Shown here: piece after piece, positions 1 through 64,000 of the stretch
How the letters are laid out: every line of letters starts with the position of its first letter
Numbering within the stretch: the stretch's first letter is position 1
Assembly: GCF_024223415.1 (NCBI RefSeq)
Contig: NZ_CP100500.1
Origin: Escherichia coli
Lineage (GTDB): Bacteria; Pseudomonadota; Gammaproteobacteria; Enterobacterales; Enterobacteriaceae
Length of the DNA: 64,000 bases
Reading direction: 5' to 3' (one strand)
Notes under the pieces: generated by a model
The model's database searches: none
What the model was told of the DNA's origin: nothing
Seen by the model: only the letters and a program-made list of their open reading frames with translations
Made by a program: the position numbers and the translations under genes

Positions 1-235
1 GACGACATCAGCCGCTCCCACAGCCAGCAACTGAGAGTAACGAATATAGCTGTTATCCCGAAGCCATATCAGCGTATCAATAAAATACCGGCACTTTTTC
101 TGATCGTGATCAACCTGGTCCGGGATATCGAAAAAACCAGAATAAATCAAAACCTGAGGAGCCGGATGCGTGTTCAGTAATCGGCAGAATATTTTGCCGG
201 TGAGTACATAAAAATCATCATTTAAGGAGTGCATC

Positions 236-451
236 ATGAATCCCCGATTAACGTTAACAGAACATCAGCGCCGTGCCGAAGCAGTGAACAATGTTCTGGA
301 AGATATTATCCGGTTACATCGCGGAGAACTGAGTGTCTGTCGTGCCACTGTTCATTTTCAGGAAATACAAAAGCAGTTTGATACTTCTGTTTTTGCAGAA
401 GGGATCACTTATGCCCTGGACCAGATAAGGTCAGAAAATCGCCCCGGATAA
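236..451 (+). CDS. hypothetical small protein (71 aa), prophage-associated
   Basis: ORF with AAGGAG Shine-Dalgarno just upstream of ATG; no recognisable motif; lies upstream of a phage-type Dam methylase. Confidence 0.4.
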   Translation: MNPRLTLTEHQRRAEAVNNVLEDIIRLHRGELSVCRATVHFQEIQKQFDTSVFAEGITYALDQIRSENRPG

Positions 452-643
452 TCCCTAAACCACATTAACAGAAATCACTTCATCCCTGCCGCATCATGAA
501 AGAACGACCAGCCCGGTGCTTCGGACCCACCAGGCTGGCCATCGTCCCACAGGAATGCGCTGTGAGCCGACCGGGGTTCAGTCAGTCTCGCGAGACCAGA
601 CTAGCCTGCCATATTTTTAATAATTGTAAAAGGCTTACAGATT

Positions 644-1408
644 ATGAAAATGCAGACATTACCCATCGTTCCATGGATTGGTGGCAAACGTCGCCTGGCA
701 AAACACATCCTGCCGCTGTTTCCGGCGCATGAATGTTACGTGGAGCCGTTCTGCGGCGCAGCAGCGCTCTATTTTCTTAAGACACCTGGTAAGCTCGAAG
801 TCATTAACGATATCAATGGTGAACTGGTAAATCTGTATCGGGTGGTAAAACATCATCTGGAAGAATTTGTCCGCCAGTTCAAATGGGCGCTGGTCAGCCG
901 GCAGATCTACAAATGGCTGCAGATCACCCCGACAGAAACACTGACGGATATCCAGCGTGCAGCACGGTTCTACTACCTCCAGAAGCAGGCGTTTGGCGGC
1001 AAGGTGGCAGAGCACAGCTTCGGCACCTCCACCACATCCCCGCCACGCTTCAACCTGCTGCGTATCGAGGAAGAACTGTCAGCGGCACACCTGCGGCTTT
1101 CCAGAACGGTGATAGAACACATGGACTGGCAACAGTGCATTGAGCGCTATGACCGTCCGCACACGCTGTTCTACTGTGACCCGCCGTATCTGGGTACAGA
1201 AGGCTATGGTGTGGATTTTCCTGAAGGGAACTACTCGCGGCTGGCAGAGCTGGCCCGGTGCATCAGAGGAAAGATGATAATTTCGGTGAACGACATCCCG
1301 CAGATGCGCGAGGTGTTCACTGGACTGAACATACAGACAGTGAACATCAACTACAGTCTGGCAGGCAAATCAACTCCACGCCGTGAGCTGGTGATCTGCA
1401 ATTTCTAA
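644..1408 (+). CDS. Dam-family (D12 class) N6-adenine DNA methyltransferase, orphan/phage type
   Basis: N-terminal WIGGK AdoMet-binding motif (PWIGGKRRL) and catalytic DPPY motif (YCDPPYLGTEGY); no adjacent nuclease partner. Confidence 0.85.
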   Translation: MKMQTLPIVPWIGGKRRLAKHILPLFPAHECYVEPFCGAAALYFLKTPGKLEVINDINGELVNLYRVVKHHLEEFVRQFKWALVSRQIYKWLQITPTETLTDIQRAARFYYLQKQAFGGKVAEHSFGTSTTSPPRFNLLRIEEELSAAHLRLSRTVIEHMDWQQCIERYDRPHTLFYCDPPYLGTEGYGVDFPEGNYSRLAELARCIRGKMIISVNDIPQMREVFTGLNIQTVNINYSLAGKSTPRRELVICNF

Positions 1409-1526
1409 AAGCCATAACCGGAAAGTACAGTGCTTTCCGGTAAGCCCGCCGATTTCTGCCATGCTACTGACGGCGTTTTCTGAAAGCATCCAGATCAACC
1501 ACCTGTCCTTTCTGTCCAGGTCAGAA

Positions 1527-1865
1527 TCAGCCTGCGAGTTTGCCTGGTTTGGGTTGAATGAAGACTTTGCCGACCTCAAGAATTGCCCTCCGTTGTTCGG
1601 GGCTCATCTCGTCGAATGCATCCATTAACTCTTTCTTTTCTTGTGACATATAAGGTGCAACAACAGGCTGACTCCGCACCCCAGTAACTACATACAAAAC
1701 ATCTACACCGATTTCTGATAGTGCAGATAACTGCACTGCAGTAGGAGAAGTGCGATCTTTTTCCCAATCAATAAAAGTTCTCTTTGCCACACCGATAGCA
1801 TCAGCCAACCCTTGCTGTGTAAGAGATAGACGCTCTCTTTCTTCTTTAATACGTAACCCGATCAT
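1527..1865 (-). CDS. XRE-family helix-turn-helix repressor (prophage repressor candidate)
   Basis: track ORF 1527..2018 trimmed to internal Met (MIGLRIKEERERLSLTQQGLADAIGV...); classic HTH pattern; divergent from the Ner-like gene. Confidence 0.65.
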   Translation of the reverse strand: MIGLRIKEERERLSLTQQGLADAIGVAKRTFIDWEKDRTSPTAVQLSALSEIGVDVLYVVTGVRSQPVVAPYMSQEKKELMDAFDEMSPEQRRAILEVGKVFIQPKPGKLAG

Positions 1866-1889
1866 GTGAGTTTTTCTGCACTCTTTAAG

Positions 1890-1918
1890 TTGACTGGTGA
1901 GATAATCTGCACCATAAT
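1890..1918 (+). promoter_or_regulatory. candidate sigma70 promoter for the Ner-like/early operon (TTGACT - 17 bp - CATAAT)
   Basis: -35 TTGACT and -10 CATAAT separated by 17 bp, about 45 bp upstream of the 1966 start codon; sequence-only prediction. Confidence 0.3.
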
Positions 1919-1965
1919 CTATCACACATAAGGCAAACATCATTGCATCAACAAAGGAGACAACG

Positions 1966-2154
1966 ATGACTGCAGAACAAGTCAAAGCTCTCTTCCGCCA
2001 GCGCGGGATCACTTTCACCCGCTGGGCAGAAGAAAACGGCTACAACCGCAATGAGGTATACCGCGTTCTCAATGGGCAGAGCAAAGCACGTTACGGTAAA
2101 TCCCATGAAATCGCCGTGAAACTGGGGCTGAAATCAACAGCTCAGGCAGCCTGA
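1966..2154 (+). CDS. ner: Ner-like (Ner/Nlp family) small DNA-binding protein
   Basis: 62 aa; length and HTH layout resemble phage Mu Ner (GITFTRWAEENGY...GKSHEIAVKLGL); divergent from repressor, upstream of transposase. Confidence 0.6.
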   Translation: MTAEQVKALFRQRGITFTRWAEENGYNRNEVYRVLNGQSKARYGKSHEIAVKLGLKSTAQAA

Positions 2155-2200
2155 ATATTTTGATTCTTTGTAAAAGGTTATCACATATCGCAAAAGAGGT

Positions 2201-2515
2201 ATGCAGATGAGTAAGACGAATGTTTCAAGCTCCGGCAGTCGCATCCTCCGGGTACTCAAAGCGCTGCGCGGTCATGCCCTGAACGGTATTTCCAATGGTG
2301 AACTGGCGGCAGCACTGCACGAGTCACCGGCAAACATCAACCGGGCACTCAACACCCTCATTGAAGAAGGACTGGCCCTGAAACTGGAAAACGGGCGTTT
2401 CGCACCGGGCATCCAGTTGCTGCAGATCGCCATGGCCCACAGTAACGAGATGGCACGTGCACAGGATCGCATTAACGAAATCAACCAACGTGTCATTTCA
2501 GGTAGTCGTTTGTAA
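2201..2515 (+). CDS. winged-helix (IclR N-terminal-like) DNA-binding protein, function unknown
   Basis: 104 aa; SRILRVLKAL...ISNGELAAAL...INRALNTLIEEGL pattern typical of a winged HTH. Confidence 0.45.
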   Translation: MQMSKTNVSSSGSRILRVLKALRGHALNGISNGELAAALHESPANINRALNTLIEEGLALKLENGRFAPGIQLLQIAMAHSNEMARAQDRINEINQRVISGSRL

Positions 2516-2525
2516 GGAGTAATCA

Positions 2526-3443
2526 ATGGGACGCACCAAATCACCGGTTAACACTGAACTGAACGCCGAGGTACCGCTGTCGGATGATCTCAACGTCAGC
2601 CTGAATGCCATGACACAGCATCGCATGGAGATCATGCAGCAGTTTGGTGATGGACTGCCTTATGAACGTGATCGCATCGTTCACGAAGCACGTTTTTATA
2701 TGGCGCAGAGTGCTGAATCTATGCTGGAAGCGGGTAAACGGCTGATCATCTTAAAAGAAAATGAGCCACACGGGGACTTTGTTGGAATTGTAGAAGAACA
2801 ACTTGGTTTGCACGTGCGCGCAGCACAACGAATGATGAAAGCATCTTTGAAATACCTTTCACCAAAACTAGAGCCAAAAGCGACAACGTTGTCGCTTTTG
2901 GGTAAGGCAAAATTATTTGAACTTGTTGCTGAAGACGATGAAGACCTTGCCGAACTGGCCGACGGCGGCACAGTTGCCGGCCTGACGCTTGATGATGTTG
3001 ATCGCATGTCAGTACGTGAACTTCGCCAGGCCCTGCGTGAAGCGCGCGAAACTAACGCAGCTCAGCAACAGGTGCTTGCCGGAAAGGACGAAAAAATCAA
3101 CGAACTGGCCACAAAACTGGAGAAGAAATCCCGTATTCAACCGCCTGAGCCTGATGAAGAGGTGAAGAAGCTGCGGGCGGAAGTGACCGCATTAGCGGTT
3201 GAGGCGGAATCTGCCATCGCCGTCCGGCTCTCCGGTGCCTTTGAAACCCTGTGTGAATACTGCAGTAAAAACATGATTGATACCCCCAGAGATTTCATGG
3301 CCGGTCTGGTCTGCCAGATTGAACGCAGTGTTCATGCATTGCGTGAGACGTTCGACCTTGATGCCGCACCATCGGGTAACGATGCCCCCGCCTGGCTGAC
3401 CGAACCGGAGCCTGAAATCAACCGACCGGAGGGCATGCAGTAA
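2526..3443 (+). CDS. hypothetical protein (305 aa), acidic and coiled-coil rich
   Basis: good RBS (AAGGAG) upstream; no catalytic motif recognised; sits between Ner-like gene and transposase. Confidence 0.45.
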   Translation: MGRTKSPVNTELNAEVPLSDDLNVSLNAMTQHRMEIMQQFGDGLPYERDRIVHEARFYMAQSAESMLEAGKRLIILKENEPHGDFVGIVEEQLGLHVRAAQRMMKASLKYLSPKLEPKATTLSLLGKAKLFELVAEDDEDLAELADGGTVAGLTLDDVDRMSVRELRQALREARETNAAQQQVLAGKDEKINELATKLEKKSRIQPPEPDEEVKKLRAEVTALAVEAESAIAVRLSGAFETLCEYCSKNMIDTPRDFMAGLVCQIERSVHALRETFDLDAAPSGNDAPAWLTEPEPEINRPEGMQ

Positions 3444-3760
3444 TGAACACGGATAACACACAAAATATCCTGATGGACAGCCCGGAAGCACTGGGGCACG
3501 CACTGTGTAATCTGCTGCCGGAGATGGTGCAGGGTTTCCGCGTGGTGACACCTTCCGGTGAAATCTGCGTACCCGCACAGGAGGCGCATCCGTTTGTACT
3601 GACGATGGAAGTGATGCTGATGCAGCAGATAAGACGTCTGCAGCATCAGTCAGCATTGCGCCCGGCAGTTGCGCCGCAACCGGTAAATAACGTGGTGAAA
3701 ACCTGCGATGGCGAAACACTGTACGACCTCGCCAGAAAAATTGCCGCCAGAATCGGATAA
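3443..3760 (+). CDS. hypothetical protein (105 aa)
   Basis: start overlaps upstream stop (ATGA-type coupling); no motif recognised. Confidence 0.35.
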   Translation: MNTDNTQNILMDSPEALGHALCNLLPEMVQGFRVVTPSGEICVPAQEAHPFVLTMEVMLMQQIRRLQHQSALRPAVAPQPVNNVVKTCDGETLYDLARKIAARIG

Positions 3761-3775
3761 CAGGGAAGACAAGCT

Positions 3776-5545
3776 ATGACCCCGGCACTGACTGAAAAAC
3801 TTGTTGAAACAGCCCGCGCGGCACGTAATGCAGGGCATGGTAAACGCGGTGCAATATACGACGCTGCCTGTGCTGAACTTGGCATGTCCCGCGCCACTCT
3901 GCTGCGCAGGCTGAAGGAGGTCTCTGTGACTGATAAACGCAAAAAACGCGCCGATGCCGGACGCAGCACCCTGACCCGCGACGAAGCCGCGCTGATATCT
4001 GCCACACTACGTGAGGCCACCCGCAAGAACGGTAAGCGTCTCTATTCCATCGCGGATGCAGTGGAAACCCTGCGGGCTAACGGCTTTATCTCCGCAGGCA
4101 GAACAGATGAAACCACCGGTGAGTTTTTCCCGTTGTCCGAAGATGCCATCAGTCGTGCCCTGCGTAACTATGGCCTGCACCCGGAACAACTGGATGCCCC
4201 TGCACCGCATACCGAAGTGGCCAGTCTGCACCCCAATCATGTCTGGCAGATTGACGCCTCACTCTGCACGCTTTACTACCTGAGCAATGGACATAAAGGG
4301 CTGCAGGTGATGGACAGCGCGAAATTCTACAAGAACAAGCCCGCTAACCTTGCCCGTATCGCCAGTGACCGCGTGTGGAGTTACGAGATTACCGACCATG
4401 CCAGCGGCTGGATTTACGTTGAGTATGTGACGGGTGCGGAATCCGGTGAGAACCTGTGTTCTGTGCTTATCAACGCCATGCAGGAGCGTGGCGGCGCAGA
4501 CGTGCTGCACGGCGTGCCAAAAATACTCTATCTCGACCCCGGCTCGGCAAACACCGCGGGTATGACGAAAAACATGTGCCGCTCACTGGGCATCGACCTG
4601 ATAGCGCACAAGCCGCATAACGCCCGCGCCACCGGACAGGTGGAAAAGGCGCGTGACATTATCGAACGCAAGCTGGAGCCGGGTCTGAAGTTCCGGCCGG
4701 TTCACAGTCTGGAAGAACTCAACGCGCTGGCCGCGAAATGGCGCAGCCACTTTAACGCCACGGCTGTTCACAGCCGCCACGGTAAAACCCGCACGGATAT
4801 CTGGCTGAAGATTACTGCTGAGCAGCTGAAAAAAGCGCCTTCCGTTGAGGTATGTCGTGAACTGGCTGTGGCGGCACCAGAACTCCGCAAAGTCACGCCA
4901 AAACTTCGTGTCTCGTTCCGGGGCACTGAATTTGACGTATCAACGGTACCGGGCGTACTGGTCGGTGAAAAACTGATGATTACCCGTAACCCGTGGCGCA
5001 GCGATGTGGCACAGGTGGTTCTGACCGGTGAGGACGGCCACGAGACGTTCTTCCTGGTCGAAGAGGTCAGAAAGAACGAGTTTGGCTTTGCTGAAGGCGC
5101 GGCGGTATTTGGCGAAAGTTACAAAGCCCTGCCGGAAACCCCGGCGCAGATGGCGGCAAAAGAAACCGAAGCGCTGGTCACCGGTACAGACAACGCCGCA
5201 GATGCAGCTGCCGCACGCAAGGCGAAGGCGCTGCCGTTCGGCGGGCGGCTTGACCCGTATAAACATATTGATGACGCCACACTTCCGGCCTGTATACCGA
5301 AGCGTGGTCAGGCCTCTGACGTACGCGGACCGCGCACTGAACAGCGTCCCATGACTCATGTGGAGGCCGCGAAAGCCCTGCGCGGGAAGTTTAGCGCAAA
5401 CGGCCTGACCTGGACGCCGGAACATTACCGCCAGTTAACGGCACAGTACCCGGACGGCGTACCGGAAGCCGCACTGGATGAAGTCATGGCCACGCTGACC
5501 ACGCCGGCCCGCAGCAGCGTTATCAGCATTGTTAACGGCAACTGA
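3776..5545 (+). CDS. Mu-like DDE transposase (MuA-type, integrase catalytic core)
   Basis: 589 aa; N-terminal HTH region, central rve-like core (HVWQIDAS...), immediately followed by an AAA+ B-like gene as in transposable phages. Confidence 0.85.
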   Translation: MTPALTEKLVETARAARNAGHGKRGAIYDAACAELGMSRATLLRRLKEVSVTDKRKKRADAGRSTLTRDEAALISATLREATRKNGKRLYSIADAVETLRANGFISAGRTDETTGEFFPLSEDAISRALRNYGLHPEQLDAPAPHTEVASLHPNHVWQIDASLCTLYYLSNGHKGLQVMDSAKFYKNKPANLARIASDRVWSYEITDHASGWIYVEYVTGAESGENLCSVLINAMQERGGADVLHGVPKILYLDPGSANTAGMTKNMCRSLGIDLIAHKPHNARATGQVEKARDIIERKLEPGLKFRPVHSLEELNALAAKWRSHFNATAVHSRHGKTRTDIWLKITAEQLKKAPSVEVCRELAVAAPELRKVTPKLRVSFRGTEFDVSTVPGVLVGEKLMITRNPWRSDVAQVVLTGEDGHETFFLVEEVRKNEFGFAEGAAVFGESYKALPETPAQMAAKETEALVTGTDNAADAAAARKAKALPFGGRLDPYKHIDDATLPACIPKRGQASDVRGPRTEQRPMTHVEAAKALRGKFSANGLTWTPEHYRQLTAQYPDGVPEAALDEVMATLTTPARSSVISIVNGN

Positions 5546-5555
5546 GGAGGGAAAC

Positions 5556-6722
5556 ATGCTGGTACTGAAGCAGCAACTGAAAGAGGCCCGTATTCCACAG
5601 GCGGTGGCGGCGAGAGCTGTCGATGTTTCTGAGGCCACGCTGGCCCAGATTGTGAATCATAACGCGTGGCCCCGCACCAGCCCCGGAGAAGTGCGCCGGC
5701 GTCTTGCGTCCTGGCTGGAAAGTCAGGGGATTGATACAACGAAGAGTTTTGATGCTGTACAGGGCGCGGCCACGCCCCGTACAGCGAGTACCACAGATAA
5801 AACGAGCCTCAGTGAGGAAGAGAATATGTTACTCAAAAAACAGGTGTTATTTCCAGCAACCAAAAAAGCGTTTGGTCTTTTCCGTGACCCGTTCGCCGAC
5901 GAAGCCATGCAGGGTTCTGATGATGTGTTCACCACCCCGGACATTCGCTACGTGCGTGAGGCGCTGTACCAGACAGCCCGTCATGGTGGGTTTATGGCCG
6001 TCATCGGTGAGTCCGGTGCGGGTAAATCCACGCTGCGCCGCGACCTGACTGAACGTATTAACCGCGAGAATGCGCCGGTAATTGTTATCGAGCCATACAT
6101 CATTGCCATGGAAGACAACGATGTGAAAGGGAAAACCCTGAAGGCTGCAGCGATTGCCGAAGCCATTATCAGTACCATCGCACCACTGGAAAGCATCAGA
6201 CGCAGTCAGGACGCCCGCTTTCGCCAGTTGCATCGCGTCCTGAAAGGCAGCAGCCAGGCGGGGTTCAGCCACGTTCTGGTGATTGAGGAGGCCCACAGTC
6301 TGCCCATTCCGACACTGAAACACCTCAAACGCTTTTTTGAGCTGGAGTCCGGTTTCAAAAAACTGCTGTCCATCGTGCTGATTGGCCAGCCGGAACTGGC
6401 GACAAAACTGTCTGAACGCAATATGGAAGTCCGTGAAGTCGTTCAGCGCTGTGAGGTGGTCGAACTTCTGCCTCTGGACAATAACCTTGAAGAATTTCTG
6501 ACGTTCAAACTGCAACGGGCCGGTAAACAACTGACGGACATTATGGACGCCAGCGCAGTGGATGCCATACGTGCCCGCCTGAGCAATCCGGGAAGTCATC
6601 GTAAAAATATGGTCAGCCTGCTGTATCCGCTGGCCGTCAGTAACCTGGTAATAGCCGCCATGAATCTGGCCGCTGAAATCGGGGTTCCACAGGTCAACGC
6701 TGACGTTGTCAAAGGAGTTTAA
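5556..6722 (+). CDS. MuB-like AAA+ ATPase (transposition target-DNA activator)
   Basis: Walker A GESGAGKST, Walker B-like VLVIEEAH, N-terminal HTH; start set at ATG 5556 with GAGGAGG RBS (track ORF begins 5529). Confidence 0.8.
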   Translation: MLVLKQQLKEARIPQAVAARAVDVSEATLAQIVNHNAWPRTSPGEVRRRLASWLESQGIDTTKSFDAVQGAATPRTASTTDKTSLSEEENMLLKKQVLFPATKKAFGLFRDPFADEAMQGSDDVFTTPDIRYVREALYQTARHGGFMAVIGESGAGKSTLRRDLTERINRENAPVIVIEPYIIAMEDNDVKGKTLKAAAIAEAIISTIAPLESIRRSQDARFRQLHRVLKGSSQAGFSHVLVIEEAHSLPIPTLKHLKRFFELESGFKKLLSIVLIGQPELATKLSERNMEVREVVQRCEVVELLPLDNNLEEFLTFKLQRAGKQLTDIMDASAVDAIRARLSNPGSHRKNMVSLLYPLAVSNLVIAAMNLAAEIGVPQVNADVVKGV

Positions 6723-6724
6723 TA

Positions 6725-6994
6725 ATGAAATCCACCACAGGTATCAACCAGCAAATCAGCAAAGTGCAGTCAGCCATTATGGCGCTTAAGGCGACGAACA
6801 CGGATGTACAAAGCATCACCATCAGGGGTAACAAACCTGTCATCCGCGTTTCCCGGAGTGCGCATTGCATGCGCATGCTTGAGCAGGGAAAGGCCTGTTA
6901 TCTGTATACCGGACATGACCACAGGGGATATTTCCGTCAGGGCGTTTTCGAACTGCACGGCTGTCGCGTCGTGTGGCCGGAATCTTTGTGGTAA
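6725..6994 (+). CDS. hypothetical early-region protein (89 aa)
   Basis: AAGGAG RBS; no motif recognised. Confidence 0.45.
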   Translation: MKSTTGINQQISKVQSAIMALKATNTDVQSITIRGNKPVIRVSRSAHCMRMLEQGKACYLYTGHDHRGYFRQGVFELHGCRVVWPESLW

Positions 6995-7021
6995 TCAGCA
7001 CAACCGGAGAAATCATAAAAT

Positions 7022-7552
7022 ATGGCAAAAAGTACAAAAGGGGCAAAACGTATCAAGGCCGCAGCGGCACTCTGGGTACCAGGGACACGCGAAGAGGTCA
7101 TTGAGGGAATCAGACTACTCGGTGACGCACAACGTGAACTGGTCAGGGCTGAAACAGAAATGAATGACGCCATTGGCGATATCACCGCACGTTATGCCCC
7201 GCTCACCGAGAGCCTGAAAAAACGCATGGCCGAACTGCAGTCCGGTATTCAGACATGGTGTGAGGCACACCGTGATGAACTGACCGGCAACGGGAAGGTG
7301 AAGTTCGCTAACCTCACCACCGGCGAGGTGCAGTGGCGAAACCGTCCGCCATCAGTCAGTATCCGTGGGGCGGATAATGTTATTGAATTACTGAGACGTC
7401 TGGGGCTTGAGCGCTTTATTCGTGTAAAAGAGGAAATAAATAAAGACGCTATCCTGAATGAAAAAGAGGCCGTGAAAAATATTCCCGGTATTTCCATTAA
7501 AAGCGACATTGAGGATTTTTCAATAATTCCTTTTGAGCAGGATGTGCAGTAA
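7022..7552 (+). CDS. gam: Gam-like host-nuclease inhibitor (Mu Gam family, DNA-end binding)
   Basis: 176 aa; closely resembles phage Mu Gam along its whole length as recalled (N-terminal KRIK..AAA, central ETEMND, C-terminal EDFSIIPFEQ). Confidence 0.85.
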   Translation: MAKSTKGAKRIKAAAALWVPGTREEVIEGIRLLGDAQRELVRAETEMNDAIGDITARYAPLTESLKKRMAELQSGIQTWCEAHRDELTGNGKVKFANLTTGEVQWRNRPPSVSIRGADNVIELLRRLGLERFIRVKEEINKDAILNEKEAVKNIPGISIKSDIEDFSIIPFEQDVQ

Positions 7553-7649
7553 ACACACCACGTTAATTATTTAATAAAAACATTTTCTTTTTTATTCCGG
7601 CGTCAGCGCCGCGGGCTTCTGCACGCCGGAAACAGAGGAGAATTAAATC

Positions 7650-7844
7650 ATGATATTTAAATGTATTCAGTGCGAGAGGGATATAACAGCCCTGCGTTTT
7701 CACAGCGCCATCGCCGTGATGTCCGGTAAATACCACATCCCTGCGGTACGCGTCACCCTGGTCTGTCCGTACTGCAGCCAGCATTTTTCGGCAGACGTGC
7801 CCGTCATGGAATTCTCCCGCCCTGACAGGGAGGACGCGCAATGA
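7650..7844 (+). CDS. small zinc-ribbon protein (two CxxC pairs)
   Basis: CIQC ... CPYC; GAGGAG RBS. Confidence 0.45.
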   Translation: MIFKCIQCERDITALRFHSAIAVMSGKYHIPAVRVTLVCPYCSQHFSADVPVMEFSRPDREDAQ

Positions 7845-8113
7845 TTACCCCACAGGAAGCACGACAGCGCACCCGAACCCTTGTTGAACACTATGTCAAC
7901 GAGTGTGAATGTCGCGACCTCACCGATGTGAAGCACGTCCTGACGGCGCTAATCAGCATGGCCACACAGGCCATTGTGGCAACCAACGGAAAGGCGGCTG
8001 CCCTGCAGGTACTGATGAACACACTCACCCACACGGCAGAGCATGAGGTGCCGTACCGGATGGAAACCACTGCAGAAGGCGGCCTGCACATCACCGTCAG
8101 CCGGAAGCACTGA
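7841..8113 (+). CDS. hypothetical protein (90 aa)
   Basis: start overlaps upstream stop (ATGA); no motif recognised. Confidence 0.4.
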   Translation: MITPQEARQRTRTLVEHYVNECECRDLTDVKHVLTALISMATQAIVATNGKAAALQVLMNTLTHTAEHEVPYRMETTAEGGLHITVSRKH

Positions 8114-8122
8114 GGGTGCGGC

Positions 8123-8419
8123 ATGACACGAAACACCGAACTCACCCGCACCGCCCTCTACCGTCTGGCCCTGCAGCGTTTCGGGCCGGATGCACAGGCC
8201 CTGAAACTGACAGAAGAGGCCGCTGAACTGGCGGCCAGTGCTGCCCGCAACCTGAACGGACAGGGCAGCGAAAGTGACCTCGCGGCAGAGCTGGCAGACG
8301 TGGAAATCATGACAGAGCAACTGCGCCTTCAGGGGATGGACCGGCTGATTGACTTCCACAAACAGAAAAAACTGGAACGTCTGGCTGCACGACTGGGCGT
8401 GATTTACACGAACGAGTAA
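8123..8419 (+). CDS. MazG-like nucleotide pyrophosphohydrolase candidate (all-alpha NTP-PPase fold)
   Basis: 98 aa; EExxE ... ExxD acidic motif pair (EEAAELAAS ... AAELADVEIMTEQL) at MazG-like spacing. Confidence 0.5.
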   Translation: MTRNTELTRTALYRLALQRFGPDAQALKLTEEAAELAASAARNLNGQGSESDLAAELADVEIMTEQLRLQGMDRLIDFHKQKKLERLAARLGVIYTNE

Positions 8420-8433
8420 CCGGGAGGCATTCA

Positions 8434-8556
8434 ATGGCTGACATACTCAGGGAAATCACCGCATGGACACTGATTCTTACTGGTCTGGCGACATGCCTCA
8501 GTGCGGGAGCAGCCCTGGCTGCCCTGCTGATGCACATAACAACACAGTGGTTATGA
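8434..8556 (+). CDS. small hydrophobic peptide (40 aa, one predicted TM helix)
   Basis: not in supplied track (<60 aa); GGGAGG RBS about 7 nt upstream of ATG; hand-counted coordinates. Confidence 0.3.
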   Translation: MADILREITAWTLILTGLATCLSAGAALAALLMHITTQWL

Positions 8557-8645
8557 GAAAAGCTTAAAGCAGCATACAGCCTGAAAGAGCTGTCCGACGC
8601 TGTCCGGGCATGGAAACGGCAGAAAAATACCGGAGATACAGAACA

Positions 8646-9329
8646 ATGACAGACCAGAATAAACACATTGAGAAACTGAAAAAGTTGCTGGCGCTGGCCG
8701 CATCCGGCAACCCGCATGAGGCTGCTCTGGCACTGCGCCGCGCCCGTAAACTGATGGATGTTCACGGCATCACACATTCCGACATCGCCATGAGTGATAT
8801 TGATGAAACCATCAGTCACTACTGGCCGACAGGCAGCCTCCGTCCGCCGCGCTACATGCCAGGGCTGATGAACATCATCCGCGAGGCATTTGGTGTTAAC
8901 TCCATCATTCACCCCGGCACATATCCGGGTGTGGGGTTCTACGGCAAACGGGAACGGGCCGCACTGGCCGCGTACACCTGGGAAGTGCTGGCCCGTCAGC
9001 TGAAAAAGGCGCGTCAGCAGTATATCAGTGCACAGAACAAAAGAATAAAAACCGCCACCCGCACCAGCCGTGGAGACCAGTTTGCTGAAGGCTGGGTGCT
9101 GGCCGTTATCAGTGAAATACAGTCCTTCGCCCTGACCAATGACGAACGTGAACTGATGCAGCAGTGGCTGGAACATAAATACCCGCAGACGCAAACCACC
9201 AGGGCGCGTAAACCGGGAAGAAGTCGCAATGGCGACGCCTCGCGCTATGCGGGGTTTCGAGAAGGGCAGAACGTCAGACTGCACCGACCGGTCAGTGGGC
9301 GGGAACAGCAGAAACTGGAGGCCAGATGA
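8646..9329 (+). CDS. DUF2786-like phage protein
   Basis: track ORF 8610..9329 trimmed to Met with GGAGA RBS; N-terminal KLLALAASGNPHEAALALRRARKLM motif typical of this family. Confidence 0.5.
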   Translation: MTDQNKHIEKLKKLLALAASGNPHEAALALRRARKLMDVHGITHSDIAMSDIDETISHYWPTGSLRPPRYMPGLMNIIREAFGVNSIIHPGTYPGVGFYGKRERAALAAYTWEVLARQLKKARQQYISAQNKRIKTATRTSRGDQFAEGWVLAVISEIQSFALTNDERELMQQWLEHKYPQTQTTRARKPGRSRNGDASRYAGFREGQNVRLHRPVSGREQQKLEAR

Positions 9330-9556
9330 TGACGTTATCAGGTAACAGCCGGAAATTAAAAGCCTGCCGAATATCTGCCAGATACCTTTTTGCCCGCGCC
9401 TTTTTTAAGAACGTCAGGCCGGGGATCACAATTGGTGTTATTGCCGGACGCGAACAGGTTGAAAAATACATGTCAGGTGCATGGTGGAATAAAGACCCTG
9501 TCATTGCTGCCCGTAATATTCATATCAGTTGGGGAGATATTCAGAATGACTGCTGA
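9326..9556 (+). CDS. hypothetical protein (76 aa)
   Basis: GGAGG RBS; overlaps neighbours head-to-tail. Confidence 0.35.
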   Translation: MMTLSGNSRKLKACRISARYLFARAFFKNVRPGITIGVIAGREQVEKYMSGAWWNKDPVIAARNIHISWGDIQNDC

Positions 9557-9761
9557 ATCTGTTGTATGTGCCCTGTTCTGGTATTGTTTTGTCGGTTGGT
9601 GTACTGCTGAACTGCACCGCCGTTCAGGGTTTTATTCACGTTACAGTGGTGCCGGTTACTGGATTAGCTGGTCGGTGATGTTCCTGTGCTGGCCTGTGGC
9701 ATTTCCTTTATATGTCGATTATATCGGTGATGCAGGCAGAAGGAGCAACGATGATGACTAA
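9546..9761 (+). CDS. small Trp/Cys-rich membrane protein (71 aa)
   Basis: track ORF 9390..9761 trimmed to ATG 9546; hydrophobic. Confidence 0.35.
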   Translation: MTAESVVCALFWYCFVGWCTAELHRRSGFYSRYSGAGYWISWSVMFLCWPVAFPLYVDYIGDAGRRSNDDD

Positions 9762-10203
9762 ACAACGTCTTATCCAGCTTATCCATATTGCCCGTAATGA
9801 ACTGGGTATGGATGAAGACACCTACCGCCAGATGTTACAGGGGCTGACCGGTAAAGCCTCAACCAAAGGAATGGATACCACACAACTAAACTGCGTGCTG
9901 GAATCCATGAAAAGGAAAGGCTTTCGCGTTAAGCCTGCCGGAAAAGCCAGCTCCGGTTTACCGCTGGATAACCATCCGCAGTCCAGGAAAATCCGTGCGC
10001 TATGGCTTGAAATGGCTGCTGCCGGCATTGTTCGTGACCGTTCAGAAAATGCATTAGCGCGGTGGATCAAGCGGGAAACGGGCATCAGCGCCCTGCGCTG
10101 GCTCAATACTGAACAGGCAAGCAGTGTTATTGAGAAACTGAAGAAGTGGCAGCACAGAGCTGCGGGAGTAAAACATGAGCGACCTGAATCAGTTTCGAAG
10201 TAA
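9751..10203 (+). CDS. gemA: GemA-like protein (Mu GemA family)
   Basis: N-terminal KQRLIQLIHIARNELGMDEDTYRQML pattern; positioned directly upstream of mor as in Mu. Confidence 0.75.
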   Translation: MMTKQRLIQLIHIARNELGMDEDTYRQMLQGLTGKASTKGMDTTQLNCVLESMKRKGFRVKPAGKASSGLPLDNHPQSRKIRALWLEMAAAGIVRDRSENALARWIKRETGISALRWLNTEQASSVIEKLKKWQHRAAGVKHERPESVSK

Positions 10204-10573
10204 AGGGCCGGAACTCCTGGTGGAGCTGGCACAGCATACCTCTGAGACCGTTCGCGAGATTATTGATATTGAGCCCGCAATTGCCGACCAGATTGGTCAG
10301 GCCGTCGCGAACCGAATGATGCAGGTCTGGGGCGGGCAAAACGTTTATTTCCCGATGGGCATGGTATGGAAGGTCAGTCAGCGCGACCGGGAAATCTTCA
10401 GGGAGTTTAACGGACGCAACCACCACGAACTGGCCCGCAAGTTTGGTGTTTCGCTTCAGTGGGTCTACAGCGTGGTTAAGCGGGTCAGAAAAGAAGAACT
10501 GGATCGGATGCAGGGCAGGTTGTTTGATGAAGATCTGCCAGAGGAGACGAAAGACGTTAACAAATCCAGATAA
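10175..10573 (+). CDS. mor: Mor-family transcriptional activator (Mu middle operon regulator)
   Basis: 132 aa; C-terminal HTH REIFREFNGRNHHELARKFGVSLQWVYSVVKR typical of Mor/C family. Confidence 0.85.
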   Translation: MSDLNQFRSKGPELLVELAQHTSETVREIIDIEPAIADQIGQAVANRMMQVWGGQNVYFPMGMVWKVSQRDREIFREFNGRNHHELARKFGVSLQWVYSVVKRVRKEELDRMQGRLFDEDLPEETKDVNKSR

Positions 10574-10618
10574 TTCCTGCTTGTTAAAGTCCTTTCAAAA
10601 ATCTCCTTATTGTATAAA

Positions 10619-10649
10619 AGCACGGTAGACCCCGTACCGTGCTTTTTTT
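10619..10649 (+). terminator. rho-independent terminator downstream of mor
   Basis: GC-rich hairpin AGCACGGTA...TACCGTGCT followed by a run of 7 T. Confidence 0.5.
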
Positions 10650-10687
10650 ATGCTCTCTCTTTAGTATTCAGGATGCAGGGAGAAAAT

Positions 10688-11320
10688 ATGTTTGACGTTT
10701 CGTTGTTAAATCTGCCATGGGCAACACTGGTGACCCTGACCAGTGGCTATATTGGGTATTTTATTGCGAATGTGGGACTGAAGGATCACCACAAGCCCAT
10801 TGAGGTGACTTTTTCTTCGCTGATTTTTGGCCTGACAGCAATGATGGCTTACCAGGCTGTTATGTGGGCAGGTCTGAATGCCTGGCTGGCAACACCACCA
10901 GCACTTCTGTGTGCCGTTACATGCGGTGCGTGGTGGCGCAGGTACGGTCGCAAATGGATGTACAGATTACTGTGGAATAATGATATTTCATGGTCTGACG
11001 ATACCAGCTCAGCATGGCAGGCAATGTTTGATCAAACAGGCTTCAGCGTTACCGAGGTCAGAGTGATTCTTCGCGATGGTTCCGGTATGATGTCACGGCT
11101 GCCAGGGAACTTTGAACAGTGGCCTAACGGTCCGTTTACCCTGGGGAATAAAGGCGATATGGTTCTTTACGTCACGCACAGCAGCCCTTCAGGCAGTAAC
11201 GAATGGGAAGAGTATAAAGGCGTGGTTGATAAGTACTGGGGAGCTCTGGCAACCTATATTCCAGCAGATCAGATTGCCAGAGTGGAGATCAGGCGCGTTC
11301 GTGCAACGAACGATGAATGA
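10688..11320 (+). CDS. membrane protein (210 aa), N-terminal TM helices plus soluble C-terminal domain
   Basis: track ORF 10610..11320 trimmed to ATG 10688 (GGGAGAA RBS) because the upstream part overlaps the mor terminator. Confidence 0.5.
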   Translation: MFDVSLLNLPWATLVTLTSGYIGYFIANVGLKDHHKPIEVTFSSLIFGLTAMMAYQAVMWAGLNAWLATPPALLCAVTCGAWWRRYGRKWMYRLLWNNDISWSDDTSSAWQAMFDQTGFSVTEVRVILRDGSGMMSRLPGNFEQWPNGPFTLGNKGDMVLYVTHSSPSGSNEWEEYKGVVDKYWGALATYIPADQIARVEIRRVRATNDE

Positions 11321-11670
11321 TGTTTATTTTTTCCCTGGGGCAGGGGCTGCCGGCATAGTGGTTTTATTGGCAGAGGAAGACGATTCTCCTTTTCTACCGG
11401 AATCGCGCTCGAACGTCACGATGTGCTTGCTTTTGGGATTTTCTGAGTAATCCAGGCTATCATGCTTATTGTTTTGAGTAGTCATTGGAATCATCCTTTT
11501 TGTTGCGGGTCATGTTTCAGCAAACTCGATTCTAAGTTGCCAGGAAGGATGATTTCAATGCCCGACTTATCTATCGTATAGCGGAAAAGAATTTCAGTTC
11601 TGTTCACCAGAACCCATGTTAACCCACTCCAATTCGTTATTTATCTCACGGATCCCCCTTCATTTATCTC

Positions 11671-12012
11671 ATGTCTGATCAGGTGCGTAAGCTCTCTGGC
11701 GGCAACCAGCAGAAAGTTATCCTCGCGCGCTGCATGGCGCTCAATCCACGGGTGTTGATTGTCGATGAGCCGACGCGTGGCATCGACGTTGGAACCAAAT
11801 CGGAAGTGCACCAGGTGTTGTTTGATATGGCGAAAAAGGGCGTGGCGGTGATCGTGATCTCCTCCGATCTGCTTGAAGTGATGGCGGTGTCTGACCGGAT
11901 CATCACCCTTAGTGAAGGCCGGTTAACTGGCGAGATCCACGGTGACGACGCTAACGAAGAACGGCTGATGACGATGATGGCTATCAACCACAACGCCCTG
12001 AACGCGGCATAA
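11671..12012 (+). pseudogene. 5'-truncated sugar ABC transporter ATP-binding protein (C-terminal ~113 aa only)
   Basis: LSGGNQQK signature, Walker B LIVDEPTRGIDV; the N-terminal ~390 aa expected for a RbsA-like two-domain ATPase are missing. Confidence 0.8.
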
Positions 12013-12023
12013 CGGAGTTTCTC

Positions 12024-13052
12024 ATGACGCAGATGATTCCTAAAACGCAGGTCCCGGTAAAACGCGTCGGACGCATCGATCCCATTGCCTTCTTCGAGCG
12101 CTTCGGGGTACTGATTTTCATGATCCTGCTGCTGATCTTCTTTCAGTCGCAGAACAGTAATTTTTTCTCTGAACGCAATATTTTCAACATCCTGACCGAA
12201 GTCTCCATCTACGGGATCATGGCCGTGGGGATGACCTTCGTCATTCTGACCGCTGGGATCGACCTCTCCGTGGGCTCTATTCTGGCAGTGTGCGCCATGA
12301 CAGCGGCGTACGTGATCAAAGGCGACAATTTCACCACAGTCGATCCGAACGCTTGGGGCGGTATGAGCTGGCTGATTGGGCTGGGGATTTGTCTGACCAT
12401 GGGTACAGCGATTGGCTTCCTGCACGGTCTGGGCGTCACTCGCCTGCGCCTACCACCGTTCATCGTCACCCTTGGCGGGATGACCATCTGGCGTGGTCTG
12501 ACGCTCGTGATTAACGACGGTGCGCCGATTGCCGGCTTCGATCAGGGTTATCGCTGGTGGGGACGAGGGGAATTGCTCGGCATCTCCATTCCGATCTGGA
12601 TCTTCGCCATCGTTGCCATTGGTGGTTATCTGGCACTGCATAAAACCCGTTGGGGGCGCTTCGTCTATGCCATCGGTGGCAACCCGGAGGCGGCACGTCT
12701 GGCTGGGGTAAACGTGAAGCGTGTGCTGGTTAGCGTCTATGTGCTGATTGGCTGTCTGGCGGGGCTGGCGGGCTTCATCCTGAGCGCTCGTCTGGGGAGC
12801 GCTGAGGCGGTTGCCGGGATCTCCTTTGAGCTGCGTGTTATTGCCTCGGTGGTTATTGGCGGCACGTCGTTGATGGGGGGATATGGGCGCATCGGCGGCA
12901 CTATCATCGGCTCCATCATCATGGGCATTCTGATTAATGGCCTGGTACTGATGAACGTCTCGGCCTACTACCAGCAAATTATCACCGGATTAATTATCGT
13001 TCTGGCGGTGGCATTCGACACCTATGCCAAGAGCCGTCGCGGCGCACTGTGA
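12024..13052 (+). CDS. sugar ABC transporter permease (RbsC-like)
   Basis: 342 aa polytopic membrane protein downstream of the ATPase fragment. Confidence 0.8.
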   Translation: MTQMIPKTQVPVKRVGRIDPIAFFERFGVLIFMILLLIFFQSQNSNFFSERNIFNILTEVSIYGIMAVGMTFVILTAGIDLSVGSILAVCAMTAAYVIKGDNFTTVDPNAWGGMSWLIGLGICLTMGTAIGFLHGLGVTRLRLPPFIVTLGGMTIWRGLTLVINDGAPIAGFDQGYRWWGRGELLGISIPIWIFAIVAIGGYLALHKTRWGRFVYAIGGNPEAARLAGVNVKRVLVSVYVLIGCLAGLAGFILSARLGSAEAVAGISFELRVIASVVIGGTSLMGGYGRIGGTIIGSIIMGILINGLVLMNVSAYYQQIITGLIIVLAVAFDTYAKSRRGAL

Positions 13053-13060
13053 GGATCACG

Positions 13061-14194
13061 ATGAAAGAGGTTCGTATTGGATTGATTGGCACCGGGTATA
13101 TTGGCAAGGCGCATGCCATTGCCTATGCCCAGGCACCGACGGTGTTCAATCTGCGCGGCAAACTGGTGCGCGAGATGGTGGCTGAGGTGAACCCGGCGCT
13201 GGCGGCAGAACGCGCGCAGGCGTTTGGCTTCAATCGCTCAACCGGAGACTGGCGGGTGCTCGTGGCCGACCCGGCCATTGATGTGGTGGATATTTGCTCC
13301 CCTAACCATCTTCACAAAGAGATGGCGCTGGAGGCGATCCGCCACGGCAAGCACGTCTATTCGGAAAAGCCGCTGGCACTGAATGCCCACGACGCGCGTG
13401 AGATGGTCGACGCTGCGAAGCGGGCAGGGGTGAAAACGCTGGTGGGTTTCAATTACATGAAAAACCCGACGGCACAGTTGGCGAAAGAGATTATTGCGCG
13501 CGGCGAAATTGGTGAGGTGATCCACTTCTACGGAACCCACAACGAAGACTATATGGCCGACCCGCTTTCCCCTATTCACTGGCACTGTTTTAAAGAGACC
13601 GCCGGACTGGGGGCTCTGGGTGACTTGGCGGCACATATCGTCAATATGGCCCAGTATCTGGTGGGAGAGATTGAGCAGGTCTGTGGCGATCTGAAAATTG
13701 TGGTGCCGGCACGTCCGGCAAAGGCCGGATCGTCGGAAATGGTCACCGTGGAAAATGAAGATCAGGCCCACGCGATGGTGCGCTTTGCGGGCGGGGCGCA
13801 GGGCGTCATTGAAACTTCCCGCGTCGCCTGCGGCCGCAAGATGGGGCTGTCATATGTCATTACTGGTACCAAAGGAGCGATCAGTTTTACCCAAGAGCGG
13901 ATGGCAGAGATAAAGCTCTATCTACATGATGATCCGGTGAACCGTCAGGGGTTCCGGACACTGTTGGTCGGTCCGGCACACCCGGATTACGGCGCGTTTT
14001 GCATGGGCGCAGGTCATGGTATCGGCTTTAACGATCAAAAAACGGTGGAAGTGCGTGATCTGGTAGACGGCATTGCCACCGACGCACCGATGTGGCCGGA
14101 CTTCGAAGAGGGCTGGAAGGTCTCGCGCGTGCTGGATGCCATCGCACTCTCACACCAGCAGGGCCTCTGGCTGAACGTGAATGACATTGTCTGA
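13061..14194 (+). CDS. Gfo/Idh/MocA-family NAD(P)-dependent oxidoreductase (inositol 2-dehydrogenase-like)
   Basis: N-terminal Rossmann motif IGLIGTGYIGKAH; clustered with iol genes. Confidence 0.75.
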   Translation: MKEVRIGLIGTGYIGKAHAIAYAQAPTVFNLRGKLVREMVAEVNPALAAERAQAFGFNRSTGDWRVLVADPAIDVVDICSPNHLHKEMALEAIRHGKHVYSEKPLALNAHDAREMVDAAKRAGVKTLVGFNYMKNPTAQLAKEIIARGEIGEVIHFYGTHNEDYMADPLSPIHWHCFKETAGLGALGDLAAHIVNMAQYLVGEIEQVCGDLKIVVPARPAKAGSSEMVTVENEDQAHAMVRFAGGAQGVIETSRVACGRKMGLSYVITGTKGAISFTQERMAEIKLYLHDDPVNRQGFRTLLVGPAHPDYGAFCMGAGHGIGFNDQKTVEVRDLVDGIATDAPMWPDFEEGWKVSRVLDAIALSHQQGLWLNVNDIV

Positions 14195-14206
14195 AGAGGG
14201 TTCAAC

Positions 14207-16111
14207 GTGGAAAAGCAGTTTGATGTGATATGCATGGGCCGCGTGGCGGTAGACCTCTACAGCCAGCAAATTGGTGCCCGCCTGGAGGATGTGTCGAGCT
14301 TCGCCAAATATCTCGGCGGCTCGTCCGGCAACGTGGCGTACGGTACCGCGCGTCAGGGCTTACGCTCGTCAATGCTGGCGCGCGTTGGCGATGAACATAT
14401 GGGGCGCTTCCTGCGGGAAGAGTTAAACCAGGTGGGCTGCGATACCAGCCATCTGATCACCGATAAAGAACGCCTTACGGCGCTGGTGCTACTCGGCATT
14501 AAAGACCGGGACACCTTTCCTCTGATTTTTTATCGCGATAACTGCGCGGATATGGCGATTACTGCCAGCGATGTGGACGAAAGCTACATTGCCTCCGCAC
14601 GGTGTATTGCCATCACCGGGACTCACCTTTCTCACCCGCAGACCCGCGAGGCGGTGCTGACGGCGCTGAATTACGCCCGCCGTCACGGCGTGCGCACGGT
14701 GCTGGACATCGACTACCGTCCGGTGCTGTGGGGACTAACCTCTCTAGGAGACGGCGAAACGCGTTTTATCGTTGCCGAACAGGTTACCCGTGAACTTCAG
14801 GAGGTGCTACACCTTTTCGACGTCGTTGTCGGCACCGAAGAGGAGTTTCACATTGCGGGGGGCAGCACCGATACGTTGCAGGCGCTGGCGCAGGTGCGCC
14901 ACGTCAGCAAGGCGACACTGGTTTGCAAGCGCGGCGCGCTGGGCTGTTCGGTGTATACCGATGCCATTCCACCTCGGCTGGATGACGGTCTGACGGTGAC
15001 CGGCGTGCGTGTGGAGGTGCTTAACGTCCTTGGCGCGGGAGATGCGTTTATGTCTGGCCTGCTGCGCGGTTACCTGAACGACGAGGGCTGGGAGCAGGCG
15101 TGCCGCTACGCCAACGCCTGTGGGGCGCTGGTGGTCTCGCGCCACGGCTGTGCACCGGCGATGCCGAGCAAAATTGAGCTGGATGATTACCTCTCCCGCG
15201 CCGCGCTCGTTCCGCGCCCGGACATTGACCCGCGTCTTAACCATCTGCACCGGGTGACCACCCGCCGCCGCGAATGGCCGGAGCTGTGCGTGATGGCGTT
15301 CGATCACCGCAGTCAACTGGAAGATATGGCGCTGCAGTGCGGCGCGTCGCTTAAGCGTATTCCGGCGCTGAAACAGCTGATCCTGCAGGCCAGCCGAGAG
15401 GCGGCAAGCTCTGCCGGGCTGGAGGGGAAAGCCGGCCTGCTGTGCGATGGCACCTTTGGTCAGGATGCGCTGAACGCCATTACCGGCGAAGGGTGGTGGA
15501 TTGGTCGTCCCATTGAACTGCCAGGCTCGCGTCCGCTGGAGATGGAGCACGGTAACATTGGTACCCAGCTTATCAGTTGGCCGCAGGAGCATGTGGTGAA
15601 GTGCCTGGTCTTTTTCCATCCGGAAGATGCCCACGGCTTGCGTCTGGAGCAGGAGCAGAAAATCGCCGAGGTGTACCACGCCTGCTGTCAGTCCGGACAT
15701 GAACTGCTGCTGGAGGTGATATTACCCGCCACTATGCCGCGCAGTGACGAACTTTATCTGCGTGCCATTTCCCGCTTCTACAACCTTGGCATTTACCCCG
15801 ACTGGTGGAAACTGCCGCCGCTCTCCGCCGAAGGCTGGACGGCACTGAGCGAGATTATCGCGCGCCGGGACCCGCACTGCCGCGGCGTGGTGATCCTCGG
15901 TCTGGATGCTCCGGCGGAACAGCTGCGTGCCGACTTCAAAGCTGCCGCGGGGCAGGCGCTGGTGAAAGGCTTCGCCGTGGGGCGCACGCTGTTTGGCGAT
16001 GCCTCCCGCGCATGGCTGAAACACGATATTGACGATGCGCAGCTGGTGGCGCGCATCCGGGACAACTACCTGCAGCTTATCGCCTGGTGGCGCGAGCGCG
16101 GACACGCATAA
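14207..16111 (+). CDS. iolC: 5-dehydro-2-deoxygluconokinase (PfkB kinase fused to C-terminal aldolase-like domain)
   Basis: 634 aa; GTG start with GAAGAGGG RBS; PfkB motif GAGDAF; long C-terminal extension as in enterobacterial IolC. Confidence 0.75.
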   Translation: MEKQFDVICMGRVAVDLYSQQIGARLEDVSSFAKYLGGSSGNVAYGTARQGLRSSMLARVGDEHMGRFLREELNQVGCDTSHLITDKERLTALVLLGIKDRDTFPLIFYRDNCADMAITASDVDESYIASARCIAITGTHLSHPQTREAVLTALNYARRHGVRTVLDIDYRPVLWGLTSLGDGETRFIVAEQVTRELQEVLHLFDVVVGTEEEFHIAGGSTDTLQALAQVRHVSKATLVCKRGALGCSVYTDAIPPRLDDGLTVTGVRVEVLNVLGAGDAFMSGLLRGYLNDEGWEQACRYANACGALVVSRHGCAPAMPSKIELDDYLSRAALVPRPDIDPRLNHLHRVTTRRREWPELCVMAFDHRSQLEDMALQCGASLKRIPALKQLILQASREAASSAGLEGKAGLLCDGTFGQDALNAITGEGWWIGRPIELPGSRPLEMEHGNIGTQLISWPQEHVVKCLVFFHPEDAHGLRLEQEQKIAEVYHACCQSGHELLLEVILPATMPRSDELYLRAISRFYNLGIYPDWWKLPPLSAEGWTALSEIIARRDPHCRGVVILGLDAPAEQLRADFKAAAGQALVKGFAVGRTLFGDASRAWLKHDIDDAQLVARIRDNYLQLIAWWRERGHA

Positions 16112-17013
16112 TGGAGACGACAATGAGTGTACAACTGGGCATCAACCCGCTGACGTGGACGAACGATGATCTGCCTTCACTGGGCGCGGAGACATCTCTG
16201 GAGACCTGCCTGAGTGAAGGGAAAGAGGCCGGTTTTGCCGGCTTCGAACTGGGCAATAAATTCCCGAGAGAAGCGCGCCTGCTCGGCCCCATTTTGCAGC
16301 GCCACGACCTGCAGTTGGTCTCCGGCTGGTATTCCGGCCGCCTGTTGGAACGCAGTGTAGAGGACGAGATTGCTGCTGTGCAGTCGCATCTGACGCTGCT
16401 GCGAGAGCTGGGTGCAAAAGTACTGGTTTTTGCGGAAGTGAGTGGCTGCATTCACGGTGAGCAGCAGACGCCGGTTCACCTGCGCCCACGTTTCCCGCAG
16501 GAATGCTGGAAAGAGTATGGTGAGAAACTCACCGTGTTCGCCCGCTATACGCAGCAACAGGGGGTACAGATTGCTTACCACCATCATATGGGCACGGTGA
16601 TTGAGTCCGCTCAAGACGTGGACAACCTGATGCTCCACACGGGTGAGGAGGTTGGTTTACTGCTGGATACTGGCCACCTGACCTTTGCCGGGGCCGATCC
16701 GCTGGCGGTGGCACAGCGATGGGCATCGCGCATCAATCATGTTCACTGCAAAGATGTGCGCGCCGACGTGCTGGCGGACGTCAAAAACCGTAAAACCAGC
16801 TTCCTCGACGCGGTGCTGAGCGGCGTGTTTACCGTGCCGGGTGACGGCTGCGTGGATTATCCGCCGATTATGCAACTGCTGAAAACGCAGGATTATCACG
16901 GTTGGCTGGTGGTGGAGGCTGAACAGGACCCGGCGATCGCCCATCCGCTGACCTACGCCCGTCTGGGATATAACAATCTGAGCCGCCTGGCGCGCGACGC
17001 CGGGCTTATCTGA
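16111..17013 (+). CDS. iolE: sugar-phosphate isomerase/epimerase TIM-barrel protein (inosose dehydratase-like)
   Basis: start overlaps iolC stop (TAATG); N-terminal LGINPLTWTNDDLPSLG motif resembles IolE. Confidence 0.65.
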   Translation: METTMSVQLGINPLTWTNDDLPSLGAETSLETCLSEGKEAGFAGFELGNKFPREARLLGPILQRHDLQLVSGWYSGRLLERSVEDEIAAVQSHLTLLRELGAKVLVFAEVSGCIHGEQQTPVHLRPRFPQECWKEYGEKLTVFARYTQQQGVQIAYHHHMGTVIESAQDVDNLMLHTGEEVGLLLDTGHLTFAGADPLAVAQRWASRINHVHCKDVRADVLADVKNRKTSFLDAVLSGVFTVPGDGCVDYPPIMQLLKTQDYHGWLVVEAEQDPAIAHPLTYARLGYNNLSRLARDAGLI

Positions 17014-17022
17014 GGAGGTGAC

Positions 17023-17844
17023 ATGTCACGTCTGTTATCACGCTGGCAACAGCCGAACGCTGAGGGGCGGACTCAGTCTGTCACGCCGGAAAGCGCCGGA
17101 TGGGGATATGTTGGCTTTGAGGCCTATGAACTTGAGGAAGGGCAGCAACTGACGCTGCCCGCTGTCAGTGAAGAGCGCTGTCTGGTGCTGGTGGCCGGGC
17201 GCGCTTTCATCAGCACTCCTTCTGCACAGTTTATTGATATCGGGGAGCGGATGAGCCCGTTCGAGCGCATCAAACCTTGGGCGGTTTACGTCACCCCGCA
17301 GGAGGCAGTGCAGGTGAAGGCGCTGACGAAACTGGAGCTGGCAGTCTGTACCGCTCCGGGAAAAGGGACATACCCGACGCGGTTGATTGCACCTCAGGAT
17401 ATCGATGGCGAAGCGCGCGGTAACGGCCACAACCAGCGTTATGTGCATAATATTTTGCCGGAAGACAAGCCCGCTGACAGCCTGCTGGTCGTCGAGGTCT
17501 GGACCAACGAAGGCTGTACCAGTTCGTACCCGAGCCATAAACACGATACGAATAACCCGCCTCAGGAGAGCTATCTGGAGGAGACCTATTACCATCGCCT
17601 CAACCCGGAACAGGGGTTCTGCATGCAGCGGGTGTATACCGATGACCGCACACTTGATGAATGTATGGCGGTCTATAACCGTGACGTGGTCATGGTGCCG
17701 AAAGGGTACCACCCGGTGGCGACGATGGCCGGGTATGACAGTTATTACCTTAACGTGATGGCCGGACCAGTACGTAAATGGATATTCACCTGGGAAAAGG
17801 AACACTCATGGATAAACACAGAGTATTCTGCCATTTCTTTATAA
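17023..17844 (+). CDS. iolB: 5-deoxy-glucuronate isomerase-like protein
   Basis: 273 aa; family assigned from memory and from position after iolC/iolE. Confidence 0.6.
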   Translation: MSRLLSRWQQPNAEGRTQSVTPESAGWGYVGFEAYELEEGQQLTLPAVSEERCLVLVAGRAFISTPSAQFIDIGERMSPFERIKPWAVYVTPQEAVQVKALTKLELAVCTAPGKGTYPTRLIAPQDIDGEARGNGHNQRYVHNILPEDKPADSLLVVEVWTNEGCTSSYPSHKHDTNNPPQESYLEETYYHRLNPEQGFCMQRVYTDDRTLDECMAVYNRDVVMVPKGYHPVATMAGYDSYYLNVMAGPVRKWIFTWEKEHSWINTEYSAISL

Positions 17845-17866
17845 ACTGAGTACCTAAGCTAAAAAA

Positions 17867-17885
17867 GGGGAATGACTCCCCTTTT
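17867..17885 (+). terminator. rho-independent terminator after the iol genes
   Basis: GGGGA-loop-TCCCC hairpin flanked by A-run and T-run. Confidence 0.45.
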
Positions 17886-18588
17886 GTATAATATGACTCG
17901 ACAATGTTATTTCAAAGTCTGAGTGATGATTTTTCTCTCAGGCAGTATGTTCCTCAATAAGGATGAGAATGTATTCTGTTCATTGGCATATGCATTTATA
18001 TTCTAATGAGCTGAATTTTATAAAGGTTGTGGCTATTCTGGAGTATAAATATTTTTTTTCATTAGACATGAAAGTCTATATGATGGTGTATTAATATTTT
18101 TAGCAATTATGAACGGTTTGTCATGAACCAGTGACCAATTCGTTATGGTGGTGTGCGGTTATATGGTACCTGCTTATGGTGTTATGTTTTTGTCACGTTT
18201 TTGCTGGGGGGTAACATATGTATTGTTTATTTTATATGGTTTATTAAAAAGCTATGAACTCTTTTCAGAGTAATCTCTCACAGTTTTTTTTAATGTTTTA
18301 AAGTTGGTAGTGGTTTGTTATTTTATTTAACTATGTGTTCTTGAAAAAGAACAATGTTTTAAGTGTTGGTTTTTTATCCTTATGATTTTTTAAATGAACT
18401 ATTCAACAATTTACGCTGTGCTGTCCTACAGTTAAAGAGCGTTAATGTAATATCAAATGTAATTATTACGGACAGGCTGAAATCTGGTTGTGTACATCAG
18501 TTGGTGCAAAAAGGCTTATCAAAGTACTGAAATAATAGTAAGTACAATAATAATGATGAATATTGCTACATGGAGATTGGATTTGCCC

Positions 18589-19494
18589 CTATATTTCCAG
18601 ACACCTGTTATCACTTAACCCATTACTGGCTTGCTGCCGTAGATATTCCCGTGGCGAGCGATAACCCAGTGCACTATGCGGATGCCATTCGTTATAATGC
18701 TCGAACGCCTCTGCAAGGTTCTTTGCTGCCGTTAACCCGTCTGGTTTGGGCATGACACTGATGTAGTCACGCTTTATCGTTTTCACGAAGCTCTCTGCTA
18801 TGCCGTTACTCTCCGGACTCCGCACCGCCGTGCTCTTCGGTTCAAGCCCCAACATCCGGGCAAACTGCCGTGTTTCATTAGCCCGGTAGCATGAACCATT
18901 ATCCGTCAGCCACTCTACTGGAGACGCCGGAAGCTCGTTGCCGAAGCGGCGTTCCACCGCTCCTGGCATGACGTCCTGTACTGTTTCACTGTTGAAGCCG
19001 CCCGTAGTGACCGCCCAGTGCAGTGCCTCACGGTCACAGCAGTCCAGCGCGAACGTGACTCGCAGTTTTTCTCCGTTATCACAGCGGAACTCGAACCCGT
19101 CAGAGCACCATCGCTGATTACTTTCTTTCACAGCCACTCTGCCTGTATGTGCCCGTTTCGATGGCGGTACAGCAGGTTTTCGCTCAAGCAACAGCGCATT
19201 CTGGCGCATGATCCGGTAAACACGTTTGGCATTGATCGCAGGCATACCATCAAGTTCGGCCTGTCTGCGAAGCAGCGCCCATACCCGACGATAACCATAC
19301 GTGGGCAGCTCTCCGATAACATGGTGTATACGGAGAAGCACATCCGTATCATCAGTGTGACGACTGCGGCGGCCATCCATCCAGTCATCGGTTCGTCTGA
19401 GAATGACGTGCAACTGCGCACGCGACACCCGGAGACAACGGCTGACTAAGCTTACTCCCCATCCCCGGGCAATAAGGGCGCGTGCGCTATCCAC
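18589..19494 (-). CDS. insD: IS2 transposase ORFB (InsD)
   Basis: 301 aa DDE transposase, IS3 family. Confidence 0.9.
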
Positions 19495-19817
19495 TTTTTT
19501 GCCCGTCCATATTCAACGGCTTCTTTGAGGAGTTCATTTTCCATCGTTTTCTTGCCGAGCAGGCGCTGGAGTTCTTTAATCTGCTTCATGGCGGCAGCAA
19601 GTTCAGAGGCAGGAACAACCTGTTCTCCGGCGGCGACAGCAGTAAGACTTCCTTCCTGGTATTGCTTACGCCAGAGAAATAACTGGCTGGCTGCTACACC
19701 ATGTTGCCGGGCAACGAGGGAGACCGTCATCCCCGGTTCAAAGCTCTGCTGAACAATTGCGATCTTTTCCTGTGTGGTAAGCCGTCTGCGTTTCTCCGGT
19801 CCTAAGACATCAATCAT
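19452..19817 (-). CDS. insC: IS2 ORFA (InsC)
   Basis: track ORF trimmed to [12 protein letters not shown] start; 121 aa HTH protein. Confidence 0.85.
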
Positions 19818-20030
19818 CTGCTCTCCAATGACTAGTCTAAAAACTAGTATTAAGACTATCACTTAAATAAGTGATACTGGTTGTCTGGAGATTCAGGGGG
19901 CCAGTCTAGAGATATAAAGAGCGTCTAGCTCCGGATATATCTTTGACACTACGACAGTACTTGCAAAACGGGGTTGGTAATGCTGCCAACTTACTGATTT
20001 AGTGTATGATGGTGATTTTAAGGTGCTTGC

Positions 20031-20306
20031 GTGGCTTCCATTTCCATCAGATGTCCTTCCTGCTCCGCTACTGAAGGCGTGGTGCGTAACGGCAAAAGCA
20101 CTGCCGGACATCAGCGCTATCTCTGCTCTCATTGCCGTAAAACATGGCAACTACAGTTCACTTACACCGCCTCTCAGCCCGGTACGCACCAGAAAATCAT
20201 TGATATGGCCATGAATGGCGTCGGATGTCGCGCCAGTGCACGCATTATGGGCGTTGGCCTCAACACGGTTTTACGTCACTTAAAAAACTCAGGCCGCAGT
20301 CGGTAA
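20031..20306 (+). CDS. insA: IS1 InsA
   Basis: 91 aa, GTG start, CPSC...CSHC zinc finger. Confidence 0.9.
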
Positions 20307-20728
20307 CCTCGCGCATACAACCGGGCAGTGATGTGATTGTCTGCGCTGAAATGGACGAACAGTGGGGCTACGTCGGTGCTAAATCACGTCAGCGCTGGCT
20401 GTTTTACGCGTATGACAGGATACGGAGGACGGTTATGGCGCACGTATTCGGTGAACGCACTCTGGCCACACTGGAGCGTCTTCTGAGCCTGCTGTCGGCC
20501 TTTGACGTGGTGATATGGATGACGGATGGCTGGCCACTGTATGAATCCCGCCTGAAGGGAAAGCTGCACGTAATCAGCAAGCGATATACGCAGCGAATTG
20601 AGCGGCATAACCTGAATCTGAGGCAGCACCTGGCACGGCTGGGACGGAAGTCGCTGTCGTTCTCAAAATCGGTGGAGCTGCATGACAAAGTCATCGGGCA
20701 TTATCTGAACATAAAACACTATCAATAA
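20225..20728 (+). CDS. insB: IS1 InsB (expressed as InsAB' by frameshift)
   Basis: 167 aa; matches IS1 InsB. Confidence 0.9.
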
Positions 20729-20745
20729 GTTGGAGTCATTACCAG

Positions 20746-21432
20746 GAACGAGTACAGGAAAAATTCAGTTCTTTTTTAATTGCCTTTAAAGATGGTGTCA
20801 TCGGAGGGATACTGTCAGGTATTACCACAACGCTGTTAAATATATTCCTGACGACGGAAAGAATGATTGTCCGGCTTATCAGGGAAATGTGGAACAACCT
20901 CGTTCAGGCCTTTAAAGTCCTGGTATTTAACCCGGAGGGATTATCGCCGGGGCAGTTAGCCAAAGCGGTCACTAAACTGATAGCAGCAGGTGTGGCTGTT
21001 GCCGGTGGGGTGATGATAAATGAGGCGATGGCGCAGATCCTTATTTTTCCATTTGGTTCAGAGCTTGCTGCCTTTTGTGGTGCGCTGACGACAGGTATTC
21101 TCGGGCTGGTGATGAATTATTATCTCGAATATAGCGAGGTTATGCAGCGGGTATGGGCATTTCTGGACAAATTTAAGGACAAATTCCAGCGGTCACTGGA
21201 ATACTTTCAGGCAGTCAATGCTGAACTTGATCGCTATCTTGTGGAACTTACTGCACTGGAATTTTCTGTTGATGCTGCCGCGTTAAATCATTTTTCACTT
21301 CATCTGGATAGCGTAAACAGTGAGATAGAGCGCGGACTTCTGCTGAGAGAAGAAGTCAGCCGACGAGGGATTGCGTTGCCGTTTGAGTCAGGAAATGTGG
21401 CTTCTGTTCGTGACTGGTTAAATAAGCGATGA
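20746..21432 (+). pseudogene. 5'-truncated ORF of unknown protein, interrupted by IS1
   Basis: reading frame is open from inside the IS1 right end through to the stop at 21432; first ATG only at 20863. Confidence 0.4.
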
Positions 21433-21695
21433 AATTACACCCTCCATTTCCCTGTAACCAGTGTGGGGCCTGTTGTCGTCATGTCAACAGGGCGGGTGAA
21501 ACGCAATGTCTGGATCGTGGTGACGGTATTTGCCGTCACTATCAGACTGATTCTCATTTGTGTGCAATTTATGATAAACGCCCACAGATTTGCCGGGTTG
21601 AAGACCAGTATTTACTGAATTATCAGTCTCAGTACAGCTGGCAGGAGTTTATTGCATTAAACCAGGCCGCCTGCCTTATTCTGAATAAACTGTAA
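21429..21695 (+). CDS. YkgJ-family cysteine-cluster (CxxCxxCC) protein
   Basis: CNQCGACC ... C..C ... C motif. Confidence 0.65.
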   Translation: MKLHPPFPCNQCGACCRHVNRAGETQCLDRGDGICRHYQTDSHLCAIYDKRPQICRVEDQYLLNYQSQYSWQEFIALNQAACLILNKL

Positions 21696-21834
21696 TGCCA
21701 TTAATGGCGGCGTCAGGACAGAAACTGAGAGAACATAAAACAGTAAAATGTCATTCCGTTCAGCAGCCAGCGTTGCTTTCTCCGGCTGCTGTTATTGTAA
21801 GGCATTTTCGTTAAGAACGCAGAAGGAGAGGATC

Positions 21835-22032
21835 GTGAGATTGCTGTTAAAAGGGCTCGTCGGAATGGCGCTGGTCTGGCTTGTTATTGGTTTCGGGATG
21901 GAGTTATTTTTTCTCGCCGATCGGGTTCATCCGGCATTAAGAGTAATCGTTGGCCTGGGGATGTTATTCCTGATGATAATGATTGCGGGTGGTATGTGCG
22001 GTTCTCTTCTGTCACGAAAGAAAACATCATGA
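21835..22032 (+). CDS. small inner-membrane protein (65 aa)
   Basis: track ORF 21748..22032 trimmed to GTG with GAAGGAGAGG RBS; two hydrophobic helices. Confidence 0.4.
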   Translation: MRLLLKGLVGMALVWLVIGFGMELFFLADRVHPALRVIVGLGMLFLMIMIAGGMCGSLLSRKKTS

Positions 22033-22166
22033 CGTTCCTGTTTACGCCGTTACATTTGTGGCGGCGGATGATACCTGTTTTATGATTATTCAGAAAAATG
22101 TATTTACCTGTCACGGCATGTTCAGCGAGCGGCGCCGGACAGAAATATCGCTTTTACTCAATTATT

Positions 22167-23771
22167 ATGAAAATTAATCTTCCATTCATACACTGGCCAC
22201 GGATTAGCAATGATAAGCGCCTCGTGTTATCAGTGGTTGTCTTTATCCTTTTTAATCTCCTTGTATCCTCAGGAGCGCATCTGATTTACCGGATATTATT
22301 CTTTATCCTGGCGCTTCTTATTATTAAGGCAATGAAATCGCTTACGTTGCGTTTGATTCTTGCCTTCCCGTTCACATTACTGACTGCTGCAGATATCAGT
22401 ATCAGCCTGTATTCATGGTGTACATTTGGCACAACATTTAATGATGGTTTTGCAATCAGTATCCTTCAGACAGATCCTGATGAAGTAATAAGAATGTTCA
22501 GGATGTATGTTGTTTATGTTATCGCATTTATTATCCTCTTTTTATTGTTCTTCTGTTCAGCAATAAATAAAACGTCCTCATTGCCATCGGAAAAGGTCAC
22601 GGTAATTACATTTTTATTGTTAATTACAGTAACGTTATATTCTTCCTTCCAGTTTGCGTTGAAGAAACAGTATCAAATAAATGAAGTTGATCCTTACATA
22701 GTCGCTTCCCGGTTTGCCACATATACCTCTTTCTTTAATCTGAACTATTTTGCACTGGCCGCAAAGGAGCATCAGAGATTAATGACGATTGCTGATACCA
22801 TACCTCACTACGATCTGGTGATTACGGATAACAACACTGACGTATTTGTTCTGGTGATTGGTGAATCTGCAAGGACTGATAACATGTCCATTTACGGGTA
22901 TTCGCGCCCTACCACACCAGAGCTTCAGAAACAGAAATCACGACTGAAACTGTTCACTCAGGCAATCAGCGGGGCACCTTATACCGCTCTTGCGGTACCG
23001 CTGGCATTATCTGCTGATACCGTGCTGCATCATGATGTTCGCCGTTACCCCGATAATATTATCAACATGGCGAATCAGGCGGGGTTCGATACCTGGTGGC
23101 TCAGTGCGCAGTCCGCTTTCCGACAGAACGGAACGGCTGTGGCCAGTATCGCCATGCGGGCCAGAAACAGAATTTATGTCAGAGGCTATGATGAATTACT
23201 GCTCCCACACCTGGCTGAAGCACTGAACAGTAATCCGGGGAGCAGGAAACTGATTGTTCTGCATCTGACGGGCAGCCATGAGCCAGTCTGCAGTAACTGG
23301 CCCAGAGATAAAGCCGTGTTTAAACCGCTGGATACAGAAGAAGTCTGCTACGATAATTCCATTCATTATACCGACAGTTTGTTGGGACAGGTTTTCACCA
23401 TGCTGGAAACGCGTCAGGCATCCGTCATGTATTTTTCAGATCATGGCCTGGAGTATGACCCGACAAAAGAGCATGCCTATTTTCATGGCGGAATAAAACC
23501 CAGCCAGCAGGCTTATCATGTTCCGATGTTTATCTGGTACAGCCCGGCACTGGGAGAGCATGTCGATCGCCAGACGGTGAACAGCGTTTTTTCCACTGCG
23601 TATAATGATTATCTGATTAATGCATGGATGGGCGTAACCAGACCGGCTCAACCGAAAACGCCGGAGGAGGTGATTACCCGCTGGCAGGGGAAATCCGTGG
23701 TTTTTGATGCCAGTCATAACGTGTTTGATTACAAAGTATTACGAAAGAACTTTAATGAACTCCAGGAATAA
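22167..23771 (+). CDS. phosphoethanolamine transferase-like membrane protein (EptA/OpgE-type sulfatase domain)
   Basis: about 5 N-terminal TM helices plus sulfatase-like domain (VIGESARTDNMSIYGYSRPTTP, LHLTGSHEP); start chosen at MKINLPF, alternative 22098. Confidence 0.7.
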   Translation: MKINLPFIHWPRISNDKRLVLSVVVFILFNLLVSSGAHLIYRILFFILALLIIKAMKSLTLRLILAFPFTLLTAADISISLYSWCTFGTTFNDGFAISILQTDPDEVIRMFRMYVVYVIAFIILFLLFFCSAINKTSSLPSEKVTVITFLLLITVTLYSSFQFALKKQYQINEVDPYIVASRFATYTSFFNLNYFALAAKEHQRLMTIADTIPHYDLVITDNNTDVFVLVIGESARTDNMSIYGYSRPTTPELQKQKSRLKLFTQAISGAPYTALAVPLALSADTVLHHDVRRYPDNIINMANQAGFDTWWLSAQSAFRQNGTAVASIAMRARNRIYVRGYDELLLPHLAEALNSNPGSRKLIVLHLTGSHEPVCSNWPRDKAVFKPLDTEEVCYDNSIHYTDSLLGQVFTMLETRQASVMYFSDHGLEYDPTKEHAYFHGGIKPSQQAYHVPMFIWYSPALGEHVDRQTVNSVFSTAYNDYLINAWMGVTRPAQPKTPEEVITRWQGKSVVFDASHNVFDYKVLRKNFNELQE

Positions 23772-23867
23772 TTCATTAAAGTAATTTACTTCGCTATCCT
23801 TTTTCCAGTTACTCACAAAGAAAAATATTCAGAAAATAATTCCCGGGTTGGCAGCCCGGGATGATTA

Positions 23868-24143
23868 CTATTTTAATGGATTGTTAATCTTTGCATATTC
23901 AAACGGGCTGATACATTGTTCTCTGTTCGCATCCAGAAAATCTGCCCACCACTGTAGCATCAGTCGACGTTCTTCCAGATGTTCTGCTTTATGGATATAC
24001 GCAGCACGTACACCATTACGCTCCTGATGACTCATCTGACGTTCCACTGCATCGCGGGACCACAAACCTGATTTAATCAATGCACTGCACGCCATCGCCC
24101 GGAATCCATGGCCACAGACCTCTTCCTGCGTATTGTATCTCAT
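23868..24143 (-). pseudogene. 3' remnant of a P4-family tyrosine integrase (C-terminal ~90 aa only)
   Basis: GHGFR...RAAYIH...MLQWWADFLD aligns with the C-terminus of the intact integrase at 27068..28252; 5' two-thirds absent. Confidence 0.75.
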
Positions 24144-24451
24144 CAGTCTCAGTGCGTTATTGACCGTATTTTAACTAACGAGCTTGTGCCTGATTACCAA
24201 TAATTATCAGTTCATATTTTATGCAGACTTGTGCCAATCACTTGTTTTGAAAGAGGTTCTAAGATTCGTTGCATGCATTCTTGACCCTCAATGGTAATGT
24301 CTCGTTAAATATGATAGATATTAGCCGTAATTTTATTTTAGCGGGGTCGGTAAATTGGGGTGGAATTAGTCGATAAAAATATTAGAATACACTATTTTGC
24401 AGGCAAAATAGTGATATGATACATTTTTGTGTAAATTTATAAGGAGATAAG

Positions 24452-25375
24452 ATGGATAAGTTAAGGGCGCTAATTAGCCGAGCATCTAAGCTTTATAACA
24501 GGAATATAGATCATCTTCCAATAACTTTAGAACTAATCGAGTATTCAATGGGGCTTTTGGATAAGAAAGCAAGTTACGGTTATTTTGGTTCATTTGAAGG
24601 GAAAAAAGAAATAGACTACTATGCATTCTTTAGTAATAACGAGATCTCAAGACCTATTAGAGATGATTTATATATCAGAGATGTAAGTATCTATAAGAAA
24701 TTAAGTGACAACTTGTTTGTCGATTTAAAACAGTTCCGTTCTGTCTGGAGTTCAGATAAATCAATAGTAGCAAATAAAATTATATATACATCAGTTATGT
24801 CAGTTGCCTGCGCTTTTGATTTGTGGAAGAAAGGTAGTAGAAAAACACCTGGTACATTTTTTGAGATTTATATTGCTGCTCTATTGAAAGTAATGCTTCC
24901 GAATGAAGTTTTTTCAAAGCATATCCCATTGATTGATTCGATGAAAAATGATGAGGGGCTTAGAGATTCGGCGAATATTTCTACTGATCTGGTAATAAAA
25001 AGCCGCGCAAATGTTAATCGCGGAGTAGTTATCCCATTAAAAATAACAACAAGAGAGCGTATTGTTCAGCCATTTGCTCATCAACGAATTCTGGATTCAT
25101 ATTTTGGGAATGGTTTTTTTCATTCTTTCTTGGCATGCATTAGTGAAACTCAACAAGATAAGTTTAATCGAGAAGTAAACCATATATGTGTTCCTGGAAC
25201 AATACGATTGTATCAGAAATATTTATCAAGTATTGCGGGAATATATTATTGTGATATTCCAGAGAGATATTTACAAGCTGATTTGACCAGTATAATACCG
25301 GTCAAATCAATGGGGGAGTTTTTGTCAGATATAAATGATTTTTTTATGGAAATAGCTGAATCTGATCCTCATTAG
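24452..25375 (+). CDS. unknown 307-aa protein convergent with the C5-methyltransferase; putative Type II restriction endonuclease
   Basis: strong RBS (TAAGGAGATAAG); very AT-rich; 3' end overlaps the MTase 3' end by 32 bp; no nuclease motif recognised by eye. Confidence 0.45.
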   Translation: MDKLRALISRASKLYNRNIDHLPITLELIEYSMGLLDKKASYGYFGSFEGKKEIDYYAFFSNNEISRPIRDDLYIRDVSIYKKLSDNLFVDLKQFRSVWSSDKSIVANKIIYTSVMSVACAFDLWKKGSRKTPGTFFEIYIAALLKVMLPNEVFSKHIPLIDSMKNDEGLRDSANISTDLVIKSRANVNRGVVIPLKITTRERIVQPFAHQRILDSYFGNGFFHSFLACISETQQDKFNREVNHICVPGTIRLYQKYLSSIAGIYYCDIPERYLQADLTSIIPVKSMGEFLSDINDFFMEIAESDPH

Positions 25376-26468
25376 TCTTCTCAACAGGGTTTTGATAGTT
25401 GCTTTTTTCATAATTTTGTTTATTAAGACATTTAATAATTGCTGTTCCTGCCGCTTTAGCTACTGGCGGCGGAACAGCATTCCCAATTTGTAATCTTATG
25501 GCATCTCTTTTACCATAAAACCGATAGTCAACAGGGAATCCTTGTAACATTGCACCCTCTCTAAGAGTTATAGCTCTGTTCTGAGAAGGATGTCCATATC
25601 TGCCTCTGGTGAAGCTATCAAATCCCGCAGTAATTGTTGGACATTGTTTATCCCATTCAAGCCTCCCGTACACGTCAGGCCATCCGCCGGAGTTAGTATC
25701 AACATTTTGATGGCATTTTAGTCTCAAATCATGCGGAATATCCTTCCACCCCCCTCCGGGGGGAACATAAGAGAACCTTTCTTCATTAAGTTTAGTTATT
25801 TTACACTTAATATGATTAGGTATCTCGCAATGTTCACTATAATCGTCAGGAGGGGGAGGAAGATTACCAATAACATCTTTGATAGTAAGTTCGTTATCAA
25901 CTTTCTCCAGTTTAGGATAATCGCAGTTCTCAGATTTATCTATTCCGATCATAATAAAGCGCCCTCTCTTCTGGGCAACGCCAAAATCTGAAGAGCAAAT
26001 GAAAAAAGTGAATATGTTATATTTAAATAATTTCTCTTTTACTTCTCTTATTAAATCCTGTCCTCTCTTTTGTCCAAAAATTTCGACATTTTCAAACAGA
26101 AAAGCCCGGGGGTTTAGCTCATTTACCAGTCTGGAATATTCCAGTACTAACTTATTTCTTTCATCATTTAACAGATGAGCTCCTTTTCTTTGTTTGGAAA
26201 AGCCCTGACATGGCGGCCCGCCGCTAAAAAGATCCAGTCGGGAGTTTATTCCCGCTTTGTCTAAAAGAAACTTACCGCTAATAACCGAAGCATCTAATTG
26301 AAGACAATGCCCTCCAAGATTATTATTATATGTTTTCACGGCATCCTCATTGATATCAAATGCTAATTTGATATCGAACCCCGCTTGCTTAAGCCCAAGG
26401 GACATTCCTCCAGCACCACAGAAGCCTTCAATGCATGTAAGTTTTTGAACAGTATCAGCTTTACTCAT
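25344..26468 (-). CDS. DNA cytosine-5 methyltransferase
   Basis: motif I FCGAGG, motif IV PPCQGFS, motif VI ENV, motif VIII QKRGRF, motif X GNAVPPP. Confidence 0.9.
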   Translation of the reverse strand: MSKADTVQKLTCIEGFCGAGGMSLGLKQAGFDIKLAFDINEDAVKTYNNNLGGHCLQLDASVISGKFLLDKAGINSRLDLFSGGPPCQGFSKQRKGAHLLNDERNKLVLEYSRLVNELNPRAFLFENVEIFGQKRGQDLIREVKEKLFKYNIFTFFICSSDFGVAQKRGRFIMIGIDKSENCDYPKLEKVDNELTIKDVIGNLPPPPDDYSEHCEIPNHIKCKITKLNEERFSYVPPGGGWKDIPHDLRLKCHQNVDTNSGGWPDVYGRLEWDKQCPTITAGFDSFTRGRYGHPSQNRAITLREGAMLQGFPVDYRFYGKRDAIRLQIGNAVPPPVAKAAGTAIIKCLNKQNYEKSNYQNPVEKTNEDQIQLFP

Positions 26469-27067
26469 GTTAACTCACTTAATGCTCATTAATCTTCCTA
26501 GTATAACGATATTTATCAAACAAAACCATAGCTACATTTTAAACTAAAAGTAGCTAATAAGAACGATTGAATGACTTAATTTATATAAATAAGATATCCA
26601 GTATTGATACATCATGTGTTCAGCATGATGTATGTGCAACTGAAGCATCATTCGAAGTTTTCCTCAATATTCATATTCTGCATATATGCTATTCCAGATA
26701 ACTGGCCTGCCATTCGATATTATGACGAAGCCTGATTATGCTAATGCATCATACGCTATAACCCGGTATTTATGGCCACAGATATTTTGGATTGTGTCAT
26801 CTCCTGTAACCTTAAGGGGGGGATTGACGGTGTTTTATCTGCTTGCCCTGTGAGTACATGCATTTCCATAACATTCAGGCTATTTTCACCTACCGGAATC
26901 TGAAGTTCAGTCAGTATGCCTGCAACCTGTTTATGGTGTTGAACAGGGTTCAATAGCAGAATTTGGGCTTCTGGAGTGAGTTCAGAATGTGTTGGTAAAT
27001 CAAGCCACAATAAAACCGTTCAGTGGTCTGACTGGATGGCTCGTTATTATATCCACAGAGCTCTCAT

Positions 27068-28252
27068 TTATAGTGCGCACCTGGAGAGCGAATCAATGTA
27101 ATCTGCGTACCATTGCATCATTTCACGACGACCATCCAGGTACTGCGCATGGTTATAGGTACCCCTGATGGAATTTTTATCCACATGAGCTAACTGCATT
27201 TCAATCCAGGCAGAATTAAAGCCCTGTTCGTGCAGAATGGTACTCATGGTGTGACGAAAACCATGACCGGTTGCCCTGCCATCGTAACCGATACGTTTGA
27301 GCACCATATTGATGCTGGCTTCGCTCATTGGCTTGTTGATATCACAACGTCCCGGAAAAACCAGCCGGTATTGCCCGGAGAAAGTTTTGAGCTGCAGCAG
27401 AATGTCAGTGGCCTGTCGTGACAGTGGTACGACATGTTTACGTCGCATTTTCATGCGGCTTTCAGGGATTGTCCACAGGGCATTATCAAAATCAATTTCT
27501 GACCATTCAGCGAACCGTAGCTCAATGGTTCTGAGACCTGTCAGAAGCAGAAGATTTGTCGCCATGCGGGTAACAGGACTGCCATGATATTCAGCGAGCT
27601 TCCGGATAAAAGCTGGGAGCTCATCTGCTCTCAGGTGAGGGAAATGCGCCGCTTTTGGTGCCGCCAGTGTACTGGTCAGTTCAGATGCCGGATTGACAGT
27701 GGCTCGTCCGGTGGCGATGGCATAACGAAAAATCTGATTACAGTATTGGCGTACCTTACGAAGTTTCTCCAGCGAGCCACGTTTTTCTATGCGGCGCAGA
27801 ATTTCCAGCATTTCCAGCGGGAGGATATCAGTAACGCTTCGTTTGCCCAGATACGGAAAAATATCTTTATCCAGAGCCTCCAGTACGCTTCTGGCGTAAC
27901 TTTCAGACCATGACAAAGATTTATGCTGGTGCCATTCCGTAGCGAGGGCATGGAACGTATTGGTGGCAGAGATTTTCTGAGTGAGTTTTTCCTTTCGCTT
28001 CTTTTCGCCCGGGTCACCACCTTCGGAGATGATTTTTCGGGCATCGTCGCGTTTGATTCTGGCCTCAGCAAGGGAGACGTCGGGATAGACGCCGAGGGCC
28101 AGTTTTTTCTCTTTTCCTGCTATCCGGTATTTAAGCCGCCAGTAGCGGGCTCCCGTGGTTTTTACCAGCAGATATAAACCACGTTCGTCAGAGAGTTTAT
28201 AGTCTTTTTCTTTAGGTCTGGCTGTTTCGACCTGTCTGGCTGTAAGTGCCAT
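27068..28252 (-). CDS. P4-family tyrosine integrase (site-specific recombinase)
   Basis: 394 aa from MALTARQVETA; C-terminal HGFRHT...Y catalytic region; adjacent to tRNA-Phe 3' end. Confidence 0.9.
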   Translation of the reverse strand: MALTARQVETARPKEKDYKLSDERGLYLLVKTTGARYWRLKYRIAGKEKKLALGVYPDVSLAEARIKRDDARKIISEGGDPGEKKRKEKLTQKISATNTFHALATEWHQHKSLSWSESYARSVLEALDKDIFPYLGKRSVTDILPLEMLEILRRIEKRGSLEKLRKVRQYCNQIFRYAIATGRATVNPASELTSTLAAPKAAHFPHLRADELPAFIRKLAEYHGSPVTRMATNLLLLTGLRTIELRFAEWSEIDFDNALWTIPESRMKMRRKHVVPLSRQATDILLQLKTFSGQYRLVFPGRCDINKPMSEASINMVLKRIGYDGRATGHGFRHTMSTILHEQGFNSAWIEMQLAHVDKNSIRGTYNHAQYLDGRREMMQWYADYIDSLSRCAL

Positions 28253-28320
28253 ATGGGGGCTCCTGAAACTGACTGAACACAATGAGCCCCCACCGGTGCC
28301 CCCAATGAACGCTTGATTGA

Positions 28321-28410
28321 GAGAGAGTTCAGTAGAGTTCGGTGGAGTTCAGGATGTTCAGATTGCTTGTAACGATGTGATTATACTTGAGTTTCGTGGA
28401 GTTCGGGAGA
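28321..28410. repeat. cluster of 4-5 direct GAGTTC(A/G)G repeats between integrase and tRNA (possible arm-type recombinase-binding sites)
   Basis: GAGTTCAG, GAGTTCGG, GAGTTCAGG, GAGTTCGGG within about 90 bp. Confidence 0.4.
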
Positions 28411-28428
28411 TGAATCTGGAAGTGAAAG

Positions 28429-28504
28429 TGGTGCCCGGACTCGGAATCGAACCAAGGACACGGGGATTTTCAATCCCCTGCTCTACCGACTGAGCTATCC
28501 GGGC
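28429..28504 (-). tRNA. pheV: tRNA-Phe (anticodon GAA)
   Basis: reverse complement reads GCCCGGATAGCTCAGTCGGTAGAGCAGGGGATTGAAAATCCCCGTGTCCTTGGTTCGATTCCGAGTCCGGGCACCA, 76 nt with CCA end; flanked by yqgA-speC. Confidence 0.95.
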
Positions 28505-28609
28505 AACGGGGCGAATTAAACCTGATTCGCCTCGTCTCGTCAATCAAATTTCTTCAATTTACTGCAGACTGCACAATCTATCATCACTTTGCCGCTATTG
28601 CACGCATTG

Positions 28610-29317
28610 TCAGGCAAACCAGGCGGTCCAGGCGGCGGAAAGCGGCATTGCCAGAAGGAGTGCTGGAAGCATGTTGACCACCGGGAACATTTTAATGCCA
28701 CAGATGCGTAATCCGGTTGCCAGCAGCAATAAACCGCCTACGGCGCTGAAGTCTGCCATCATCGACGGTGTGGTCAGCGGTAATATCAGCGCGGCAGCCC
28801 ACGCCAGCGTTAACTGGATGATCAGTAATGGGATACTAATCACCGATACCGCAATACCCAGCGAGCAGGCGAAGATCATCGCCGTAAAGAAATCAAGAAA
28901 TGACTTGGCGATTAAAATACTCGGATCGCCGGTCATCCCTTCGTTCATCGCCCCGAAGATCCCGGTGCCGCTGGCGCAAAACAGGACAATAATCGCGACA
29001 TAATTCTGAATAAAAGATTCATGCGCTGGCTTCTTACGTGAGTGACGAAACAGATTTTGTGCTTTGGCGACCGCTGTATTGACGCCTTTCTCCAGCAGAC
29101 AAATTTCGCCGATTAATGCTCCGAGTAAGGTTGCTAAAACCATCGCTGGAAGGTTGGCGCATTTCACCACCAGTAAAATACCAATCCCCAGCGATGCCAG
29201 ACCAAAAATTGATGTCATGGAGACGCGGATACGTTCCGGTAAGCGTTGGCTAAGCAGTGCACCGAGCATGCCACCCAGTAATATTGCACTTGCGTTGATA
29301 AAAGGGCCGATGACCAC
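28610..29317 (-). CDS. yqgA: DUF554-family inner-membrane protein YqgA
   Basis: 235 aa polytopic membrane protein; conserved position next to pheV. Confidence 0.85.
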   Translation of the reverse strand: MVIGPFINASAILLGGMLGALLSQRLPERIRVSMTSIFGLASLGIGILLVVKCANLPAMVLATLLGALIGEICLLEKGVNTAVAKAQNLFRHSRKKPAHESFIQNYVAIIVLFCASGTGIFGAMNEGMTGDPSILIAKSFLDFFTAMIFACSLGIAVSVISIPLLIIQLTLAWAAALILPLTTPSMMADFSAVGGLLLLATGLRICGIKMFPVVNMLPALLLAMPLSAAWTAWFA

Positions 29318-29715
29318 AAGAGTTCCTGTTAACTGTATTGTTTGATTTTCTTATTATGAACTTTTTGCCTTGTTGATGGCTTGTCTGGTCGCAAAGTCCT
29401 GGCTTGCACGTCTTAGCGAAAGGTGCCATGATTGCGCGAATTTTCTCCTCTCTGTACGGAGTTTGCCCGATGCACGCCATCTCCTTACATTCTCTCGCTT
29501 ATCGCCGTTTCGCGCGAAACCCTTCTCTTTTTATGCTACTGCTCATGCGGTGAAGTTAACGCACGTTCACTGCAGGACAACAGTAAAATCAGAGCGTTTC
29601 TGCTTTTACTGATGTCTGGCGGTCGGAGCTGGTGACCAGTTTGACCCATATCTCATGGGGCAGGGTTTTACACCTTGTCCGGTATTCTTACTTCCCCGAA
29701 ACGGGTTTTGCGCTT

Positions 29716-31851
29716 ATGAAATCAATGAATATTGCCGCCAGTAGTGAACTGGTATCCCGACTTTCTACTCATCGCCGCGTGGTGGCGTTGGGAGATACTG
29801 ATTTTACGGACGTCGCGGCAGTCGTCATTACCGCTGCGGATAGTCGCAGTGGCATTCTTACGTTGCTTAAGCGCACCGGTTTTCATCTACCGGTGTTTTT
29901 GTATTCCGAACATGCTGTTGAATTACCTGCGGGCGTTACGGCGGTAATCAACGGCAACGAGCAGCATTGGCTGGAGCTGGAATCCGCAGCCTGTCAGTAT
30001 GAAGAGAATTTGCTGCCACCGTTTTATGACACGCTGACGCAGTACGTTGAGATGGGCAACAGCACCTTTGCTTGCCCTGGGCATCAACATGGTGCGTTTT
30101 TTAAAAAGCATCCTGCCGGACGCCATTTTTACGATTTCTTTGGTGAGAACGTCTTTCGCGCCGATATGTGTAACGCTGACGTAAAATTGGGCGATCTGCT
30201 TATTCATGAAGGATCGGCGAAAGATGCGCAGAAATTCGCAGCCAAAGTCTTTCATGCCGATAAAACCTATTTTGTACTGAACGGCACATCGGCAGCGAAT
30301 AAAGTGGTGACGAATGCGCTGTTAACGCGTGGCGATCTGGTGCTCTTCGACCGTAACAACCATAAGTCGAATCATCACGGCGCGCTGATTCAGGCGGGGG
30401 CGACGCCGGTCTATCTGGAAGCTTCACGCAACCCGTTTGGTTTCATTGGCGGTATTGATGCGCACTGTTTTAATGAAGAGTATCTGCGCCAGCAAATTCG
30501 CGACGTTGCGCCAGAAAAAGCCGACCTGCCGCGCCCGTTTCGCCTGGCGATTATTCAGCTGGGAACCTATGACGGCACTGTCTATAACGCCCGTCAGGTG
30601 ATCGATACCATTGGGCACCTGTGTGATTACATTCTGTTTGATTCCGCGTGGGTCGGTTACGAACAGTTTATCCCGATGATGGCGGATAGCTCGCCGCTGC
30701 TGTTAGAACTTAACGAAAACGATCCAGGGATCTTTGTGACTCAGTCGGTGCACAAACAGCAGGCGGGATTCTCACAGACGTCGCAGATCCATAAAAAAGA
30801 TAACCATATCCGCGGACAGGCGCGTTTTTGCCCGCATAAGCGATTGAATAACGCCTTTATGTTCCATGCTTCTACCAGCCCTTTCTATCCGCTGTTTGCT
30901 GCACTGGATGTTAACGCCAAAATTCATGAAGGGGAGAGTGGGCGTCGGCTGTGGGCTGAGTGCGTTGAGTTGGGTATTGAGTCGCGCAAGGCTATTCTTG
31001 CGCGCTGTAAGCTGTTCCGCCCGTTTATCCCGCCCGTTGTTGATGGCAAATTGTGGCAGGATTATCCGACATCAGTGTTAGCCAGCGACCGCCGTTTTTT
31101 CAGTTTTGAGCCGGGGGCGAAGTGGCACGGCTTTGAAGGATATGCCGCGGATCAGTATTTTGTTGATCCGTGCAAGCTGTTACTCACTACACCAGGTATC
31201 GATGCCGAAACCGGCGAATATAGCGACTTTGGCGTTCCGGCGACGATTCTGGCGCACTATCTGCGTGAGAACGGCATTGTGCCGGAGAAGTGCGATCTCA
31301 ACTCCATTCTGTTCTTATTAACTCCGGCGGAAAGCCACGAGAAGCTGGCACAACTGGTGGCGATGCTGGCGCAATTTGAACAGCATATTGAGGATGACTC
31401 GCCGCTGGCTGAGGTGTTGCCGAGCGTTTATAACAAATATCCGGTGCGCTATCGCGACTACACCCTGCGCCAGTTGTGTCAGGAGATGCACGATCTGTAT
31501 GTCAGTTTCGACGTCAAAGACCTACAAAAAGCGATGTTCCGCCAGCAGAGTTTCCCGTCAGTGGTGATGAACCCCCAGGATGCGCATAGCGCTTATATTC
31601 GCGGTGACGTGGAGTTGGTGCGGATTCGTGATGCCGAAGGGCGAATTGCGGCAGAAGGGGCGTTGCCTTATCCACCTGGCGTGCTTTGCGTGGTACCCGG
31701 GGAAGTCTGGGGTGGGGCGGTTCAACGTTATTTCCTTGCACTGGAAGAAGGGGTGAATTTGTTGCCGGGATTTTCGCCGGAGCTGCAAGGTGTTTATAGC
31801 GAAACCGATGCGGATGGCATGAAACGGTTGTACGGTTATGTGTTGAAGTAA
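29716..31851 (+). CDS. speC: ornithine decarboxylase (constitutive)
   Basis: 711 aa from MKSMNIAASS; fold-type I PLP decarboxylase. Confidence 0.95.
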   Translation: MKSMNIAASSELVSRLSTHRRVVALGDTDFTDVAAVVITAADSRSGILTLLKRTGFHLPVFLYSEHAVELPAGVTAVINGNEQHWLELESAACQYEENLLPPFYDTLTQYVEMGNSTFACPGHQHGAFFKKHPAGRHFYDFFGENVFRADMCNADVKLGDLLIHEGSAKDAQKFAAKVFHADKTYFVLNGTSAANKVVTNALLTRGDLVLFDRNNHKSNHHGALIQAGATPVYLEASRNPFGFIGGIDAHCFNEEYLRQQIRDVAPEKADLPRPFRLAIIQLGTYDGTVYNARQVIDTIGHLCDYILFDSAWVGYEQFIPMMADSSPLLLELNENDPGIFVTQSVHKQQAGFSQTSQIHKKDNHIRGQARFCPHKRLNNAFMFHASTSPFYPLFAALDVNAKIHEGESGRRLWAECVELGIESRKAILARCKLFRPFIPPVVDGKLWQDYPTSVLASDRRFFSFEPGAKWHGFEGYAADQYFVDPCKLLLTTPGIDAETGEYSDFGVPATILAHYLRENGIVPEKCDLNSILFLLTPAESHEKLAQLVAMLAQFEQHIEDDSPLAEVLPSVYNKYPVRYRDYTLRQLCQEMHDLYVSFDVKDLQKAMFRQQSFPSVVMNPQDAHSAYIRGDVELVRIRDAEGRIAAEGALPYPPGVLCVVPGEVWGGAVQRYFLALEEGVNLLPGFSPELQGVYSETDADGMKRLYGYVLK

Positions 31852-31861
31852 GAATAAAAAA

Positions 31862-31890
31862 AACGGGTCGCCTTCTGGCGACCCGTTTTT
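31862..31890. terminator. bidirectional rho-independent terminator between speC and nupG
   Basis: AACGGGTCGCC-TTCT-GGCGACCCGTT hairpin flanked by A-run and T-run. Confidence 0.6.
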
Positions 31891-31900
31891 CTTTGCGTAA

Positions 31901-33157
31901 TTAGTGGCTAACCGTCTGTGTACCTGTCGGGACACGAACGTGTTTATATTTGAACATCGCCATGAACGCGAAGGCCAGAACCACGGAGTAACCAGCGAAA
32001 ATCAACCATACGGTCTGCCAGTCGGTAATGCCGTTTTGGGTGTACATCTCAACAACTTTACCGCTCACGATGCCGCCGAGGATACAGCCGAAGCCGTTAG
32101 TCATCATCAGGAACATCCCTTGTGCACTGGCGCGAATTGCCGGGCTAACTTCTTTTTCGACAAACACCGAACCAGAGATGTTGAAGAAGTCGAATGCGCA
32201 ACCGTAAACGATCATCGACAGAACCAGCAGTACGGTGCCGAACGGAGTCGGGTCGCCGTAAGCAAACAGCGCAAAACGCAGGATCCACGCCACAATACTG
32301 ATCATCATTACGTTCTTAATACCGTAGCGGCTTAAGAAGAACGGGATGGTCAGAATGAACAGGGTTTCAGAGATCTGCGAAATCGACATGATGATTGACG
32401 CATGCTGCACAATAAAGCTGCTGGCAAACATCGGATCTTTGTCGAAGCTGTGCAGGAAGGTATTACCGAACATGTTGGTAATCTGCAGTTCCGCGCCCAG
32501 CAGCATTGAGAAGATGAAGAAGATTGCCATACGCTTGTTTTTAAACAGCGCGAATGCATCGAGGCCCAGCAGGGTTGTCCAGCTCTGATTCGCTTGCTGT
32601 TTAGCAACCGGAATATGCGGCAGAGTCAGGGTAAACAGAACCAGAATGGCGGAAAGTGCTGCGCCAATATACAGCTGCATGTGGCTTAATTCGAAGCCAG
32701 ACAGGCTCACCACCCACATTGCCATGATAAAGCCGATGGTGCCCCAGATACGGATTGGCGGGAAGTCAGTAACGATATCCATCCCGGCATTTTGCAGGCG
32801 ATAGTAAGAGATGGTGTTGATTAACCCAAGCGTTGGCATATAAGCAAACGAGTTAATCAATATCACAAGGAACATCGCTTCCGGCGTCGTGACCTGTGCC
32901 GCCATGAACAGCGTGATAGCGCCAATGGTGTGGCAAATGGCATATACCCATTTCGCACTTAACCATTTGTCGGCCACAATCCCCAGCAGCGCAGGCATAA
33001 AGACCGCGGCGATACCCAGTGAACTATAAACTGCGCCAATAGAAGCACCGTCAAACTTCAGGGTAACAAACATATAGGAGCCGAGGGTCGTCAGCCAACT
33101 TCCCCACAGACAGAACTGCAGAAAAGAGAGGATTTTCAGCTGCAGCTTAAGATTCAT
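31901..33157 (-). CDS. nupG: nucleoside:H+ symporter
   Basis: 418 aa MFS transporter from MNLKLQLKILSFLQF. Confidence 0.95.
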   Translation of the reverse strand: MNLKLQLKILSFLQFCLWGSWLTTLGSYMFVTLKFDGASIGAVYSSLGIAAVFMPALLGIVADKWLSAKWVYAICHTIGAITLFMAAQVTTPEAMFLVILINSFAYMPTLGLINTISYYRLQNAGMDIVTDFPPIRIWGTIGFIMAMWVVSLSGFELSHMQLYIGAALSAILVLFTLTLPHIPVAKQQANQSWTTLLGLDAFALFKNKRMAIFFIFSMLLGAELQITNMFGNTFLHSFDKDPMFASSFIVQHASIIMSISQISETLFILTIPFFLSRYGIKNVMMISIVAWILRFALFAYGDPTPFGTVLLVLSMIVYGCAFDFFNISGSVFVEKEVSPAIRASAQGMFLMMTNGFGCILGGIVSGKVVEMYTQNGITDWQTVWLIFAGYSVVLAFAFMAMFKYKHVRVPTGTQTVSH

Positions 33158-33358
33158 GTTAATTTCCTCACATCGTGATGCGGATGAGTGTTTGAAAAAG
33201 CACATTTGACCGTGCGAGATGATGGGATTCTATCAACTTCGCGGACTGGTTTTTTGTTACCTGTGGCAAATAATTGCAAACATTCCTAATTTGCAAAACG
33301 AAATTGTGATATGGATAACATTTTTGCCCCTGAGCATCGTCAGGGGCGGTTAGTGGAA

Positions 33359-34465
<1,107 letters not shown>

Positions 34466-34502
34466 TTATGCAAGCTGCCGGAGGCGTGCTCCGGCACTGT
34501 TT

Positions 34503-34781
<279 letters not shown>

Positions 34782-34805
34782 TCATCCTCTTTATCGACTC
34801 ACGCG

Positions 34806-35858
34806 CTAAACCGGCGCGCCAGTGCGTAACTGCTGTAACAAACGCTCCACGGGAGCCGCCAGGCCAACTGACGGCGGTTGCGCTAAGTTATACCAGAGCG
34901 CATTGCCTTCATCCATGCAGCCGGTGAATGACGACACGGGAAGCCACATAGGCACAATATCTAAGTGGAAATGGCTGAAGGTATGCCGAAACGCGGTCAG
35001 CTGCGTCAGGTTATCGGCAGCAATCTGCCGTTGCGCCAGCCACTGCCGCAAACTTTCTTCGTCGGCAAACTGCGGGAAACAGTATAAACCGCCCCACAAT
35101 CCGCTCGGCGGACGCTGCGCCAGCAATACTTCATCTTCGTGCTGTAACAGGAGAAAGTAGCCGGTGCGCTCCGGCAGCGTCTGTTTCGGTTTTTTGCCCG
35201 GATAAAGCGACCAGCTATTGTTGGTGGCGGCAATACATCCGTTTTGTAGCGGACAGAGCGAACATTTCGGCTTCGAACGCGTGCAAATCATCGCGCCCAA
35301 ATCCATCATCGCCTGATTAAACCGTTCCACGCCGACCGCGGGCGTCACCTGCTCGCTTAAACTCCATAATTTATTCTCGACCTCTTTTTTCCCAGGCCAG
35401 CCGCTTACAGCATAGCAGCGCGCCAGCACCCGTTTGACGTTACCGTCGAGAATCGGAAAGTGCTTACCCAGAGAAAGCGAGAGAATCGCGCCTGCGGTGG
35501 AACGCCCGACGCCCGGCAGTGCTGCAACTTCCTCAAAGGTTTCCGGGAATATACCGCCGTGTAAGGTCGCCACTTGTTGTGCCGCTTTATGCAGATTGCG
35601 CGCGCGGGCGTAATAGCCAAGCCCGGTCCACAAGTGGAGAACTTCGTCGAGCGGCGCATTGGCGAGATCGGTCACCGTCGGGAAGCGCGCCATAAAGCGT
35701 TCAAAATAGGGGATAACGGTCGCAACCTGAGTTTGTTGCAACATCACTTCTGAGAGCCATACTTTGTAGGGCGTCTTGTCAATTTGCCAGGGCAGAGTTT
35801 TTCGCCCGTATTTATCGTACCAGTCCAGAACCTGGGCTGAAAATTGCGACGCTTGCAT
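34806..35858 (-). CDS. mutY: adenine DNA glycosylase
   Basis: 350 aa from [14 protein letters not shown]; HhH-GPD and C-x6-C-x2-C-x5-C cluster. Confidence 0.95.
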
Positions 35859-36018
35859 GGTCACCGAATTCACTGTTGTTGGGGGCAAGATTGCAGCACA
35901 GCGACGGCAGGGTGTAAACCGGAACTTTCCGCAGCCACGGCCTTATCATGCTTGCATCCGGCAACTAACTTTGGATAATGCCCGTTTTCAGAACACTTTC
36001 ACAAGCGACTAAATCTTT

Positions 36019-36738
36019 ATGAAAAACGACGTCATTTCACCGGAATTTGATGAAAACGGCCGCCCACTGCGCCGTATCCGTAGTTTTGTGCGCCGCCAGG
36101 GGCGACTGACCAAAGGCCAGGAACATGCGCTGGAAAACTACTGGCCGGTGATGGGCGTTGAGTTCAGCGAAGATATGCTGGATTTCCCCGCGCTTTTTGG
36201 CCGTGAAGCGCCGGTGACGCTTGAGATTGGTTTTGGCATGGGGGCGTCGCTGGTGGCAATGGCTAAAGATCGCCCCGAGCAGGACTTCCTCGGCATTGAA
36301 GTGCATTCACCGGGCGTTGGTGCGTGCCTGGCTTCTGCGCATGAAGAGGGCTTAAGCAACCTGCGCGTGATGTGTCACGATGCGGTTGAAGTGCTGCATA
36401 AAATGATTCCTGACAATTCATTGCGCATGGTGCAGCTCTTTTTCCCTGACCCGTGGCACAAAGCGCGCCATAATAAACGCCGTATCGTTCAGGTGCCGTT
36501 TGCCGAACTGGTAAAAAGCAAACTGCAGCTGGGGGGCGTATTCCATATGGCGACCGACTGGGAACCTTATGCGGAACATATGCTTGAAGTGATGTCTTCT
36601 ATTGACGGTTATAAAAACCTGTCAGAGAGCAATGATTACGTACCGCGTCCGGCATCACGTCCGGTGACGAAATTTGAACAACGTGGTCATCGTCTTGGTC
36701 ACGGAGTATGGGACTTAATGTTCGAGAGGGTGAAATAA
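36019..36738 (+). CDS. trmB: tRNA (guanine46-N7)-methyltransferase
   Basis: 239 aa; SAM MTase. Confidence 0.9.
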
Positions 36739-37064
36739 TGGCAAAGAACCGTAGCCGTCGTCTGCGTAAAAAAATGCACATCGACGAATTCCAGGAATTA
36801 GGATTTTCGGTGGCATGGCGATTCCCGGAAGGTACATCGGAAGAACAGATTGATAAAACCGTTGATGATTTTATTAACGAGGTTATCGAACCGAACAAAC
36901 TGGCCTTTGACGGCAGCGGTTATCTGGCCTGGGAAGGTCTGATCTGCATGCAGGAAATCGGCAAATGCACTGAAGAACATCAGGCGATTGTGCGTAAGTG
37001 GCTGGAAGAGCGCAAACTGGATGAGGTACGCACCAGCGAACTTTTCGACGTTTGGTGGGACTAA
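36738..37064 (+). CDS. yggL: DUF469 protein YggL
   Basis: 108 aa from [12 protein letters not shown]; ATG overlaps trmB stop (TAATG). Confidence 0.8.
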   Translation: MAKNRSRRLRKKMHIDEFQELGFSVAWRFPEGTSEEQIDKTVDDFINEVIEPNKLAFDGSGYLAWEGLICMQEIGKCTEEHQAIVRKWLEERKLDEVRTSELFDVWWD

Positions 37065-37247
37065 GAAAGCATACGGGCGATGACAAATGCAAAACTGCCT
37101 GATGCGCTACGCTTATCATGCCTACAAAGATGCACGATCGAGTAGGCGGGATAAGGCGTTTACGCCGCATCCGGCATGGAAAACGCGTACTTTGTTATCA
37201 ATCTGGGGCCAGCAAATGCTGGCCTGATTTGTTCTTGAGGGAAGACT

Positions 37248-37967
37248 ATGATGCGCAAAATGCTGCTGGCGGCAGCACTTTCAGTGACGGCAATGACCGC
37301 TCACGCCGACTACCAGTGCAGCGTCACGCCGCGTGACGATGTGATTGTCAGCCCGCAAACCGTGCAGGTGAAGGGCGAAAACGGCAATCTGGTGATCACG
37401 CCAGACGGCAACGTGATGTATAACGGTAAGCAATATTCCCTGAATGCCGCCCAGCGCGAGCAGGCGAAGGATTATCAGGCTGAACTACGTAGCACGCTGC
37501 CGTGGATTGATGAAGGCGCGAAAAGCCGCGTCGAGAAAGCCCGTATTGCTCTGGATAAAATTATCGTTCAGGAGATGGGCGAAAGCAGCAAAATGCGCAG
37601 CCGTCTGACCAAACTTGATGCGCAGCTGAAAGAGCAGATGAACCGCATTATCGAAACGCGCAGCGATGGCCTGACGTTCCACTATAAAGCCATTGATCAG
37701 GTTCGCGCTGAAGGCCAGCAATTAGTGAATCAGGCAATGGGCGGAATTTTACAGGACAGCATTAATGAAATGGGCGCGAAAGCGGTGCTGAAAAGCGGCG
37801 GTAACCCATTACAGAATGTGCTGGGAAGCCTGGGGGGGCTGCAATCCTCAATCCAAACCGAGTGGAAAAAGCAGGAAAAAGATTTCCAGCAGTTTGGCAA
37901 AGATGTTTGTAGCCGCGTTGTGACTCTGGAAGATAGCCGCAAAGCCCTGGTCGGGAATTTAAAATAA
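37248..37967 (+). CDS. yggN: DUF2884 periplasmic protein YggN
   Basis: 239 aa with signal peptide. Confidence 0.8.
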   Translation: MMRKMLLAAALSVTAMTAHADYQCSVTPRDDVIVSPQTVQVKGENGNLVITPDGNVMYNGKQYSLNAAQREQAKDYQAELRSTLPWIDEGAKSRVEKARIALDKIIVQEMGESSKMRSRLTKLDAQLKEQMNRIIETRSDGLTFHYKAIDQVRAEGQQLVNQAMGGILQDSINEMGAKAVLKSGGNPLQNVLGSLGGLQSSIQTEWKKQEKDFQQFGKDVCSRVVTLEDSRKALVGNLK

Positions 37968-38142
37968 TCCTCTATTTTAAGACGGCATAATACTTTTTTA
38001 TGCCGTTTAATTCTTCGTTTTGTTACCTGCCTCTAACTTTGTAGATCTCCAAAATATATTCACGTTGTAAATTGTTTAACGTCAAATTTCCCATACAGAG
38101 CTAAGGGATAATGCGTAGCGTTCACGTAACTGGAGGAATGAA

Positions 38143-39189
38143 ATGGAGTTTTTCAAAAAGACGGCACTTGCCGCACTGGTTATGGGTTTTAGTGGTGCAG
38201 CATTGGCATTACCCAATATCACCATTTTAGCAACCGGCGGGACCATTGCCGGTGGTGGTGACTCCGCAACCAAATCTAACTACACAGCGGGTAAAGTTGG
38301 CGTAGAAAATCTGGTTAATGCGGTGCCGCAACTGAAGGACATTGCGAACGTTAAAGGCGAGCAGGTAGTGAATATCGGCTCCCAGGACATGAACGATGAT
38401 GTCTGGCTGACACTGGCGAAAAAAATTAACACCGACTGCGATAAAACCGACGGCTTCGTCATTACTCACGGTACCGACACGATGGAAGAAACCGCTTACT
38501 TCCTCGACCTGACGGTGAAATGCGACAAACCGGTGGTGATGGTCGGCGCAATGCGTCCGTCCACGTCTATGAGCGCAGACGGTCCATTCAACCTGTATAA
38601 CGCGGTAGTGACTGCAGCTGATAAAGCCTCCGCTAATCGTGGCGTGCTGGTGGTGATGAACGACACCGTACTGGACGGTCGCGATGTCACCAAAACCAAC
38701 ACCACCGACGTAGCGACCTTCAAGTCTGTTAACTACGGTCCTCTGGGTTACATTCACAACGGTAAGATTGACTACCAACGTACCCCGGCACGTAAGCACA
38801 CCAGCGACACGCCGTTCGATGTCTCTAAGCTGAATGAACTGCCGAAAGTCGGCATTGTTTATAACTACGCTAACGCATCCGATCTTCCGGCTAAAGCACT
38901 GGTAGATGCGGGCTATGATGGCATCGTTAGCGCTGGTGTGGGTAACGGCAACCTGTATAAAACCGTATTTGACACTCTGGCGACCGCCGCGAAAAACGGC
39001 ACTGCAGTAGTGCGTTCTTCCCGCGTACCGACGGGCGCTACCACTCAGGATGCCGAAGTGGATGATGCGAAATACGGCTTCGTCGCCTCTGGCACGCTGA
39101 ACCCGCAAAAAGCGCGCGTTCTGCTGCAACTGGCTCTGACGCAAACCAAAGATCCGCAGCAGATCCAGCAGATCTTCAATCAGTACTAA
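38143..39189 (+). CDS. ansB: periplasmic L-asparaginase 2
   Basis: 348 aa; signal peptide; TGGTIAG active-site motif. Confidence 0.95.
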   Translation: MEFFKKTALAALVMGFSGAALALPNITILATGGTIAGGGDSATKSNYTAGKVGVENLVNAVPQLKDIANVKGEQVVNIGSQDMNDDVWLTLAKKINTDCDKTDGFVITHGTDTMEETAYFLDLTVKCDKPVVMVGAMRPSTSMSADGPFNLYNAVVTAADKASANRGVLVVMNDTVLDGRDVTKTNTTDVATFKSVNYGPLGYIHNGKIDYQRTPARKHTSDTPFDVSKLNELPKVGIVYNYANASDLPAKALVDAGYDGIVSAGVGNGNLYKTVFDTLATAAKNGTAVVRSSRVPTGATTQDAEVDDAKYGFVASGTLNPQKARVLLQLALTQTKDPQQIQQIFNQY

Positions 39190-39196
39190 TCACCTC

Positions 39197-39222
39197 GCCC
39201 CGGTATCGTGCCGGGGCTTTTT
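39197..39222 (+). terminator. rho-independent terminator after ansB
   Basis: GCCCCGG-TATCGTG-CCGGGGC hairpin followed by TTTTT. Confidence 0.6.
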
Positions 39223-39305
39223 CACTTCAGACTTACGTCCATTGCCAATTTTTATTACCATGATGATAATCACTGGAATAAATTATTCCGCGCGAGGGTT
39301 TTCGG

Positions 39306-40313
39306 GTGAAAAAGCAATGGATTGTTGGCACGGCGCTGCTTATGTTGATGACTGGTAATGTCTGGGCAGATGGCGAACCGCCAACTGAAAATATCTTAAA
39401 AGATCAATTCAAAAAGCAGTATCACGGCATTCTCAAGCTTGATGCTATCACCTTAAAAAATCTTGATGCTAAGGGTAATCAGGCCACCTGGTCAGCGGAA
39501 GGCGATGTCTCTTCCAATGACGATCTCTATACCTGGGTCGGTCAGTTGGCAGATTACGAACTGCTCGAACAGACCTGGACGAAAGATAAAGCGGTAAAAT
39601 TCTCGGCGATGTTAACCAGTAAAGGAACGCCCGCGTCTGGCTGGTCGGTGAACTTTTACTCTTTTCAGGCGGCAGCCAGCGATCGTGGGCGGGTGGTCGA
39701 CGATATCAAAACGAATAATAAATATCTGATCGTGAATAGCGAAGATTTCAATTATCGCTTTAGTCAGCTTGAATCTGCGTTGAATACCCAGAAGAACTCG
39801 ATTCCTGCGCTGGAAAAGGAAGTGAAAGCGCTTGATAAGCAAATGGTGGCGGCGCAGAAAGCAGCGGATGCATATTGGGGAAAAGATGCAAACGGTAAGC
39901 AAATGACCCGCGAAGACGCCTTTAAAAAAATTCACCAACAGCGTGATGAGTTTAATAAACAGAACGATAGCGAGGCGTTCGCGGTTAAATATGACAAAGA
40001 GGTTTATCAACCGGCGATTGCGGCATGTCATAAACAGAGTGAAGAGTGTTATGAAGTGCCGATTCAGCAGAAACGAGATTTCGATATCAACGAACAACGG
40101 CGACAGACTTTTCTGCAATCACAAAAACTTAGCCGTAAATTGCAGGATGACTGGATAACGCTCGAAAAAGGGCAATATCCGCTAACGATGAAAGTTTCAG
40201 AAATAAACAGTAAAAAAGTCGCGATTTTGATGAAAATTGACGATATCAACCAGGCTAATGAACGCTGGAAAAAAGATACCGAACAACTGCGGCGCAATGG
40301 GGTGATTAAGTAA
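39306..40313 (+). CDS. yggM: DUF1202 protein YggM
   Basis: 335 aa with signal peptide. Confidence 0.8.
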   Translation: MKKQWIVGTALLMLMTGNVWADGEPPTENILKDQFKKQYHGILKLDAITLKNLDAKGNQATWSAEGDVSSNDDLYTWVGQLADYELLEQTWTKDKAVKFSAMLTSKGTPASGWSVNFYSFQAAASDRGRVVDDIKTNNKYLIVNSEDFNYRFSQLESALNTQKNSIPALEKEVKALDKQMVAAQKAADAYWGKDANGKQMTREDAFKKIHQQRDEFNKQNDSEAFAVKYDKEVYQPAIAACHKQSEECYEVPIQQKRDFDINEQRRQTFLQSQKLSRKLQDDWITLEKGQYPLTMKVSEINSKKVAILMKIDDINQANERWKKDTEQLRRNGVIK

Positions 40314-40329
40314 GTTTTGATATAGCGCA

Positions 40330-40550
40330 CGATTTGTAGCAGGATGCGGCGTTGACCCCGCATCCGGCAATCAACGTCTGATGCGACGCTAGCGCGTCTT
40401 ATCAGACCTACAACAGCTGCCACATGTCGGCTGAGGTGCTCACGCCGCATCCGGCAATCAACGTCTGATGCGACGCTTGCGCGTCTTATCAGACCTACAA
40501 CCGTTGCCACATGTAGGCTGGATAAGGCGTTCACGCCGCATCCGGCAATA
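40330..40550. repeat. REP/palindromic-unit cluster with a tandemly duplicated ~80-bp unit
   Basis: unit CGCATCCGGCAATCAACGTCTGATGCGACGCT.GCGCGTCTTATCAGACCTACAAC...TGCCACATGT.GGCTG occurs twice back to back. Confidence 0.8.
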
Positions 40551-40555
40551 CAAGT

Positions 40556-53060: not shown

Positions 53061-55037
53061 ATGTCTGACGACATGTCTATGGGTTTGCCTTCGTCAGCGG
53101 GCGAACACGGTGTACTACGCTCCATGCAGGAGGTTGCAATGAGCTCCCAGGAAGCCAGCAAGATGCTGCGTACTTACAATATTGCCTGGTGGGGCAATAA
53201 CTACTATGACGTTAACGAGCTGGGCCACATTAGCGTGTGCCCGGACCCGGACGTCCCGGAAGCTCGCGTCGATCTCGCGCAGTTAGTGAAAACTCGTGAA
53301 GCACAGGGTCAGCGTCTGCCTGCACTGTTCTGTTTCCCACAGATCCTGCAGCACCGTTTGCGTTCCATCAACGCCGCGTTTAAACGTGCGCGGGAATCCT
53401 ACGGCTATAACGGCGATTACTTCCTTGTTTATCCGATCAAAGTTAACCAGCACCGTCGCGTGATTGAGTCCCTGATTCATTCGGGCGAACCGCTGGGTCT
53501 GGAAGCCGGTTCCAAAGCCGAGTTGATGGCAGTGCTGGCACATGCTGGCATGACCCGTAGCGTCATCGTCTGCAACGGTTATAAAGACCGCGAATATATC
53601 CGCCTGGCATTAATTGGTGAGAAGATGGGGCACAAGGTCTATCTGGTCATTGAGAAGATGTCAGAAATCGCCATTGTGCTGGATGAAGCAGAACGTCTGA
53701 ATGTCGTTCCTCGTCTGGGCGTGCGTGCACGTCTGGCTTCGCAGGGCTCGGGTAAATGGCAGTCTTCCGGCGGGGAAAAATCGAAGTTCGGCCTGGCTGC
53801 GACTCAGGTACTGCAACTGGTTGAAACGCTGCGTGAAGCTGGGCGTCTCGACAGCCTGCAACTACTGCACTTCCACCTCGGTTCGCAGATGGCGAATATT
53901 CGCGATATCGCCACGGGCGTTCGTGAATCCGCGCGTTTCTATGTGGAACTGCACAAGCTGGGCGTCAATATTCAGTGCTTCGACGTCGGCGGCGGTCTGG
54001 GCGTGGACTATGAAGGCACCCGTTCGCAGTCTGACTGCTCCGTAAACTATGGCCTCAATGAATACGCCAACAATATCATCTGGGCGATTGGTGATGCGTG
54101 TGAAGAAAATGGTCTGCCGCATCCGACGGTAATCACTGAATCGGGGCGTGCAGTGACTGCGCATCACACCGTGCTGGTGTCTAATATCATCGGCGTGGAA
54201 CGTAACGAATACACGGTGCCGACCGCGCCTGCAGAAGATGCGCCGCGCGCGCTGCAAAGCATGTGGGAAACCTGGCAGGAGATGCACGAACCGGGAACTC
54301 GCCGTTCTCTGCGTGAATGGTTACACGACAGTCAGATGGATCTGCACGACATTCATATCGGCTACTCTTCCGGCACCTTTAGCCTGCAAGAACGTGCATG
54401 GGCTGAGCAGCTTTATTTGAGCATGTGCCATGAAGTGCAAAAGCAGCTGGATCCGCAAAACCGTGCTCATCGTCCGATTATCGACGAGCTGCAGGAACGT
54501 ATGGCGGACAAAATGTACGTCAACTTCTCGCTGTTCCAGTCGATGCCGGATGCGTGGGGGATCGACCAGTTGTTCCCGGTTCTGCCGCTGGAAGGGCTGG
54601 ATCAAGTGCCGGAACGCCGCGCTGTGCTGCTGGATATTACCTGTGACTCTGACGGTGCTATCGACCACTATATCGATGGTGATGGTATTGCCACGACAAT
54701 GCCTATGCCGGAGTACGATCCAGAGAATCCGCCGATGCTCGGTTTCTTTATGGTCGGCGCATATCAGGAGATCCTCGGCAACATGCACAACCTGTTCGGT
54801 GATACCGAAGCGGTTGACGTGTTCGTGTTCCCTGACGGTAGTGTCGAAGTGGAACTGTCTGACGAAGGTGATACCGTGGCGGACATGCTGCAATATGTGC
54901 AGCTCGATCCGAAAACGCTGTTAACCCAGTTCCGCGATCAAGTGAAGAAAACCGATCTTGATGCTGAACTGCAACAACAGTTCCTTGAAGAGTTCGAGGC
55001 AGGTTTGTACGGTTATACCTATCTTGAAGATGAATAA
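53061..55037 (+). CDS. speA: biosynthetic arginine decarboxylase
   Basis: 658 aa from [12 protein letters not shown]. Confidence 0.95.
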
Positions 55038-55182
55038 TTAAGATTATTCCGCTGGCGGGTCGATTTATTTACGTAAATCGGCCCGCTTTCTTTTTATATA
55101 TTCTTAAAAATAATTTAGCTGCTTTTCTTATTAAATAATCTCCCTACAATCGCTGCATTAATTAAATGCAGAGGGAACGGTT

Positions 55183-55914
55183 ATGAAAAAATGGAAAGTA
55201 CGTAGCGCGTTGGTGGCATTAATCGTGCTGCTGGCCGGTTGTTCCAGTAATGCGCAGTATAATAGCAGTGCATCGGGCAATGTCGGCACCGCCTGGGGTG
55301 GGGATGTGCACTCAACGGTTCAGGGCGTATCTGCTGAGCGAGCCTGGCGCGATCCGGCGGAGATGATCGTTATTAGTTATTCGACTAATGTTCCTTCCGG
55401 CTACGACCGCGTTTATAGCATTCGTATTAACGAACTGGAATATGCTATTCGCGATAGTAATTTTAATTCTCTACCTATTACGCGTGTTTATGATTCATCC
55501 AATAATGAACCACGCTATATTGTCCATGCCAGAGTCGGAATGAATTATCAATTATATGTCCGTAATTACAGTCGTAACACCAACTACGAGATCGTTGCTA
55601 CGGTTGATGGCCTGGATGTGCTGAACGGCAAGCAAGGTTCGCTGAATAACAACGGCTATATTGTGAATGCCGGAGATTCTTTAGCGATTAAAGGATTCCG
55701 CAAAGATAAACATACCGAAGCGGCTTTTCAGTTCGCCAACGTTGTTGATTCCTACGCAGCCAATTCGGCGCAAGGCGATGTGCGTAATACCGGGGTAATC
55801 GGCTTTGCCGCCTTTGAATTACAAGGCCCGGCGCAAAACGCGCTGCCGCCGTGCTCTGGACAAGCTTTTCCGGCAGATAACAATGGCTATGCGCCGCCAC
55901 CGTGTCGGAAATAG
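55183..55914 (+). CDS. uncharacterised lipoprotein (243 aa) between speA and speB
   Basis: signal peptide with lipobox LLAGCSS; Asn/Tyr-rich mature protein; good RBS (GAGGGAA). Confidence 0.6.
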   Translation: MKKWKVRSALVALIVLLAGCSSNAQYNSSASGNVGTAWGGDVHSTVQGVSAERAWRDPAEMIVISYSTNVPSGYDRVYSIRINELEYAIRDSNFNSLPITRVYDSSNNEPRYIVHARVGMNYQLYVRNYSRNTNYEIVATVDGLDVLNGKQGSLNNNGYIVNAGDSLAIKGFRKDKHTEAAFQFANVVDSYAANSAQGDVRNTGVIGFAAFELQGPAQNALPPCSGQAFPADNNGYAPPPCRK

Positions 55915-56049
55915 CAACCTCGCTTGATGCCTCGCCCATTTAAGGCGATAATTAGCACAAACTTGTGTTTCGCAAATCCAACCCTTCCTCGTCGGGCCTA
56001 ACGACGCGGAAGGGTTTTTTTATATCGACTTTGTAATAGGAGTCCATCC

Positions 56050-56970
56050 ATGAGCACCTTAGGTCATCAATACGATAACTCACTGGTTTCCAACGCCTTT
56101 GGTTTTTTACGCCTGCCGATGAACTTCCAGCCGTATGACAGCGATGCTGACTGGGTGATTACTGGTGTGCCGTTCGATATGGCCACTTCTGGTCGTGCGG
56201 GGGGACGCCACGGTCCGGCAGCTATCCGTCAGGTTTCGACGAATCTGGCCTGGGAACACAACCGCTTCCCGTGGAATTTCGACATGCGTGAGCGTCTGAA
56301 CGTCGTGGACTGTGGTGATCTGGTATATGCTTTCGGCGATGCCCGTGAGATGAGCGAGAAGCTGCAGGCGCACGCCGAGAAGCTGCTGGCTGCCGGTAAG
56401 CGTATGCTCTCCTTCGGTGGTGACCACTTTGTTACGCTGCCGCTGCTGCGTGCTCATGCGAAGCATTTCGGCAAAATGGCGCTGGTACACTTTGACGCCC
56501 ACACCGATACCTACGCGAACGGTTGTGAATTTGACCACGGCACCATGTTCTATACCGCGCCGAAAGAAGGTCTGATCGACCCGAATCATTCCGTGCAGAT
56601 TGGTATTCGTACCGAATTTGATAAAGACAACGGCTTTACCGTGCTGGACGCCTGCCAGGTGAACGATCGCAGCGTGGATGACGTTATCGCCCAGGTGAAA
56701 CAAATTGTGGGTGATATGCCGGTTTACCTGACCTTTGATATCGACTGCCTGGATCCTGCATTTGCGCCGGGAACCGGTACGCCGGTAATTGGCGGTCTGA
56801 CCTCCGATCGCGCTATTAAACTGGTACGCGGCCTGAAAGATCTCAACATCGTTGGGATGGACGTAGTGGAAGTGGCTCCGGCATACGATCAGTCGGAAAT
56901 CACCGCTCTGGCAGCGGCAACGCTGGCGCTGGAAATGCTGTATATTCAGGCGGCGAAAAAGGGCGAGTAA
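56050..56970 (+). CDS. speB: agmatinase
   Basis: 306 aa ureohydrolase; His/Asp manganese ligands (HFDAHTD, DIDCLDP). Confidence 0.95.
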
Positions 56971-56974
56971 GCGC

Positions 56975-57077
<103 letters not shown>

Positions 57078-57119
57078 TGAACTGCACCCCAAATGTTGGA
57101 CATAATCTGACATCTGAAG

Positions 57120-57650
57120 GTGCAGTTTATGAAACATTCATTTGAAGTAAAACTTGCCGCTGTAAATCATTACCTGGCCGGTCATGCAGGCATCATTTCT
57201 ACGGCAAAACTCTTTCAACTTTCTCACACCAGCCTCTCACACTGGATTAATCTTTTTCTTCTTCACGGTCCTCAGGCACTGGATTGCAGACACAAGCGTA
57301 GCTATTCTCCTGAAGATAAACTTTGCGTGGTTCTTTATGCTCTCGGGCATTCTGAGTCTCTACCCCGGGTAGCTGCCCGGTTTAACATTCCCAGCCACAA
57401 CATGGTTAAAAACTGGATAAAAGGCTACCGCAAATCTGGTAATGAGGCCTTTATCAGGCGCAGGAAGGAGAAAAGCATGACCCGTTCTGATGATACCCAT
57501 GAAAACGAGGCAAACATGACGCCGGAAGAGATGAAGAATGAGCTGCGTTATCTTCGCGCAGAAAATGCATATCTGAAAGCCATGCAGGAGCATCTCCTGG
57601 AAAAAAAGCGCCAGGAGCTGGAGAAAAAACGAAAGTCATCCAGAGCCTGA
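57120..57650 (+). CDS. IS3-family transposase ORFA (HTH/leucine-zipper)
   Basis: 176 aa; contains A-AAA-AAG -1 frameshift heptamer near 57602..57608. Confidence 0.8.
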   Translation: MQFMKHSFEVKLAAVNHYLAGHAGIISTAKLFQLSHTSLSHWINLFLLHGPQALDCRHKRSYSPEDKLCVVLYALGHSESLPRVAARFNIPSHNMVKNWIKGYRKSGNEAFIRRRKEKSMTRSDDTHENEANMTPEEMKNELRYLRAENAYLKAMQEHLLEKKRQELEKKRKSSRA

Positions 57651-57754
57651 AGTGCGGACACTGCCAGTCTGACCTGTTAAAGGCTGCAGGGCTGGCCAGA
57701 AGCACGCTGTACTACCAGCTGTCACTGCAGAAGGCTAAGGACAAGTATGCTGAT

Positions 57755-58605
<851 letters not shown>

Positions 58606-58611
58606 CAGGCT

Positions 58612-59370
58612 TTACTTAATCCCATCCGCGCTCATGCGATCGCGAATATGCTGGGCGCGTTCGGCGGATGCAGGATGGTCGTCAAACATTGAGCTTTGGC
58701 GACCTTCTTCCAGTTTTGCCAGTTTTTCAAAGCTGGTGGCAAGACCTGCCGGGCTGATGCCGCGTTGGCGCAGAAGATCGTAAGAATAATCATCGGCTTC
58801 TGCTTCCTGGCGCTGGGAGAATTGCGAATTGACTAATTTCTCGCCCAGATCACCGAGTTGTGATTGAGATAAACTGCCGACAATCCCGCCCGCAGAGGCC
58901 GCAGCTACTCGCACGGCATTTGTACCAAGTGCCACCTGCATTCCTTTTTTCACATGGCCTAACGCCACGTGCCCCATTTCGTGACCGATCACCGCTTCGA
59001 CTTCGTTATCCGTCATCATATCCATCAGCCCGCTATAGACACGGATACAGCCGTTAGCCATTGCAAAGGCGTTCACATCCTTCGCCATATACACTTTGTA
59101 ATTTACCGGCTGACCGTTGATATTGTTGCCTAGCGCATTGGCAATAGTTGTCAGACGTTTAGCGTATTCGCTATTGGCTGGCGCAATCGTCGCCTTGCTG
59201 TCCATCTCCTGACATGCCTGATCGCTCAGGGTTTTCACCTGCGCATCACTCAAACTGTAAGCCTGAAAAGCTTCCGCTCCTGATGAGAGCAGTCCGTTGG
59301 AGTCCATATTCTGGCAACCAGTCAGTACCGTTGCCACGCTCATTGCTACCAATAAGGCGCGAATTTTCAT
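58612..59370 (-). CDS. loiP: M48-family metalloprotease LoiP (YggG)
   Basis: 252 aa from MKIRALLVAM; lipobox LTGC; HEMGH zinc motif. Confidence 0.9.
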   Translation of the reverse strand: MKIRALLVAMSVATVLTGCQNMDSNGLLSSGAEAFQAYSLSDAQVKTLSDQACQEMDSKATIAPANSEYAKRLTTIANALGNNINGQPVNYKVYMAKDVNAFAMANGCIRVYSGLMDMMTDNEVEAVIGHEMGHVALGHVKKGMQVALGTNAVRVAAASAGGIVGSLSQSQLGDLGEKLVNSQFSQRQEAEADDYSYDLLRQRGISPAGLATSFEKLAKLEEGRQSSMFDDHPASAERAQHIRDRMSADGIK

Positions 59371-59647
59371 GTTTTTTCTTCCGCACAAGGTCAGGATTAT
59401 TCTAAAAATGCGCCGTTTGCAGGTGAACCGACGCTCAGTCTCAGTATAAGGAAAAGCGCAGCGGACGGGCGAGTAGATTGCGCAACATGCGAGCATGATC
59501 CAGAGATTTCTGAAGCGGCAAAAGGATGTTCCATGTACATGACGCGCGGCTTGCGGTAAATTGTTGGCAAATTTTCCGGCGTAGCCCAAAACGCGCTGTC
59601 GTCAAGTCGTTAAGGGCGTGCCCTTCATCATCCGATCTGGAGTCAAA

Positions 59648-61639
59648 ATGTCCTCACGTAAAGAGCTTGCCAATGCTATTCGTGCGCTGAGCATGGACGC
59701 AGTACAGAAAGCCAAATCCGGTCACCCGGGTGCCCCTATGGGTATGGCTGACATTGCCGAAGTCCTGTGGCGTGATTTCCTGAAACACAACCCGCAGAAT
59801 CCGTCCTGGGCTGACCGTGACCGCTTCGTGCTGTCTAACGGTCACGGCTCCATGCTGATGTATAGCCTGCTGCACCTCACCGGCTACGATCTGCCGATGT
59901 CCGAGCTGCAAAACTTCCGTCAACTGCACTCCAAAACTCCGGGCCACCCGGAAGTGGGTTACACCGCTGGTGTGGAAACCACCACCGGTCCGCTGGGGCA
60001 GGGTATTGCCAACGCAGTAGGTATGGCGATTGCAGAAAAAACGCTGGCGGCGCAGTTTAACCGTCCGGGCCACGACATTGTCGACCACTACACCTACGCC
60101 TTCATGGGCGACGGCTGCATGATGGAAGGCATCTCCCACGAAGTTTGCTCTCTGGCGGGTACGCTGAAGCTGGGTAAACTGATTGCGTTCTACGATGACA
60201 ACGGTATCTCTATTGATGGTCACGTTGAAGGCTGGTTCACCGACGACACCGCAATGCGTTTCGAAGCTTACGGCTGGCACGTTATTCGCGACATCGACGG
60301 TCATGACGCAGCATCCATCAAACGCGCAGTAGAAGAAGCGCGCGCAGTGACTGACAAACCGTCCCTGCTGATGTGCAAAACCATCATCGGTTTCGGTTCC
60401 CCGAACAAAGCCGGTACTCACGACTCCCACGGTGCGCCGCTGGGTGATGCAGAAATCGCTCTGACCCGCGAACAGCTGGGCTGGAAATACGCACCGTTCG
60501 AAATCCCGTCTGAAATCTATGCGCAGTGGGATGCGAAAGAAGCAGGTCAGGCGAAAGAATCCGCATGGAACGAGAAGTTTGCTGCTTACGCCAAAGCTTA
60601 TCCGCAGGAAGCTGCTGAATTCACCCGTCGTATGAAAGGCGAAATGCCGTCTGACTTCGACGCGAAAGCGAAAGAGTTCATTGCTAAACTGCAGGCTAAT
60701 CCGGCGAAAATCGCCAGCCGTAAAGCGTCGCAGAATGCTATCGAAGCGTTCGGTCCGCTGTTGCCGGAATTCCTCGGCGGCTCCGCTGACCTGGCACCGT
60801 CTAACCTGACCCTGTGGTCTGGTTCTAAAGCAATCAACGAAGATGCTGCGGGTAACTACATCCACTACGGTGTTCGCGAGTTCGGTATGACCGCGATTGC
60901 TAACGGTATCTCCCTGCACGGTGGCTTCCTGCCGTACACCTCCACCTTCCTGATGTTCGTAGAATACGCACGTAATGCCGTACGTATGGCTGCGCTGATG
61001 AAACAGCGTCAGGTGATGGTTTACACCCACGACTCCATCGGTCTGGGCGAAGATGGCCCGACTCACCAGCCGGTAGAGCAGGTTGCTTCTCTGCGCGTGA
61101 CCCCGAACATGTCTACATGGCGTCCGTGTGACCAGGTTGAATCCGCGGTCGCGTGGAAATACGGTGTTGAGCGTCAGGACGGTCCGACCGCGCTTATCCT
61201 CTCCCGTCAGAACCTGGCGCAGCAGGAACGTACTGAAGAGCAACTGGCAAACATCGCGCGCGGTGGTTATGTGCTGAAAGACTGTGCTGGTCAGCCGGAA
61301 CTGATCTTCATCGCTACCGGTTCAGAAGTTGAACTGGCGGTTGCTGCCTACGAAAAACTGACTGCTGAAGGCGTGAAAGCGCGCGTGGTTTCCATGCCGT
61401 CTACCGACGCATTCGACAAGCAGGACGCGGCTTACCGTGAGTCTGTCCTGCCGAAAGCTGTTACTGCACGCGTTGCGGTGGAAGCGGGTATTGCTGACTA
61501 CTGGTACAAGTATGTTGGCCTGAATGGCGCTATCATCGGTATGACCACCTTCGGTGAATCTGCTCCGGCAGAGCTGCTGTTTGAAGAGTTCGGCTTCACT
61601 GTTGATAACGTTGTTGCGAAAGCAAAAGCGCTGCTGTAA
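59648..61639 (+). CDS. tktA: transketolase 1
   Basis: 663 aa from [19 protein letters not shown]; ThDP-binding motifs. Confidence 0.95.
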
Positions 61640-61661
61640 TCAGTAAGACGTTTTGTGAGAA

Positions 61662-61684
61662 GGGCCGCGAAAGCGGCCCTTTAG
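61662..61684 (+). terminator. rho-independent terminator after tktA
   Basis: GGGCCGC-GAAA-GCGGCCC hairpin followed by TTT. Confidence 0.5.
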
Positions 61685-61689
61685 ATTAT

Positions 61690-61800
<111 letters not shown>

Positions 61801-61835
61801 GCATCAGGCAGTTTTGCTTTTGCCATCACTCTCAA

Positions 61836-61860
61836 GGGCCGCGAAAGCGGCCCTTTTTTT
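61836..61860 (+). terminator. second copy of the GGGCCGCGAAAGCGGCCC hairpin with a 7-T tail
   Basis: identical stem-loop to 61662..61684, followed by TTTTTTT; abuts the stop codon of the minus-strand SPFH gene. Confidence 0.5.
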
Positions 61861-62767
61861 ACTTAGTAGAGATAAACGGAACTGTGCTGCCGGGGATCAT
61901 GGTATCGGGCAGTTTACCGTCCCAACGTTCGGCAGTGGTGAGGGCTACAAGTCCGGGATTATCCCGCAGAGCTTCACCGCGCAGGCGGATTGCTTCTGCT
62001 TCAGCCGCACTTTTTAAACGAATAGTTTCAGCCTCTGCCGCGCCTCTTACGCGAATAGTTTCCGCTTCTGCTTTGGCTGCCGCCAGTTTACTGTCTGCTT
62101 CTGCCTGGGCCTGAGTTACCGCTATTTGCGCCTGGATTTTCTCTGTTTCCAGATTTTGCTTACGCGTGGCAATGGCGACTTCTGCTTTCATTCGGTCTTC
62201 AATCGACTTTTCATAAGCGTCAGAAAAATCAATATTTTCAATCTGGACCCCGTCAATTACCACTGGCCCAACAACGGCTTTGCGCATGGCATTTTGCAGA
62301 TCCTGAACCAGTTTTGTACGATCCTGTACAGCGCTGATGGCGGTATATTGGCCGAAAACGTTCTCCAGTTGAGTTGGCAACTGACGGACAATCAGACGAT
62401 CTTTTAATGCTTCAATGGTGTTGTAGGTGGTATAAACCGCGCCTGCTTCTGAAGGTTTAATGTGGAAGCTGACTGATACTGTCATTTGTGCCGGTTGCTG
62501 GTCGCGGCTGTAGGCCTGTAATCCCTGATAGACCACAGCCTGATTACGCGTGGAAATTTTCTCCACGCTTTCCATAAACGGGATCTTAAAACCCAGACCC
62601 GGCTCGGCAACTTTTACGATTTTTCCGTAGCGCAGCAAAATGCCGCGTTCACCTTCATTAACGGTGTAATACGAGAGAAATGGCAGCACAACCACGGCAA
62701 GCACGCCGATGGCGATAGCAAGAGATTTTTGTGGGCGAAATGAGGTTAATGAAACAGGTGCTTTCAT
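61859..62767 (-). CDS. SPFH/band-7 (prohibitin/HflC-like) membrane protein with Ala/Glu-rich repetitive C-terminus
   Basis: 302 aa; N-terminal TM helix then band-7 core (YYTVNEGERGILLRYGKIV); C-terminal AEAETIR-type repeats. Confidence 0.7.
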   Translation of the reverse strand: MKAPVSLTSFRPQKSLAIAIGVLAVVVLPFLSYYTVNEGERGILLRYGKIVKVAEPGLGFKIPFMESVEKISTRNQAVVYQGLQAYSRDQQPAQMTVSVSFHIKPSEAGAVYTTYNTIEALKDRLIVRQLPTQLENVFGQYTAISAVQDRTKLVQDLQNAMRKAVVGPVVIDGVQIENIDFSDAYEKSIEDRMKAEVAIATRKQNLETEKIQAQIAVTQAQAEADSKLAAAKAEAETIRVRGAAEAETIRLKSAAEAEAIRLRGEALRDNPGLVALTTAERWDGKLPDTMIPGSTVPFISTK

Positions 62768-63144
62768 GACAATCTTCCTTGAGTAAAGTGTGGGAATATG
62801 TCACATGAGATGAGGAGAAAACAGCCGACAGGTGAGAATTCAGAATCTATAAAGGGGTATAGCGAAAAAACATTGCATTAGGAAAGTATGTTTTCGAACA
62901 TTCAATAAATAAATAGAGATATTCATCACAAATACAATAACAAACAAAATGTTGATTTTGTGATAAGCATAACAAATACAAAGTTGACTTTAAAAATATC
63001 AATTTCATATTGTTGTTATTTAAGGTTTTATTATTTTGGTTTATGGGGTTTTTCTTCTCGCGTACCCAATTGCTTTCATTAAACCGCACGAGTATTTTAT
63101 TTTTACCGCCGGACGGTACCCTAAAAATAAAATAAGGATAATTT

Positions 63145-63588
63145 ATGCGGCTTAGTGATTATTTTCCAGAATCATCAATCTCAGTTATACATTCAGCAAA
63201 AGATTGGCAGGAAGCTATCGATTTCTCGATGGTATCATTGCTGGATAAAAACTATATCAGCGAGAATTACATTCAGGCAATTAAAGATTCCACCATTAAC
63301 AATGGCCCTTATTATATTCTCGCACCAGGCGTGGCAATGCCTCATGCGCGACCGGAATGTGGGGCGCTTAAAACCGGGATGTCTTTGACATTACTTGAAC
63401 AAGGTGTTTATTTTCCGGGGAATGACGAACCAATTAAATTACTCATCGGACTCTCTGCTACCGATGCCGATTCGCACATTGGCGCTATTCAGGCGTTAAG
63501 TGAATTACTGTGCGAAGAAGAAATACTCGAACAACTCTTAACAGCATCATCAGAAAAACAATTAGCGGACATTATCAGCCGCGGATAA
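63145..63588 (+). CDS. cmtB: mannitol-type PTS EIIA component (cryptic)
   Basis: 147 aa; PTS EIIA fold with conserved His (GVAMPHARPE). Confidence 0.85.
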   Translation: MRLSDYFPESSISVIHSAKDWQEAIDFSMVSLLDKNYISENYIQAIKDSTINNGPYYILAPGVAMPHARPECGALKTGMSLTLLEQGVYFPGNDEPIKLLIGLSATDADSHIGAIQALSELLCEEEILEQLLTASSEKQLADIISRG

Positions 63589-63615
63589 TTACTCTCTCCT
63601 CTACAGGATAATATT

Positions 63616-64000
63616 ATGGAAAACAAGTCTGCTCGTGCAAAGGTCCAGGCTTTTGGGGGCTTTTTGACTGCAATGGTCATCCCCAATATTGGTGCTTTTA
63701 TTGCCTGGGGTTTTATTACTGCGTTATTTATTCCCACCGGTTGGCTGCCTAACGAACATTTCGCCAAAATTGTCGGCCCGATGATTACCTATTTATTGCC
63801 CGTGATGATTGGTTCTACCGGTGGTCATCTGGTCGGCGGTAAACGCGGCGCGGTCATGGGCGGAATAGGTACTATTGGTGTGATCGTCGGCGCAGAGATC
63901 CCGATGTTCCTTGGCTCAATGATTATGGGGCCGCTCGGTGGTCTGGTCATAAAATATGTTGATAAGGCACTGGAAAAACGCATACCTGCCGGTTTTGAGA
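63616..64000 (+). CDS. cmtA: mannitol-type PTS EIICB component (cryptic), 5' part only; runs off the window
   Basis: [33 protein letters not shown]; no stop before window end. Confidence 0.8.

Follow-up and report, generated by a model that had tools for sequence, protein, structure and literature searches.

The window analysed here is a 64,000-nt stretch of Escherichia coli contig NZ_CP100500.1 (assembly GCF_024223415.1), and its left end carries an intact ORF that encodes a 254-aa DNA methyltransferase of the D12/Dam family of N6-adenine enzymes (Table 1). The motifs PWIGGK (residues 10-15), EPFCGAAA (residues 34-41) and DPPY (residues 179-182) follow one another in the order X-I ... IV and are invariant throughout the clade to which the enzyme belongs. 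Profile searches matched the protein to Pfam PF02086 (MethyltransfD12; E 1.1e-28, residues 11-234, model positions 1-248 of 253), to NCBIfam TIGR00571 of the dam subfamily (116.8 bits, cut-off 114.85) and to the PADLOC MTase_II profile PDLC03253 (E 1.3e-112). Judged by these matches, the product is a D12-class N6-adenine methyltransferase of the PF02086 alpha group, which bears out the proposal of an earlier note on this DNA that a solitary D12-class adenine methylase with WIGGK and DPPY motifs is encoded here. Purifying selection on the gene is strong (range 0.03-0.07), with dN/dS values of 0.03 relative to EC958 and 0.065 relative to GON1437, and by this measure the gene is selectively maintained. 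An AAGGC-type motif is kept across homologues at the same position ahead of the ATG, and the methylase was found in 526 of 5426 complete E. coli genomes (about 10%), many of them ST131.

Table 1. Features at the methylase locus and along the adjoining prophage arm (positions in the window; fold and promoter elements are predicted).
Feature	Position	Strand	Remark
phrog_2266-family gene, 5' part (134 aa in relatives)	1..236	-	starts at 236, leaves window at left edge
71-aa ORF, phrog_4490 (function-unknown family), putative coding	236..451	+	ORF call
Degenerate copy of late-promoter motif (TTCTGTTAATGTGGTTTAGGGA)	452..474	-	just downstream of RNA, on RNA strand
Conserved structured element, antisense to methylase leader	497..620	-	covariance-model match 491-620
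U-rich tail	501-497	-	not a canonical U-tract terminator
P1	579-576/505-502	-	predicted fold
Hairpin C	540-529/517-506	-	predicted fold
Hairpin B	571-560/552-541	-	predicted fold
Hairpin A	inner 597-593/588-584, outer 602-599/583-580	-	predicted fold
Probable RNA promoter, extended -10-like	603..630	-	-35 TTTACA 630-625, TG 611-610, -10 CAGGCT 608-603
Shine-Dalgarno region of methylase (AAAAGGCTT)	628..636	+	8-16 nt before ATG at 644
Methylase ORF	644..1408	+	254 aa
GC-rich hairpin between convergent methylase and repressor genes	1416..1440	.	terminator-like on minus strand
Repressor-like HTH gene	1527..2018 (RefSeq 1527-1865)	-	convergent with methylase
Rightward early operon after repressor	transposase 3776-5545; MuB/ExeA-like 5529-6722; gam 7022-7552; Mor near 10.2-10.6 kb		begins with ner-like gene
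Early-arm prophage terminus (...CATGTCTGATCA)	11670..11681	.	host DNA from about 11682

The enzyme itself is no novelty: 250 of its 254 residues (98%) match those of WP_000783854.1 of strain EC958, which we equate with REBASE M.EcoMIV (EC958_1101) of prophage Phi2 of E. coli ST131, and it is therefore already catalogued as a near-identical protein. In EC958, M.EcoMIV was transcribed at a level significantly below that of dam, and SMRT sequencing yielded no motif that could be assigned to it (Forde et al., 2015; PMC4659465); that publication neither remarks on the upstream RNA described below nor gives a recognition site. The two copies share the prophage type and the position between holin and repressor; they differ in the insertion site of the prophage, and their nucleotide identity is 93.7%. 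M.EcoGIX was considered as the nearest characterised enzyme and was set aside, being plasmid-borne and single-strand specific.

The GATC-specific enzymes EcoDam, T4 Dam and DpnM (PDB 2g1p, 1q0s and 2dpm) share with the methylase the Pfam family, the orphan status and the motif order WxGGK-FxGxG-DPPY, but their matches to it reach E-values of only 1e-14 to 1e-17. Similarly, the Dam equivalog model NF008152 scored the protein at 67.2 bits (cut-off 441). In an alignment numbered on EcoDam, residues K9, L122, R124 and P134 are replaced in the methylase by P10, K120, A122 and S132; these four EcoDam positions are reportedly the GATC contacts described by Horton and colleagues in 2006. The clade has a conserved hairpin of its own, FGGK..FGTSTT. 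Since the GATC-contact residues of EcoDam are missing, the target is probably something other than plain GATC and is unlikely to be read in the manner of EcoDam. The designation "Dam-type" in the earlier note consequently holds for the family, as defined by TIGR00571, and fails for an orthologue of Dam, given the equivalog score (67 against 441 bits) and the replaced contact positions. The observed/expected ratio of GATC was 0.60 in the 11.7-kb prophage arm and 0.94 in host DNA, in a sample too small to interpret.

Among nine neighbouring proteins drawn from six arrangements of the locus, no match to a nuclease or PADLOC component was found, with the exception of one weak match to a 2TM effector, and PADLOC gave no support for a restriction or defence partner hidden among the neighbour genes. 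The genes flanking the methylase vary from one related phage to another, and the term "orphan" therefore stands, as does the accompanying claim that the enzyme lacks a nuclease partner. The small ORF that had been noticed ahead of the methylase exists and matches phrog_4490. Its product contains a single Cys and hence no CxxC zinc-ribbon motifs; it differs from the ST131 copy by 9 nt and 5 aa and is missing from many relatives. We regard this ORF as variable cargo; the partner conserved with the methylase is, in our view, an RNA element on the minus strand.

The methylase lies some 10.3 kb in from the early-arm end of a BcepMu-like transposable prophage, in the variable region that separates the repressor from the late lysis/structural operon. 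Traits of the BcepMu type are present, namely a DDE transposase, a MuB/ExeA-like ATPase, Gam and Mor, and the genes are ordered as in BcepMu, with the repressor central and the late operon diverging; the late genes lie to the left of the window, and the repressor and regulatory region are central. The closest sequenced phage is PhiKM, which is classified as a Bcepmuvirus. A single phage end falls within the window, and the host gene broken there encodes a sugar ABC-transporter ATPase, truncated, from about position 11682. The same prophage occurs elsewhere in tnaB of strain LH10-b-1, flanked by a duplicated 6-bp target (GTTATC), and between aroA and ycaL in ST131. The terminus at 11681 and these other insertion sites place the methylase within the prophage and not in neighbouring island DNA, which answers the question that the earlier note had raised in asking for the element ends to be mapped. 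Its observation that the methylase adjoins the repressor of a Mu-type element also holds, in that a repressor-like HTH gene lies next to the methylase and converges with it.

The otherwise "empty" 190 nt between the 71-aa ORF and the methylase contain an element, passed over in the earlier note, that is predicted to be transcribed on the minus strand from about position 597 to about 497, giving an RNA of about 100 nt. In the predicted fold, a hairpin at the 5' end and a three-way junction precede a pyrimidine/U-rich tail. The folding energy of the window sequence was -63.9 kcal/mol on the minus strand (z -4.6) and -49.5 kcal/mol on the plus strand, and the RNA strand folded better in five of six divergent homologues, the exception being that of phiE125, in which the sense strand was slightly better. 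In a MAFFT alignment, standard pairs occupied 98.5% of the cells and double changes were seen in 11 of the 36 pairs. In a broader, model-fitted alignment, double changes were seen in 35 of 36 pairs, many of them mostly G-U; this alignment leans towards the structure because it was fitted to the model. None of 500 shuffles reached the observed values, and slid controls were at most 52% paired. The RNA retains about 88% identity where the neighbouring gene has reached saturation at its synonymous sites (dS 1.34), with stems and short single-stranded stretches highly conserved and loops variable. Taken together, the covariation and the alignment models argue for a conserved structured RNA on the strand antisense to the methylase.

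No Rfam 15 family matched the element on either strand, be it in positions 1-2300 of the window (E<=1) or in five divergent homologous loci (E<=5), and a full-text literature search with fragments of the RNA sequence returned no match. A riboswitch or SAM-sensing leader was considered and rejected, there being no Rfam match and no pocket in the junction; the three-way junction has almost no unpaired nucleotides and so leaves no room for a ligand pocket. A "D12-methyl" motif is said to have been described by Weinberg and colleagues in 2017. The likeness is by association only, that of a structured RNA beside a D12 methyltransferase gene, and the element is unlikely to be identical with that motif. 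Antisense regulators of restriction-modification genes or of toxic genes share the cis-antisense layout, a likeness of kind only.

A probable promoter for the RNA, of an extended -10-like type, was recognized from the sequence on the minus strand, 33-41 nt from the methylase ATG. It predicts an RNA start at about 597-595, and its -35 region overlaps the ribosome-binding region of the methylase. A [T/C]AnnnT hexamer was present at a fixed position in 52 of 56 unique homologues and was preceded by TGn in 30, and the stretch upstream of the hexamer is AT-rich and unconserved. The hexamer TACAAT (627-622) had been a candidate -10 for the RNA and was displaced by TGnTAnnnT (611-603), which is kept in distant homologues; the former hexamer became part of the -35 region. 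With a start near 597, transcription would miss the 5' arm of hairpin A's outer helix, although that helix covaries somewhat (81% paired). Scanning of the upstream sequence revealed no convincing plus-strand promoter for the methylase, so that the methylase mRNA can only be assumed to overlap the RNA. We also asked whether the RNA might serve the late lysis operon as a 5' leader or an attenuator, in the style of lambda 6S/tR' or HK022 put, since a holin gene follows it in the simplest arrangement. An intact late-promoter motif, cTTAA-N5-6-TTTAA[A/T]AT, stands upstream of holin, tail and baseplate genes in the same prophage and is common to four late operons. In the simple arrangement (locus L009) this motif stands between the RNA and the holin gene, that is, downstream of the RNA, and the leader model was rejected for this reason; the lack of any gene downstream of the RNA on its own strand in some phages also counts against it.

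Of 80 phage contigs, at least 66 place the RNA head-to-head with a methylase of this clade; these comprise 59 of 80 IMG/VR loci at E<=0.01 and seven more with filters off. Covariance-model matches lying upstream of the methylase and antisense to it were also obtained in Pseudomonas UMP151 (74 bits), Burkholderia phiE125 gp27 (44 bits), Acinetobacter Acba_14 (26 bits) and Mae-JY22 (31 bits). BcepMu carries no methylase and gave no RNA match, and no RNA match was found beside methylases at <=42% identity. In pattern and model searches, no copy of the RNA was found away from a methylase or methylase remnant, and a scan of IMG/VR with the type-2 RNA pattern returned the source locus only. Sequence comparison thus shows the RNA to be linked to the methylase clade and not to the phage backbone, in a mobile two-part cassette shared by unrelated phages. 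The gp27 methylases of phiE125 and phi1026b, for example, are about 65% identical, belong to the same clade and have the same antisense element directly upstream, but these phages are lambda-like siphoviruses in which the methylase lies behind the lysis genes on the same strand. The activity of phiE125 gp27 was reportedly examined by Woods and colleagues in 2002. In a subset of the cassettes, a zinc-ribbon ORF resembling Mu Com lies between the RNA and the methylase (UMP151, PF10122, E 3e-23; eight IMG/VR loci); such an ORF is absent from the window. In E. coli A24 the RNA is retained and the methylase is gone beyond its first 46 nt, a case in which the RNA could have a function of its own.

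The explanation that we favour, with a probability of about 0.55, is that of a mom-like, tightly silenced and self-protective modification cassette in which the divergent RNA serves as silencer. The cassette would work like the com-mom operon of Mu: the methylase would be made in lytic growth, marking progeny DNA against restriction in the next host, and would be kept off in the lysogen, where we propose that untimely methylation is costly. The silencing device would be the divergent promoter together with its RNA of roughly 100 nt; it would compete with a weak methylase promoter that it overlaps, base-pair with methylase-operon transcripts running through the region, or do both. In this reading the RNA probably helps to hold the methylase switched off, and the low transcription of the 98%-identical M.EcoMIV, with no motif assigned to it, supports silence in the lysogen. 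In Mu, the modification gene is cytotoxic, expressed late and gated by Com at translation, and the divergent promoter momP2 competes with the weak modification promoter (PMC3378877; Hattman, 1999, cited there). Both systems concern a DNA-modification gene of a transposable phage, and relatives of the present cassette carry a genuine Com homologue (PF10122); in contrast, the enzyme here is a SAM-dependent methyltransferase in place of Mom, the window copy has no com, and the cassette lies centrally in the genome, whereas that of Mu is at the right end. Furthermore, the divergent promoter here appears to yield a conserved, highly structured RNA; to our knowledge, no such RNA has been described for momP2. 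A tentative extension, to which we give somewhat less than an even chance, is that the RNA represents an undescribed family of phage noncoding RNAs, the dedicated partner of one orphan D12 clade in phages of gamma- and beta-proteobacteria, and a switch that times DNA methylation through antisense pairing or promoter competition. A direct action of the RNA on the activity or targeting of the methylase would be more speculative.

Other readings of the locus were weighed against the silenced cassette. The element might belong to the mRNA of the methylase (or of com and the methylase), as a cis-regulatory structure in its sense-strand 5' leader, be it protein-binding, Com-type or riboswitch-like. 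Its constant position immediately 5' of the methylase operon would suit such a leader, as would the phiE125 fold, and Watson-Crick pairs are symmetric between strands. However, when the alignment was folded independently on each strand, the RNAalifold consensus was -51.8 kcal/mol for the minus strand and only -30.1 kcal/mol for the plus strand, and 154 G-U cells of the minus strand become A-C on the plus strand, lowering the paired fraction from 99.6% to 88.7%. With the promoter-like TGnTAnnnT motif also reading on the minus strand and the junction too tight for a ligand, we regard a sense leader as improbable. The same G-U asymmetry is unexpected for protein-binding palindromes and bears on the proposal that the element acts at the DNA level only, through overlapping promoters and regulator-binding palindromic operators, with no functional RNA fold. 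Hairpin A is indeed a near-perfect palindrome at the predicted -10 and start site, and the conserved block contains a -10-like hexamer; yet three further helices of 4-13 bp each stay paired through wholesale replacement of their sequence, and it would be unusual for operator half-sites to diverge into unrelated sequence and yet remain complementary. A DNA-only element is, to our mind, the least probable of the alternatives.

The RNA could also be an autonomous, trans-acting phage sRNA, directed at the lysis-lysogeny decision, at host genes or at anti-defence, that merely hitch-hikes with the methylase. E. coli A24 and one further locus (L052, copy 1), which keep the RNA and its promoter with only about 46-52 nt of the methylase, are in keeping with this, and so is the conservation of stems and short single-stranded stretches around variable loops. 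On the other hand, the linkage to the methylase clade extends over unrelated backbones and hosts, in a head-to-head layout throughout, and the searches described above detected no copy away from a methylase or its remnant, which makes an autonomous role unlikely, if less so than the other alternatives. A last reading has the methylase active in the lysogen, as an epigenetic regulator of the host or a "molecular vaccine" against incoming restriction-modification systems. The spread of the orphan enzyme through successful clones would fit, as would a sizeable RNA-seq signal, possibly not strand-specific, that was recorded for the phi1026b homologue in a Burkholderia lysogen (PMC2920897). Against it stand the EC958 data, in which M.EcoMIV was transcribed below dam and gave no SMRT motif (PMC4659465), and the Com-gated relatives, which point to late and gated expression. 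We consider activity in the lysogen very improbable, and the suggestion in the earlier note that such a methylase might alter host regulation is disfavoured, as far as the lysogen is concerned, by the same EC958 results.

What is new at this locus is the conserved minus-strand RNA element and the cassette that it forms; the methylase alone is ordinary. Roughly a tenth of complete E. coli genomes, with pandemic ST131 among them, carry prophage methylases of this clade, and methylome studies have repeatedly listed these enzymes as "silent, specificity unknown". A divergent, conserved RNA or promoter placed before the gene would offer a concrete and testable reason for this silence, and mutation of the -10 would provide a handle with which to switch the methylase on and read its recognition site. 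Should the RNA prove to be a regulator, the multi-layer gating of a hazardous DNA modification known from Mu mom would apply also to SAM-dependent methyltransferases of many unrelated phages, and phage biology would gain a new RNA family.

The mapping also amends existing annotations, in addition to assigning the gene to the prophage. A longer methylase starting from the ATG at 496 was rejected: the ORF 496..732 is in a different frame and overlaps the RNA, and its conservation is not codon-like. The 284-aa methylase annotated in PhiKM probably reflects an over-extended start that overlaps the RNA.

Among phages with differing genes upstream, the ~150 nt preceding the methylase ATG were found to be more conserved than the coding sequence. 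Pattern scans of IMG/VR and GTDB genomes recovered >50 loci with ~40 distinct variants, all in Enterobacterales. Several lines of evidence assign the conserved structure to the minus strand, opposite to the methylase. The window sequence folded at -63.9 kcal/mol (z -4.6) on this strand vs. -49.5 kcal/mol (z -2.1) on the plus strand, the independently folded alignment gave -51.8 and -30.1 kcal/mol, respectively, and 99.6% of cells in the minus-strand consensus pair, with 154 G-U cells that become A-C on the plus strand. The element consists of a 5′ hairpin (A), a three-way junction in which helix P1 (GAAC/GUUC) encloses hairpin B (variable loop) and GC-rich hairpin C (12-13 bp), and a pyrimidine/U-rich tail. 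In three divergent variants (copy 2 of locus L052, Citrobacter braakii and Salmonella diarizonae), the sequences of A, P1, and C are replaced and pairing is kept. A MAFFT alignment of 32 variants had 98.5% standard-pair cells and both-side changes in 11 of 36 pairs, values reached by 0 of 500 shuffles, and slid controls paired at ≤52%. A second alignment, of 57 distinct sequences, was fitted to the element's covariance model (R1), so that its counts lean towards structure: 94.6% of cells pair, 35 of 36 pairs show double changes, and there are 433 double-change cells vs. 114 in shuffles (slid controls ≤48%). Despite the model-fitting, pairs such as CG 18/UA 18/GC 14 are hard to explain without structure. 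We consider it very likely that a conserved element exists, and likely that it is a minus-strand RNA.

Searches with R1 placed the element in antisense orientation directly upstream of methylase homologues from quite different phage types (Pseudomonas UMP151, 74 bits; Burkholderia phiE125 gp27, 44 bits; Mae-JY22, 31 bits; Acinetobacter Acba_14, 26 bits). No R1 match was obtained in BcepMu, a phage with no methylase, or beside methylases of ≤42% identity. Among 80 IMG/VR loci fetched via the methylase protein (63-98% identity), the element was detected in 59 at E ≤ 0.01 and in seven more with filters off, always upstream of the methylase and on the opposite strand. The occurrence of the RNA tracks that of the methylase rather than the phage backbone. 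Where present, a gap of ~170-210 nt between the two holds an ORF resembling the Mu zinc-ribbon protein Com (PF10122, E 3e-23 in UMP151; CxxC...CPRC pattern in eight IMG/VR loci). Natural deletions in E. coli A24 and L052 copy 1 have left the RNA and its predicted promoter together with no more than the first 46-52 nt of the methylase; in A24, 46 nt are kept and the remainder is replaced. L052 (IMGVR_UViG_2737471845_000031) has two RNA copies, the first beside a 52-nt methylase remnant, followed by an inserted phrog_2266 gene and a divergent RNA with an intact methylase. These arrangements look like recombination scars, and their break points suggest that the edge of the RNA unit lies ~50 nt into the methylase gene. 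In 'Microcystis phage Mae-JY22' (PP438414.1), the matched RNA has 71% G+C and adjoins a methylase that shares ~60% identity with the enzyme of the E. coli prophage; these features are odd for a Microcystis phage, and the host assignment may deserve a check.

A [T/C]AnnnT hexamer (TAGGCT, CAGGCT, TAGCCT, TAGAAT, TAGACT, and others) occupies a fixed position just 5′ of hairpin A in 52 of 56 unique homologues, with TGn before it in 30 and AT-rich, unconserved sequence upstream. We read it as the predicted extended -10 promoter of the RNA. The start predicted from it would leave the 5′ arm of hairpin A's outer helix, the weakest helix (81% paired), untranscribed, and thus fits awkwardly. No Rfam 15 family matches the element, and none of its sequence fragments was found in the searchable full-text literature. 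A 'D12-methyl' motif was reportedly described by Weinberg et al. in 2017, but in view of the negative Rfam scan identity with it is unlikely. Neither the RNA nor its obligate association with the methylase clade and Com appears to have been described.

Coordinates of features in the window and in comparison loci (L001, PhiKM; L002, LH10-b-1 region; L071, E. coli A24)
Feature	Sequence	Position	Strand
phrog_2266-family gene (leaves left edge)	window	1-236	-
71-aa ORF (phrog_4490)	window	236-451	+
Late-promoter-like motif, degenerate	window	452-474	-
78-aa ORF, probably spurious	window	496-732	+
Structured element	window	~497-620	-
RNA end, predicted	window	~497	-
RNA start, predicted	window	~597	-
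Predicted -10, CAGGCT	window	608-603	-
Predicted TG	window	611-610	-
Predicted -35, TTTACA	window	630-625	-
Methylase	window	644-1408	+
Repressor-like HTH gene	window	1527-2018	-
Prophage arm	window	1-11681	
Host DNA	window	11682-64000	
Late-promoter-like motif	L002	~3830	-
Late-promoter-like motif	L002	~11247	-
Late-promoter-like motif	L003	~11582	-
Late-promoter-like motif	L003	~17933	-
phrog_3787 cargo gene	L002	11195-11857	+
phrog_3787 cargo gene	L052	3417-4160	+
phrog_2266-family copy	L002	11833-12236	-
Methylase as annotated	L001	3913-4767	
RNA with methylase remnant	L071	4347-4546	
Apparent recombination scar with two RNA copies	L052	4794-5584	

The earlier note had called the gene a D12-class adenine methyltransferase, and the 254-aa product bears this out, with PWIGGK, EPFCGAAA, and DPPY motifs. 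Pfam PF02086 (D12 class N6-adenine methyltransferase) covers it end to end (E 1.1e-28), its score is narrowly above the cut-off of the NCBIfam 'dam subfamily' model (116.8 vs. 114.85 bits) and far short of that of the E. coli Dam equivalog model (67 vs. 441 bits), and it matches a PADLOC type II methyltransferase model dedicated to its cluster (PDLC03253, E 1.3e-112). The nearest solved structures are DpnM (E 6.5e-17) and EcoDam (E 3.5e-14). In a phmmer alignment, EcoDam K9, L122, R124, and P134, which we take to be the residues contacting GATC in EcoDam-DNA structures, are replaced by P, K, A, and S; DpnM retains Dam-type residues there. Because these contacts are replaced and the clade has an invariant hairpin of its own (FGGK..FG(T)..TT), we infer that the methylase does not read GATC as Dam does. 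GATC was observed 27 times in the prophage arm vs. 45 expected (ratio 0.60, a small sample) and was not under-represented in host DNA (0.94). In PhiKM, the annotated methylase has 284 aa; its upstream start overlaps the RNA gene, and the annotation is probably too long. The 78-aa ORF, from ATG 496, is read in a different frame from the methylase, whose start it overlaps along with the RNA.

REBASE already lists the methylase, as an uncharacterized entry. The same prophage is present in E. coli EC958 (ST131), where segment 1005540-1007607, its tail-fibre inversion, was published as that of prophage Phi2 (PMC4134206). This prophage encodes a single D12 methylase, WP_000783854.1, which shares 250 of 254 residues with the window protein; we equate it with M.EcoMIV (EC958_1101), the Phi2-borne orphan PF02086 enzyme (Forde et al., PMC4659465). 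Transcription of M.EcoMIV was significantly below that of dam in mid-log LB cultures, no SMRT motif was assignable to it, and none of its homologues of >65% identity had a known site (PMC4659465). The window and EC958 genes differ at 48 nt (43 synonymous and five non-synonymous; dN/dS 0.03), and comparison with the GON1437 copy gave a dN/dS of 0.065 (dS 1.34). These low ratios indicate that the methylase is functional and constrained, though quiet in lysogens. Homologues of ≥85% identity occur across Enterobacterales.

Whether the methylase belongs to the Mu-like element or to island DNA had been left open; mapping of the ends placed it ~10.3 kb inside the prophage. Positions 1-2400 match part of the E. 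coli LH10-b-1 genome at 99.9% identity, and 478 of 5426 complete E. coli genomes contain this stretch, mostly whole. In LH10-b-1, a ~38-kb prophage carries the methylase in its middle, with tail, head, and lysis genes on one strand to the left and a repressor, a ner-like gene, a DDE transposase, a MuB/ExeA-like gene, gam, and Mor to the right. Burkholderia phage BcepMu has the same gene order, and the nearest sequenced phage, PhiKM, is classified as Bcepmuvirus. The LH10-b-1 prophage interrupts tnaB with a 6-bp duplication (GTTATC) and has the ends TGATGCGCC...GATAAATG and ...CATTTATCTCATGTCTGATCA. The same right-hand terminus (...CATGTCTGATCA) occurs at position 11681, with a truncated gene for a sugar ABC-transporter ATPase directly after it, and the window therefore starts within the prophage. 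The ST131 prophage lies between aroA and ycaL, and such differing sites are as expected for transposition-type integration. A motif, cTTAA-N5-6-TTTAA[A/T]AT, precedes the holin, tail, and baseplate operons and, as a variant, the head operon, on the late-gene strand only; its copies are probably Mor/C-dependent late promoters. The holin and head copies are followed downstream by a CTGTCTCC...GGAGAC hairpin, which overlaps the Shine-Dalgarno sequence. The holin gene follows the RNA in the simplest arrangement, which suggested a late-operon leader; this was ruled out by the motif, common to all four operons, between RNA and holin gene, and phiE125, with no gene after the RNA on its strand, also argues against it.

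In phage Mu, the late, cytotoxic Mom function modifies phage DNA and protects it from restriction, and mom is gated by an activator-dependent weak promoter, Com-dependent translation, and a competing divergent promoter, momP2 (PMC3378877). By analogy, the present cassette would behave like com-mom: the divergent promoter, overlapping the methylase ribosome-binding region, would make a stable structured RNA, and silencing could occur by promoter competition, transcriptional interference, or pairing with transcripts crossing the region. Silencing of this kind would reconcile the silence of M.EcoMIV in lysogens with the strong purifying selection acting on it. That the RNA is the methylase's silencer is held tentatively (probability roughly 0.45). 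Overall, the locus would be a gated phage DNA-modification cassette, not a categorically new system.

The remnant in A24 would also suit a trans-acting sRNA that is autonomous and is simply carried along with the methylase, but the head-to-head linkage of the two is invariable and makes this unlikely. A sense-strand leader is opposed by the strand asymmetry of the structure and seems quite unlikely, and action of the methylase in the lysogen, against which the EC958 data speak, is improbable. Four co-varying helices with G-U asymmetry leave a purely DNA-level regulatory region highly improbable.

Among the genes around the cassette, the 71-aa ORF and the convergent repressor-like gene lie where the earlier note had placed them, and its claim that the methylase lacks a nuclease partner also held: nine neighbour proteins, drawn from six arrangements, gave no match to a nuclease or defence component apart from one weak 2TM effector hit. 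Flanking genes vary among E. coli, Klebsiella, and other relatives. The 71-aa ORF is missing from many relatives; it appears weakly constrained, given 9 nt and 5 aa differences from the ST131 copy, and its status as a real gene is uncertain. Its start overlaps that of the divergent phrog_2266-family gene, which appears intact as far as it lies in the window; in LH10-b-1, a 1-nt deletion shifts the frame of the nearly identical copy. The phrog_3787 cargo protein, whose gene adjoins the holin gene to the left of the window, had no PADLOC match and carries a Walker A motif (GPVGSGKS); the E. coli A24 gene at its position, placed with it by position only, has a KAP-family NTPase annotation. The gene inserted in L052 is a phrog_2266 paralogue (126-154 aa).

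Follow-up and report, generated by a model that had tools for sequence, protein, structure and literature searches.

Regulatory and early arm of a probable BcepMu-like transposable prophage in Escherichia coli

The window analysed here is a 64,000-nucleotide stretch of Escherichia coli DNA, the first 11.68 kb of which carry phage genes. Its outermost part (1..235) is prophage-internal intergenic DNA, and window position 1 corresponds to position 29956 of the complete relative L001, to which the sequence aligns from there on with 99.4% identity. A conserved phage ORF of 71 amino acids with no assigned function (236..451, plus strand; phrog_4490, 4.7e-51) and an orphan DNA N6-adenine methyltransferase of the Dam family (644..1408, plus strand; TIGR00571, 116.8 bits, cutoff 114.85; phrog_56; PADLOC MTase_II) precede the gene for an XRE/HTH-type lysogeny repressor (1527..1865, minus strand). 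The repressor, annotated as a 112-residue protein in relatives, matches PHROG repressor families and DicA/RstR-like NCBIfam models, is the counterpart of BcepMu gp17, and its gene diverges from the early operon. The region between this gene and the first gene of the operon (1866..1965) contains two 16-nt operator-like repeats, GTGAG(T/A)T(T/A)(T/A)TCTGCAC, at 1866-1881 and 1897-1912, and a sigma-70-like early promoter, TTGACT-17-CATAAT, at 1890-1918, which encloses the second repeat. The sequence motifs suggest operator and promoter roles for this divergent control region.

All genes of the early operon lie on the plus strand. The first encodes a small Ner/Cro-like DNA-binding protein of the BcepMu gp16 family (1966..2154; NCBIfam TIGR04111, 98 bits, cutoff 34). 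An IclR-like HTH regulator (2201-2515), a DUF3102 protein that is the counterpart of BcepMu gp10 (2526-3443), and a 105-residue ORF (3443-3760) follow; these three were assigned from PHROG matches (phrog_1368, phrog_1748 and phrog_5446) and the BcepMu gene order. The transposition functions comprise transposase A (3776..5545; Pfam rve; phrog_310), with a DDE/rve integrase core of the BcepMu/B3 (Tn552-related) type and homology to BcepMu gp09, and the AAA_22/ExeA-like transposition ATPase B (5556..6722; PF13401, 1.3e-19; phrog_296, 'DNA transposition protein'), the counterpart of BcepMu gp08. Gam, the host-nuclease inhibitor that protects DNA ends, is encoded at 7022..7552 (phrog_491, 5.5e-73; PF07352 on identical relatives). 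The semi-essential early region (7650..9761) includes a MazG-like NTP pyrophosphohydrolase (8123-8419), a small membrane ORF interrupted by a nonsense codon (8434-8649) that is also present in the NR301 prophage, a DUF2786 protein (8646-9329) and further small ORFs. GemA (9754..10203; PF06252, 1.6e-40) and a transcription activator of the Mor/C family (10175..10573; PF08765, 1.3e-43) complete the set, mor being the last regulatory gene before the terminus. A tblastn search with Mor against one complete 37.7-kb relative detected no second copy, and Mor appears to be the only activator of this type in the whole prophage.

An intrinsic terminator, a 12-bp stem followed by a T run (10616..10646, plus strand), closes the operon. 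Beyond it are the gene of a 210-residue membrane protein (10688..11320, plus strand; phrog_12870) and, on the minus strand, a 53-residue ORF that is annotated in relatives (11324..11485), with a promoter-like site running from 11558 to 11529. The end of the membrane-protein gene at 11320 and the host ABC gene fragment are separated by 361 bp. No RNA family was found in an Rfam scan of 1..11681, and no late genes lie 3' of mor. The original prediction had listed the repressor, Ner-like protein, transposase, B, Gam, GemA and Mor in this order, with Dam and a small ORF upstream of the repressor and late genes lacking downstream of mor, and the genes are indeed present, intact and arranged in that way. 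Functionally, its description of the region as the early module of a transposable phage like Mu is right.

The mor-proximal terminus of the prophage, which corresponds to the 'left' end of BcepMu, occupies 11600..11681 and ends ...TGTCTGATCA-3', its last bases reading ...GATCA. The same terminus was found at 14 independent insertion sites, with unrelated chromosomal flanks that differ from one another as soon as the CA has been passed. A search for proteins identical to the transposase gave ten other insertion sites, the present one not being among them. Two repeats (reverse complement G[AC]GATAAAT) are located 12-20 and 35-43 nt from the tip, 23 bp apart, and are putative transposase-binding sites; the same two-site geometry recurs at the opposite end in relatives and at both ends of BcepMu. 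A Mu-type terminus had escaped recognition in the original prediction, which placed the boundary at 11670/11671. The prophage/host junction is instead 11681/11682: the supposed truncated ABC ORF begins in phage terminal sequence, which supplies the ATG at 11671 and three further codons in frame with the host codons. A search of 1..1530 for a terminus had been proposed, and no left terminus is present there; in relatives, the TGAT...G[AC]GATAAAT motif of that end occurs only ~30 kb further left.

The three complete relatives are flanked by target duplications of 6 bp rather than the 5 bp that had been anticipated. The right copy of the duplication is predicted to be GGTGCG at 11682..11687, the intact target reading ...GCAGGA GGTGCG TAAGC. 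The left copy falls outside the window, where the junction is expected to read ...GGTGCG directly followed by TGATGCGCCGCGCGATAAATG..., and the late arm, ending in TGATGCGCC..., would adjoin the 5' part of the ABC gene (~1217 nt, or 1.2 kb). The junction at 11681 is crossed by none of the 5426 complete E. coli genomes searched, and the exact insertion was not found among them.

The host sequence that follows (11682..12012, plus strand) is what remains of a gene in the iol island that encodes the ATPase of a sugar ABC transporter; this 3' remnant comprises approximately the final 109 codons, and it aligns to positions ~400-505 of sugar ABC ATPases of ~500 residues. An intact gene is present in other E. 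coli, for example a 515-residue ABC ATPase at 2785-4332 of locus L003, with the break exactly at window position 11681, where identity to the intact iol locus begins. The truncated gene is the insertion target, disrupted by the prophage within an inositol-catabolism island, and the insertion knocks out the ATPase of the transporter in that island. An internal inversion or rearrangement was also considered and rejected: when a complete relative and the intact iol locus were compared with the 64-kb window by blastn, no other part of the window matched late genes or the missing 5' portion of the ABC gene.

Over 11.68 kb, the arm shares 99.4% identity with the NR301 prophage; its identity to Escherichia phage PhiKM, a member of Bcepmuvirus, is 95.7%. 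Hundreds of prophages in E. coli match it at 95-99%, which excludes a chance pattern for the region, and at least 80% of the query is present in 464 of the 5426 complete E. coli genomes. In every one of the 13 related loci examined (the complete relatives L001, L004 and L005, of 37.4-37.7 kb, and L008-L017), late genes are contiguous with this arm, on its left, an arrangement that the original prediction had itself named as grounds for its refutation. Those immediately to the left in L001 encode a P-loop NTPase, a holin, an SLT endolysin, terminase, portal, capsid and P2-like tail proteins, and a late arm with a lysis cassette, Mu-like head and P2-like contractile tail is likewise found in PhiKM. 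With a probability of roughly 0.9, window positions 1..11681 carry the regulatory and early genes of a temperate transposable prophage of E. coli, of the complete type, that is BcepMu-like (Bcepmuvirus), has the B3/BcepMu organization and inserted by transposition into the ABC ATPase gene, the genes of this arm running from the minus-strand repressor through the gp16-like gene, A, B, Gam, GemA and Mor to the terminus at 11681. About 26 kb of late genes would then lie beyond the left edge of the window, their presence in the source genome being suggested by the relatives.

Two readings had been offered in the original prediction, a prophage that decayed and lost its late genes or a compact element derived from Mu, and the 13 loci argue against both. 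Decay would mean that the late genes were deleted in the source genome and that the early arm alone is left. In its favor, the window shows no late genes, a nonsense mutation interrupts one of the small ORFs, and a degraded copy with broken terminase and SLT genes does occur among the relatives (L011). However, prophage sequence continues up to window position 1 without a junction, the major early genes are all full length, and the sole indel relative to the relatives is intergenic, with no frameshift in the early arm; moreover, phages of the BcepMu family naturally end downstream of mor, where late genes had been looked for, and all the related loci keep their late genes on the left. Such a deletion is therefore considered improbable. 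A compact mini-Mu-like or satellite element consisting of transposition and regulatory genes only, for which the one argument is that late genes seem to be lacking from the window, is very improbable, because no left terminus lies within 1..1530, the other end motif is far to the left in relatives, and the copies examined, among hundreds in E. coli, are 37-kb prophages.

The transposase exhibits 68% identity to BcepMu gp09 over 98% of its length, 98.5% identity to that of PhiKM and 56% to that of B3, and its gene is directly followed by that of the ExeA-like ATPase. The A and B proteins have no detectable sequence match to MuA and MuB. Phage Mu was not among the tblastn matches at 1e-5, in which the only Escherichia records were PhiKM and Phi06_2974 B; Pfam identified rve alone in the transposase, and no Mu-specific Pfam domain was found in either protein. 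Kinship with MuA and MuB was further pursued in a PDB sequence search at E<=1, which returned no MuA or MuB chain, only weak matches to retroviral integrases and generic P-loop proteins. The transposase is an rve/Tn552-like enzyme and not MuA. Its nearest non-phage relatives are of the IS481 family, at ~25% identity. When Tn552 was sought by tblastn against plasmids, the matches listed were likewise IS481-family proteins with ~25% identity, and the genera listed did not include Staphylococcus; the Tn552 link of the transposase is drawn from the literature (PMC2628397 and the title of Toussaint & Van Gijsegem 2017).

As a second ground for refutation, the original prediction had named A and B genes from a non-phage transposon family with different flanks. 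This applies by half: A and B are not MuA and MuB but rve/Tn552-IS481-like and ExeA-like, yet their context is that of a phage. A non-phage transposon of the Tn552, IS481 or Tn7 type, in which A and B merely resemble phage genes, could account for a transposase with only an rve core and distant IS481 relatives and for a B protein that is a generic AAA_22 ATPase, yet it is hardly credible, as A and B have Gam, GemA, Mor and PHROG phage families as neighbors, form one continuous stretch with virion genes in relatives, and belong to an element of which a near-identical version has been deposited as phage PhiKM. Tn552 resembles the present element in its ends, which have two adjacent transposase sites each, and in producing a 6-bp duplication. 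Transposons and insertion sequences of the Tn552/IS481 type share the rve catalytic core with the present element, with weak IS481 matches, but are small and non-viral, whereas the element here is a 37-kb virus.

The closest known system is BcepMu of Burkholderia (Bcepmuvirus), the gene order of which mirrors that of the window: the genome end, mor, gemA ... B, A, gp10 ... gp16 and the repressor, then lysis, head and tail genes. PhiKM, Phi06_2974 B, Klebsiella phage KP12 and a Salmonella 'BcepMu' prophage are its enterobacterial relatives. In both BcepMu and the window a gp16-family regulator (TIGR04111) heads the early operon, and the ends of both have TGA... termini with two G[AC]GATA(A/T)(A/T)T sites 23 bp apart. 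The E. coli lineage differs in having Dam and small ORFs at the place of BcepMu gp18-gp20 and, between mor and the terminus, a further gene for a membrane protein, which has no counterpart in BcepMu. The far end in E. coli relatives carries a serine recombinase and an invertible tail-fiber segment, whereas in BcepMu this position is taken by an acyltransferase and an invertible region is lacking (PMC2628397). TG...CA termini and an rve, Tn552-like transposase have been described for BcepMu-like prophages (PMC2628397). The early operon is also inverted relative to Mu in the B3-like phages of Pseudomonas (PMC5977238). B3 differs in being a siphovirus-type phage, and nucleotide similarity to it is confined to a ~100-bp stretch of gam.

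Phage Mu shares the mode of life, being temperate and using DDE transposition with an ATPase partner both to integrate and to replicate, and it has homologues of Gam, GemA and Mor as well as TG...CA ends. The target duplication of Mu is 5 bp, as opposed to the 6 bp of the three complete relatives. Mu transcribes its early operon from the left end into the genome, and C, lysis and head genes follow it (left end-c-ner-A-B ... mor-C-lys-head-tail), whereas the operon in the window reads outward to the end, with a terminator, one accessory gene and the terminus beyond mor, and there is a single activator of the Mor/C type. Late genes had been expected after mor in the original prediction because the Mu layout (left end, c, ner, A, B ... 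mor, C, lysis, heads) was assumed. Their apparent lack results from the edge of the window and from the application of the Mu gene order to a family with an inverted early operon.

In the BcepMu-like prophage proposed here, the minus-strand XRE-type repressor would keep the divergent early promoter shut, probably via the two 16-nt operators. Upon induction, the early operon would be read rightward to the nearby genome end, producing the gp16/Ner-like regulator, A, B, Gam, GemA and, last, the single Mor/C-type activator. A and B are expected to act on the TG...CA termini, each with its two binding sites spaced 23 bp apart, and to integrate and replicate the genome by transposition with 6-bp target duplications. 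Mor would then activate the genes for lysis, the Mu-like head and the P2-like tail, which lie across the repressor/Dam region on the opposite strand, and it may do so by acting directly on the late promoters.

The unit between the mor terminator and the prophage terminus, with the membrane-protein gene (10688-11320) and the 53-residue ORF, is the only part of the arm without a known role. The 210-residue membrane protein has no match in PADLOC, Pfam or NCBIfam, its homologues are annotated as 'hypothetical protein', and DUF6338 is recognized on distant members. Its position between mor and the terminus suggests a separate, moron-like unit, and an end-proximal accessory slot of this kind is where phages of the BcepMu family carry genes that modify the host. 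By analogy, the membrane protein and the 53-residue antisense ORF might constitute a moron for lysogenic conversion, superinfection exclusion or anti-phage defense that is expressed from the repressed prophage, an assignment that is tentative and rather doubtful at present.

The element is a common, ordinary prophage of the BcepMu type that has already been described, and it holds no surprise for specialists in transposable phages. The main value of the analysis is a correction, in that the 'missing late genes' are explained by the window edge together with the inverted early operon. In practical terms it yields the exact prophage terminus at window position 11681 and a 6-bp target duplication rule for the E. 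coli lineage of BcepMu-like prophages, and the end motif TGAT-N7-G[AC]GATAAAT-N14-G[AC]GATAAAT can be used to delimit such prophages.

The 37.7-kb prophage of E. coli NR301 (locus L001) contains the 11.68 kb of the window as its right-hand third. Its late genes occupy the opposite strand, left of the Dam gene, and comprise holin, SLT endolysin and spanin-like lysis genes, the genes for both terminase subunits (small and large), a DUF935 portal of Mu type, Mu F and G, protease/scaffold and capsid genes, P2-type sheath, tube, tape measure and baseplate genes and, in the far part, tail fibre genes and a serine recombinase. The same layout, with late genes adjoining the early arm, is repeated in two further complete copies, one in yhfW and the other between kbl and tdh, and in 10 additional loci (L008–L017) identified by an exact match to the transposase sequence. 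The late genes that the original prediction considered possibly stripped are carried by the relatives left of Dam, a region that falls off the window edge. Position 1 of the window maps to L001 29956, where the P-loop NTPase gene lies on one side and the 71-aa ORF on the other, and therefore the window starts inside the prophage. No late genes occur elsewhere in the 64-kb window. We infer that the late arm lies beyond the left window edge and that it is complete. The apparent puzzle arises from the window boundary and from the use of Mu as a template.

The gene list proposed from the sequence was borne out by the ORF map and family searches. A 71-aa ORF and the gene for a Dam-family methylase lie upstream of the XRE-type repressor (1527–1865, minus strand), which is followed on the plus strand by a small Ner-like protein (1966–2154) that matches the NCBIfam TIGR04111 'BcepMu gp16 family' with 98 bits against a cutoff of 34. 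The plus-strand genes continue with an IclR-like HTH protein, a DUF3102 protein, a 105-aa ORF, a 589-aa transposase with no Pfam domain other than the rve integrase core, a 388-aa AAA_22/ExeA-like ATPase, Gam, several small ORFs (among them a MazG-like pyrophosphohydrolase and a DUF2786 protein), GemA (PF06252) and Mor (PF08765). A strong intrinsic terminator (10616–10646) lies 3' of mor. All major early genes are full length, and alignment of the early arm with three relatives showed only one indel, which is intergenic (position 103), besides 60 private substitutions. Nothing suggests decay of the visible early arm, contrary to the proposal of a decayed prophage. The 71-codon membrane ORF at 8434–8649 (plus strand) carries a W41-stop in common with NR301, whereas L004 and L005, the other two complete relatives, retain the full 71 aa.

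The terminal sequence ...TTATCTCATGTCTGATCA is identical at 14 independent insertion sites (the window copy, L001, L004, L005 and L008–L017), and unrelated DNA starts directly after the final CA at these sites, which places the terminus at window position 11681. The opposite end begins TGATGCGCCGCGCGATAAATG... in the three complete relatives, which are flanked by 6-bp direct duplications (CATATG, GGATAT and GAAAGC). Mu-type ends had been sought by eye without success; an exact end with a final CA does exist, but the duplications in the relatives are 6 bp rather than the anticipated 5 bp. Target duplications are 5 bp in Mu and 6 bp in Tn552, so that the relatives differ from the former and resemble the latter. 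From the tips inward, each end opens with TGAT and has G[AC]GATAAAT at nt 12–20 and once more at nt 35–43, a spacing of 23 bp; by inference, these repeats are almost certainly transposase-binding sites. Both BcepMu ends exhibit the same geometry, with TGAAG..G[AC]GATATTT occurring twice. TG...CA termini are reported to be characteristic of BcepMu-like prophages (PMC2628397).

The insertion splits a 515-codon sugar ABC ATPase gene after about codon 406, just 5' of the LSGGQ signature. In another E. coli, the uninterrupted target has the sequence ...GCAGGA GGTGCG TAAGCTC..., and the predicted duplication of this copy is GGTGCG (11682–11687). The truncated ABC gene noted earlier is indeed a host 3' remnant, but the start of its 113-codon ORF (11671–12012) is not of host origin: the phage terminus (11671–11681) supplies an in-frame ATG and three codons, a chance fusion. 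The 5' part of the gene is found nowhere else in the 64-kb window. The prophage and the iol genes occupy a genomic island (11682–28504) bounded by a P4-type integrase (27068–28282, minus strand) adjoining tRNA-Phe (28429–28504, minus strand). The island also contains a phosphoethanolamine-transferase homologue (22098–23771) and a low-GC block (24–27 kb, GC 0.36–0.38), in which a Dcm-type C5 methyltransferase (25344–26468, minus strand) and a 307-aa ORF possibly constitute a restriction-modification pair. Relative to other E. coli iol loci, a 1331-bp IS2 (18578–19908; TnpA and TnpB, NF006928/NF006918) has inserted immediately 3' of iolB, and an IS1 transposase fragment lies at 20225–20728. Elsewhere in the window, Rfam matches above the gathering score were obtained for naRNA4, a REP-derived nucleoid-associated RNA (40425–40495), and for the ES036 sRNA (61746–61788).

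The annotated BcepMu genome is a mirror image of the window, running from the terminus through mor (gp01), gemA (gp02), B (gp08), A (gp09) and the DUF3102 protein (gp10) to the HTH gp16; the divergent repressor gp17 follows, with a small number of accessory genes separating it from the holin, lysis, head and P2-like tail genes. In B3-like phages, the early operon is inverted with respect to that of Mu (PMC5977238). The window transposase shares 68% identity with BcepMu gp09 and 56% with the B3 transposase; phage Mu is absent from its tblastn matches. Neither MuA nor MuB chains were found in the PDB sequence search, which yielded only weak matches to retroviral integrases and generic P-loop proteins. 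A complete relative contains only one Mor/C-family gene, and therefore a separate C gene is not to be expected 3' of mor. BcepMu has no counterpart of the accessory unit (10616–11560) lying between the mor terminator and the end of the prophage. This unit comprises a 210-aa membrane protein (10688–11320; phrog_12870) and, in convergent orientation, a 53-aa ORF that has a promoter-like site. The membrane-protein gene is separated from the 3' end of the ABC ATPase gene by 361 bp of non-coding DNA. The membrane protein has no match in Pfam, PADLOC or NCBIfam, and its distant homologues are DUF6338 proteins. Its gene, located behind the terminator, forms a separate moron-like unit.

Two 16-nt repeats (1866–1881 and 1897–1912) are probably the repressor target, by analogy; the second is enclosed by a good sigma-70-like promoter (TTGACT-17-CATAAT) facing the gp16-like gene. 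Based on the family, derepression would lead to expression of A, B, Gam and the other early genes and to replicative transposition from the TG...CA ends, and Mor, at the end of the operon, would activate the divergent late arm. In the E. coli relatives, the tail-fibre assembly gene WP_021537398.1 sits next to a serine recombinase and differs in strand between the compared segments of L001 (3981–7470) and L004 (10587–13578), a pattern suggestive of an invertible, Mu G-like host-range segment. BcepMu lacks such a segment (PMC2628397).

A megablast search with window positions 1–12500 located the region in 814 of 5426 complete E. coli genomes, 464 of which hold at least 80% of the query, with a top identity of 99.4%. 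All matches break off at 11681–11687, and the host side with the iol genes matches other E. coli at 99.5–99.7% starting at 11681. Up to 4 prophage places occur per genome, and 113 places are plasmid-borne (for example, CP088398.1). Two copies, L011 and L012, reside at different sites on the same contig of GCA_027278105.1, one of them with broken terminase and SLT genes. Escherichia phage PhiKM, classified in Bcepmuvirus, is 95.7% identical to the region in the phage collection. The element belongs to a phage genus already described, is itself very common in E. coli and has a near-identical phage genome on deposit.

Follow-up and report, generated by a model that had tools for sequence, protein, structure and literature searches.

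The window analysed here, a 64,000-nt stretch of an Escherichia coli genome, is 99.9% identical to E. coli Ec1117 and begins within a prophage, with the late genes further to the left. The early arm of this prophage takes up window positions 1-11,500, and the remainder of the window (nrdAB, yfaL, gyrA, rcsC and others) is E. coli chromosome. The part of the early arm that surrounds the interval of interest contains the following features:

644-1408, plus strand: Dam-type methylase
1417-1441, minus strand: terminator-like hairpin with a T-run (9-bp stem with 5 GC pairs, then TATGGCTTTT)
1527-1865, minus strand: immunity repressor of the XRE type, 112 aa, with an N-terminal XRE/Cro-C1 helix-turn-helix (HTH) and a short C-terminal domain
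1966-2154, plus strand: first early gene, a 62-aa HTH protein of the BcepMu gp16 family in the Ner/Cro position
2201-2515, plus strand: IclR-like HTH protein
2526-3443, plus strand: DUF3102 protein
3776-5545, plus strand: DDE transposase (rve domain, E=9.8e-9)
5529-6722, plus strand: AAA+ B-like ATPase (AAA_22, E=5e-20)

Beyond the ATPase gene, the annotation of Ec1117 continues the early operon through Gam to Mor at ~10,570 of the window, and places the host gene inaA at ~11,790; by comparison with Ec1117 the right end of the prophage falls between the gene after Mor and inaA, at ~10,690-11,790. Leftward past the window start, the RefSeq annotation of Ec1117 lists a holin, an SLT-domain transglycosylase and head morphogenesis and head genes. 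With a transposase and a transposition ATPase downstream, Mor at the end of the early arm and the lysis and head genes on the opposite side, the element has the organisation of a BcepMu/B3-like transposable prophage, and its nearest phage record is the Escherichia phage PhiKM, which is classified in Bcepmuvirus. The gene order on either side sets the interval at 1866-1965 where the late and early arms meet, an arrangement also found in BcepMu and KS10 (PMC2628397). We consider this interval to be the immunity and early control region of the prophage, with a probability of roughly 80%; in functional terms, these 100 bp very probably switch a Mu-style transposable E. coli prophage on and off. 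The preliminary description of this DNA had proposed a divergent control region of 100 bp here, between a repressor and a Ner-like gene. The interval is exactly the gap between the repressor ATG (complement 1863-1865) and the ATG at 1966, both in the open reading frames and in the RefSeq annotation of Ec1117, and the comparisons below support the view that the immunity repressor and the first early gene share a divergent control region here. The hairpin at 1417-1441 lies 3' of the repressor gene, just past the convergent dam gene; transcription of the repressor probably ends there, and the hairpin may work bidirectionally. Searching Rfam with positions 1300-2600 revealed no structured RNA, the sole match being a meaningless miRNA (E=0.57).

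The two proteins encoded on either side of the gap are both HTH proteins of distinct kinds. The repressor matches Pfam HTH_3 over residues 6-51 (E=1.6e-7), its reading frame is annotated identically by RefSeq in Ec1117, and its HTH has sequence matches in the PDB to the HTH domains of P22 c2 and the 434 repressor; a domain search found no S24 peptidase domain in it. Its last ~40 residues (S.EKQ.L.D.FD.M.P.QRR..LE.G....QPKPGK.AG) are common to several immunity classes. This C-terminal segment, encoded at 1527-1649, has no Pfam family match and may be a dimerisation or induction-sensing module; in most heteroimmune classes it is 55-82% identical to that of the window, L004, L016 and L068 being the exceptions. 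For the first early gene, the preliminary term 'Ner-like' fits by position and fails by family. HTH_35 (PF13693) scores 17.8 bits against a cut-off of 25, and the gp16 family model TIGR04111 scores 98 bits against a cut-off of 34, with a further match of the 62-aa protein to PHROG 925 (E=4e-33). Neither the protein nor an 18-sequence profile has a significant match in the PDB, Ner being absent from the hits up to E=10, and Ner is equally absent from the 50 best Foldseek matches of the gp16 model. This AlphaFold model (pLDDT 85, four helices) weakly resembles the 434 repressor, 434 Cro, HigA and SinR (TM 0.55-0.61, E>0.1). Both the region of helix 3, the putative recognition helix, and the C-terminal half are invariant in 18 diverse sequences. 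By its position at the head of the early operon, divergent from the repressor, and its weakly matched lambda-repressor-like HTH fold, gp16 may have a Cro/Ner-like role; Ner of Mu turns down both Pe and Pc.

Within the gap and at its edges we located the following elements, those of the early promoter being referred to as Pe:

~1650-1913: exchangeable immunity cassette, ~265 bp (repressor codons 1-72, which encode the HTH domain, then OL, the -35 hexamer and OR)
1865-1882: predicted operator OL, core GTGAGTTTTTCTGCAC at 1866-1881, abutting the repressor start codon
1890-1895, plus strand: -35 hexamer of Pe, TTGACT; a TTG-containing hexamer lies at the same position in other classes, within differing flanks
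1896-1913: predicted operator OR, GGTGAGATAATCTGCACC, core GTGAGATAATCTGCAC at 1897-1912, filling the entire spacer between the Pe hexamers
1913-1918, plus strand: -10 hexamer of Pe, CATAAT; nAnnAT is nearly invariant in 19 classes
1916-1924, minus strand: candidate repressor promoter TGaTAGATT, an extended -10 that overlaps the -10 of Pe and is without a -35
1924-1926, plus strand: predicted start of the early operon, 6-8 nt past the -10 in the usual sigma-70 geometry
1938-1950: leader block CATCATTGCATCA (consensus ATnnTTGCATCA, 1939-1950), closely followed by the Shine-Dalgarno sequence
1955-1959, plus strand: Shine-Dalgarno AGGAG, kept in relatives, at 6 nt from the ATG of the first early gene

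The promoter TTGACT-17-CATAAT that had been pointed out as reading toward ner is present, and it is kept at a fixed place across most of ~20 immunity classes. Its hexamers match the sigma-70 consensus at 10 of 12 positions across a 17-nt spacer, a geometry likewise kept in most classes, and it is the sole sigma-70-like match in 1300-2600. Scored with a weight matrix that is approximate, Pe reaches 12.7 bits, the highest value on both strands of 1840-2800, where the best independent site scores 7.9. Shuffled sequences yield 1.4 consensus matches like Pe per 1.3 kb, so that one match alone is at chance level, and the case for Pe being real therefore rests on its conservation across loci. The -10 begins 53 nt 5' of the ATG, or 73 nt in those distant relatives where the gene has a 20-nt N-terminal extension, and the early operon would start near 1925. 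Our search of the literature returned no 5'-end mapping or start-site study of this element or of E. coli family members. In this allele alone, the centre of OR gives rise to an extended -10-like TGaGATAAT on the plus strand (1898-1906), 12 bp upstream of the Pe -10; the other class-A variants are without it, and a second plus-strand promoter at this place is probably incidental.

In order to place the locus among its relatives, we compared 85 related loci (five annotated relatives and 80 IMG/VR loci that encode the 62-aa protein) together with phage B3. Clustering of the repressors by blastp defined ~20 classes, and the upstream regions amounted to 61 distinct 140-mers. The region is matched in 622 of 5426 complete E. 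coli genomes, with 96 matching across the repressor and carrying this immunity type. In the classes with a placeable promoter, the -35 contains TTG, the -10 reads nAnnAT and both occupy the same positions, while each class has its own spacer sequence, often palindromic or pseudo-palindromic. Three other classes read as follows (-35, spacer, -10):

JJ1887 (class B): TTGATA, TGCTCATAATTATGAGC, AATAAT
CE10 (class C): TTGACA, ATGAGAACAATAGTTCT, CATAAT
NRZ14408 (class D): TTGCTT, TATACACATTTGTGTA, TATAAT

In the window, the spacer sequence is one of two related sites. The direct repeat formed by GTGAGTTTTTCTGCAC and GTGAGATAATCTGCAC matches at 13 of 16 positions, a level reached by 5 of 1000 shuffles, and OL sits 31 bp upstream of OR. 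Their shared motif, GTGAG-N5-CTGCAC, has exactly two occurrences in the 64-kb window, both here, and no further site appears anywhere in the window even when one mismatch is allowed. Judged from these sequence features, the two copies of GTGAG-N5-CTGCAC, each spanning 16-18 bp, are likely to be the operators. Variation within the immunity type of the window (class A, 10 relatives) follows the same outline. No variation affects the -35, the -10 or the OR half-sites (GTGAG and TCTGCAC), and OR varies at its four central bases (ATAA, GTAA, GAAA, GTTT, TTTT). The OL half-sites are equally invariant in the 10 relatives, with variation at one central base and in the segment between the sites, where a 1-nt indel sets the spacing to 30 or 31. 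A second site is also the rule outside class A: the best upstream match to the spacer site is 29-34 bp away in 19 of 22 class representatives (binomial P ~1e-17 with the representatives taken as independent, ~1e-11 counting ~16 independent classes), and a second copy at this distance is absent in the three representatives of F, M and O. Symmetry is a less uniform property. The OR of the window pairs at 5 of 10 ungapped positions in a strict palindrome test (P=0.76), its symmetry requiring a 1-nt offset (GGTG/CACC outer, AGAT/ATCT inner), whereas the test is significant for many other classes. Because the window OR fails this test, we relied on the repeat and on covariation instead. No operator, binding or footprint study of E. 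coli BcepMu-like prophages was found in the literature. On the minus strand, the first gp16 codons (1968-1984) also contain an inverted, incomplete version of the operator, TGACTTGTTCTGCAGTC, which is 82% complementary to OL; class B prophages have identical codons despite their unrelated repressor, so that this sequence was rejected as a third operator and is probably coincidental.

The covariation between operators and proteins indicates which part of the immunity region reads them. Between classes, the repressor N-terminal domain is 24-44% identical and gp16 74-98%. OR retains 5-8 of 18 positions when the HTH is 24-32% identical, with gp16 staying at 75-98%. Two relatives separate the protein domains particularly well:

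L002 against the window: gp16 98% identical, repressor N-terminal domain 24%, OR 6/18
L057 against the window: gp16 89% identical, repressor N-terminal domain 83%, OR 15/18, with an unrelated C-terminal domain

On the strength of this covariation, exemplified by L002 and L057, we conclude that the operators track the repressor HTH domain and neither gp16 nor the repressor C-terminal domain. L057, a class-A relative, thus joins the same HTH domain to an unrelated C-terminus. The boundaries of the exchanged DNA could be read from blastn alignments of the window with three heteroimmune loci (L002, L005 and L073), in which homology extends from position 1 to 1636-1649, resumes from 1911-1914, and is unalignable between. 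Since homology breaks and resumes at these positions, the exchanged unit comprises repressor codons 1-72, OL, the -35 and OR, and its right junction is the -10 hexamer itself. What the relatives share is the -10, the leader, gp16 and often the repressor C-terminal domain.

We conclude that Pe is the early promoter, and propose a mechanism in which it, as a strong sigma-70 promoter, would drive an operon running from gp16 through the genes for the IclR-like protein, the DUF3102 protein, the transposase, the B-like ATPase and Gam to Mor. The divergently encoded 112-aa XRE-type repressor would bind the pseudo-palindromic OR together with OL. With OR occupied, RNA polymerase would most likely have no access to Pe. 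OL, which lies on the same face of the DNA three helical turns farther upstream and touches the repressor start codon, would probably be a helper that allows cooperative contact between repressors. The same occupancy of OR would probably also limit repressor synthesis, and the specificity of immunity would reside in the ~265-bp cassette exchanged among relatives.

Other assignments of the repeats were weighed against this model. An earlier proposal placed the operators in a partial inverted repeat bracketing the promoter, CATGTGAG (1863-1870) and TCACACAT (1922-1929). Both strings are present in the sequence, and the left one overlaps the GTGAG half-site of OL, so that part of the true site had been spotted; in register, however, the two arms are complementary at 0 of 8 positions, and the pair goes undetected in a repeat search seeded with 6 nt. 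Exact inverted repeats reach at most 5 nt (ATGTG/CACAT), a length attained in 950 of 1000 dinucleotide shuffles. Moreover, conservation of the right arm does not follow the repressor: CTAnCACAyATAA is kept in prophages that have unrelated repressors (24-31% identical) and are without the left arm. We regard operators of this kind as very unlikely. Slightly less so, though still improbable, is a reading in which it is not the repressor that binds the GTGAG-N5-CTGCAC repeats but gp16, or else the transposase, to which they would serve as a Mu-style operator/enhancer. Small proteins of the Cro/Ner type often share the operators of the repressor, and the Mu operator region doubles as a transposition enhancer (PMC3820752); a secondary use of the repeats as an enhancer is possible. 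Yet gp16 is 74-98% identical across the classes, with an invariant putative recognition region, and the repeats differ entirely from one repressor HTH to another; ~20 unrelated sequences are beyond what one constant protein can read. That promoter and repeats might both have arisen by chance in an AT-rich gap, without any part in regulation, receives some encouragement from the shuffles, which give one consensus promoter match per 1.3 kb, but we give it almost no credence: the position and geometry of Pe are kept over ~20 classes with unalignable surroundings, no other spot in 64 kb has the motif, and the spacing of the second site has a P of ~1e-11 or lower.

How the repressor gene itself is transcribed is the less firmly supported half of the switch. 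Neither a weight-matrix scan nor a census of positions across classes revealed a convincing promoter or Shine-Dalgarno sequence before the repressor ATG, and for this reason the autoregulatory part of our model is weak. The candidate TGaTAGATT has the best minus-strand score in 1840-2800 (7.9 bits) and occurs in the close classes A-H and not in the distant classes I-R. Hexamers from the AT-rich centre of OR were rejected as a repressor promoter, not being conserved within class A, and so was a leaderless start at the repressor ATG, which is without a plausible -10. A further candidate is the leader block, which keeps a constant distance to the -10, is invariant or nearly so across alignment columns 27-38 in 19 classes, and is also found in B3. 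No conserved RNA structure was predicted for it (RNAalifold, 18 leaders, -0.24 kcal/mol), and the window holds no other close copy. Read on the minus strand, it contains an extended -10, TGcAATGAT (TGcAAnnAT), with the invariant columns falling on the TG, -11A, -8A and -7T, making it a candidate minus-strand promoter that would face Pe, the two starts lying ~7 bp past each other. At the same time the leader block is the best candidate for a gp16 site, because gp16 is constant and would have to read constant DNA. A distal promoter, by analogy with the Pseudomonas phage Fc02, would be the third candidate for the repressor.

These candidates allow the switch to be pictured as promoter interference instead of simple occlusion, with a weak class-independent repressor promoter (at 1916-1924 or 1939-1947) overlapping or facing Pe, and the repressor mainly relieving the competition that Pe exerts on its own synthesis. 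Such a mechanism would extend the occlusion model and not replace it, and we hold it as a tentative option. It accords with the best minus-strand candidate in 1 kb overlapping the Pe -10, with the promoter-like placement of the invariant columns in the TGcAAnnAT of the leader block, and with the overlap of pC2 and pE in Fc02 and B3 (PMC9936078); promoters that share a -10 are, moreover, common in E. coli, with polymerase bound in one orientation at a time (PMC10268837, PMC12825309). On the other hand, neither candidate has a -35, the leader block could equally be a protein-binding site, and TGaTAGATT is not kept in the distant classes I-R. A mirrored -10 is in part automatic at any near-consensus -10 (PMC10268837), and the one seen here may be just such a by-product. 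We also put forward, as a speculative generalisation that we think somewhat doubtful, that a plug-in specificity cassette of ~265 bp sits on a shared chassis in ~20 or more immunity types, and that the shared block is the repressor promoter, the gp16 operator or both. The cassette junctions would then lie exactly at the -10 hexamer on one side and at the domain boundary inside the repressor gene on the other, and the chassis would consist of the -10, the leader block ATnnTTGCATCA, gp16 and the common repressor C-terminal domain, with the shared block facing or overlapping Pe. If true, every immunity type would share one interference-based counter-switch, and the gp16 of any member could act on heteroimmune relatives.

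Returning to the switch as modelled, with the repressor occupying OL and OR, we find that it resembles those of Mu and lambda in outline, is a member of neither, and belongs with the B3 and BcepMu group. Its closest counterpart is in B3 and Fc02 (Pseudomonas, Beetrevirus), where the first early gene is homologous, with 70-76% nucleotide identity over ~140-150 nt. The Pe region is a homologue of pE in B3, where the layout is shared (TTGACA, GGTGCAATATTTGGCAC, CACTAT), a second, related site is found 33 bp farther upstream and the leader block again precedes the Shine-Dalgarno sequence. The gap is short in both systems (106 bp in Fc02, 100 bp here), and both have a divergent HTH repressor of the P22 c2 type. 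Strand-specific RNA-seq of Fc02 showed that pE transcripts begin at ner once a temperature-sensitive repressor is heat-inactivated, that pC2 overlaps pE in the 106-bp gap, and that the lysogenic repressor mRNA arises from a distal promoter, pC1, antisense to ner (PMC9936078). We found no operator description for the B3-like Fc02 in that work (PMC9936078). The prophage studied here differs from B3/Fc02 in its E. coli host, its Bcepmuvirus-like virion module and its operator sequence, and the gene after ner encodes an IclR-like HTH protein here and ORF16 in B3. BcepMu and KS10 have the same divergent pair (gp17 as the repressor, and gp16), followed by transposase and transposition ATPase, with the lysis and structural genes on the opposite side (PMC2628397). 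Compared with these two, the repressor alleles here are diverse, with ~20 classes in E. coli; the literature searched contained no promoter or operator analysis of BcepMu or KS10.

As in Mu, the element is a transposable phage in which the repressor gene diverges from an early operon of a small HTH regulator followed by transposase and B, and the repressor is predicted to act at operators that overlap Pe. Unlike that of Mu, the repressor matches XRE HTH_3 only and no Mu-type, MuA-related DNA-binding domain, the switch lies in mid-genome and not 1 kb from the end, and the operators are two short sites 31 bp apart. The Mu operators O1-O3 are spread over ~200 bp, with an IHF site between O1 and O2; we found no IHF consensus WATCAANNNNTTR near the region. 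The likeness to lambdoid immunity (lambda, 434, P22) consists in operators that overlap the early promoter and in a repressor HTH resembling those of P22 c2 and 434. Lambdoid heteroimmune relatives likewise differ by a swapped repressor-operator cassette with shared flanks. Unlike lambda CI, the repressor lacks an S24 domain for RecA-stimulated autocleavage and has two sites instead of three, with OR inside the promoter spacer; and unlike its lambdoid equivalents, the cassette cuts the repressor between its domains, ends at the -10 and leaves the gene in the Cro position outside. This is an ordinary phage lysis-lysogeny switch, to which our analysis adds a precise operator pair and a clean view of immunity exchange as modular.

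Related prophages are common in E. coli, including the clinical lineages JJ1887 and CE10. Promoter and class-specific operators together could be used for sequence typing of immunity groups and for predicting exclusion or tolerance between prophages, and they constitute a ready set of orthogonal repressor-operator pairs on one promoter scaffold. The concept is standard, and the value of the locus lies in annotation and in a natural example of modular specificity exchange. Five of the IMG/VR loci (L046, L048, L052, L055 and L074) carry a close homologue of the 62-aa protein that is 72-82% identical. In these loci neither a divergent HTH repressor nor, upstream, a promoter of the Pe type with its operators could be recognised, and the gene may therefore be regulated in another context there. 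No counterpart of the distal pC1/olg1-olg2 unit of Fc02 was identified here. Between the gp16 and IclR-like genes, the 46-bp AT-rich gap at 2155-2200 contains weak promoter-like matches on both strands (~6 bits) and could harbour a distal promoter reading leftward, in analogy to pC1 of Fc02.

Follow-up and report, generated by a model that had tools for sequence, protein, structure and literature searches.

In the transposable phage Mu, the transposase directly follows ner, which occupies positions 1099-1326 and is succeeded by transposase gene A from position 1328. Mu also carries an enhancer (IAS), which overlaps operators, is not a perfect palindrome and is recognised by the winged-helix I-alpha domain of MuA. 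The phages of the BcepMu/B3 supergroup have another arrangement. In BcepMu, B3, phiE255, JBD25, Bise and Mae-JY22, the gene order is winged-helix gene, DUF3102 gene, transposase, ATPase. The first two correspond to gp12/gp10 in BcepMu, ORF14/ORF13 in B3, gp42/gp41 in phiE255 and gp16/gp15 in JBD25, and the pair is also present in Bise. The same order is found in three distant metagenomic members and in most of 80 IMG/VR loci that a search with the winged-helix protein retrieved; two of these have no DUF3102 match, and a few are incomplete. Phage KS10, which has a different transposase type, carries a gp10-like gene directly upstream of its transposase. No function is assigned to these genes or their homologues in database records or searchable papers, and no functional study was found in the literature on DUF3102, BcepMu early genes, Saltoviridae, or transposable-phage enhancers and palindromes. 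Proteomics of such a prophage has detected the DUF3102 protein and the adjacent HTH protein (PMC9927464).

The stretch of DNA analysed here (the window) comprises 64,000 nucleotides of Escherichia coli contig NZ_CP100500.1. Its prophage is of the BcepMu type, with a gp16-type Ner, a Tn552-type rve transposase, an ExeA-like ATPase, Gam, GemA and Mor (profile matches TIGR04111, phrog_310, phrog_296 and phrog_491), and over 93% of the query it shares 95.8% nucleotide identity with Escherichia phage PhiKM, a classified member of Bcepmuvirus. The early region was found in 632 of 5426 complete E. coli genomes (about 12%), at up to three places per genome. Outside transposable phages, homologues are all but absent; a search of 72,556 plasmid records gave matches in only 15, and most of these are close to the chromosomal prophage type. 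Homologues with a known function outside phage biology were looked for, and no such function turned up.

An earlier note on this DNA had described three unassigned genes between the Ner-like gene and the transposase gene. They are indeed there, on the + strand, and all three are genuine early-operon genes of a BcepMu-type (Bcepmuvirus-like) E. coli transposable prophage, lying immediately upstream of the transposase and ATPase genes. In that form the observation is unremarkable: the genes are already annotated, and PGAP labels the middle one 'DUF3102 domain-containing protein'. What appears to be new is a palindrome inside the DUF3102 gene, at 2874-2901, which varies together with the DNA-reading helix of the encoded protein. 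A promoter-like site (1890-1918) lies 5' of the Ner-like gene, and the features that follow it are these:

1966-2154, + strand: Ner-like early regulator gene (BcepMu gp16 family; TIGR04111 BcepMu_gp16, phrog_925), first in the early operon
2142-2164, + strand: short hairpin and T-run at the ner stop codon, weakly terminator-like, TCAGGCAGCCTGA then ATATTTTGAT
2166-2199, + strand: non-coding conserved element in the spacer between ner and the winged-helix gene, GTAA[AC]AG[AG]TTATCACATAT[CT]GCAAAAAG
2207-2515 (alternative start 2201), + strand: winged-helix gene, product small and basic (HTH_IclR, phrog_1368)
2526-3443, + strand: DUF3102 gene, product of 305 aa, acidic and all-helical (PF11300, phrog_1748, AlphaFold2 model)
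2766-2945, + strand: hypervariable specificity cassette in the DUF3102 gene, codons 81-140, comprising the helix-turn-helix and the palindrome-encoded segment (identity against loci L001, L008 and L009)
2772-2843, + strand: segment coding for the helix-turn-helix, residues 83-106 (model helices 82-92 and 97-110)
2874-2901, no strand: perfect 28-bp palindrome CCAAAAGCGACAACGTTGTCGCTTTTGG in the DUF3102 gene, codons 117-126, a putative cognate binding site (covariation, uniqueness)
3443-3760, + strand: orf105, optional slot gene, product of 105 aa (phrog_5446, TAATG overlap)
3776-5545, + strand: Tn552/BcepMu-type DDE (rve) transposase gene (phrog_310)
5556-6722, + strand: MuB-like AAA+ transposition ATPase gene of the ExeA family (phrog_296)

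The flanking genes are well supported by profiles. The Ner-like protein scores 98 bits against TIGR04111 BcepMu_gp16 (cutoff 34). The ATPase matches phrog_296 at 5e-93, its homologues being annotated at 1167 nt, and the transposase matches phrog_310 at 7.7e-147, with an alignment that begins only at profile position 130, the N-terminal part of this profile being absent from the BcepMu-type transposase; BLASTP detected no similarity between the transposase and MuA. The three intervening open reading frames (2201-2515, 104 aa; 2526-3443, 305 aa; 3443-3760, 105 aa) are co-oriented on the + strand. Their dN/dS values (0.02-0.03 for the winged-helix gene, 0.14-0.23 for the DUF3102 gene and 0.30-0.35 for orf105), together with an orf105 homologue in the same slot and the proteomic detection, argue that all three are coding. 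A 175-aa antisense ORF (3192-3719, - strand) was set aside as an opposite-strand by-product because the conserved, annotated genes are the sense ones. The winged-helix gene, given 104 codons in the earlier note, probably starts at its second ATG, at 2207, and encodes 102 aa, since the sequence AGAGG lies 7 nt upstream of this codon and only 1 nt upstream of 2201; homologues in RefSeq and GenBank have an annotated length of 309 nt. The translational coupling proposed for the last two genes is borne out by a TAATG overlap of the DUF3102 stop and the orf105 start at 3441-3445.

In related loci, hairpin-plus-T sequences similar to the one at the ner stop codon are apparently present, as judged by eye. 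The spacer element at 2166-2199 occurs once within the window; it is kept in every locus in which a gp16-type ner precedes the winged-helix gene and is missing where another gene does. It was rejected as an obligatory binding site of the winged-helix protein because the winged-helix gene is conserved where the element is absent, as in BcepMu, B3 and loci without an adjacent ner.

Compared with BcepMu, B3 and phiE255, the locus holds direct homologues in the same order, adjoining a Tn552-type transposase and an ExeA-like ATPase. It differs in that the winged-helix gene follows ner with no cII-like or gp13-type gene in between, whereas B3 has a cII-like gene just upstream of the winged-helix/DUF3102 pair. 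It also has the additional orf105 between the DUF3102 and transposase genes; BcepMu has a 70-aa gp11 between gp12 and gp10. The proposal that the three genes are specific to this lineage is not supported, as the pair of winged-helix and DUF3102 genes is a conserved hallmark across the BcepMu/B3 supergroup; of the three, orf105 alone is variable. The orf105 product matches phrog_5446 at 5e-68 and nothing in Pfam, and a word search returned only 11 clusters. In locus L009, an 87-aa homologue occupies the same slot (55-67% identical, BLASTP/global alignment), and the N-terminal part of about 70 aa recurs in loci with the second allele class of the DUF3102 gene (class B), at 40-50% identity and always in the same slot. 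The gene is absent from Klebsiella phage KP12, from L007 and L008, and from most loci; it is accessory and optional, and its slot varies.

DNA-binding motifs were recognised in two of the three proteins. The first gene encodes a small, basic (pI 10.7), highly conserved winged-helix protein, predicted to bind DNA, and the fold assigned in the earlier note is upheld by Pfam HTH_IclR (PF09339; 5.6e-6 over residues 14-59) and phrog_1368 (9e-45). It is homologous to B3 ORF14, BcepMu gp12 and JBD25 gp16, and Pseudomonas homologues are about 70% identical. With the IclR family it has only the DNA-binding domain in common: the N-terminal HTH_IclR domain is present, but the C-terminal effector-binding domain of these proteins of about 250 aa is absent from this protein of 102-104 aa, which has no further domain. 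Searches of solved structures by sequence gave only coiled-coil or chance matches, and PADLOC only weak, partial HTH-type matches. The possibility that the protein is a detached I-alpha domain of MuA was rejected, as hhalign against MuA residues 1-100 gave a probability of 0.2. The protein is nearly invariant across phages with a different type of upstream early gene, which argues against a role in immunity specificity.

The DUF3102 protein matches PF11300 over residues 65-172 (i-Evalue 9.2e-5) and phrog_1748 over its full length (5.7e-141). PF11300 is matched by 62 of 89 homologues (E<=0.001), and the family comprises 1530 representative clusters (~1500 at 50% identity). The earlier description as an acidic coiled-coil protein of 305 aa holds: the pI is 4.83, and the AlphaFold2 model (pLDDT 91.9) consists of helices throughout, two long ones spanning residues 163-202 and 209-248. 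The protein is modular, with a basic N-terminal tail (MGRTKS), a helix-turn-helix, a coiled coil, a C-terminal helical domain and an acidic tail with a conserved P-x-W. In the helix-turn-helix, the canonical hydrophobic/Gly pattern is apparent from sequence (V89, L93, G94, L95, A100), and V97-A106 is the putative recognition helix, with residues 98, 101 and 102 as putative specificity residues. Sequence searches of solved structures with the full DUF3102 alignment and with an alignment of the N-domain produced only coiled-coil or chance matches. A Foldseek search of AFDB50 with the model gave only family members among the 50 matches listed; some homologues in the AlphaFold database are named 'phage transcriptional regulator' or have an extra Cro/C1 HTH domain. 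PADLOC defence profiles matched neither the DUF3102 protein nor that of orf105.

Divergence among otherwise near-identical DUF3102 proteins is confined to residues 81-140. Against the proteins of L001, L008 and L009, identity falls to 50-60% in residues 81-120 and to 60-75% in residues 121-140, while residues 1-80 and 141-240 are mostly 90-100% identical (80-100%). Ner, the winged-helix gene and the transposase are 97-99% identical while this cassette diverges.

The palindrome lies within the cassette. It is unique in the window, where it is also the joint-longest perfect palindrome, and the palindromes of BcepMu (TTCAAAAGCGGCGTTAACGCCGCTTTTGAA) and B3 (CAAAACGGACAACGTTGTCCGTTTTG), which are of the same kind and also lie in the DUF3102 gene, are single-copy and the longest perfect ones in the whole phage genomes. 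Neither the window nor the complete BcepMu and B3 genomes yielded further copies or half-sites, which makes a multi-operator model unlikely. Among 156 loci of the allele class of this prophage (class A), 148 have a palindrome at the same place, and 120 of those span at least 24 bp; 39 sequence variants with 25 half-site cores occur. Class-B alleles (phrog_4623, JBD25 gp15 type) have their own palindrome, A4-N7-ACGGT-N7-T4, adjoining their own helix-turn-helix, and it differs between alleles with differing recognition helices. The element is not universal: the distant members L177 and L178 (35-36% identity) have none, and KS10 gp15 has only a weak, imperfect one.

The two arms change together, the dyad centre included. 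In the alignment, 95.6% of cells are paired, compared with 74.9% in shuffles, none of 500 shuffles being as high, and with 31-51% in slid controls; 10 of 14 palindrome pairs show both-sided change. Compensation can be purely synonymous, as in L009 (Arg CGG and Ser TCC) and L018 (Arg CGC and Ser AGC). Covarying pairs occur even two positions from the dyad centre (GC 24, AU 16). Because an RNA hairpin cannot pair so near the centre, covariation there favours symmetry of duplex DNA. The arms could also stay identical through template-switch mutation at palindromes, without position-by-position selection.

The half-site bases are tracked by residues 101 and 102 of the putative recognition helix, across 35 distinct combinations with a single exception, a degraded arm. 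Arg at residue 101 goes with CG in 12 of 12 cases and Gln with GC in 15 of 16, with no crossed cases. At residue 102, Arg goes with C at half-site position 5 (24/24), Leu, Val, Gln or Met with CA (8/8), and Lys or His with AA (3/3). All four combinations of Gln or Arg at 101 with Arg or non-Arg at 102 occur, and the rule holds alike in phages of E. coli, Pseudomonas and Burkholderia. An out-of-sample fusion protein (L179), with the helix PYRTAARMM, is paired with TGCCAGCGCTGGCA, as in L077. The helix-turn-helix and the site are only about 60 bp apart in one gene, so linkage alone yields some association. The palindrome is itself the coding sequence of residues 117-126, and coupling between residues of the protein could add to the association.

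These observations suggest that the DUF3102 protein binds a specific sequence within its own gene, a property compatible with either role that the earlier note had suggested, extra regulator or transposition accessory factor. We lean slightly towards the reading that the protein occupies the palindrome in cis and governs the transposition module; that it binds, that it dimerises and what follows downstream are all deduced from sequence patterns. A DUF3102 dimer would contact, via its helix-turn-helix, a single dyad-symmetric site, A4-N16-T4, which the gene itself carries about 20 codons past the part that encodes this motif. The recognition helix and the site would form one recombining, hypervariable cassette, so that protein and site would be matched within each phage variant. 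From this position in cis, with the early promoter on one side and the transposase and ATPase genes on the other, the bound protein may act as a roadblock to transcription that regulates its own gene and holds transposase expression down, like intragenic roadblock operators, which also lie downstream of a promoter, where a bound protein would block elongation. Alternatively, it may be an enhancer-like anchor, its constant C-terminal part coupling to transposition proteins. The latter would recall the Mu enhancer and MuA I-alpha in the unique internal cis site, the transposable phage and a DNA-binding module tied to the transposase, a tie that is putative here; neither the winged-helix nor the DUF3102 protein shows homology to MuA I-alpha. 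Several observations count against the favoured reading: the protein is acidic overall (pI 4.8), the hairpin that the palindrome would form is stable, its A-tract/T-tract flanks look like a bidirectional terminator, L177, L178 and KS10 gp15 have no palindrome or a weak one, and the resemblance to ParB/KorB is modest, with no sequence-profile link to solved structures.

The main rival, to which only a low probability is given, holds that the palindrome works through its fold in the early RNA. By attenuating or partly terminating transcription, by making it pause, or by affecting RNA processing or stability, it would tune how much message arrives at the transposase genes, and DUF3102 would do something else. 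As RNA, the palindrome would form a stable, GC-rich hairpin (-20.7 kcal/mol, z -4.8), as an intrinsic terminator does; constant A4/T4 flanks around a GC-rich covarying stem give the outline of a terminator, a host terminator at 31859-31890 looks alike, the element always lies upstream of the transposase gene, and covariation of stem pairs is what an RNA structure predicts. However, the stem is followed by UUUUGGGU, or by UUUGG in several variants, in place of a U-tract (just 3-4 U, as in UUUUGGG), and the terminator scan made no + strand call at the palindrome. The central four bases covary (A..T vs G..C, 40 of 41 cells) and are without exception self-complementary, yet they would fall in the hairpin loop. 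The element also lies within a translated region, where ribosomes would melt the hairpin, and the combinatorial tracking of the stem by recognition-helix residues is left unexplained.

It is decidedly unlikely that the winged-helix and DUF3102 proteins are ordinary early regulators, of lysis-lysogeny or of middle or late timing, acting at sites elsewhere, and that the palindrome is a functionless, self-perpetuating by-product of template-switch mutation. The HTH motifs of both proteins, the neighbouring cII-like gene of B3, the absence of the palindrome from some family members and the regulator-like names and Cro/C1 domains of AlphaFold database homologues agree with this assumption. A functionless perfect palindrome of 24-30 bp is, however, not expected to persist at one codon position, against coding constraints, across phages of E. 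coli, Pseudomonas and Burkholderia with proteins only 40-56% identical. Moreover, the unrelated-looking class-B N-domain has a palindrome of its own, and the winged-helix protein is nearly invariant where the upstream early gene type differs.

ParB-parS and KorB-OB resemble the proposed DUF3102 system in a dyad-symmetric cognate site that can lie within or beside the own gene and in a specificity that diversifies between relatives, and they may resemble it in the helical HTH domain, for which the fold resemblance of the model is modest. The spo0J gene of B. subtilis contains a parS site, and KorB is acidic, yet HTH-bearing. Unlike these systems, the DUF3102 system has no CTP-binding N-terminal domain, no ParA partner and one site per genome, and it sits in a transposition operon. 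That DUF3102 and the palindrome are such a pair, organising or positioning phage DNA (as a chromosomal-domain organiser or by SMC recruitment) and not controlling the transposase directly, is very improbable: a single palindromic site inside the own gene and an acidic protein carrying an HTH, as KorB, fit this explanation, but neither the query nor 89 homologues match the ParBc or KorB Pfam families (N-terminal CTP-binding domain), a partner ParA gene is missing from the early region (1-9 kb), an integrated transposable prophage does not need partition, and no sequence-profile link to ParB was found.

If DUF3102 binds its palindrome in cis, a further possibility, speculative and itself rather doubtful, is that the two form a self-recognition module. 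The allele-specific helix-turn-helix would mark the phage's own DNA at a single internal position, and the constant coiled-coil/C-terminal domain with its P-x-W tail would recruit or license the transposase and ATPase, in place of the enhancer-binding domain of MuA; hypervariability would keep co-resident prophages from activating, repressing or parasitising each other. Phage immunity cassettes offer a likeness, as the recognition helix and its cognate site are exchanged as one mosaic unit between near-identical phages. They differ in having several operators at a promoter, whereas here a single site lies in the regulator's own coding sequence, and the prophage already has a separate cI-like repressor and a Ner-like protein in its immunity region.

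Transposable prophages of the BcepMu/B3 type are very common, and the hosts of related phages include Pseudomonas, Burkholderia, Klebsiella and Salmonella. The results suggest, as a testable hypothesis, that the DUF3102 family consists of sequence-specific DNA-binding proteins that carry their own target site. The arrangement is unusual in that a putative binding site is written into the reading frame beside the recognition helix, so that the pair recombines as one unit. DUF3102 and its site are a candidate replacement for the Mu enhancer, or for fine control of the transposase, in phages with a Tn552-type transposase, and the apparent two-residue to base-pair code could supply orthogonal DNA-binding parts. 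Should the self-recognition module prove true, these prophages would fall into transposition 'incompatibility groups' and would constitute a natural library of orthogonal HTH-operator pairs under a simple two-residue code.

The window begins in the interior of a prophage, the closest isolated relative of which is Escherichia phage PhiKM (Bcepmuvirus; 95.8% nucleotide identity over 93% of a 6.1-kb query). Its early region holds the following features:

644-1408, Dam-type adenine methylase gene (TIGR00571 above cutoff), just upstream of the repressor gene
1527-2018, minus strand, cI/XRE-type repressor gene
1890-1918, promoter-like site, the putative early promoter
1966-2154, Ner-like gene of the BcepMu gp16 family (TIGR04111, 98 bits against a cutoff of 34)
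2201/2207-2515, winged-helix gene
2526-3443, DUF3102 gene
2874-2901, perfect 28-bp palindrome CCAAAAGCGACAACGTTGTCGCTTTTGG within the DUF3102 gene, encoding residues 117-126 and flagged as an inverted repeat by a terminator scan
3443-3760, orf105
3776-5545, rve transposase gene (589 aa)
5556-6722, MuB-like AAA+ ATPase gene
3' of the ATPase gene, a small phrog_2041 gene and then Gam (7022-7552)

In Mu (NC_000929), transposase gene A begins at 1328, right after ner (1099-1326), as the earlier note had assumed when it described three unassigned, possibly lineage-specific genes at this position. Their supposed restriction to one lineage holds only in part: the genes are already annotated and widely conserved, and the optional part is orf105. 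The order winged-helix, DUF3102, transposase and ATPase gene recurs in BcepMu (gp12, gp10, gp09, gp08), B3 (ORF14 to ORF11), phiE255, JBD25, Bise, the 'Microcystis' phage Mae-JY22 and distant metagenomic members. It is also found in most of 80 IMG/VR loci retrieved by the winged-helix protein, two of which lack a DUF3102 match, while a few contigs stop short of the transposase. This shared order marks the winged-helix/DUF3102 pair as characteristic of a large supergroup of phages. KS10, with a D3112-type transposase, differs in having a BcepMu gp10-like gene directly before the transposase and no winged-helix gene. The pair is annotated already, and a literature search found no functional study of it. 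The DUF3102 family (1530 representative clusters at E ≤ 0.001) is nearly absent on plasmids (15 of 72,556 records, several being megaplasmids or chromosome-sized replicons). Of 5426 complete E. coli genomes, 632 carry the 1.9-kb region, and 413 of these cover at least 80% of the query, orf105 included. In some E. coli genomes, up to three places match the early region, so one cell may harbour related prophages whose DUF3102/palindrome cassettes differ. The Dam-family methylase gene is kept in PhiKM, KP12 and E. coli prophages.

At the ner stop codon (2142-2164), a short hairpin, TCAGGCAGCCTGA, leads into ATATTTTGAT and may act with its T-run as a partial terminator after ner; a comparable arrangement is seen in related loci. 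The spacer between ner and the winged-helix gene contains, at 2166-2199, a conserved non-coding element, GTAA[AC]AG[AG]TTATCACATAT[CT]GCAAAAAG. It is present once in the window, is more conserved across loci than the adjoining coding sequence, and occurs only in loci with a BcepMu gp16-type ner directly upstream.

The winged-helix assignment of the first gene stands (HTH_IclR, 5.6e-6; phrog_1368). Its proposed length of 104 aa does not, as a 102-aa product starting at 2207 is more probable because of better Shine-Dalgarno spacing and homologues annotated at 309 nt. The protein is basic (pI 10.7), and no homology to MuA I-alpha was found. The dN/dS ratios of 0.02-0.03 for this gene, 0.14-0.23 for the DUF3102 gene and 0.30-0.35 for orf105 imply that all three evolve as coding sequence. 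A minus-strand open frame of 175 aa (3192-3719), opposite the 3' end of the DUF3102 gene and orf105, is taken as spurious, given the conserved, annotated genes on the sense strand.

The second gene is assigned to DUF3102/phrog_1748 by profile matches, and its 305-aa product is acidic (pI 4.83), as the earlier note had it. The confident structure model (pLDDT 91.9) consists entirely of helices, of which those at 163-202 and 209-248 are long. A canonical helix-turn-helix motif, FVGIVEEQLGLHVRAAQRMMKA, read from the sequence with the usual hydrophobic/Gly pattern, coincides with model helices 82-92 and 97-110. A proteomics study of E. coli (PMC9927464) picked up three proteins from such a prophage: the DUF3102 protein, its HTH neighbour and Gam. 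Besides this class A type, class B genes of about 310 aa (phrog_4623; L041, L060-L066, L070, L073, L083, L085, L092 and L013, the JBD25 gp15 locus) encode a different N-terminal HTH domain joined to a homologous coiled-coil/C-terminal half, and a P-x-W motif in the acidic tail is conserved in both classes. In E. coli-type loci, class B genes usually have an orf105-like gene alongside. Long DUF3102 proteins of 430-545 aa (P0202, P0247, P0267, P0218, P0180, P0233) are extended at the N terminus by up to about 260 aa; the first three are Cys-rich with several CxxC-like motifs. P0202, a 532-aa fusion protein from a metagenome (locus L179, 2501-4099), is not preceded by an IclR-type winged-helix gene, which its extension may replace.

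The third gene, orf105 (phrog_5446), is translationally coupled to the second as had been proposed, the overlap being TAATG. It is a real, fast-evolving accessory gene. No match was found in Pfam, NCBIfam or PADLOC, the structure model is poor, and a fold search returned only noise. In KP12, L007, L008 and most IMG/VR loci, the DUF3102 gene is followed by the transposase gene after a gap of 7-22 nt. Elsewhere the N-terminal ~70 residues of orf105 recur at 40-55% identity, always in the same slot and overlapping or abutting the neighbours. Comparison of the window gene (2526-3443) with L007, L008 and L050 shows the DUF3102 protein to be a mosaic, joined near residue 260, with two C-terminal tail types: ...IERSVHALRETFDLDAAPSGNDAPAWLTEPEPEINRPEGMQ goes with the presence of orf105 and ...LESTARSLRSTFDLPDEPTGNAAPSWLTEPTPQINGLEA with its absence. 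The database protein P0130 begins with the first 33 residues of orf105 and continues with the last 76 of a DUF3102 protein, which points to either recombination or a chimeric assembly.

A palindrome lies at the same place in 148 of 156 class A loci and spans at least 24 bp in 120 of those 148. An A-tract and a T-tract (AAAT/ATTT in some variants), set 16 nt apart, vary little; the inner arms differ, giving 39 palindromes with 25 half-site cores. In a set of 42 distinct sequences, the paired fraction of cells is 95.6%; shuffling lowers it to 74.9% (none of 500 shuffles was as high), and slid controls give 31-51%. In 10 of the 14 palindrome pairs, both sides change. It is the longest perfect palindrome of the complete BcepMu and B3 genomes, and neither these genomes nor the window contain a second copy or stray half-site. 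Class B genes have an odd palindrome, A4-N7-ACGGT-N7-T4, at about nt 246-272, just 5' of their helix-turn-helix. The palindrome is absent in two distant family members (L177, L178) and only weak in KS10.

When phages with 97-99% identical ner, winged-helix and transposase genes are compared, divergence of the DUF3102 protein is limited to residues 81-140 (50-75% identity, against mostly 90-100% in the flanks), which contain the helix-turn-helix and the palindrome-encoded segment. Across 35 distinct helix/half-site combinations, two residues of the putative recognition helix follow the bases. With Arg at residue 101 the half-site starts with CG (12/12) and with Gln it has GC (15/16, the exception being a degraded arm), while His or Tyr goes with (G/T)TCC and Val or Ala with TGTGCC. 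Arg at residue 102 goes with C at half-site position 5 (24/24), Leu, Val, Gln or Met with CA (8/8), and Lys or His with AA (3/3). All four Q/R by R/non-R combinations are present, and the rule is valid in phages of E. coli, Pseudomonas (B3) and Burkholderia (BcepMu versus phiE255). The out-of-sample L179 fusion protein has the helix PYRTAARMM with TGCCAGCGCTGGCA, a pairing as in locus L077. As the winged-helix protein remains 88-100% identical, and Ner 98%, between phages with different palindromes, neither can be what reads the variable bases. It is somewhat more likely than not that the DUF3102 protein binds its cognate palindrome, with a control role in cis.

The palindrome could instead act as an RNA structure, which we regard as unlikely. 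It would form a stable hairpin (-20.7 kcal/mol, z -4.8), and with its A4/GC-stem/T4 layout it looks like a bidirectional terminator, the host one at 31859-31890 being an example. However, the stem is followed by only 3-4 U, and nearly every sequence has four self-complementary central bases, although an RNA hairpin of any kind would have them in its loop. The centre alternates between ACGT and GCGC through paired changes on several half-site backgrounds (pair count GC 24, AU 16), a switch that amounts to Thr/Ala at codon 121 and synonymous TTG/CTG at codon 122. Arm symmetry is also held by purely synonymous routes, as from Arg CGG and Ser TCC (L009) to Arg CGC and Ser AGC (L018). Central symmetry, the short U run and synonymous compensation were therefore counted in favour of duplex DNA symmetry. 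The host terminator itself, AAAAACGGGTCGCCTTCTGGCGACCCGTTTTT, has the textbook layout of a bidirectional intrinsic terminator; it lies far downstream of the early region and is the only other palindrome in the window with arms as long as those of the DUF3102 one.

Less probable still are generic regulators accompanied by a functionless palindrome, and a ParB-like organiser is the least probable reading. Some caveats apply to the patterns themselves: template-switch mutation can homogenise palindrome arms without per-position selection, the association is inflated by linkage because helix and site lie about 60 bp apart, and intramolecular coupling could contribute since the palindrome also encodes protein.

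In the most likely mechanism, the DUF3102 protein would form a dimer that binds DNA at a specific sequence; that it binds, that it dimerises and that it affects transposition at all are inferences. With the site inside its own reading frame, protein and site would recombine as one cassette. The candidate site lies between the putative early promoter and the transposase and ATPase genes, where bound protein might serve as a roadblock and autoregulator restricting transposase expression. Alternatively, it may be an enhancer-like anchor, coupled to the transposition machinery by the conserved coiled-coil/C-terminal domain and the acidic P-x-W tail. Alignment of the BcepMu-type transposase to phrog_310 starts only at profile position 130, and the protein has no BLASTP similarity to MuA, so that a separate enhancer-binding factor could have a place here. 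No description was found of a palindrome of this kind, which is conserved and covarying, lies inside a gene and is paired with a hypervariable recognition helix, and it offers a concrete, testable function for a large domain-of-unknown-function family of very common prophages.

Follow-up and report, generated by a model that had tools for sequence, protein, structure and literature searches.

The block between B and gemA in this prophage extends from position 6725, the ATG of the first open reading frame (ORF) after B, to position 9761, the stop codon of the last ORF before gemA, with which that ORF overlaps (positions refer to the window, a stretch of 64,000 nucleotides of the Escherichia coli contig NZ_CP100500.1). 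A first reading made from the sequence alone had placed eight ORFs between these limits; the limits are exact, whereas the count is nine, all on the plus strand and here called p1 to p9. The overlapping start and stop codons that the same reading had described were found as ATGA at p3/p4 and p7/p8, as an 11-nt overlap of p8 and p9 and as an 8-nt overlap of p9 and gemA. Relatives whose p6 is intact show the ATGA overlap at p6/p7 as well. That these are genes belonging to phage families is demonstrated: all nine matched a PHROG phage family with E values from 1e-14 to 1e-75, each is preceded by a Shine-Dalgarno (SD)-like motif, and the same nine genes were called by NCBI PGAP in a 99%-identical prophage. 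In the comparison with two diverged relatives the seven ORFs with a scorable orthologue gave dN/dS ratios of 0.15 to 0.43, with dS saturated or high. For p1 dS was too saturated for a ratio, dN being only 0.22 to 0.23, and p6 lies outside this set, having no orthologue in the two relatives. As all scored ratios are below 0.5, selection on these genes is purifying and not diversifying.

The first gene, p1 (6725 to 6994, plus strand, 89 aa), matched PHROG 2041 with E 3e-36, and the identical protein WP_000843446.1 is named "HI_1482 family" by PGAP. Profile comparison with hhalign aligned this family to Mu Kil with a probability of 86% and to an alignment of nine Kil variants with 92.9% (E 3.7e-7), over 69 to 73 columns. 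The reciprocal PHROG cross-matches are weak (E 0.2 to 0.27) but in full-length register. The alignment with Mu Kil (gp5) covers the full length, so that G-C-x-[IV]-[IV]-W, a motif near the C-terminus, is included; the two proteins are of a similar size class (74 aa for Kil) and both are encoded first after B, although identity is only about 15 to 20% and Kil belongs to a separate family, PHROG 2743. A gene in the Kil/p1 position directly follows B in Mu, BcepMu, FluMu-type phages and the present phage, and in one classical Mu-like prophage the gene immediately following B encodes a distant member of the p1 family. Profile comparison and synteny together therefore point to p1 as a remote homologue of Mu Kil. 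Assignment of p1 as a nucleotidyltransferase-fold enzyme was rejected, as conserved catalytic carboxylates and the hG[GS] motif were not found. Spherical E. coli cells upon expression of Mu kil are mentioned in a passage of PMC3961180, which cites Waggoner 1989. By analogy, p1 probably targets the host envelope or shape machinery and would be toxic when expressed alone.

The second gene (p2, 7022 to 7552, plus strand, 176 aa) is Gam, a Ku-like host-nuclease inhibitor that protects double-strand DNA ends. It matched PHROG 491 (E 5.5e-73) and, over the full length of the profile, the Gam family of Pfam (PF07352), and shares 61% identity with Mu Gam (phmmer E 8e-66). Mu Gam shields DNA ends from RecBCD; the protein encoded here would likewise bind the ends of linear phage DNA and protect them from this nuclease. 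In the diverged relatives with conserved flanks a DUF3164 protein takes the place of Gam.

Downstream of the gam stop codon and a structured leader lies p3 (7650 to 7844, plus strand, 64 aa). It is the zinc-ribbon protein expected from the sequence-only reading, with four invariant cysteines, C5, C8, C39 and C42, and further invariant residues P40 and P51. It matched PHROG 3401 (E 1e-40), its dN/dS is 0.15 to 0.27, and the same family comprises zinc-ribbon genes that overlap the gam stop codon in other Mu-like phages; the p3 family is found after gam in many Mu-like phages. Its similarity to Mu gp6 is weak and confined to the zinc knuckle (hhalign probability 42%). A role as a zinc-finger translational activator like Mu Com was considered and rejected, with a hhalign probability of 40% and no co-occurrence with the hairpin of the leader. 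The next gene, p4 (7841 to 8113, plus strand, 90 aa), is lineage-restricted: it matched phrog_3691 (E 8e-56) and had no significant Pfam match. It is the fastest-evolving gene of the block (dN/dS 0.43), with 45% amino acid identity in L050, and is missing from the relative KP12.

The "MazG-like ORF" of the sequence-only reading corresponds to p5 (8123 to 8419, plus strand, 98 aa), predicted to be a small all-alpha NTP pyrophosphohydrolase of the MazG type. It matched the NTP pyrophosphohydrolase family PHROG 2245 with E 4.8e-34, and its EExxE...ExxD motif is intact: the residues E31, E32, E56, D59, E61 and E65 do not vary among 20 homologues, and E35 hardly does. Both PGAP and JGI name the protein an NTP pyrophosphatase. 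Pfam returned PRA-PH only (E 0.041), NCBIfam no match and the PDB sequences nothing significant, the best pyrophosphohydrolase being 5ie9 with E 0.68. Genes for p5 are found in diverse Mu-like phages with an ExeA-type B, at 48 to 77% identity. It shares the small all-alpha build, the motif and the early or accessory gene position with phage MazG-like enzymes such as Atd1 of Pectobacterium phage PcCB7V and cyanophage MazG, but neither Pfam MazG nor any solved MazG structure matched its sequence directly at a significant level. Atd1 degrades (p)ppGpp and counters TIR-STING toxicity (bioRxiv 10.1101/2022.06.09.495361). The activity of p5 is inferred from homology: it would hydrolyse some nucleoside triphosphate or alarmone, either as a house-cleaning enzyme or in order to weaken a signal of stress or immunity.

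Together with p1, the intact motif of p5 corrects the view that nothing apart from Gam and a DUF2786-like protein would be recognizable, although both of these are indeed present. The DUF2786 protein is p7 (8646 to 9329, plus strand, 227 aa), which is basic (pI 10.3) and combines PF10979 (DUF2786) with PF23771 (DUF7168), a pair seen in nearly all of its full-length homologues; a longer start at 8610 was rejected, the homologues giving it no support. The protein matched PHROG 421 with E 3e-75 and occurs in distant Mu-like phages with an ExeA-type B at 35 to 65% identity. Among its 674 structural relatives in AFDB50, the best 50 are all uncharacterized or DUF2786/DUF7168 proteins. Classification as a KH-domain nucleic acid binder was rejected, since a GXXG loop between two KH-core helices was not found. 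Most likely p7 binds nucleic acid or a host protein.

Two tiny hydrophobic proteins had also been noted. One of them, p6 (8434 to 8556, plus strand), is a single-pass membrane peptide with one clear transmembrane segment (Kyte-Doolittle maximum 1.98), but its 40-aa ORF represents a truncated allele, the intact gene encoding 71 aa: it covers positions 1 to 40 of the 71-position phrog_3958 profile, and the ancestral frame continues to 8649. Codon 41 is TGG in 25 of 33 sampled relatives and TGA here, so that the 40-aa form has arisen by a nonsense mutation (TGG>TGA). The other, p9 (9546 to 9761, plus strand, 71 aa; PHROG 6436, E 1e-14), is rich in Trp and Cys and has two aromatic-rich hydrophobic segments. 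With 83 to 86% amino acid identity in diverged relatives, a level like that of gemA, it belongs to the conserved right flank. Between p7 and p9 lies p8 (9326 to 9556, plus strand, 76 aa), a basic protein of phrog_3681 (E 3e-53) without any Pfam match even at E 10; it shows 72% identity in KP12 and a dN/dS of 0.21, and is missing from L050. We suggest that p3, p4 and p8, together with the two membrane proteins (p6 and p9), may act as lineage-specific modulators.

In relatives with flanks of 85 to 93% identity the block itself reaches only 40 to 75%. Its mosaic nature is demonstrated by comparison with L050. Identity is 85 to 95% in B, falls at about 6750, ranges from 32 to 80% across the block and returns to 85 to 93% from about 9540. 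Against these conserved flanks the block shows gene gain and loss among relatives, and p4, p6, p7 and p8 are each present or absent among close relatives, which suggests that they are dispensable; L049, for example, lacks p7 although its A and B are the same, with an identity of 92%. On the sequence evidence the block is a recombining cassette module, accessory and of fast turnover, outside the conserved core.

Its site, after A and B and ahead of gemA and mor, is that of the semi-essential early region of Mu, as the sequence-only reading had proposed. The Mu region (kil, gp6 to gp9, gam and gp11 to gp15, from B to gemA/mor) occupies the same place in the same orientation, has flanking genes of the same function and shares with the block gam, a Kil homologue first after B and, in the gap of about 98 nt after gam, a hairpin leader of the same type. 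For p3 to p9, phmmer found no Mu counterparts, and hhalign probabilities for p4 to p9 were below 3%. Mu has MuA and MuB, whereas A and B of the present prophage are of the BcepMu type (an rve transposase and an ExeA-like AAA protein), and the operon runs toward the genome end as in BcepMu and unlike Mu. The early accessory genes of Burkholderia phage BcepMu (gp07 to gp03) have the same architecture, with a homologous B (E 4e-145), GemA and Mor. At the Kil/p1 position BcepMu has gp07, a weak relative of the p1 family (hhalign probability 70%; phrog_2041 E 0.008). Both phages carry a pyrophosphatase, but BcepMu gp06 is not detectably related to p5, and BcepMu has a DUF3164 protein, HU and an SSB-like protein where the block has Gam, p3, p4 and p6 to p9. 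The hairpin leader was not found in the first 14 kb of BcepMu.

The block lies inside one unit that extends from a promoter-like site at 1890 to 1918 to a strong terminator at 10,616 to 10,646, and a consensus scan of the plus strand gave only two weak terminator-like sites within the block. We infer that upon induction or infection the early promoter near 1900 would drive ner, A, B and the block up to the terminator after mor, and that the nine small genes would be translated from the polycistronic RNA, several of them coupled through their overlapping stop and start codons. Taken together, we read positions 6725 to 9761 as belonging to the single early operon of a transposable E. coli prophage similar to BcepMu, of which they would form the accessory ("semi-essential") portion, with the protein roles proposed above, a hairpin leader and evolution by cassettes, and give this reading a probability of roughly 0.8.

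The most serious alternative is that the block is chiefly a counter-defence island, in which most of the unassigned ORFs would be immune inhibitors and the turnover would reflect an arms race. The sequence-only reading had proposed counter-defence solely from the position, which also implies early expression. Gam, as a RecBCD antagonist, and the anti-TIR-STING activity reported for a phage MazG-like enzyme speak for such an island, as do the much higher divergence and more variable content of the block compared to its flanks and the ratio of its fastest gene, p4. However, apart from Gam no ORF matched a characterized anti-defence protein in the libraries and literature searched, and on the defence side PADLOC models matched none of the nine ORFs. 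The homology of p1 is to a host-killing and shape protein and not to an immune inhibitor, and selection is purifying even on p4. That p1, p5 and p7 are retained across distant Mu-like phages with an ExeA-type B is at least as compatible with early housekeeping, and agrees better with general functions of this kind than with evasion of immunity in particular strains. We therefore consider such an island unlikely as an overall account, while a counter-defence role beyond Gam would be plausible.

Somewhat less probable still is a division in which p1, p5 and p7 assist transposition and replication themselves, for instance by modulating the ExeA-type B, the target DNA or nucleotide pools, instead of serving host takeover, and only p3, p4, p6 and p8 are dispensable cargo. 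In its favor, p1, p5 and p7 co-occur with an ExeA-type B in distant phages (32 to 77% identity) whereas classical MuB-type loci lack them, p1 in every case comes immediately after B, and p7 is basic with a KH-like sub-domain. Yet p1-family or Kil genes are also found after a MuB-type B, so that this link is not specific to the ExeA type, L049 does without p7 beside nearly the same A and B, and the counterpart region of Mu, kil included, is classically dispensable in Mu genetics. The notion that the short ORFs, or at least some of them, are open by chance, in prophage DNA that is non-coding or in decay, could draw on the stop codon interrupting p6, on a minus-strand ORF over p3 in the deposited annotation of phage PhiKM and on a 325-aa antisense ORF opposite p7, but the minus-strand ORFs, the one annotated in PhiKM included, match no family and do not keep their length in L050, whereas the nine plus-strand ORFs all have a phage-family match and an SD motif and the scorable orthologous pairs are under purifying selection; this notion is effectively refuted.

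Within the accessory early operon that we favor, the structured leader between gam and p3 (7556 to 7652, plus strand) deserves separate consideration. An AT-rich tract that contains ATTTAAT is followed in it by a pyrimidine run (7583 to 7593), a GC hairpin with arms at 7597 to 7603 and 7623 to 7629, the motif AAACAG, the SD at 7634 to 7641 and the p3 ATG. The predicted RNA fold has an energy of −29.5 kcal/mol (z −4.75). Conservation of the hairpin is demonstrated by the 60-nt bin that bears it, which is 80% identical to L050 compared to 37 to 67% in the neighboring bins, with a non-homologous gene upstream. A covariance model (R1) gave 36 matches, all on the operon strand, with one in the 64-kb window and at most three copies per phage; the element thus recurs in Mu and in further Mu-like phages. 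Covariation is demonstrated as well: on an alignment (A7) that was itself fitted to the model, the stem paired in 86.6% of cells, compared to at most 57% with the partner slid, and 24 cells were compensatory as opposed to 7.1±2.8 in shuffles. Rfam covariance models gave no match at E ≤1 between 1400 and 11,800, and the leader seems not to have been described before.

In 11 of 16 lineages a pairing of the pyrimidine run with the SD is predicted. Among 17 operon starts it is the p3 SD for which pairing is predicted with the highest probability (0.88), the value being lower, 0.41 to 0.5, in some lineages. Since such pairing would occlude the p3 ribosome-binding site, it would damp or time translation. 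The leader most likely acts at the RNA level, where it would damp or time translation of the distal half of the block or mark a site at which the transcript for this half is processed; action of the hairpin at the DNA level could also be envisaged. An intrinsic terminator was rejected, as on the plus strand the T-run precedes and the A-run follows the hairpin, which is also absent from the output of the terminator scan. Hairpin and p3 do not co-occur across phages: seven loci with p3 are devoid of the hairpin, and at Mu-type loci the hairpin is present and p3 is missing. As functional analogies, the translation-inhibitory stem of Mu com-mom and the early RNase III sites of T7 resemble the leader as intergenic stem-loops in phage polycistronic RNA with the potential to occlude the ribosome-binding site of the next gene; in some phages copies of the leader repeat from one gene to the next. 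The covariance model of the leader did not match com-mom, with which it has no sequence relation. In a putative class of such elements, each unit would combine the AT-rich tract and the pyrimidine run ("anti-SD") with a GGCG...CGCC hairpin, the loop of which is G-rich, and the downstream ribosome-binding site, and a phage would carry as many as three "element-gene" units in tandem. That this is an undescribed class of cis-acting RNA of Mu-like phages, which travels with cassettes, controls translation or processing and provides, by its conserved sequence, a recombination joint, is a tentative proposal that we hold to be rather doubtful in its entirety.

The general picture of Mu-type early regions is unchanged by these findings. 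The tie between the HI_1482/phrog_2041 family and Kil provides a testable function for the protein encoded after B in many Mu-like phages and could help to find the target of Kil. The unassigned ORFs are well-defined, conserved candidates for host-takeover and counter-defence screens. If it acts as RNA, the leader would be a simple portable control element and would also mark, in transposable phages, the boundaries between cassettes. Finally, a block of at least 95% identity is carried, at many insertion sites, by 618 of 5426 complete E. coli genomes, or about one in nine, so that these early genes would be expressed upon induction in a large share of the natural population.

The sequence-only reading had placed a dense accessory early region of eight ORFs between B and gemA of a Mu-type phage. 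The coordinates 6725-9761 were exact and the feature is real and correctly placed, but the plus strand carries nine genes there (p1 to p9) instead of eight. In a prophage of 99% identity PGAP annotates these nine as well, a Shine-Dalgarno-like motif precedes each of them, and every one of the nine ORFs matched a PHROG phage family. Spacing is tight: stop and start codons overlap as ATGA at p3/p4 and p7/p8, and p8/p9 and p9/gemA share longer stretches. dN/dS was computed against Escherichia phage Phi06_2974 B (L050) and a BcepMu-like contig filed as Klebsiella phage KP12 (L049), both diverged relatives; it was 0.15-0.43 for the scorable ORFs, dS being saturated for p1. None of the nine ORFs was matched in NCBIfam or by PADLOC; Pfam gave no significant match for p3, p4, p5 and p8, and nor did searches of PDB sequences, for which p5 and p7 were used singly and p1, p5 and p7 as profiles. 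Two ORFs lie on the opposite strand. The minus-strand hypothetical gene drawn over p3 in the annotation of phage PhiKM (10934-11155 of record PQ738613) has no family match, is not conserved and is probably a mis-call. The antisense ORF of 325 aa at 8307-9284 (minus strand), opposite p7, likewise lacks a family match and is not conserved in the diverged L050; it is a side effect of the high GC content of the coding strand.

The block lies in a transposable prophage whose right-hand part spans positions 1 to ~11681. The gene order there is a Dam-type methylase, a repressor on the minus strand, a ner-like gene, an HTH gene, a DUF3102 gene, a 105-aa gene, the rve-type transposase A, the ExeA-like AAA protein B, the block, gemA and mor. 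BcepMu has the same layout, with the early operon directed to the genome end, and the Escherichia phage PhiKM, a Bcepmuvirus by classification, is 97.6% identical to the block. Of 5426 complete E. coli genomes, 618 carry at least 80% of the block at an identity of 95% or more, in every case on the chromosome. The host insertion sites of the prophage are many and different, as expected from random transposition. Here, similarity to other lysogens stops at ~11681, where host DNA begins, and the next ORF (11671-12012) encodes only the C-terminal 113 residues of an ABC-transporter ATPase, whose gene has thus been entered and split by the prophage.

Some features of the prophage lie outside the early operon. 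The Dam-type DNA adenine methylase, just outside it at 644-1408 and upstream of the repressor, was recognized by PADLOC as MTase_II (E 1e-113). Since no restriction partner was seen nearby, it probably serves the phage itself as an anti-restriction modification. Beyond the mor terminator, at the very right end, follow a gene for a 210-aa membrane protein (10688-11320, plus strand, phrog_12870) and a gene of 53-56 aa (11324-11494, minus strand, phrog_15726), a position typical of lysogen-expressed cargo. PADLOC found no match for either, and one relative (L006) has a gene of 253 aa at this position.

A promoter-like site, TTGACT-17-CATAAT, is located at 1890-1918 upstream of ner, and a strong terminator with a 12-bp stem and a T-run directly follows mor at 10616-10646. 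Between them, the plus strand of the block contains two weak matches to the terminator consensus and no others. From these signals the block would most simply be part of one long early transcript.

Sliding identity to L050 was 85-95% through B, fell at ~6750, varied between 32 and 80% across the block, with three gaps at missing genes, and returned to 85-93% from ~9540. L050 is without p6 and p8, whereas L049 is without p4, p6 and p7 and carries another gene of 128 aa. Given this drop and return of identity at the edges and the gain and loss of genes between them, the coordinates of the block nearly coincide with those of a mosaic accessory module. In a survey of 131 loci, p1, p5 and p7 recurred in diverse phages having an ExeA-type B, at 32-77% identity, and p3, p4, p6, p8 and p9 were restricted to the close lineage; none of p1 and p3-p9 was found by tblastn in the classical Mu-type loci of this survey. 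The module is therefore composed of a "soft core" (Kil-like protein, pyrophosphohydrolase and DUF2786 protein) and lineage-specific cargo. Two of the compared loci deserve a remark. In E. coli Ec-U4 (L051, 1-1198) an ISEcp1 element truncates B of the same prophage and the accessory block is intact. L049 is deposited as OM835952, "Klebsiella phage KP12 clone KP12_2", and filed in Vequintavirinae, yet its A, B, gemA and mor form an early region of the BcepMu type; the contig probably comes from a prophage assembled along with the lytic phage KP12 and not from that phage itself.

By profile comparison, the first gene of the block, p1 (6725-6994), previously without an assignment, is remotely homologous to Mu Kil. 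The p1 family assembled by a deep search has ~50 representatives, 85-105 aa long, in which a C-terminal G-C-R-V-V-W motif is conserved; the two best-scoring entries, giant repetitive proteins, were compositional artefacts. Mu Kil aligned to the family profile over its whole length with a probability of 86% as a single sequence, and nine Kil variants together reached 92.9% (E 3.7e-7). The PHROG cross-matches between the p1 family and Kil were weak, reciprocal and in register. In hhalign comparisons with all Mu and BcepMu early proteins, p4-p9 each stayed below 3% probability. Gene position agrees: B is directly followed by p1 here, by kil in Mu, by gp07 in BcepMu and, in a classical Mu-like prophage, by a distant relative from the p1 family; the name HI_1482 implies that the FluMu gene is placed likewise. 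A literature search on HI1482 found nothing relevant. The structure model of p1 is confident (pLDDT 89); its core weakly resembled the nucleotidyltransferase fold, which was rejected as the conserved catalytic residues are absent. Expression of Mu kil turns E. coli spherical (PMC3961180).

The second gene, p2 (7022-7552), encodes Gam (PF07352, 61% identity to Mu Gam). At 4288-4899 in both L050 and L049, which are otherwise syntenic, a DUF3164 protein (phrog_846) stands in place of Gam, and BcepMu also has the DUF3164 protein, in contrast to the prophage studied here. That none of the compared loci carried both, a weak test as the loci were chosen by Gam, suggests that the two proteins are functional alternatives.

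Between gam and p3 lie 97 nt (7556-7652) that fold into a stable hairpin (z -4.75), here called the hairpin leader. It is an island of conservation: its 60-nt bin is 80% identical to L050 and the adjacent bins 37-67%, with a non-homologous gene upstream in the two phages. The arrangement recurs in Mu, where gam is followed by a gap of 98 nt, and farther downstream in another Mu-like prophage. Variants of the stem retain complementarity (GGCGCGA/TCGCGCC, CGGCGTCA/TGCACGCCG, GGCGTAA/TTACGCC and GGCGTGA/TCACGCC). RNAalifold returned a wrong local fold from the MAFFT alignment because the 3' arms were misaligned, so the stem was defined by hand; pairing was then seen in 83.9% of the cells of that alignment, compared to at most 48% with slid partners. 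A search of 52 sources with a covariance model (R1) gave 36 copies, each on the strand of the operon; one copy lies in the 64-kb window, two in L116 and three in L117, where each immediately precedes, on the 5' side, a successive small ORF. Compensatory cells numbered 24 against 7.1±2.8 in shuffles, a figure biased towards the model to which the alignment was fitted. Rfam had no match, and R1-type hairpins were absent from the first 14 kb of BcepMu and from the com-mom region of Mu.

A terminator scan ruled out termination in either direction, and the idea that p3 regulates the hairpin in the manner of Com was rejected on lack of co-occurrence and weak similarity to Com. An action at the DNA level is possible. 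In 11 of 16 lineages the predicted minimum-energy fold joins a pyrimidine run upstream of the hairpin to the Shine-Dalgarno sequence downstream of it, and p3 has the highest predicted Shine-Dalgarno pairing probability among 17 operon starts. We read the leader as an element that would act at the RNA level, in translation control or processing. A literature search on stem-loops of Mu early transcripts found nothing relevant, and the conserved leader seems undescribed in the literature searched.

Downstream of the leader, p3 (7650-7844) is a four-cysteine zinc ribbon whose family, phrog_3401, includes genes of other Mu-like phages overlapping the gam stop. The 98-aa p5 (8123-8419) is a MazG-type pyrophosphohydrolase according to PHROG, PGAP and JGI naming and an invariant EExxE...ExxD motif, to which Pfam and PDB sequence searches added no confirmation; direct comparison showed no detectable similarity to the BcepMu gp06 pyrophosphatase. 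Both p6 (8434-8556) and p9 (9546-9761) are small hydrophobic proteins. Here, p6 is a truncated allele of 40 aa, the membrane segment alone, owing to an in-frame TGA at 8554-8556; 25 of 33 sampled relatives have TGG and a gene of 71 aa overlapping the p7 start, and the TGA allele is common to a sublineage including strain NR301. p7 (8646-9329) combines DUF2786 and DUF7168, modelled (pLDDT 81) as an N-terminal helical hairpin, a small alpha/beta core, long helices and a disordered basic tail. The core topology is KH-like, but the GXXG of KH domains is missing, and that assignment was rejected. Hundreds of structural relatives exist in AFDB, the best 50 listed all being uncharacterised or DUF-named; literature searches on DUF2786 and DUF7168 found nothing relevant. 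Family searches gave no informative match for p4 (7841-8113) and p8 (9326-9556).

In summary, the "host-takeover" framing of the sequence-only reading is reasonable for Kil (p1) and Gam. A specific counter-defence role of the block is unproven, and a literature search on anti-defence in Mu-like early regions found nothing relevant. Regions of this type are known, and the block is a further example, from a prophage that is very common. The analysis makes two modest contributions: it links the HI_1482 family to Kil, and it brings out the hairpin leader.

Follow-up and report, generated by a model that had tools for sequence, protein, structure and literature searches.

Phages commonly encode pyrophosphatases of the MazG type, and several relatives of different origin are known. 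The iMazG protein of a Vibrio integron is reported to be a tetramer that prefers dCTP and dATP, and the eukaryotic enzyme DCTPP1, also tetrameric, prefers dCTP and 5-modified dCTP. MazZ of cyanophage S-2L works in the pathway of a 2-aminoadenine genome. We know of no substrate for SSO3215, the MazG of Sulfolobus solfataricus (PDB 1VMG). The MazG of cyanophage S-PM2 is a phage enzyme active on (d)NTPs with a preference for dGTP and dCTP (PMC6850273). The Mg ligands of such proteins form an E..E / E..D pattern, consisting of E119, E122, E138 and D141 in Mtb MazG and of E46, E49, E74 and D77 in the C. jejuni dUTPase (PMC10014863).

A first-pass annotation of the window, a stretch of 64,000 nucleotides of Escherichia coli DNA (contig NZ_CP100500.1), had proposed a 98-aa open reading frame with the paired acidic motifs EExxE ... 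ExxD at MazG/HisE-type spacing inside a phage early region. Both statements were borne out. The motif is present with 20 residues between its halves (E35 to E56), and the ORF belongs to a run of genes that share one orientation, with transposase, B-like ATPase, gam, MazG-like gene, gemA and mor. The features of the locus are the following:

3776..10573, + strand: early gene string (ORFs, PHROG assignments, RefSeq/GenBank annotation of near-identical prophages)
3776..5545, + strand: transposase (ORF list, PHROG)
5529..6722, + strand: B-like AAA ATPase (ORF list, PHROG)
between the B-like ATPase gene and gam, + strand: small gene
7022..7552, + strand: gam (ORF list, PHROG)
7650..7844, + strand: zinc-ribbon-like protein of 64 aa with two CxxC pairs (PHROG 3401)
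7841..8113, + strand: 90-aa protein, directly upstream of the MazG-like gene
8112..8116, + strand: putative SD-like GAGGG, read from the sequence, 6 nt before the ATG of the MazG-like gene
8123..8419, + strand: MazG-like CDS of 98 aa, stop codon included (ORF list, ATG start)
8213..8299, + strand: acidic motif E31-E32-A-A-E35 ... E56-L-A-D59, codons 31-59 (regular expression match)
8303..8320, + strand: E-I-M-T-E-Q stretch after ExxD, codons 61-66 (family-specific, both alignments)
8369..8383, + strand: K-L-E-R-L with the basic residues K83 and R86, codons 83-87 (conservation in 83 sequences)
8434-8556, + strand: small membrane-protein gene, directly downstream of the MazG-like gene (PHROG 3958)
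8610..9329, + strand: DUF2786 protein
9712..10203, + strand: gemA-like gene
10175..10573, + strand: mor
10616..10646, + strand: terminator-like hairpin with a 12-bp stem and T run, directly after mor (consensus scan)

The MazG-like gene is tightly packed with both neighbours, as expected within an operon. A gap of 9 nt separates its ATG from the stop of the upstream ORF, the GAGGG overlaps the TGA of that stop (8111-8113), and the next ORF starts 15 nt past the end of the MazG-like gene and is preceded by GGGAGG. A scan of 6600-11700 revealed no promoter-like site on the + strand, and the hairpin behind mor was the only strong + strand terminator-like site in the scan, with none flanking the MazG-like gene; this hairpin is the probable end of the transcription unit. 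The final gene of the prophage on this side is a 236-aa ORF listed from 10610 (10610-11320). Its real start is probably an ATG near 10688, because the listed frame overlaps the hairpin and its match to PHROG 12870 begins only at residue 27. The membrane-protein gene, which encodes 71 aa in PhiKM and N61, is cut to 40 aa by a TGG to TGA change at 8556, and the reading frame beyond this nonsense change is intact. In the gene calls of some relatives (P0026 and P0036) the zinc-ribbon-like and MazG-like proteins form a single in-frame fusion, and the intervening 90-aa gene is absent. An Rfam search of 6600-11800 gave no match.

The host element is a BcepMu-like (Mu-like) transposable prophage. Escherichia phage PhiKM, classified in Bcepmuvirus, matches the region at 97.8% identity. 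The prophage ends at ~11680; from 11681 onwards (~11671-12012) the sequence shares 99.8% identity with E. coli chromosomes. The terminus appears to read ...TGATC(A), and the flank past 11680 lies in a gene of the myo-inositol (iol) cluster that encodes the ATPase of a sugar ABC transporter. The prophage disrupted this ATP-binding gene, a random insertion as expected for a transposable phage. In chromosomal prophages the mor side is the prophage end, unlike in the PhiKM record (L001), where tail-fibre and other late genes follow right after mor on the opposite strand (11761-13018). Since late genes adjoin mor there, this 'partial genome' record seems to join both ends; the same segment bears an odd 'Fe2+ ABC transporter permease' annotation.

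Among 5,426 complete E. coli genomes, 620 (~11%) carry the MazG-like gene, always on the chromosome. The complete block from gam to the DUF2786 gene occurs in the same 620 genomes, which indicates that this prophage lineage carries the gene as a fixed component and not as a swapped cassette. In another Mu-like prophage, a relative with 54% identity (P0050) immediately precedes gemA and mor, and other relatives were found in an integrase-bearing element and in a lambdoid RecT/DnaC/RusA replication module. No homologue is present in the first 11 kb of phage Mu. A tblastn search against isolated phages yielded 4 records only, so that cultured-phage annotation adds little.

The stretch 8123..8419 is a real, conserved prophage early gene encoding a small MazG-type protein. 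The regular expression EE..E.{12,28}E..D matches residues 31-59 (EEAAELAASAARNLNGQGSESDLAAELAD), and by chance it is met in 0.34% of 100,000 shuffles of the 98-aa protein. Of the 425 stop-to-stop ORFs in the window that reach 60 aa, two contain it, the MazG-like ORF and gam. The match inside gam (7091-7168) is a chance instance, so the motif alone is not diagnostic; in the 98-aa protein it goes beyond chance because it is conserved across 83 homologues. The comparison with the homologue of Klebsiella phage KP12 (70% nucleotide identity) gave dN = 0.22, dS = 1.34 and dN/dS ~0.16, values that indicate purifying selection. The reverse-strand ORFs overlapping or near the gene (7949..8434, 8307..9284 and 7563..7841) had no PHROG match and were therefore taken as non-coding.

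A profile built from 19 close relatives and searched against 1.84 billion cluster representatives detected 10,820 of them at E <= 1e-3 and 2,173 at E <= 1e-10, mostly of 90-110 aa. The close relatives originate from Enterobacterales prophages only. Residues 1-97 of the protein match PHROG 2245, "nucleoside triphosphate pyrophosphohydrolase", with E = 4.8e-34; three further MazG-type PHROGs are matched weakly, and distant relatives and fusion proteins also match PHROG 2245. The Pfam scan returned PRA-PH (PF01503) only, at E = 0.041. The NCBIfam scan returned HisI/HisE (TIGR03188) only, with 14.5 bits and E = 0.031, under the curated cut-off of 42.7 bits. An identity as HisE of the histidine pathway was rejected on the grounds of this score and of the lack of pathway context or his genes nearby. 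When the 83 homologues were scanned singly, Pfam MazG (PF03819) was matched by 39 at E <= 0.1 and by five at E <= 1e-3, while PRA-PH was touched by 14 and MazG-like (PF12643) by seven. Membership in the Pfam MazG family is thus transitive and not direct, since it is the relatives that match PF03819. A single-sequence phmmer search of the PDB returned only spurious IWS1/EsrB matches, and profile searches were needed. The family profile gave weak matches to 5ie9 (0.019), 2q73 (0.051), 2q5z (0.073) and 2gta (0.29), and the EEmGEL ... EElGDV of 5ie9 aligns in register with the EExxEL and ExxD of the 98-aa protein.

Strain N61 encodes the identical protein, which RefSeq lists as WP_000197788.1 under the name "nucleoside triphosphate pyrophosphohydrolase family protein". 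Older RefSeq annotations and the PhiKM record list the same gene as hypothetical, and one close relative bears the JGI name "NTP pyrophosphatase (non-canonical NTP hydrolase)". With the MazG-type label already in RefSeq and the PHROGs, the identification is correct but ordinary and brings little new knowledge.

Provided with the 19 close homologues, AlphaFold reached a pLDDT of 75, and this model was not used for the fold search. The confident model (pLDDT 96.2, pTM 0.81) was obtained because the 83-sequence alignment replaced the shallow one. It consists of two long helices, spanning residues 9-44 and 50-90 and arranged as a hairpin, and thus shows the all-helical fold on two long antiparallel helices that characterizes the superfamily. 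The four acidic ligands of the E-x-x-E / E-x-x-D pattern are represented by E32/E35 and E56/D59, predicted to bind metal from positions on the two helices, and correspond to the Mg ligands of Mtb MazG and the C. jejuni dUTPase. The best matches of the model among solved structures were MazG, HisE, iMazG and DCTPP1; the best PDB matches of Foldseek include DCTPP1 (prob 0.96), 1vmg, 5ie9 and cyanophage S-2L MazZ. Past the close relatives, AFDB50 neighbours were labelled "MazG catalytic core" (TM 0.75-0.88, 30-40% identity). Together with the PHROG 2245 match and the conservation among homologues, these matches uphold the MazG-like identity suggested earlier, and the structure prediction, named there as a possible refutation, returned a MazG-type fold (pLDDT 96) and not a different one. 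They support a single-domain member of the all-alpha NTP pyrophosphatase (MazG/HisE/dimeric dUTPase) superfamily. Several AFDB50 neighbours of ~95 aa are named 'Antitoxin' and one 'Terminase small subunit', probably automatic mis-annotations.

The conservation of single residues was assessed in 83 diverse domains, 31-68% identical to the query, with the consensus ...WG..aQ.....EE..EL......aEEIADVEIM.EQ......K..KL.RL. Invariant in this alignment were Q25 and E31, and at least 90% conserved were A16, G21, E32, E35, L36, E56, A58, D59, I62, M63, Q66, K83, R86 and L87. The E-I-M-T-E-Q stretch, to which I62, M63 and Q66 belong, also contains E61 and E65, both invariant in the close relatives; it may provide extra acidic ligands or serve helix packing. 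K83 and R86 are candidate residues for binding the triphosphate, by analogy.

Members of the family differ in architecture. In P0052 and P0058 the MazG-like domain occurs twice in tandem, one copy intact and the other devoid of the acidic residues. These proteins resemble covalently linked (pseudo-)dimers and hint at a dimeric assembly. In P0142 and P0112, which have a single domain, the motifs are degenerate. P0161 combines the MazG-like domain with a HAD-like domain that contains a DxD motif (Pfam Hydrolase_6, E = 0.0036; PHROG 1238, E = 8e-15); such a fusion would be a natural pairing for the conversion of NTP via NMP to nucleoside. A subfamily with a conserved C-terminal extension of ~70 aa (PHROG 24376) comprises P0051, P0054, P0055, P0063 and P0077 and is also found in Klebsiella phage Kp4866-3 (L012, about 3470-3800); P0012 and P0032 from Enterobacterales carry another, different extension.

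We consider it probable, at about 0.72, that the protein is an active, Mg2+-dependent (d)NTP pyrophosphohydrolase which, as a dimer, converts (d)NTP to (d)NMP and PPi during lytic replication. By analogy with the superfamily, the 98-aa hairpins would probably associate in twos or fours to form a helical bundle. One or more Mg2+, coordinated by E32/E35 of the first helix together with E56/D59 of the second, would bind the triphosphate of the (d)NTP, K83 and R86 would neutralise the phosphates, and a water molecule would cleave the alpha-beta bond to release (d)NMP and pyrophosphate. Both the tandem-duplicated relatives and the HAD-like fusion are consistent with this model. The gene is probably transcribed together with transposase, gam and mor when the Mu-like prophage enters lytic growth. 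Its place in the early string implies an activity during replicative transposition, and the target of the enzyme in this phase would be the nucleotide pool. The most likely role would be the removal of non-canonical or unwanted (d)NTPs, either as 'house-cleaning' or to shape the pool.

The same chemistry may instead be directed at a nucleotide made by the host, so that the protein would act in counter-defence or signalling and blunt abortive infection. Candidate substrates are dITP (Kongming/RADAR-type), dUTP (dCTP-deaminase defences), viperin ddhNTPs, (p)ppGpp and (p)ppApp. We regard this role as unlikely, even though it would suit an accessory gene in the early operon of a temperate phage. 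Phages must counter dITP, a proven immune messenger. The only anti-Kongming factor described in one study acts upstream, on dAMP and not on dITP; that study reports no direct dITP hydrolase from a phage, and an enzyme of this kind would thus be new to it (10.1101/2024.12.20.629578). MazG domains have also been predicted repeatedly in conflict systems, including the defence side, as predictions that are not validated. However, PADLOC-DB holds no related model (no match at E <= 0.01 for the protein and four neighbours), an anti-defence catalogue preprint names neither pyrophosphatases nor MazG, and S-PM2 MazG neither binds nor hydrolyses (p)ppGpp (PMC6850273). The fixation of the gene in the prophage lineage, other than expected of a swapped cassette, argues in the same direction. 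No dNMP kinase was seen in the phage, which would make it a less than obvious trigger of Kongming. Our literature search found no characterised MazG-type anti-defence protein and no report on the prophage MazG-like gene. The degradation of alarmones or immune signals, raised by the first-pass annotation, is speculative and neither supported nor excluded by these results. Quite improbable in our view is a dedicated counter-defence hydrolase of an NTP-type immune messenger or antiviral nucleotide (dITP, dUTP, ddhNTPs); if true, temperate phages would possess, in the very large PHROG 2245 family, a widespread, unrecognised class of anti-defence enzymes.

Dimeric phage dUTPases are known to moonlight as de-repressors, as in the case of staphylococcal SaPI. 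The MazG-like protein may similarly be mainly non-catalytic, a binding or regulatory protein or an antitoxin-like partner for which hydrolysis is secondary, but we judge this very unlikely. A few family members are without the acidic residues, yet even among highly divergent members, the query included, conservation of the four acidic ligands and the two basic residues is at least 90%, which suggests that an active site has been maintained. The 'Antitoxin' names among the AFDB neighbours are automated and unreviewed. A toxin connection is offered by a lambdoid-type RecT/DnaC-like/RusA module (L005, 6001-7298; also L006 and L007), which encodes an N-terminal HAD-like phosphatase domain joined to a MazG-like domain. 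In L005 a PemK/MazF-type toxin gene is located two genes downstream of this fusion gene, an arrangement that recalls the mazE-mazF-mazG operon of E. coli. In the prophage itself, however, no toxin gene stands beside the MazG-like gene according to PHROG assignments and RefSeq annotation.

A fortuitous ORF in which the acidic motif arose by chance, to which the low but non-zero chance frequency of the motif and its second instance in gam might be held to point, has practically no probability left, as this reading is already refuted by thousands of homologues, the dN/dS ratio, the high-confidence fold and the conserved synteny, and the overlapping reverse-strand ORFs have no family matches.

The preferred reading of an active (d)NTP pyrophosphohydrolase concerns a family of more than 10,000 sequence clusters, of which this copy resides in a prophage of about one in nine complete E. 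coli genomes. Given the easy host genetics of E. coli, the gene is a convenient entry point for distinguishing the cleaning of the dNTP pool from the countering of nucleotide-based defences.

In comparison with the known systems, the prophage protein stands apart from the MazG of its own host species. E. coli MazG (PDB 3CRA/3CRC) has 263 aa in two tandem domains and belongs to the mazEFG toxin-antitoxin operon, a link that the prophage gene does not have. The family HMM did not detect E. coli MazG, and hhalign of the family alignment against this single sequence gave a misaligned match with a probability of 1%. HisE/PRA-PH (PF01503; PDB 1YVW, 6J22) is specific for phosphoribosyl-ATP, whereas the matches of the prophage protein to these models stay below the curated cut-offs. 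SSO3215 is an archaeal chromosomal protein from structural genomics, to which the prophage protein is related only via profiles and structure. iMazG (PDB 2Q5Z, 2Q73) shares ~20% identity and is encoded by an integron gene cassette of Vibrio, not by a phage early operon; DCTPP1 / RS21-C6 (PDB 7MU5, 2OIE, 2A3Q) is eukaryotic and 20-24% identical. S-2L MazZ (PDB 7ODY) is phage-encoded and of the same fold family, with a weak Foldseek match (E about 2-3), but the prophage shows no sign of the 2-aminoadenine pathway. S-PM2 MazG originates from a lytic cyanomyovirus, and although no close sequence relation to it was detected, the prophage protein resembles it as a phage-encoded MazG-type NTP pyrophosphohydrolase.

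Follow-up and report, generated by a model that had tools for sequence, protein, structure and literature searches.

Is the 40-codon hydrophobic open-reading frame at positions 8434–8556 (plus strand) of the Escherichia coli DNA analysed here a small gene in its own right, or a piece of something longer? The frame runs from an ATG at 8434–8436 to a TGA at 8554–8556 of a 64 kb stretch (64,000 nucleotides, which we refer to as the window) and translates as MADILREITAWTLILTGLATCLSAGAALAALLMHITTQWL, a short acidic N-terminus followed by a hydrophobic segment whose Kyte-Doolittle maximum (1.98 in a 19-residue window) falls at residues 13–31, making one transmembrane (TM) helix at about residues 8–33 plausible. 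Reading the sequence directly, a Shine-Dalgarno motif, GGGAGG (8422–8427, plus strand), lies 6 nt before the ATG and 3 nt past the TAA of the upstream gene, which stops at 8417–8419, with the ATG of the small gene 14 nt further on. The upstream gene (8123–8419, plus strand) encodes a 98 aa MazG-like NTP pyrophosphohydrolase (phrog_2245, E 4.8e-34; it bears the same PGAP name in E. coli NR301), and the downstream gene (8646–9329, plus strand) encodes a 227 aa DUF2786/DUF7168 protein (Pfam PF10979, E 4.4e-11; PF23771, E 4.7e-26) that starts at the ATG at 8646, not at 8610. An earlier note on this DNA had described a 40-codon frame with a strong GGGAGG ribosome-binding site and a single predicted TM helix, located between a MazG-like and a DUF2786-like gene, and all of this is borne out, including the coordinates. 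It had also called the frame unannotated, which is not so, as the identical 40 aa CDS is carried by PGAP in NR301 (RefSeq WP_264100159.1, 'hypothetical protein'). Among the 227 ATG-initiated frames of 30–60 aa in all six frames of the window, a suitably spaced Shine-Dalgarno core precedes three, and the frame at 8434–8556 is the only one that joins this to a hydrophobic stretch of TM grade, which argues that it is not a chance pattern.

Comparison with relatives points to a conserved unit of 71 rather than 40 codons. In the nearest phage record, Escherichia phage PhiKM (97.3% identity, classified Bcepmuvirus), the same start opens a 71-codon CDS (XRL29417.1, MADILREITAWTLILTGLATCLSAGAALAALLMHITTQWLWEKLKAAYSLKELSDAVRAWKRQKNTGDTEQ), and an alignment of 271 bases shows three differences between the window and PhiKM, one of which changes TGG (Trp41) to the TGA at 8554–8556 (plus strand). 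Past this stop, codons 42–71 (EKLKAAYSLKELSDAVRAWKRQKNTGDTEQ) and the original stop codon (TGA, 8647–8649) survive as an untranslated remnant at 8557–8649 (plus strand), identical at the DNA level to PhiKM; with TGG in place, the frame spans 71 codons and ends at 8647–8649 in an ATGA overlap with the DUF2786 start at 8646. In PHROG profile searches the reconstructed 71 aa protein matched phrog_3958 over positions 1–71 of 71 (E 1.1e-41), the 40 aa of the window matched positions 1–40 (E 2.5e-19) and the 30 in-frame codons past the stop matched positions 42–71 (E 7.3e-14). Since both sides of the TGA match the same family, the window holds a whole gene, broken by one in-frame stop. By profile significance the locus is a member of phrog_3958 as DNA, and its predicted product is a truncated member: the full-length architecture of the family, a TM helix and a basic tail in one protein of 58–75 aa, is split into its halves by the TGA at codon 41, and of the residues invariant in the family G17 and G25 are present, W41 is the stop and A56 lies in the untranslated part. 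We read the frame as what a nonsense mutation at Trp41 (TGG to TGA) has left of a conserved accessory gene of 71 codons, phrog_3958, which lies in the early operon of transposable BcepMu/SalMu-type prophages of Enterobacteriaceae, and put the probability of this reading at about 0.87. What stands of the original small-gene proposal is a genuine coding gene with a ribosome-binding site and a TM helix; what falls is the novel, free-standing unit of 40 codons, since the 71-codon unit already bears a hypothetical-protein annotation in hundreds of genomes. The earlier note had also made its proposal depend on conservation in related prophages, and the gene is indeed conserved there, both as phrog_3958 and in the prophages of relatives.

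The order of events can be read from the relatives. Trp occupies position 41 in a second, diverged group of alleles (type B, below) and in all distant relatives, which contradicts an ancestral TGA and a derived TGG. The window agrees base for base with a metagenome contig (L009) across 6,123 nt, and because the other early genes are full-length in both, the stop is a single, isolated lesion rather than part of a general decay of the prophage.

The prophage end segment that carries the gene extends from window position 1 to about 11,682. It encodes a minus-strand HTH repressor, an rve-type transposase (589 aa), an ExeA-like AAA ATPase, Gam and several small genes, then the MazG-like gene, the small frame, the DUF2786 gene, a GemA-like gene and Mor; an ABC-transporter permease and then inositol-catabolism-type genes of the chromosome follow past the prophage. 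This gene order is that of Burkholderia phage BcepMu from gp09 to gp01, whose early operon reads toward the genome end, and the rve transposase, ExeA-like ATPase, Gam, GemA and Mor, all in one operon directed toward the genome end, mark the element as a BcepMu/SalMu-type prophage. Relatives of BcepMu in Salmonella Typhi have been termed 'SalMu' (PMC3417384). We considered and rejected a Mu-like element consisting of the early region only, which the chromosomal genes following mor might suggest, as the BcepMu layout also places mor at the genome end. The prophage end abuts hydN in NR301, ydgH/pntA in a type-B locus (L006) and iol-type genes in the window, and up to 3–4 copies of the region occur per E. 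coli genome; the varied insertion sites and multiple copies are consistent with active transposition of a BcepMu-type phage.

Within this operon the small gene is a plain internal cistron, since we found no promoter-like or terminator-like site on its strand and, at the gene itself, no Rfam family or unusual RNA structure (fold z-scores of 0.09 and −0.60). The same values, with 0 Rfam matches, led us to reject a reading of the locus as an RNA element (riboswitch, sRNA or attenuator). As the early operon is repressed in lysogens, the intact protein would be expected to act in early lytic development, and the ATGA overlap would couple translation of DUF2786 to that of the intact small gene. In the window, translation would end at the boundary between membrane and cytosol, yielding a tail-less, TM-only peptide of 40 aa and leaving 89 nt untranslated between the premature stop and the DUF2786 start, which possesses its own GGAG 10 nt upstream.

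A profile search of 1.84 billion representative proteins recovered distant relatives of 58–75 aa, sharing 26–37% identity, in Klebsiella, Salmonella, Serratia, Limnobaculum and a Sphingomonadaceae MAG. All 12 aligned members match phrog_3958, which is annotated as of unknown function, and none of the 12 matches Pfam. The family alignment shows no variation at G17, G25, W41 and A56 and almost none at K43, and three patterns recur: a short N-terminus that is neutral or acidic, a TM helix with a small-residue face (G17-x3-C21-x3-G25), and a W41-x-K motif leading into a basic helix of approximate form (K/R)-x-A-(Y/H)-S-L-x2-L-x2-A-V-(R/K)-A. In the intact gene an aromatic W-x-W-x-K junction follows the TM helix and the conserved basic tail comes next, so the mutation in the window strikes the invariant Trp and deletes the most conserved half of the protein. 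AlphaFold2 models the 71 aa form as one continuous helix over residues 2–69 (mean pLDDT 78). The N-terminal flank has a net charge of −1 to −2 and a cluster of K/R residues lies past the helix, and we infer from the positive-inside rule that the intact protein is bitopic in the inner membrane, with its N-terminus out and its C-terminus in. The glycine-containing face may pack against another TM helix, and the cytoplasmic tail is the putative effector part. Searches of Pfam, NCBIfam, PADLOC and PDB sequences with the 71 aa protein or its alignments returned no match, PhiKM was the sole match in a tblastn search of 50,697 phage records, and the literature on the peptide, DUF2786, PhiKM and BcepMu/SalMu yielded no functional information on the small gene. 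The allele in the window is most likely a loss-of-function or strongly hypomorphic form of a dispensable gene.

That the frame is coding is supported by two diverged allele types. In type A, to which the window belongs, the GGGAGG motif is identical in 26 of 26 loci from IMG/VR; type B, found in E. coli, Salmonella (including Typhi) and Citrobacter, has a GTG start with AGGAGG 5 nt before it. Over codons 1–40 the two types differ at 42 of 120 nt (65% DNA identity) without a single indel, and the ratio of dN (0.37) to dS (0.865) is 0.43 in the proposed frame, as against 0.68 and 1.28 in the other two frames of the same segment. The type-B helix is the more hydrophobic (Kyte-Doolittle 2.63), and when an equal number of random substitutions was simulated, an open frame of equal hydrophobicity was retained in 2.4% of trials. 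Codons 41–71, by comparison, are nearly identical between the types (dN 0.028, dS 0.169), as is the DUF2786 gene. The upstream neighbour in type B is different, a gene of 127 aa, and the ATGA junction at the end of the small gene is kept. This 127 aa gene (3625–4008 in L006, and present in Salmonella and E. coli) lies between the MazG-like and the small gene; it has no Pfam or NCBIfam family match, but the PADLOC profile PDLC02890 'DpdH' fits across 127 of 127 positions (E 5e-92), a strange name for an early gene of a Mu-like phage.

To count the two forms of codon 41 we searched 5,426 complete E. coli genomes by megablast with 55-nt queries that have base 8556 at their centre; each query matches its own allele only, since a central mismatch leaves exact words of 27 nt, below the word size of 28 nt. 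The TGA query found a single genome (NR301), the TGG query 531 genomes at 554 places, and the 1.6 kb region around the frame is present in 623 of the 5,426. In a larger assembly collection, the exact 71 aa type-A protein occurs in 28,053 assembly blocks, the exact 71 aa type-B protein in 8,009 and the exact 40 aa truncated protein in 544 (319 contigs). The truncated allele is a real circulating variant, in roughly 2% of type-A carriers, and as the same base recurs in hundreds of independent assemblies, the TGA is no sequencing error. Prophage backgrounds carrying the truncated allele differ by 32–56 SNPs over 6.1 kb, and a second 40 aa variant with T12I exists. Among 30 IMG/VR loci, 28 have an intact 71-codon frame with the ATGA junction, the other two being frameshifted, and none has a stop at codon 41.

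Given its occurrence in 544 assembly blocks, in several prophage backgrounds and in a T12I variant, the truncated allele may be neutral or even useful rather than simply defective. The same distribution, across 319 contigs, speaks for the strongest alternative to a broken gene, namely that the 40 aa TM-only peptide is itself functional, perhaps as a membrane-active or toxin-like peptide or as a dominant-negative partner of other copies, and that the stop is kept by selection. The peptide retains the TM helix with its invariant G17/G25 face, and up to 3 copies of the region can be present in one E. coli genome. As a small, hydrophobic, single-helix peptide it also resembles, especially in this truncated form, the type I toxin peptides (Hok/Gef, TisB, Ldr, Ibs and ShoB), although the basic cytoplasmic tail of about 30 aa in the conserved unit has no counterpart in these toxins. 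At the small gene, however, we found no antisense or overlapping sRNA, no promoter of its own and no toxin match in Rfam or Pfam, and in the absence of an antisense RNA and a separate transcription unit the locus is not a type I toxin locus. Nor does any result favour a membrane-depolarising peptide, the possibility behind the overexpression assay proposed in the earlier note. The allele is moreover rare (~2% of type-A carriers, 1 of 532 complete genomes), it has lost the invariant Trp41 together with the best-conserved segment of the family, and its 30 downstream codons are still identical to those of the intact gene, which fits a recent lesion. On balance we think it quite improbable that the short peptide has been selected as such.

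A leaky allele is less probable still. UGA is occasionally misread by tRNA-Trp in E. coli, which at this codon would restore the wild-type residue, and with the downstream frame and ATGA junction intact, low-frequency reading of this kind would give a reduced amount of the 71 aa protein and so a down-tuned expression of the gene. Against this, readthrough is usually low, and no recoding signal or RNA structure was found past the stop (fold z-score 0.09). The last alternative, a chance frame in an intergenic spacer or a sequencing artefact, can appeal to the shortness of the frame and to the ease with which TM-like stretches arise in GC-rich frames, but is refuted by the conservation data, that is, by the strong phrog_3958 match, the conserved Shine-Dalgarno motif, a dN/dS below 1 and relatives in other genera, besides the unique pairing of Shine-Dalgarno motif and hydrophobicity in the window and the identical TGA base in hundreds of independent assemblies.

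The nonsense allele is one of several kinds of variation at this gene. The TM-coding segment contains two tandem 9-nt units, GCAGCCCTG and GCTGCCCTG (8509–8526, plus strand, from reading the sequence), and it is at this site that the natural alleles of 68, 71 and 74 aa vary in length, in steps of one AAL unit. Several frameshift alleles begin there too, for example one found on 37 contigs (P0018), so that the site looks like a slippage hotspot that alters the length of the TM helix; TRF makes no call here because two copies are too short. The gene can also be missing altogether. A 221 bp segment (8410–8630, plus strand) comprising the end of the MazG-like gene, the Shine-Dalgarno motif and nearly all of the small gene is present or absent among related prophages, and it is missing in E. 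coli 83972 and E30, where the MazG-like protein ends ...VMYTGDTEQ* through an in-frame fusion to the last codons of the small gene that keeps the ATGA overlap with the DUF2786 start. The ends of this indel show a common short AC/TAC microhomology. The small gene is absent from the related prophage of about 93 complete E. coli genomes, 83972 and E30 among them, and from phage Phi06_2974 B.

The operon surroundings of distant family members vary widely: a Klebsiella Mu-like prophage has the gene ahead of GemA, a Limnobaculum Mu-like prophage has it behind an endolysin, and a lambdoid contig carries it upstream of NinG and the Q antiterminator; in Salmonella it follows Ead/Ea22, and elsewhere it adjoins a terminase gene. 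The small gene is thus a portable accessory cistron, and its neighbours are uninformative on its function. We also asked whether DUF2786 is always accompanied by a small TM gene and rejected this, as the DUF2786 neighbours are hydrophilic in Shewanella MuM16-2 and in Pseudomonas Spike and JBD18; BcepMu gp04–gp07 are likewise hydrophilic. Holins and antiholins belong to a late lysis cassette, beside an endolysin or spanin, and are rejected by position: the window and the related E. coli and Salmonella loci all have the gene in the early operon, after gam and before gemA/mor, and the only distant relative placed directly after an endolysin is P0106.

The small bitopic inner-membrane regulators of enterobacteria, AcrZ, MgrB, SgrT and MgtS, offer a likeness in build, being proteins of 40–70 aa with one TM helix, a short soluble segment that could touch a partner and no enzymatic domain; the phrog_3958 gene has no sequence similarity to any of them (by Pfam and NCBIfam searches) and, unlike them, is phage-borne and set inside an early operon. 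Among phage proteins, SPO1 gp56 of Bacillus phage SPO1 is a cell-division inhibitor and p16.7 of phi29 is a membrane anchor for replicating DNA, and both resemble the present gene in being encoded in an early operon and in joining a TM anchor at the N-terminus to a soluble helical part; there is however no homology, and the tail here measures only about 30 residues. With low confidence, we would guess that the family acts as a membrane-anchored modulator, binding a host or phage partner through its tail. A bolder view would see phrog_3958 as a so far unrecognised group of small, portable membrane regulators of phages, in which a glycine-zipper-like TM helix and a W-x-K basic cytoplasmic helix move together between Mu-like and lambdoid early operons, and in which the recurrent truncating, frameshift and 9-nt-slippage alleles, the Trp41 stop of the window among them, are selected attenuations of a protein costly to the host and not neutral decay; we hold this to be unlikely.

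The family is already catalogued (phrog_3958) and the exact 40 aa product already has a RefSeq accession, so the finding, real but ordinary, matters little in itself. It does carry a practical lesson, in that what looks like a new micro-gene can turn out to be the remains of a longer conserved one, and the frame past the stop should be compared with that of relatives. The intact 71 aa protein, present in tens of thousands of Enterobacteriaceae assemblies and bearing invariant residues, is a reasonable, unremarkable candidate for functional screens of small proteins, in which the naturally occurring Trp41-stop allele could serve directly as a control lacking the tail.

Several other features of the same prophage segment were recorded. 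Upstream of the repressor lies a gene for a D12-class N6-adenine DNA methyltransferase (644–1408, plus strand). Directly after the ExeA-like ATPase, an 89 aa gene (6725–6994, plus strand; phrog_2041) occupies a position equivalent to Mu kil and weakly matches (E 0.019) a PHROG whose annotation is Kil septation inhibitor. A 325 aa frame on the minus strand (8307–9284), antisense to the small gene and DUF2786, is left unannotated in related records and is probably spurious. Further along, a second hydrophobic early gene of 71 aa (9546–9761, plus strand) belongs to phrog_6436, also annotated as of unknown function; it has two hydrophobic stretches rich in Trp and Cys and overlaps the gene on either side. 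Between mor and the prophage end are a gene for a protein of 210–236 aa with hydrophobic segments and no Pfam match (10610–11320, plus strand) and a small frame of about 53–56 aa (11324–11494, minus strand); both look like cargo (moron-type) genes and both are absent from the type-B locus L006. Near the right end of the prophage, a 16-nt inverted repeat (11483–11498 and 11545–11560) is 94% complementary, its arms lying 46 nt apart.
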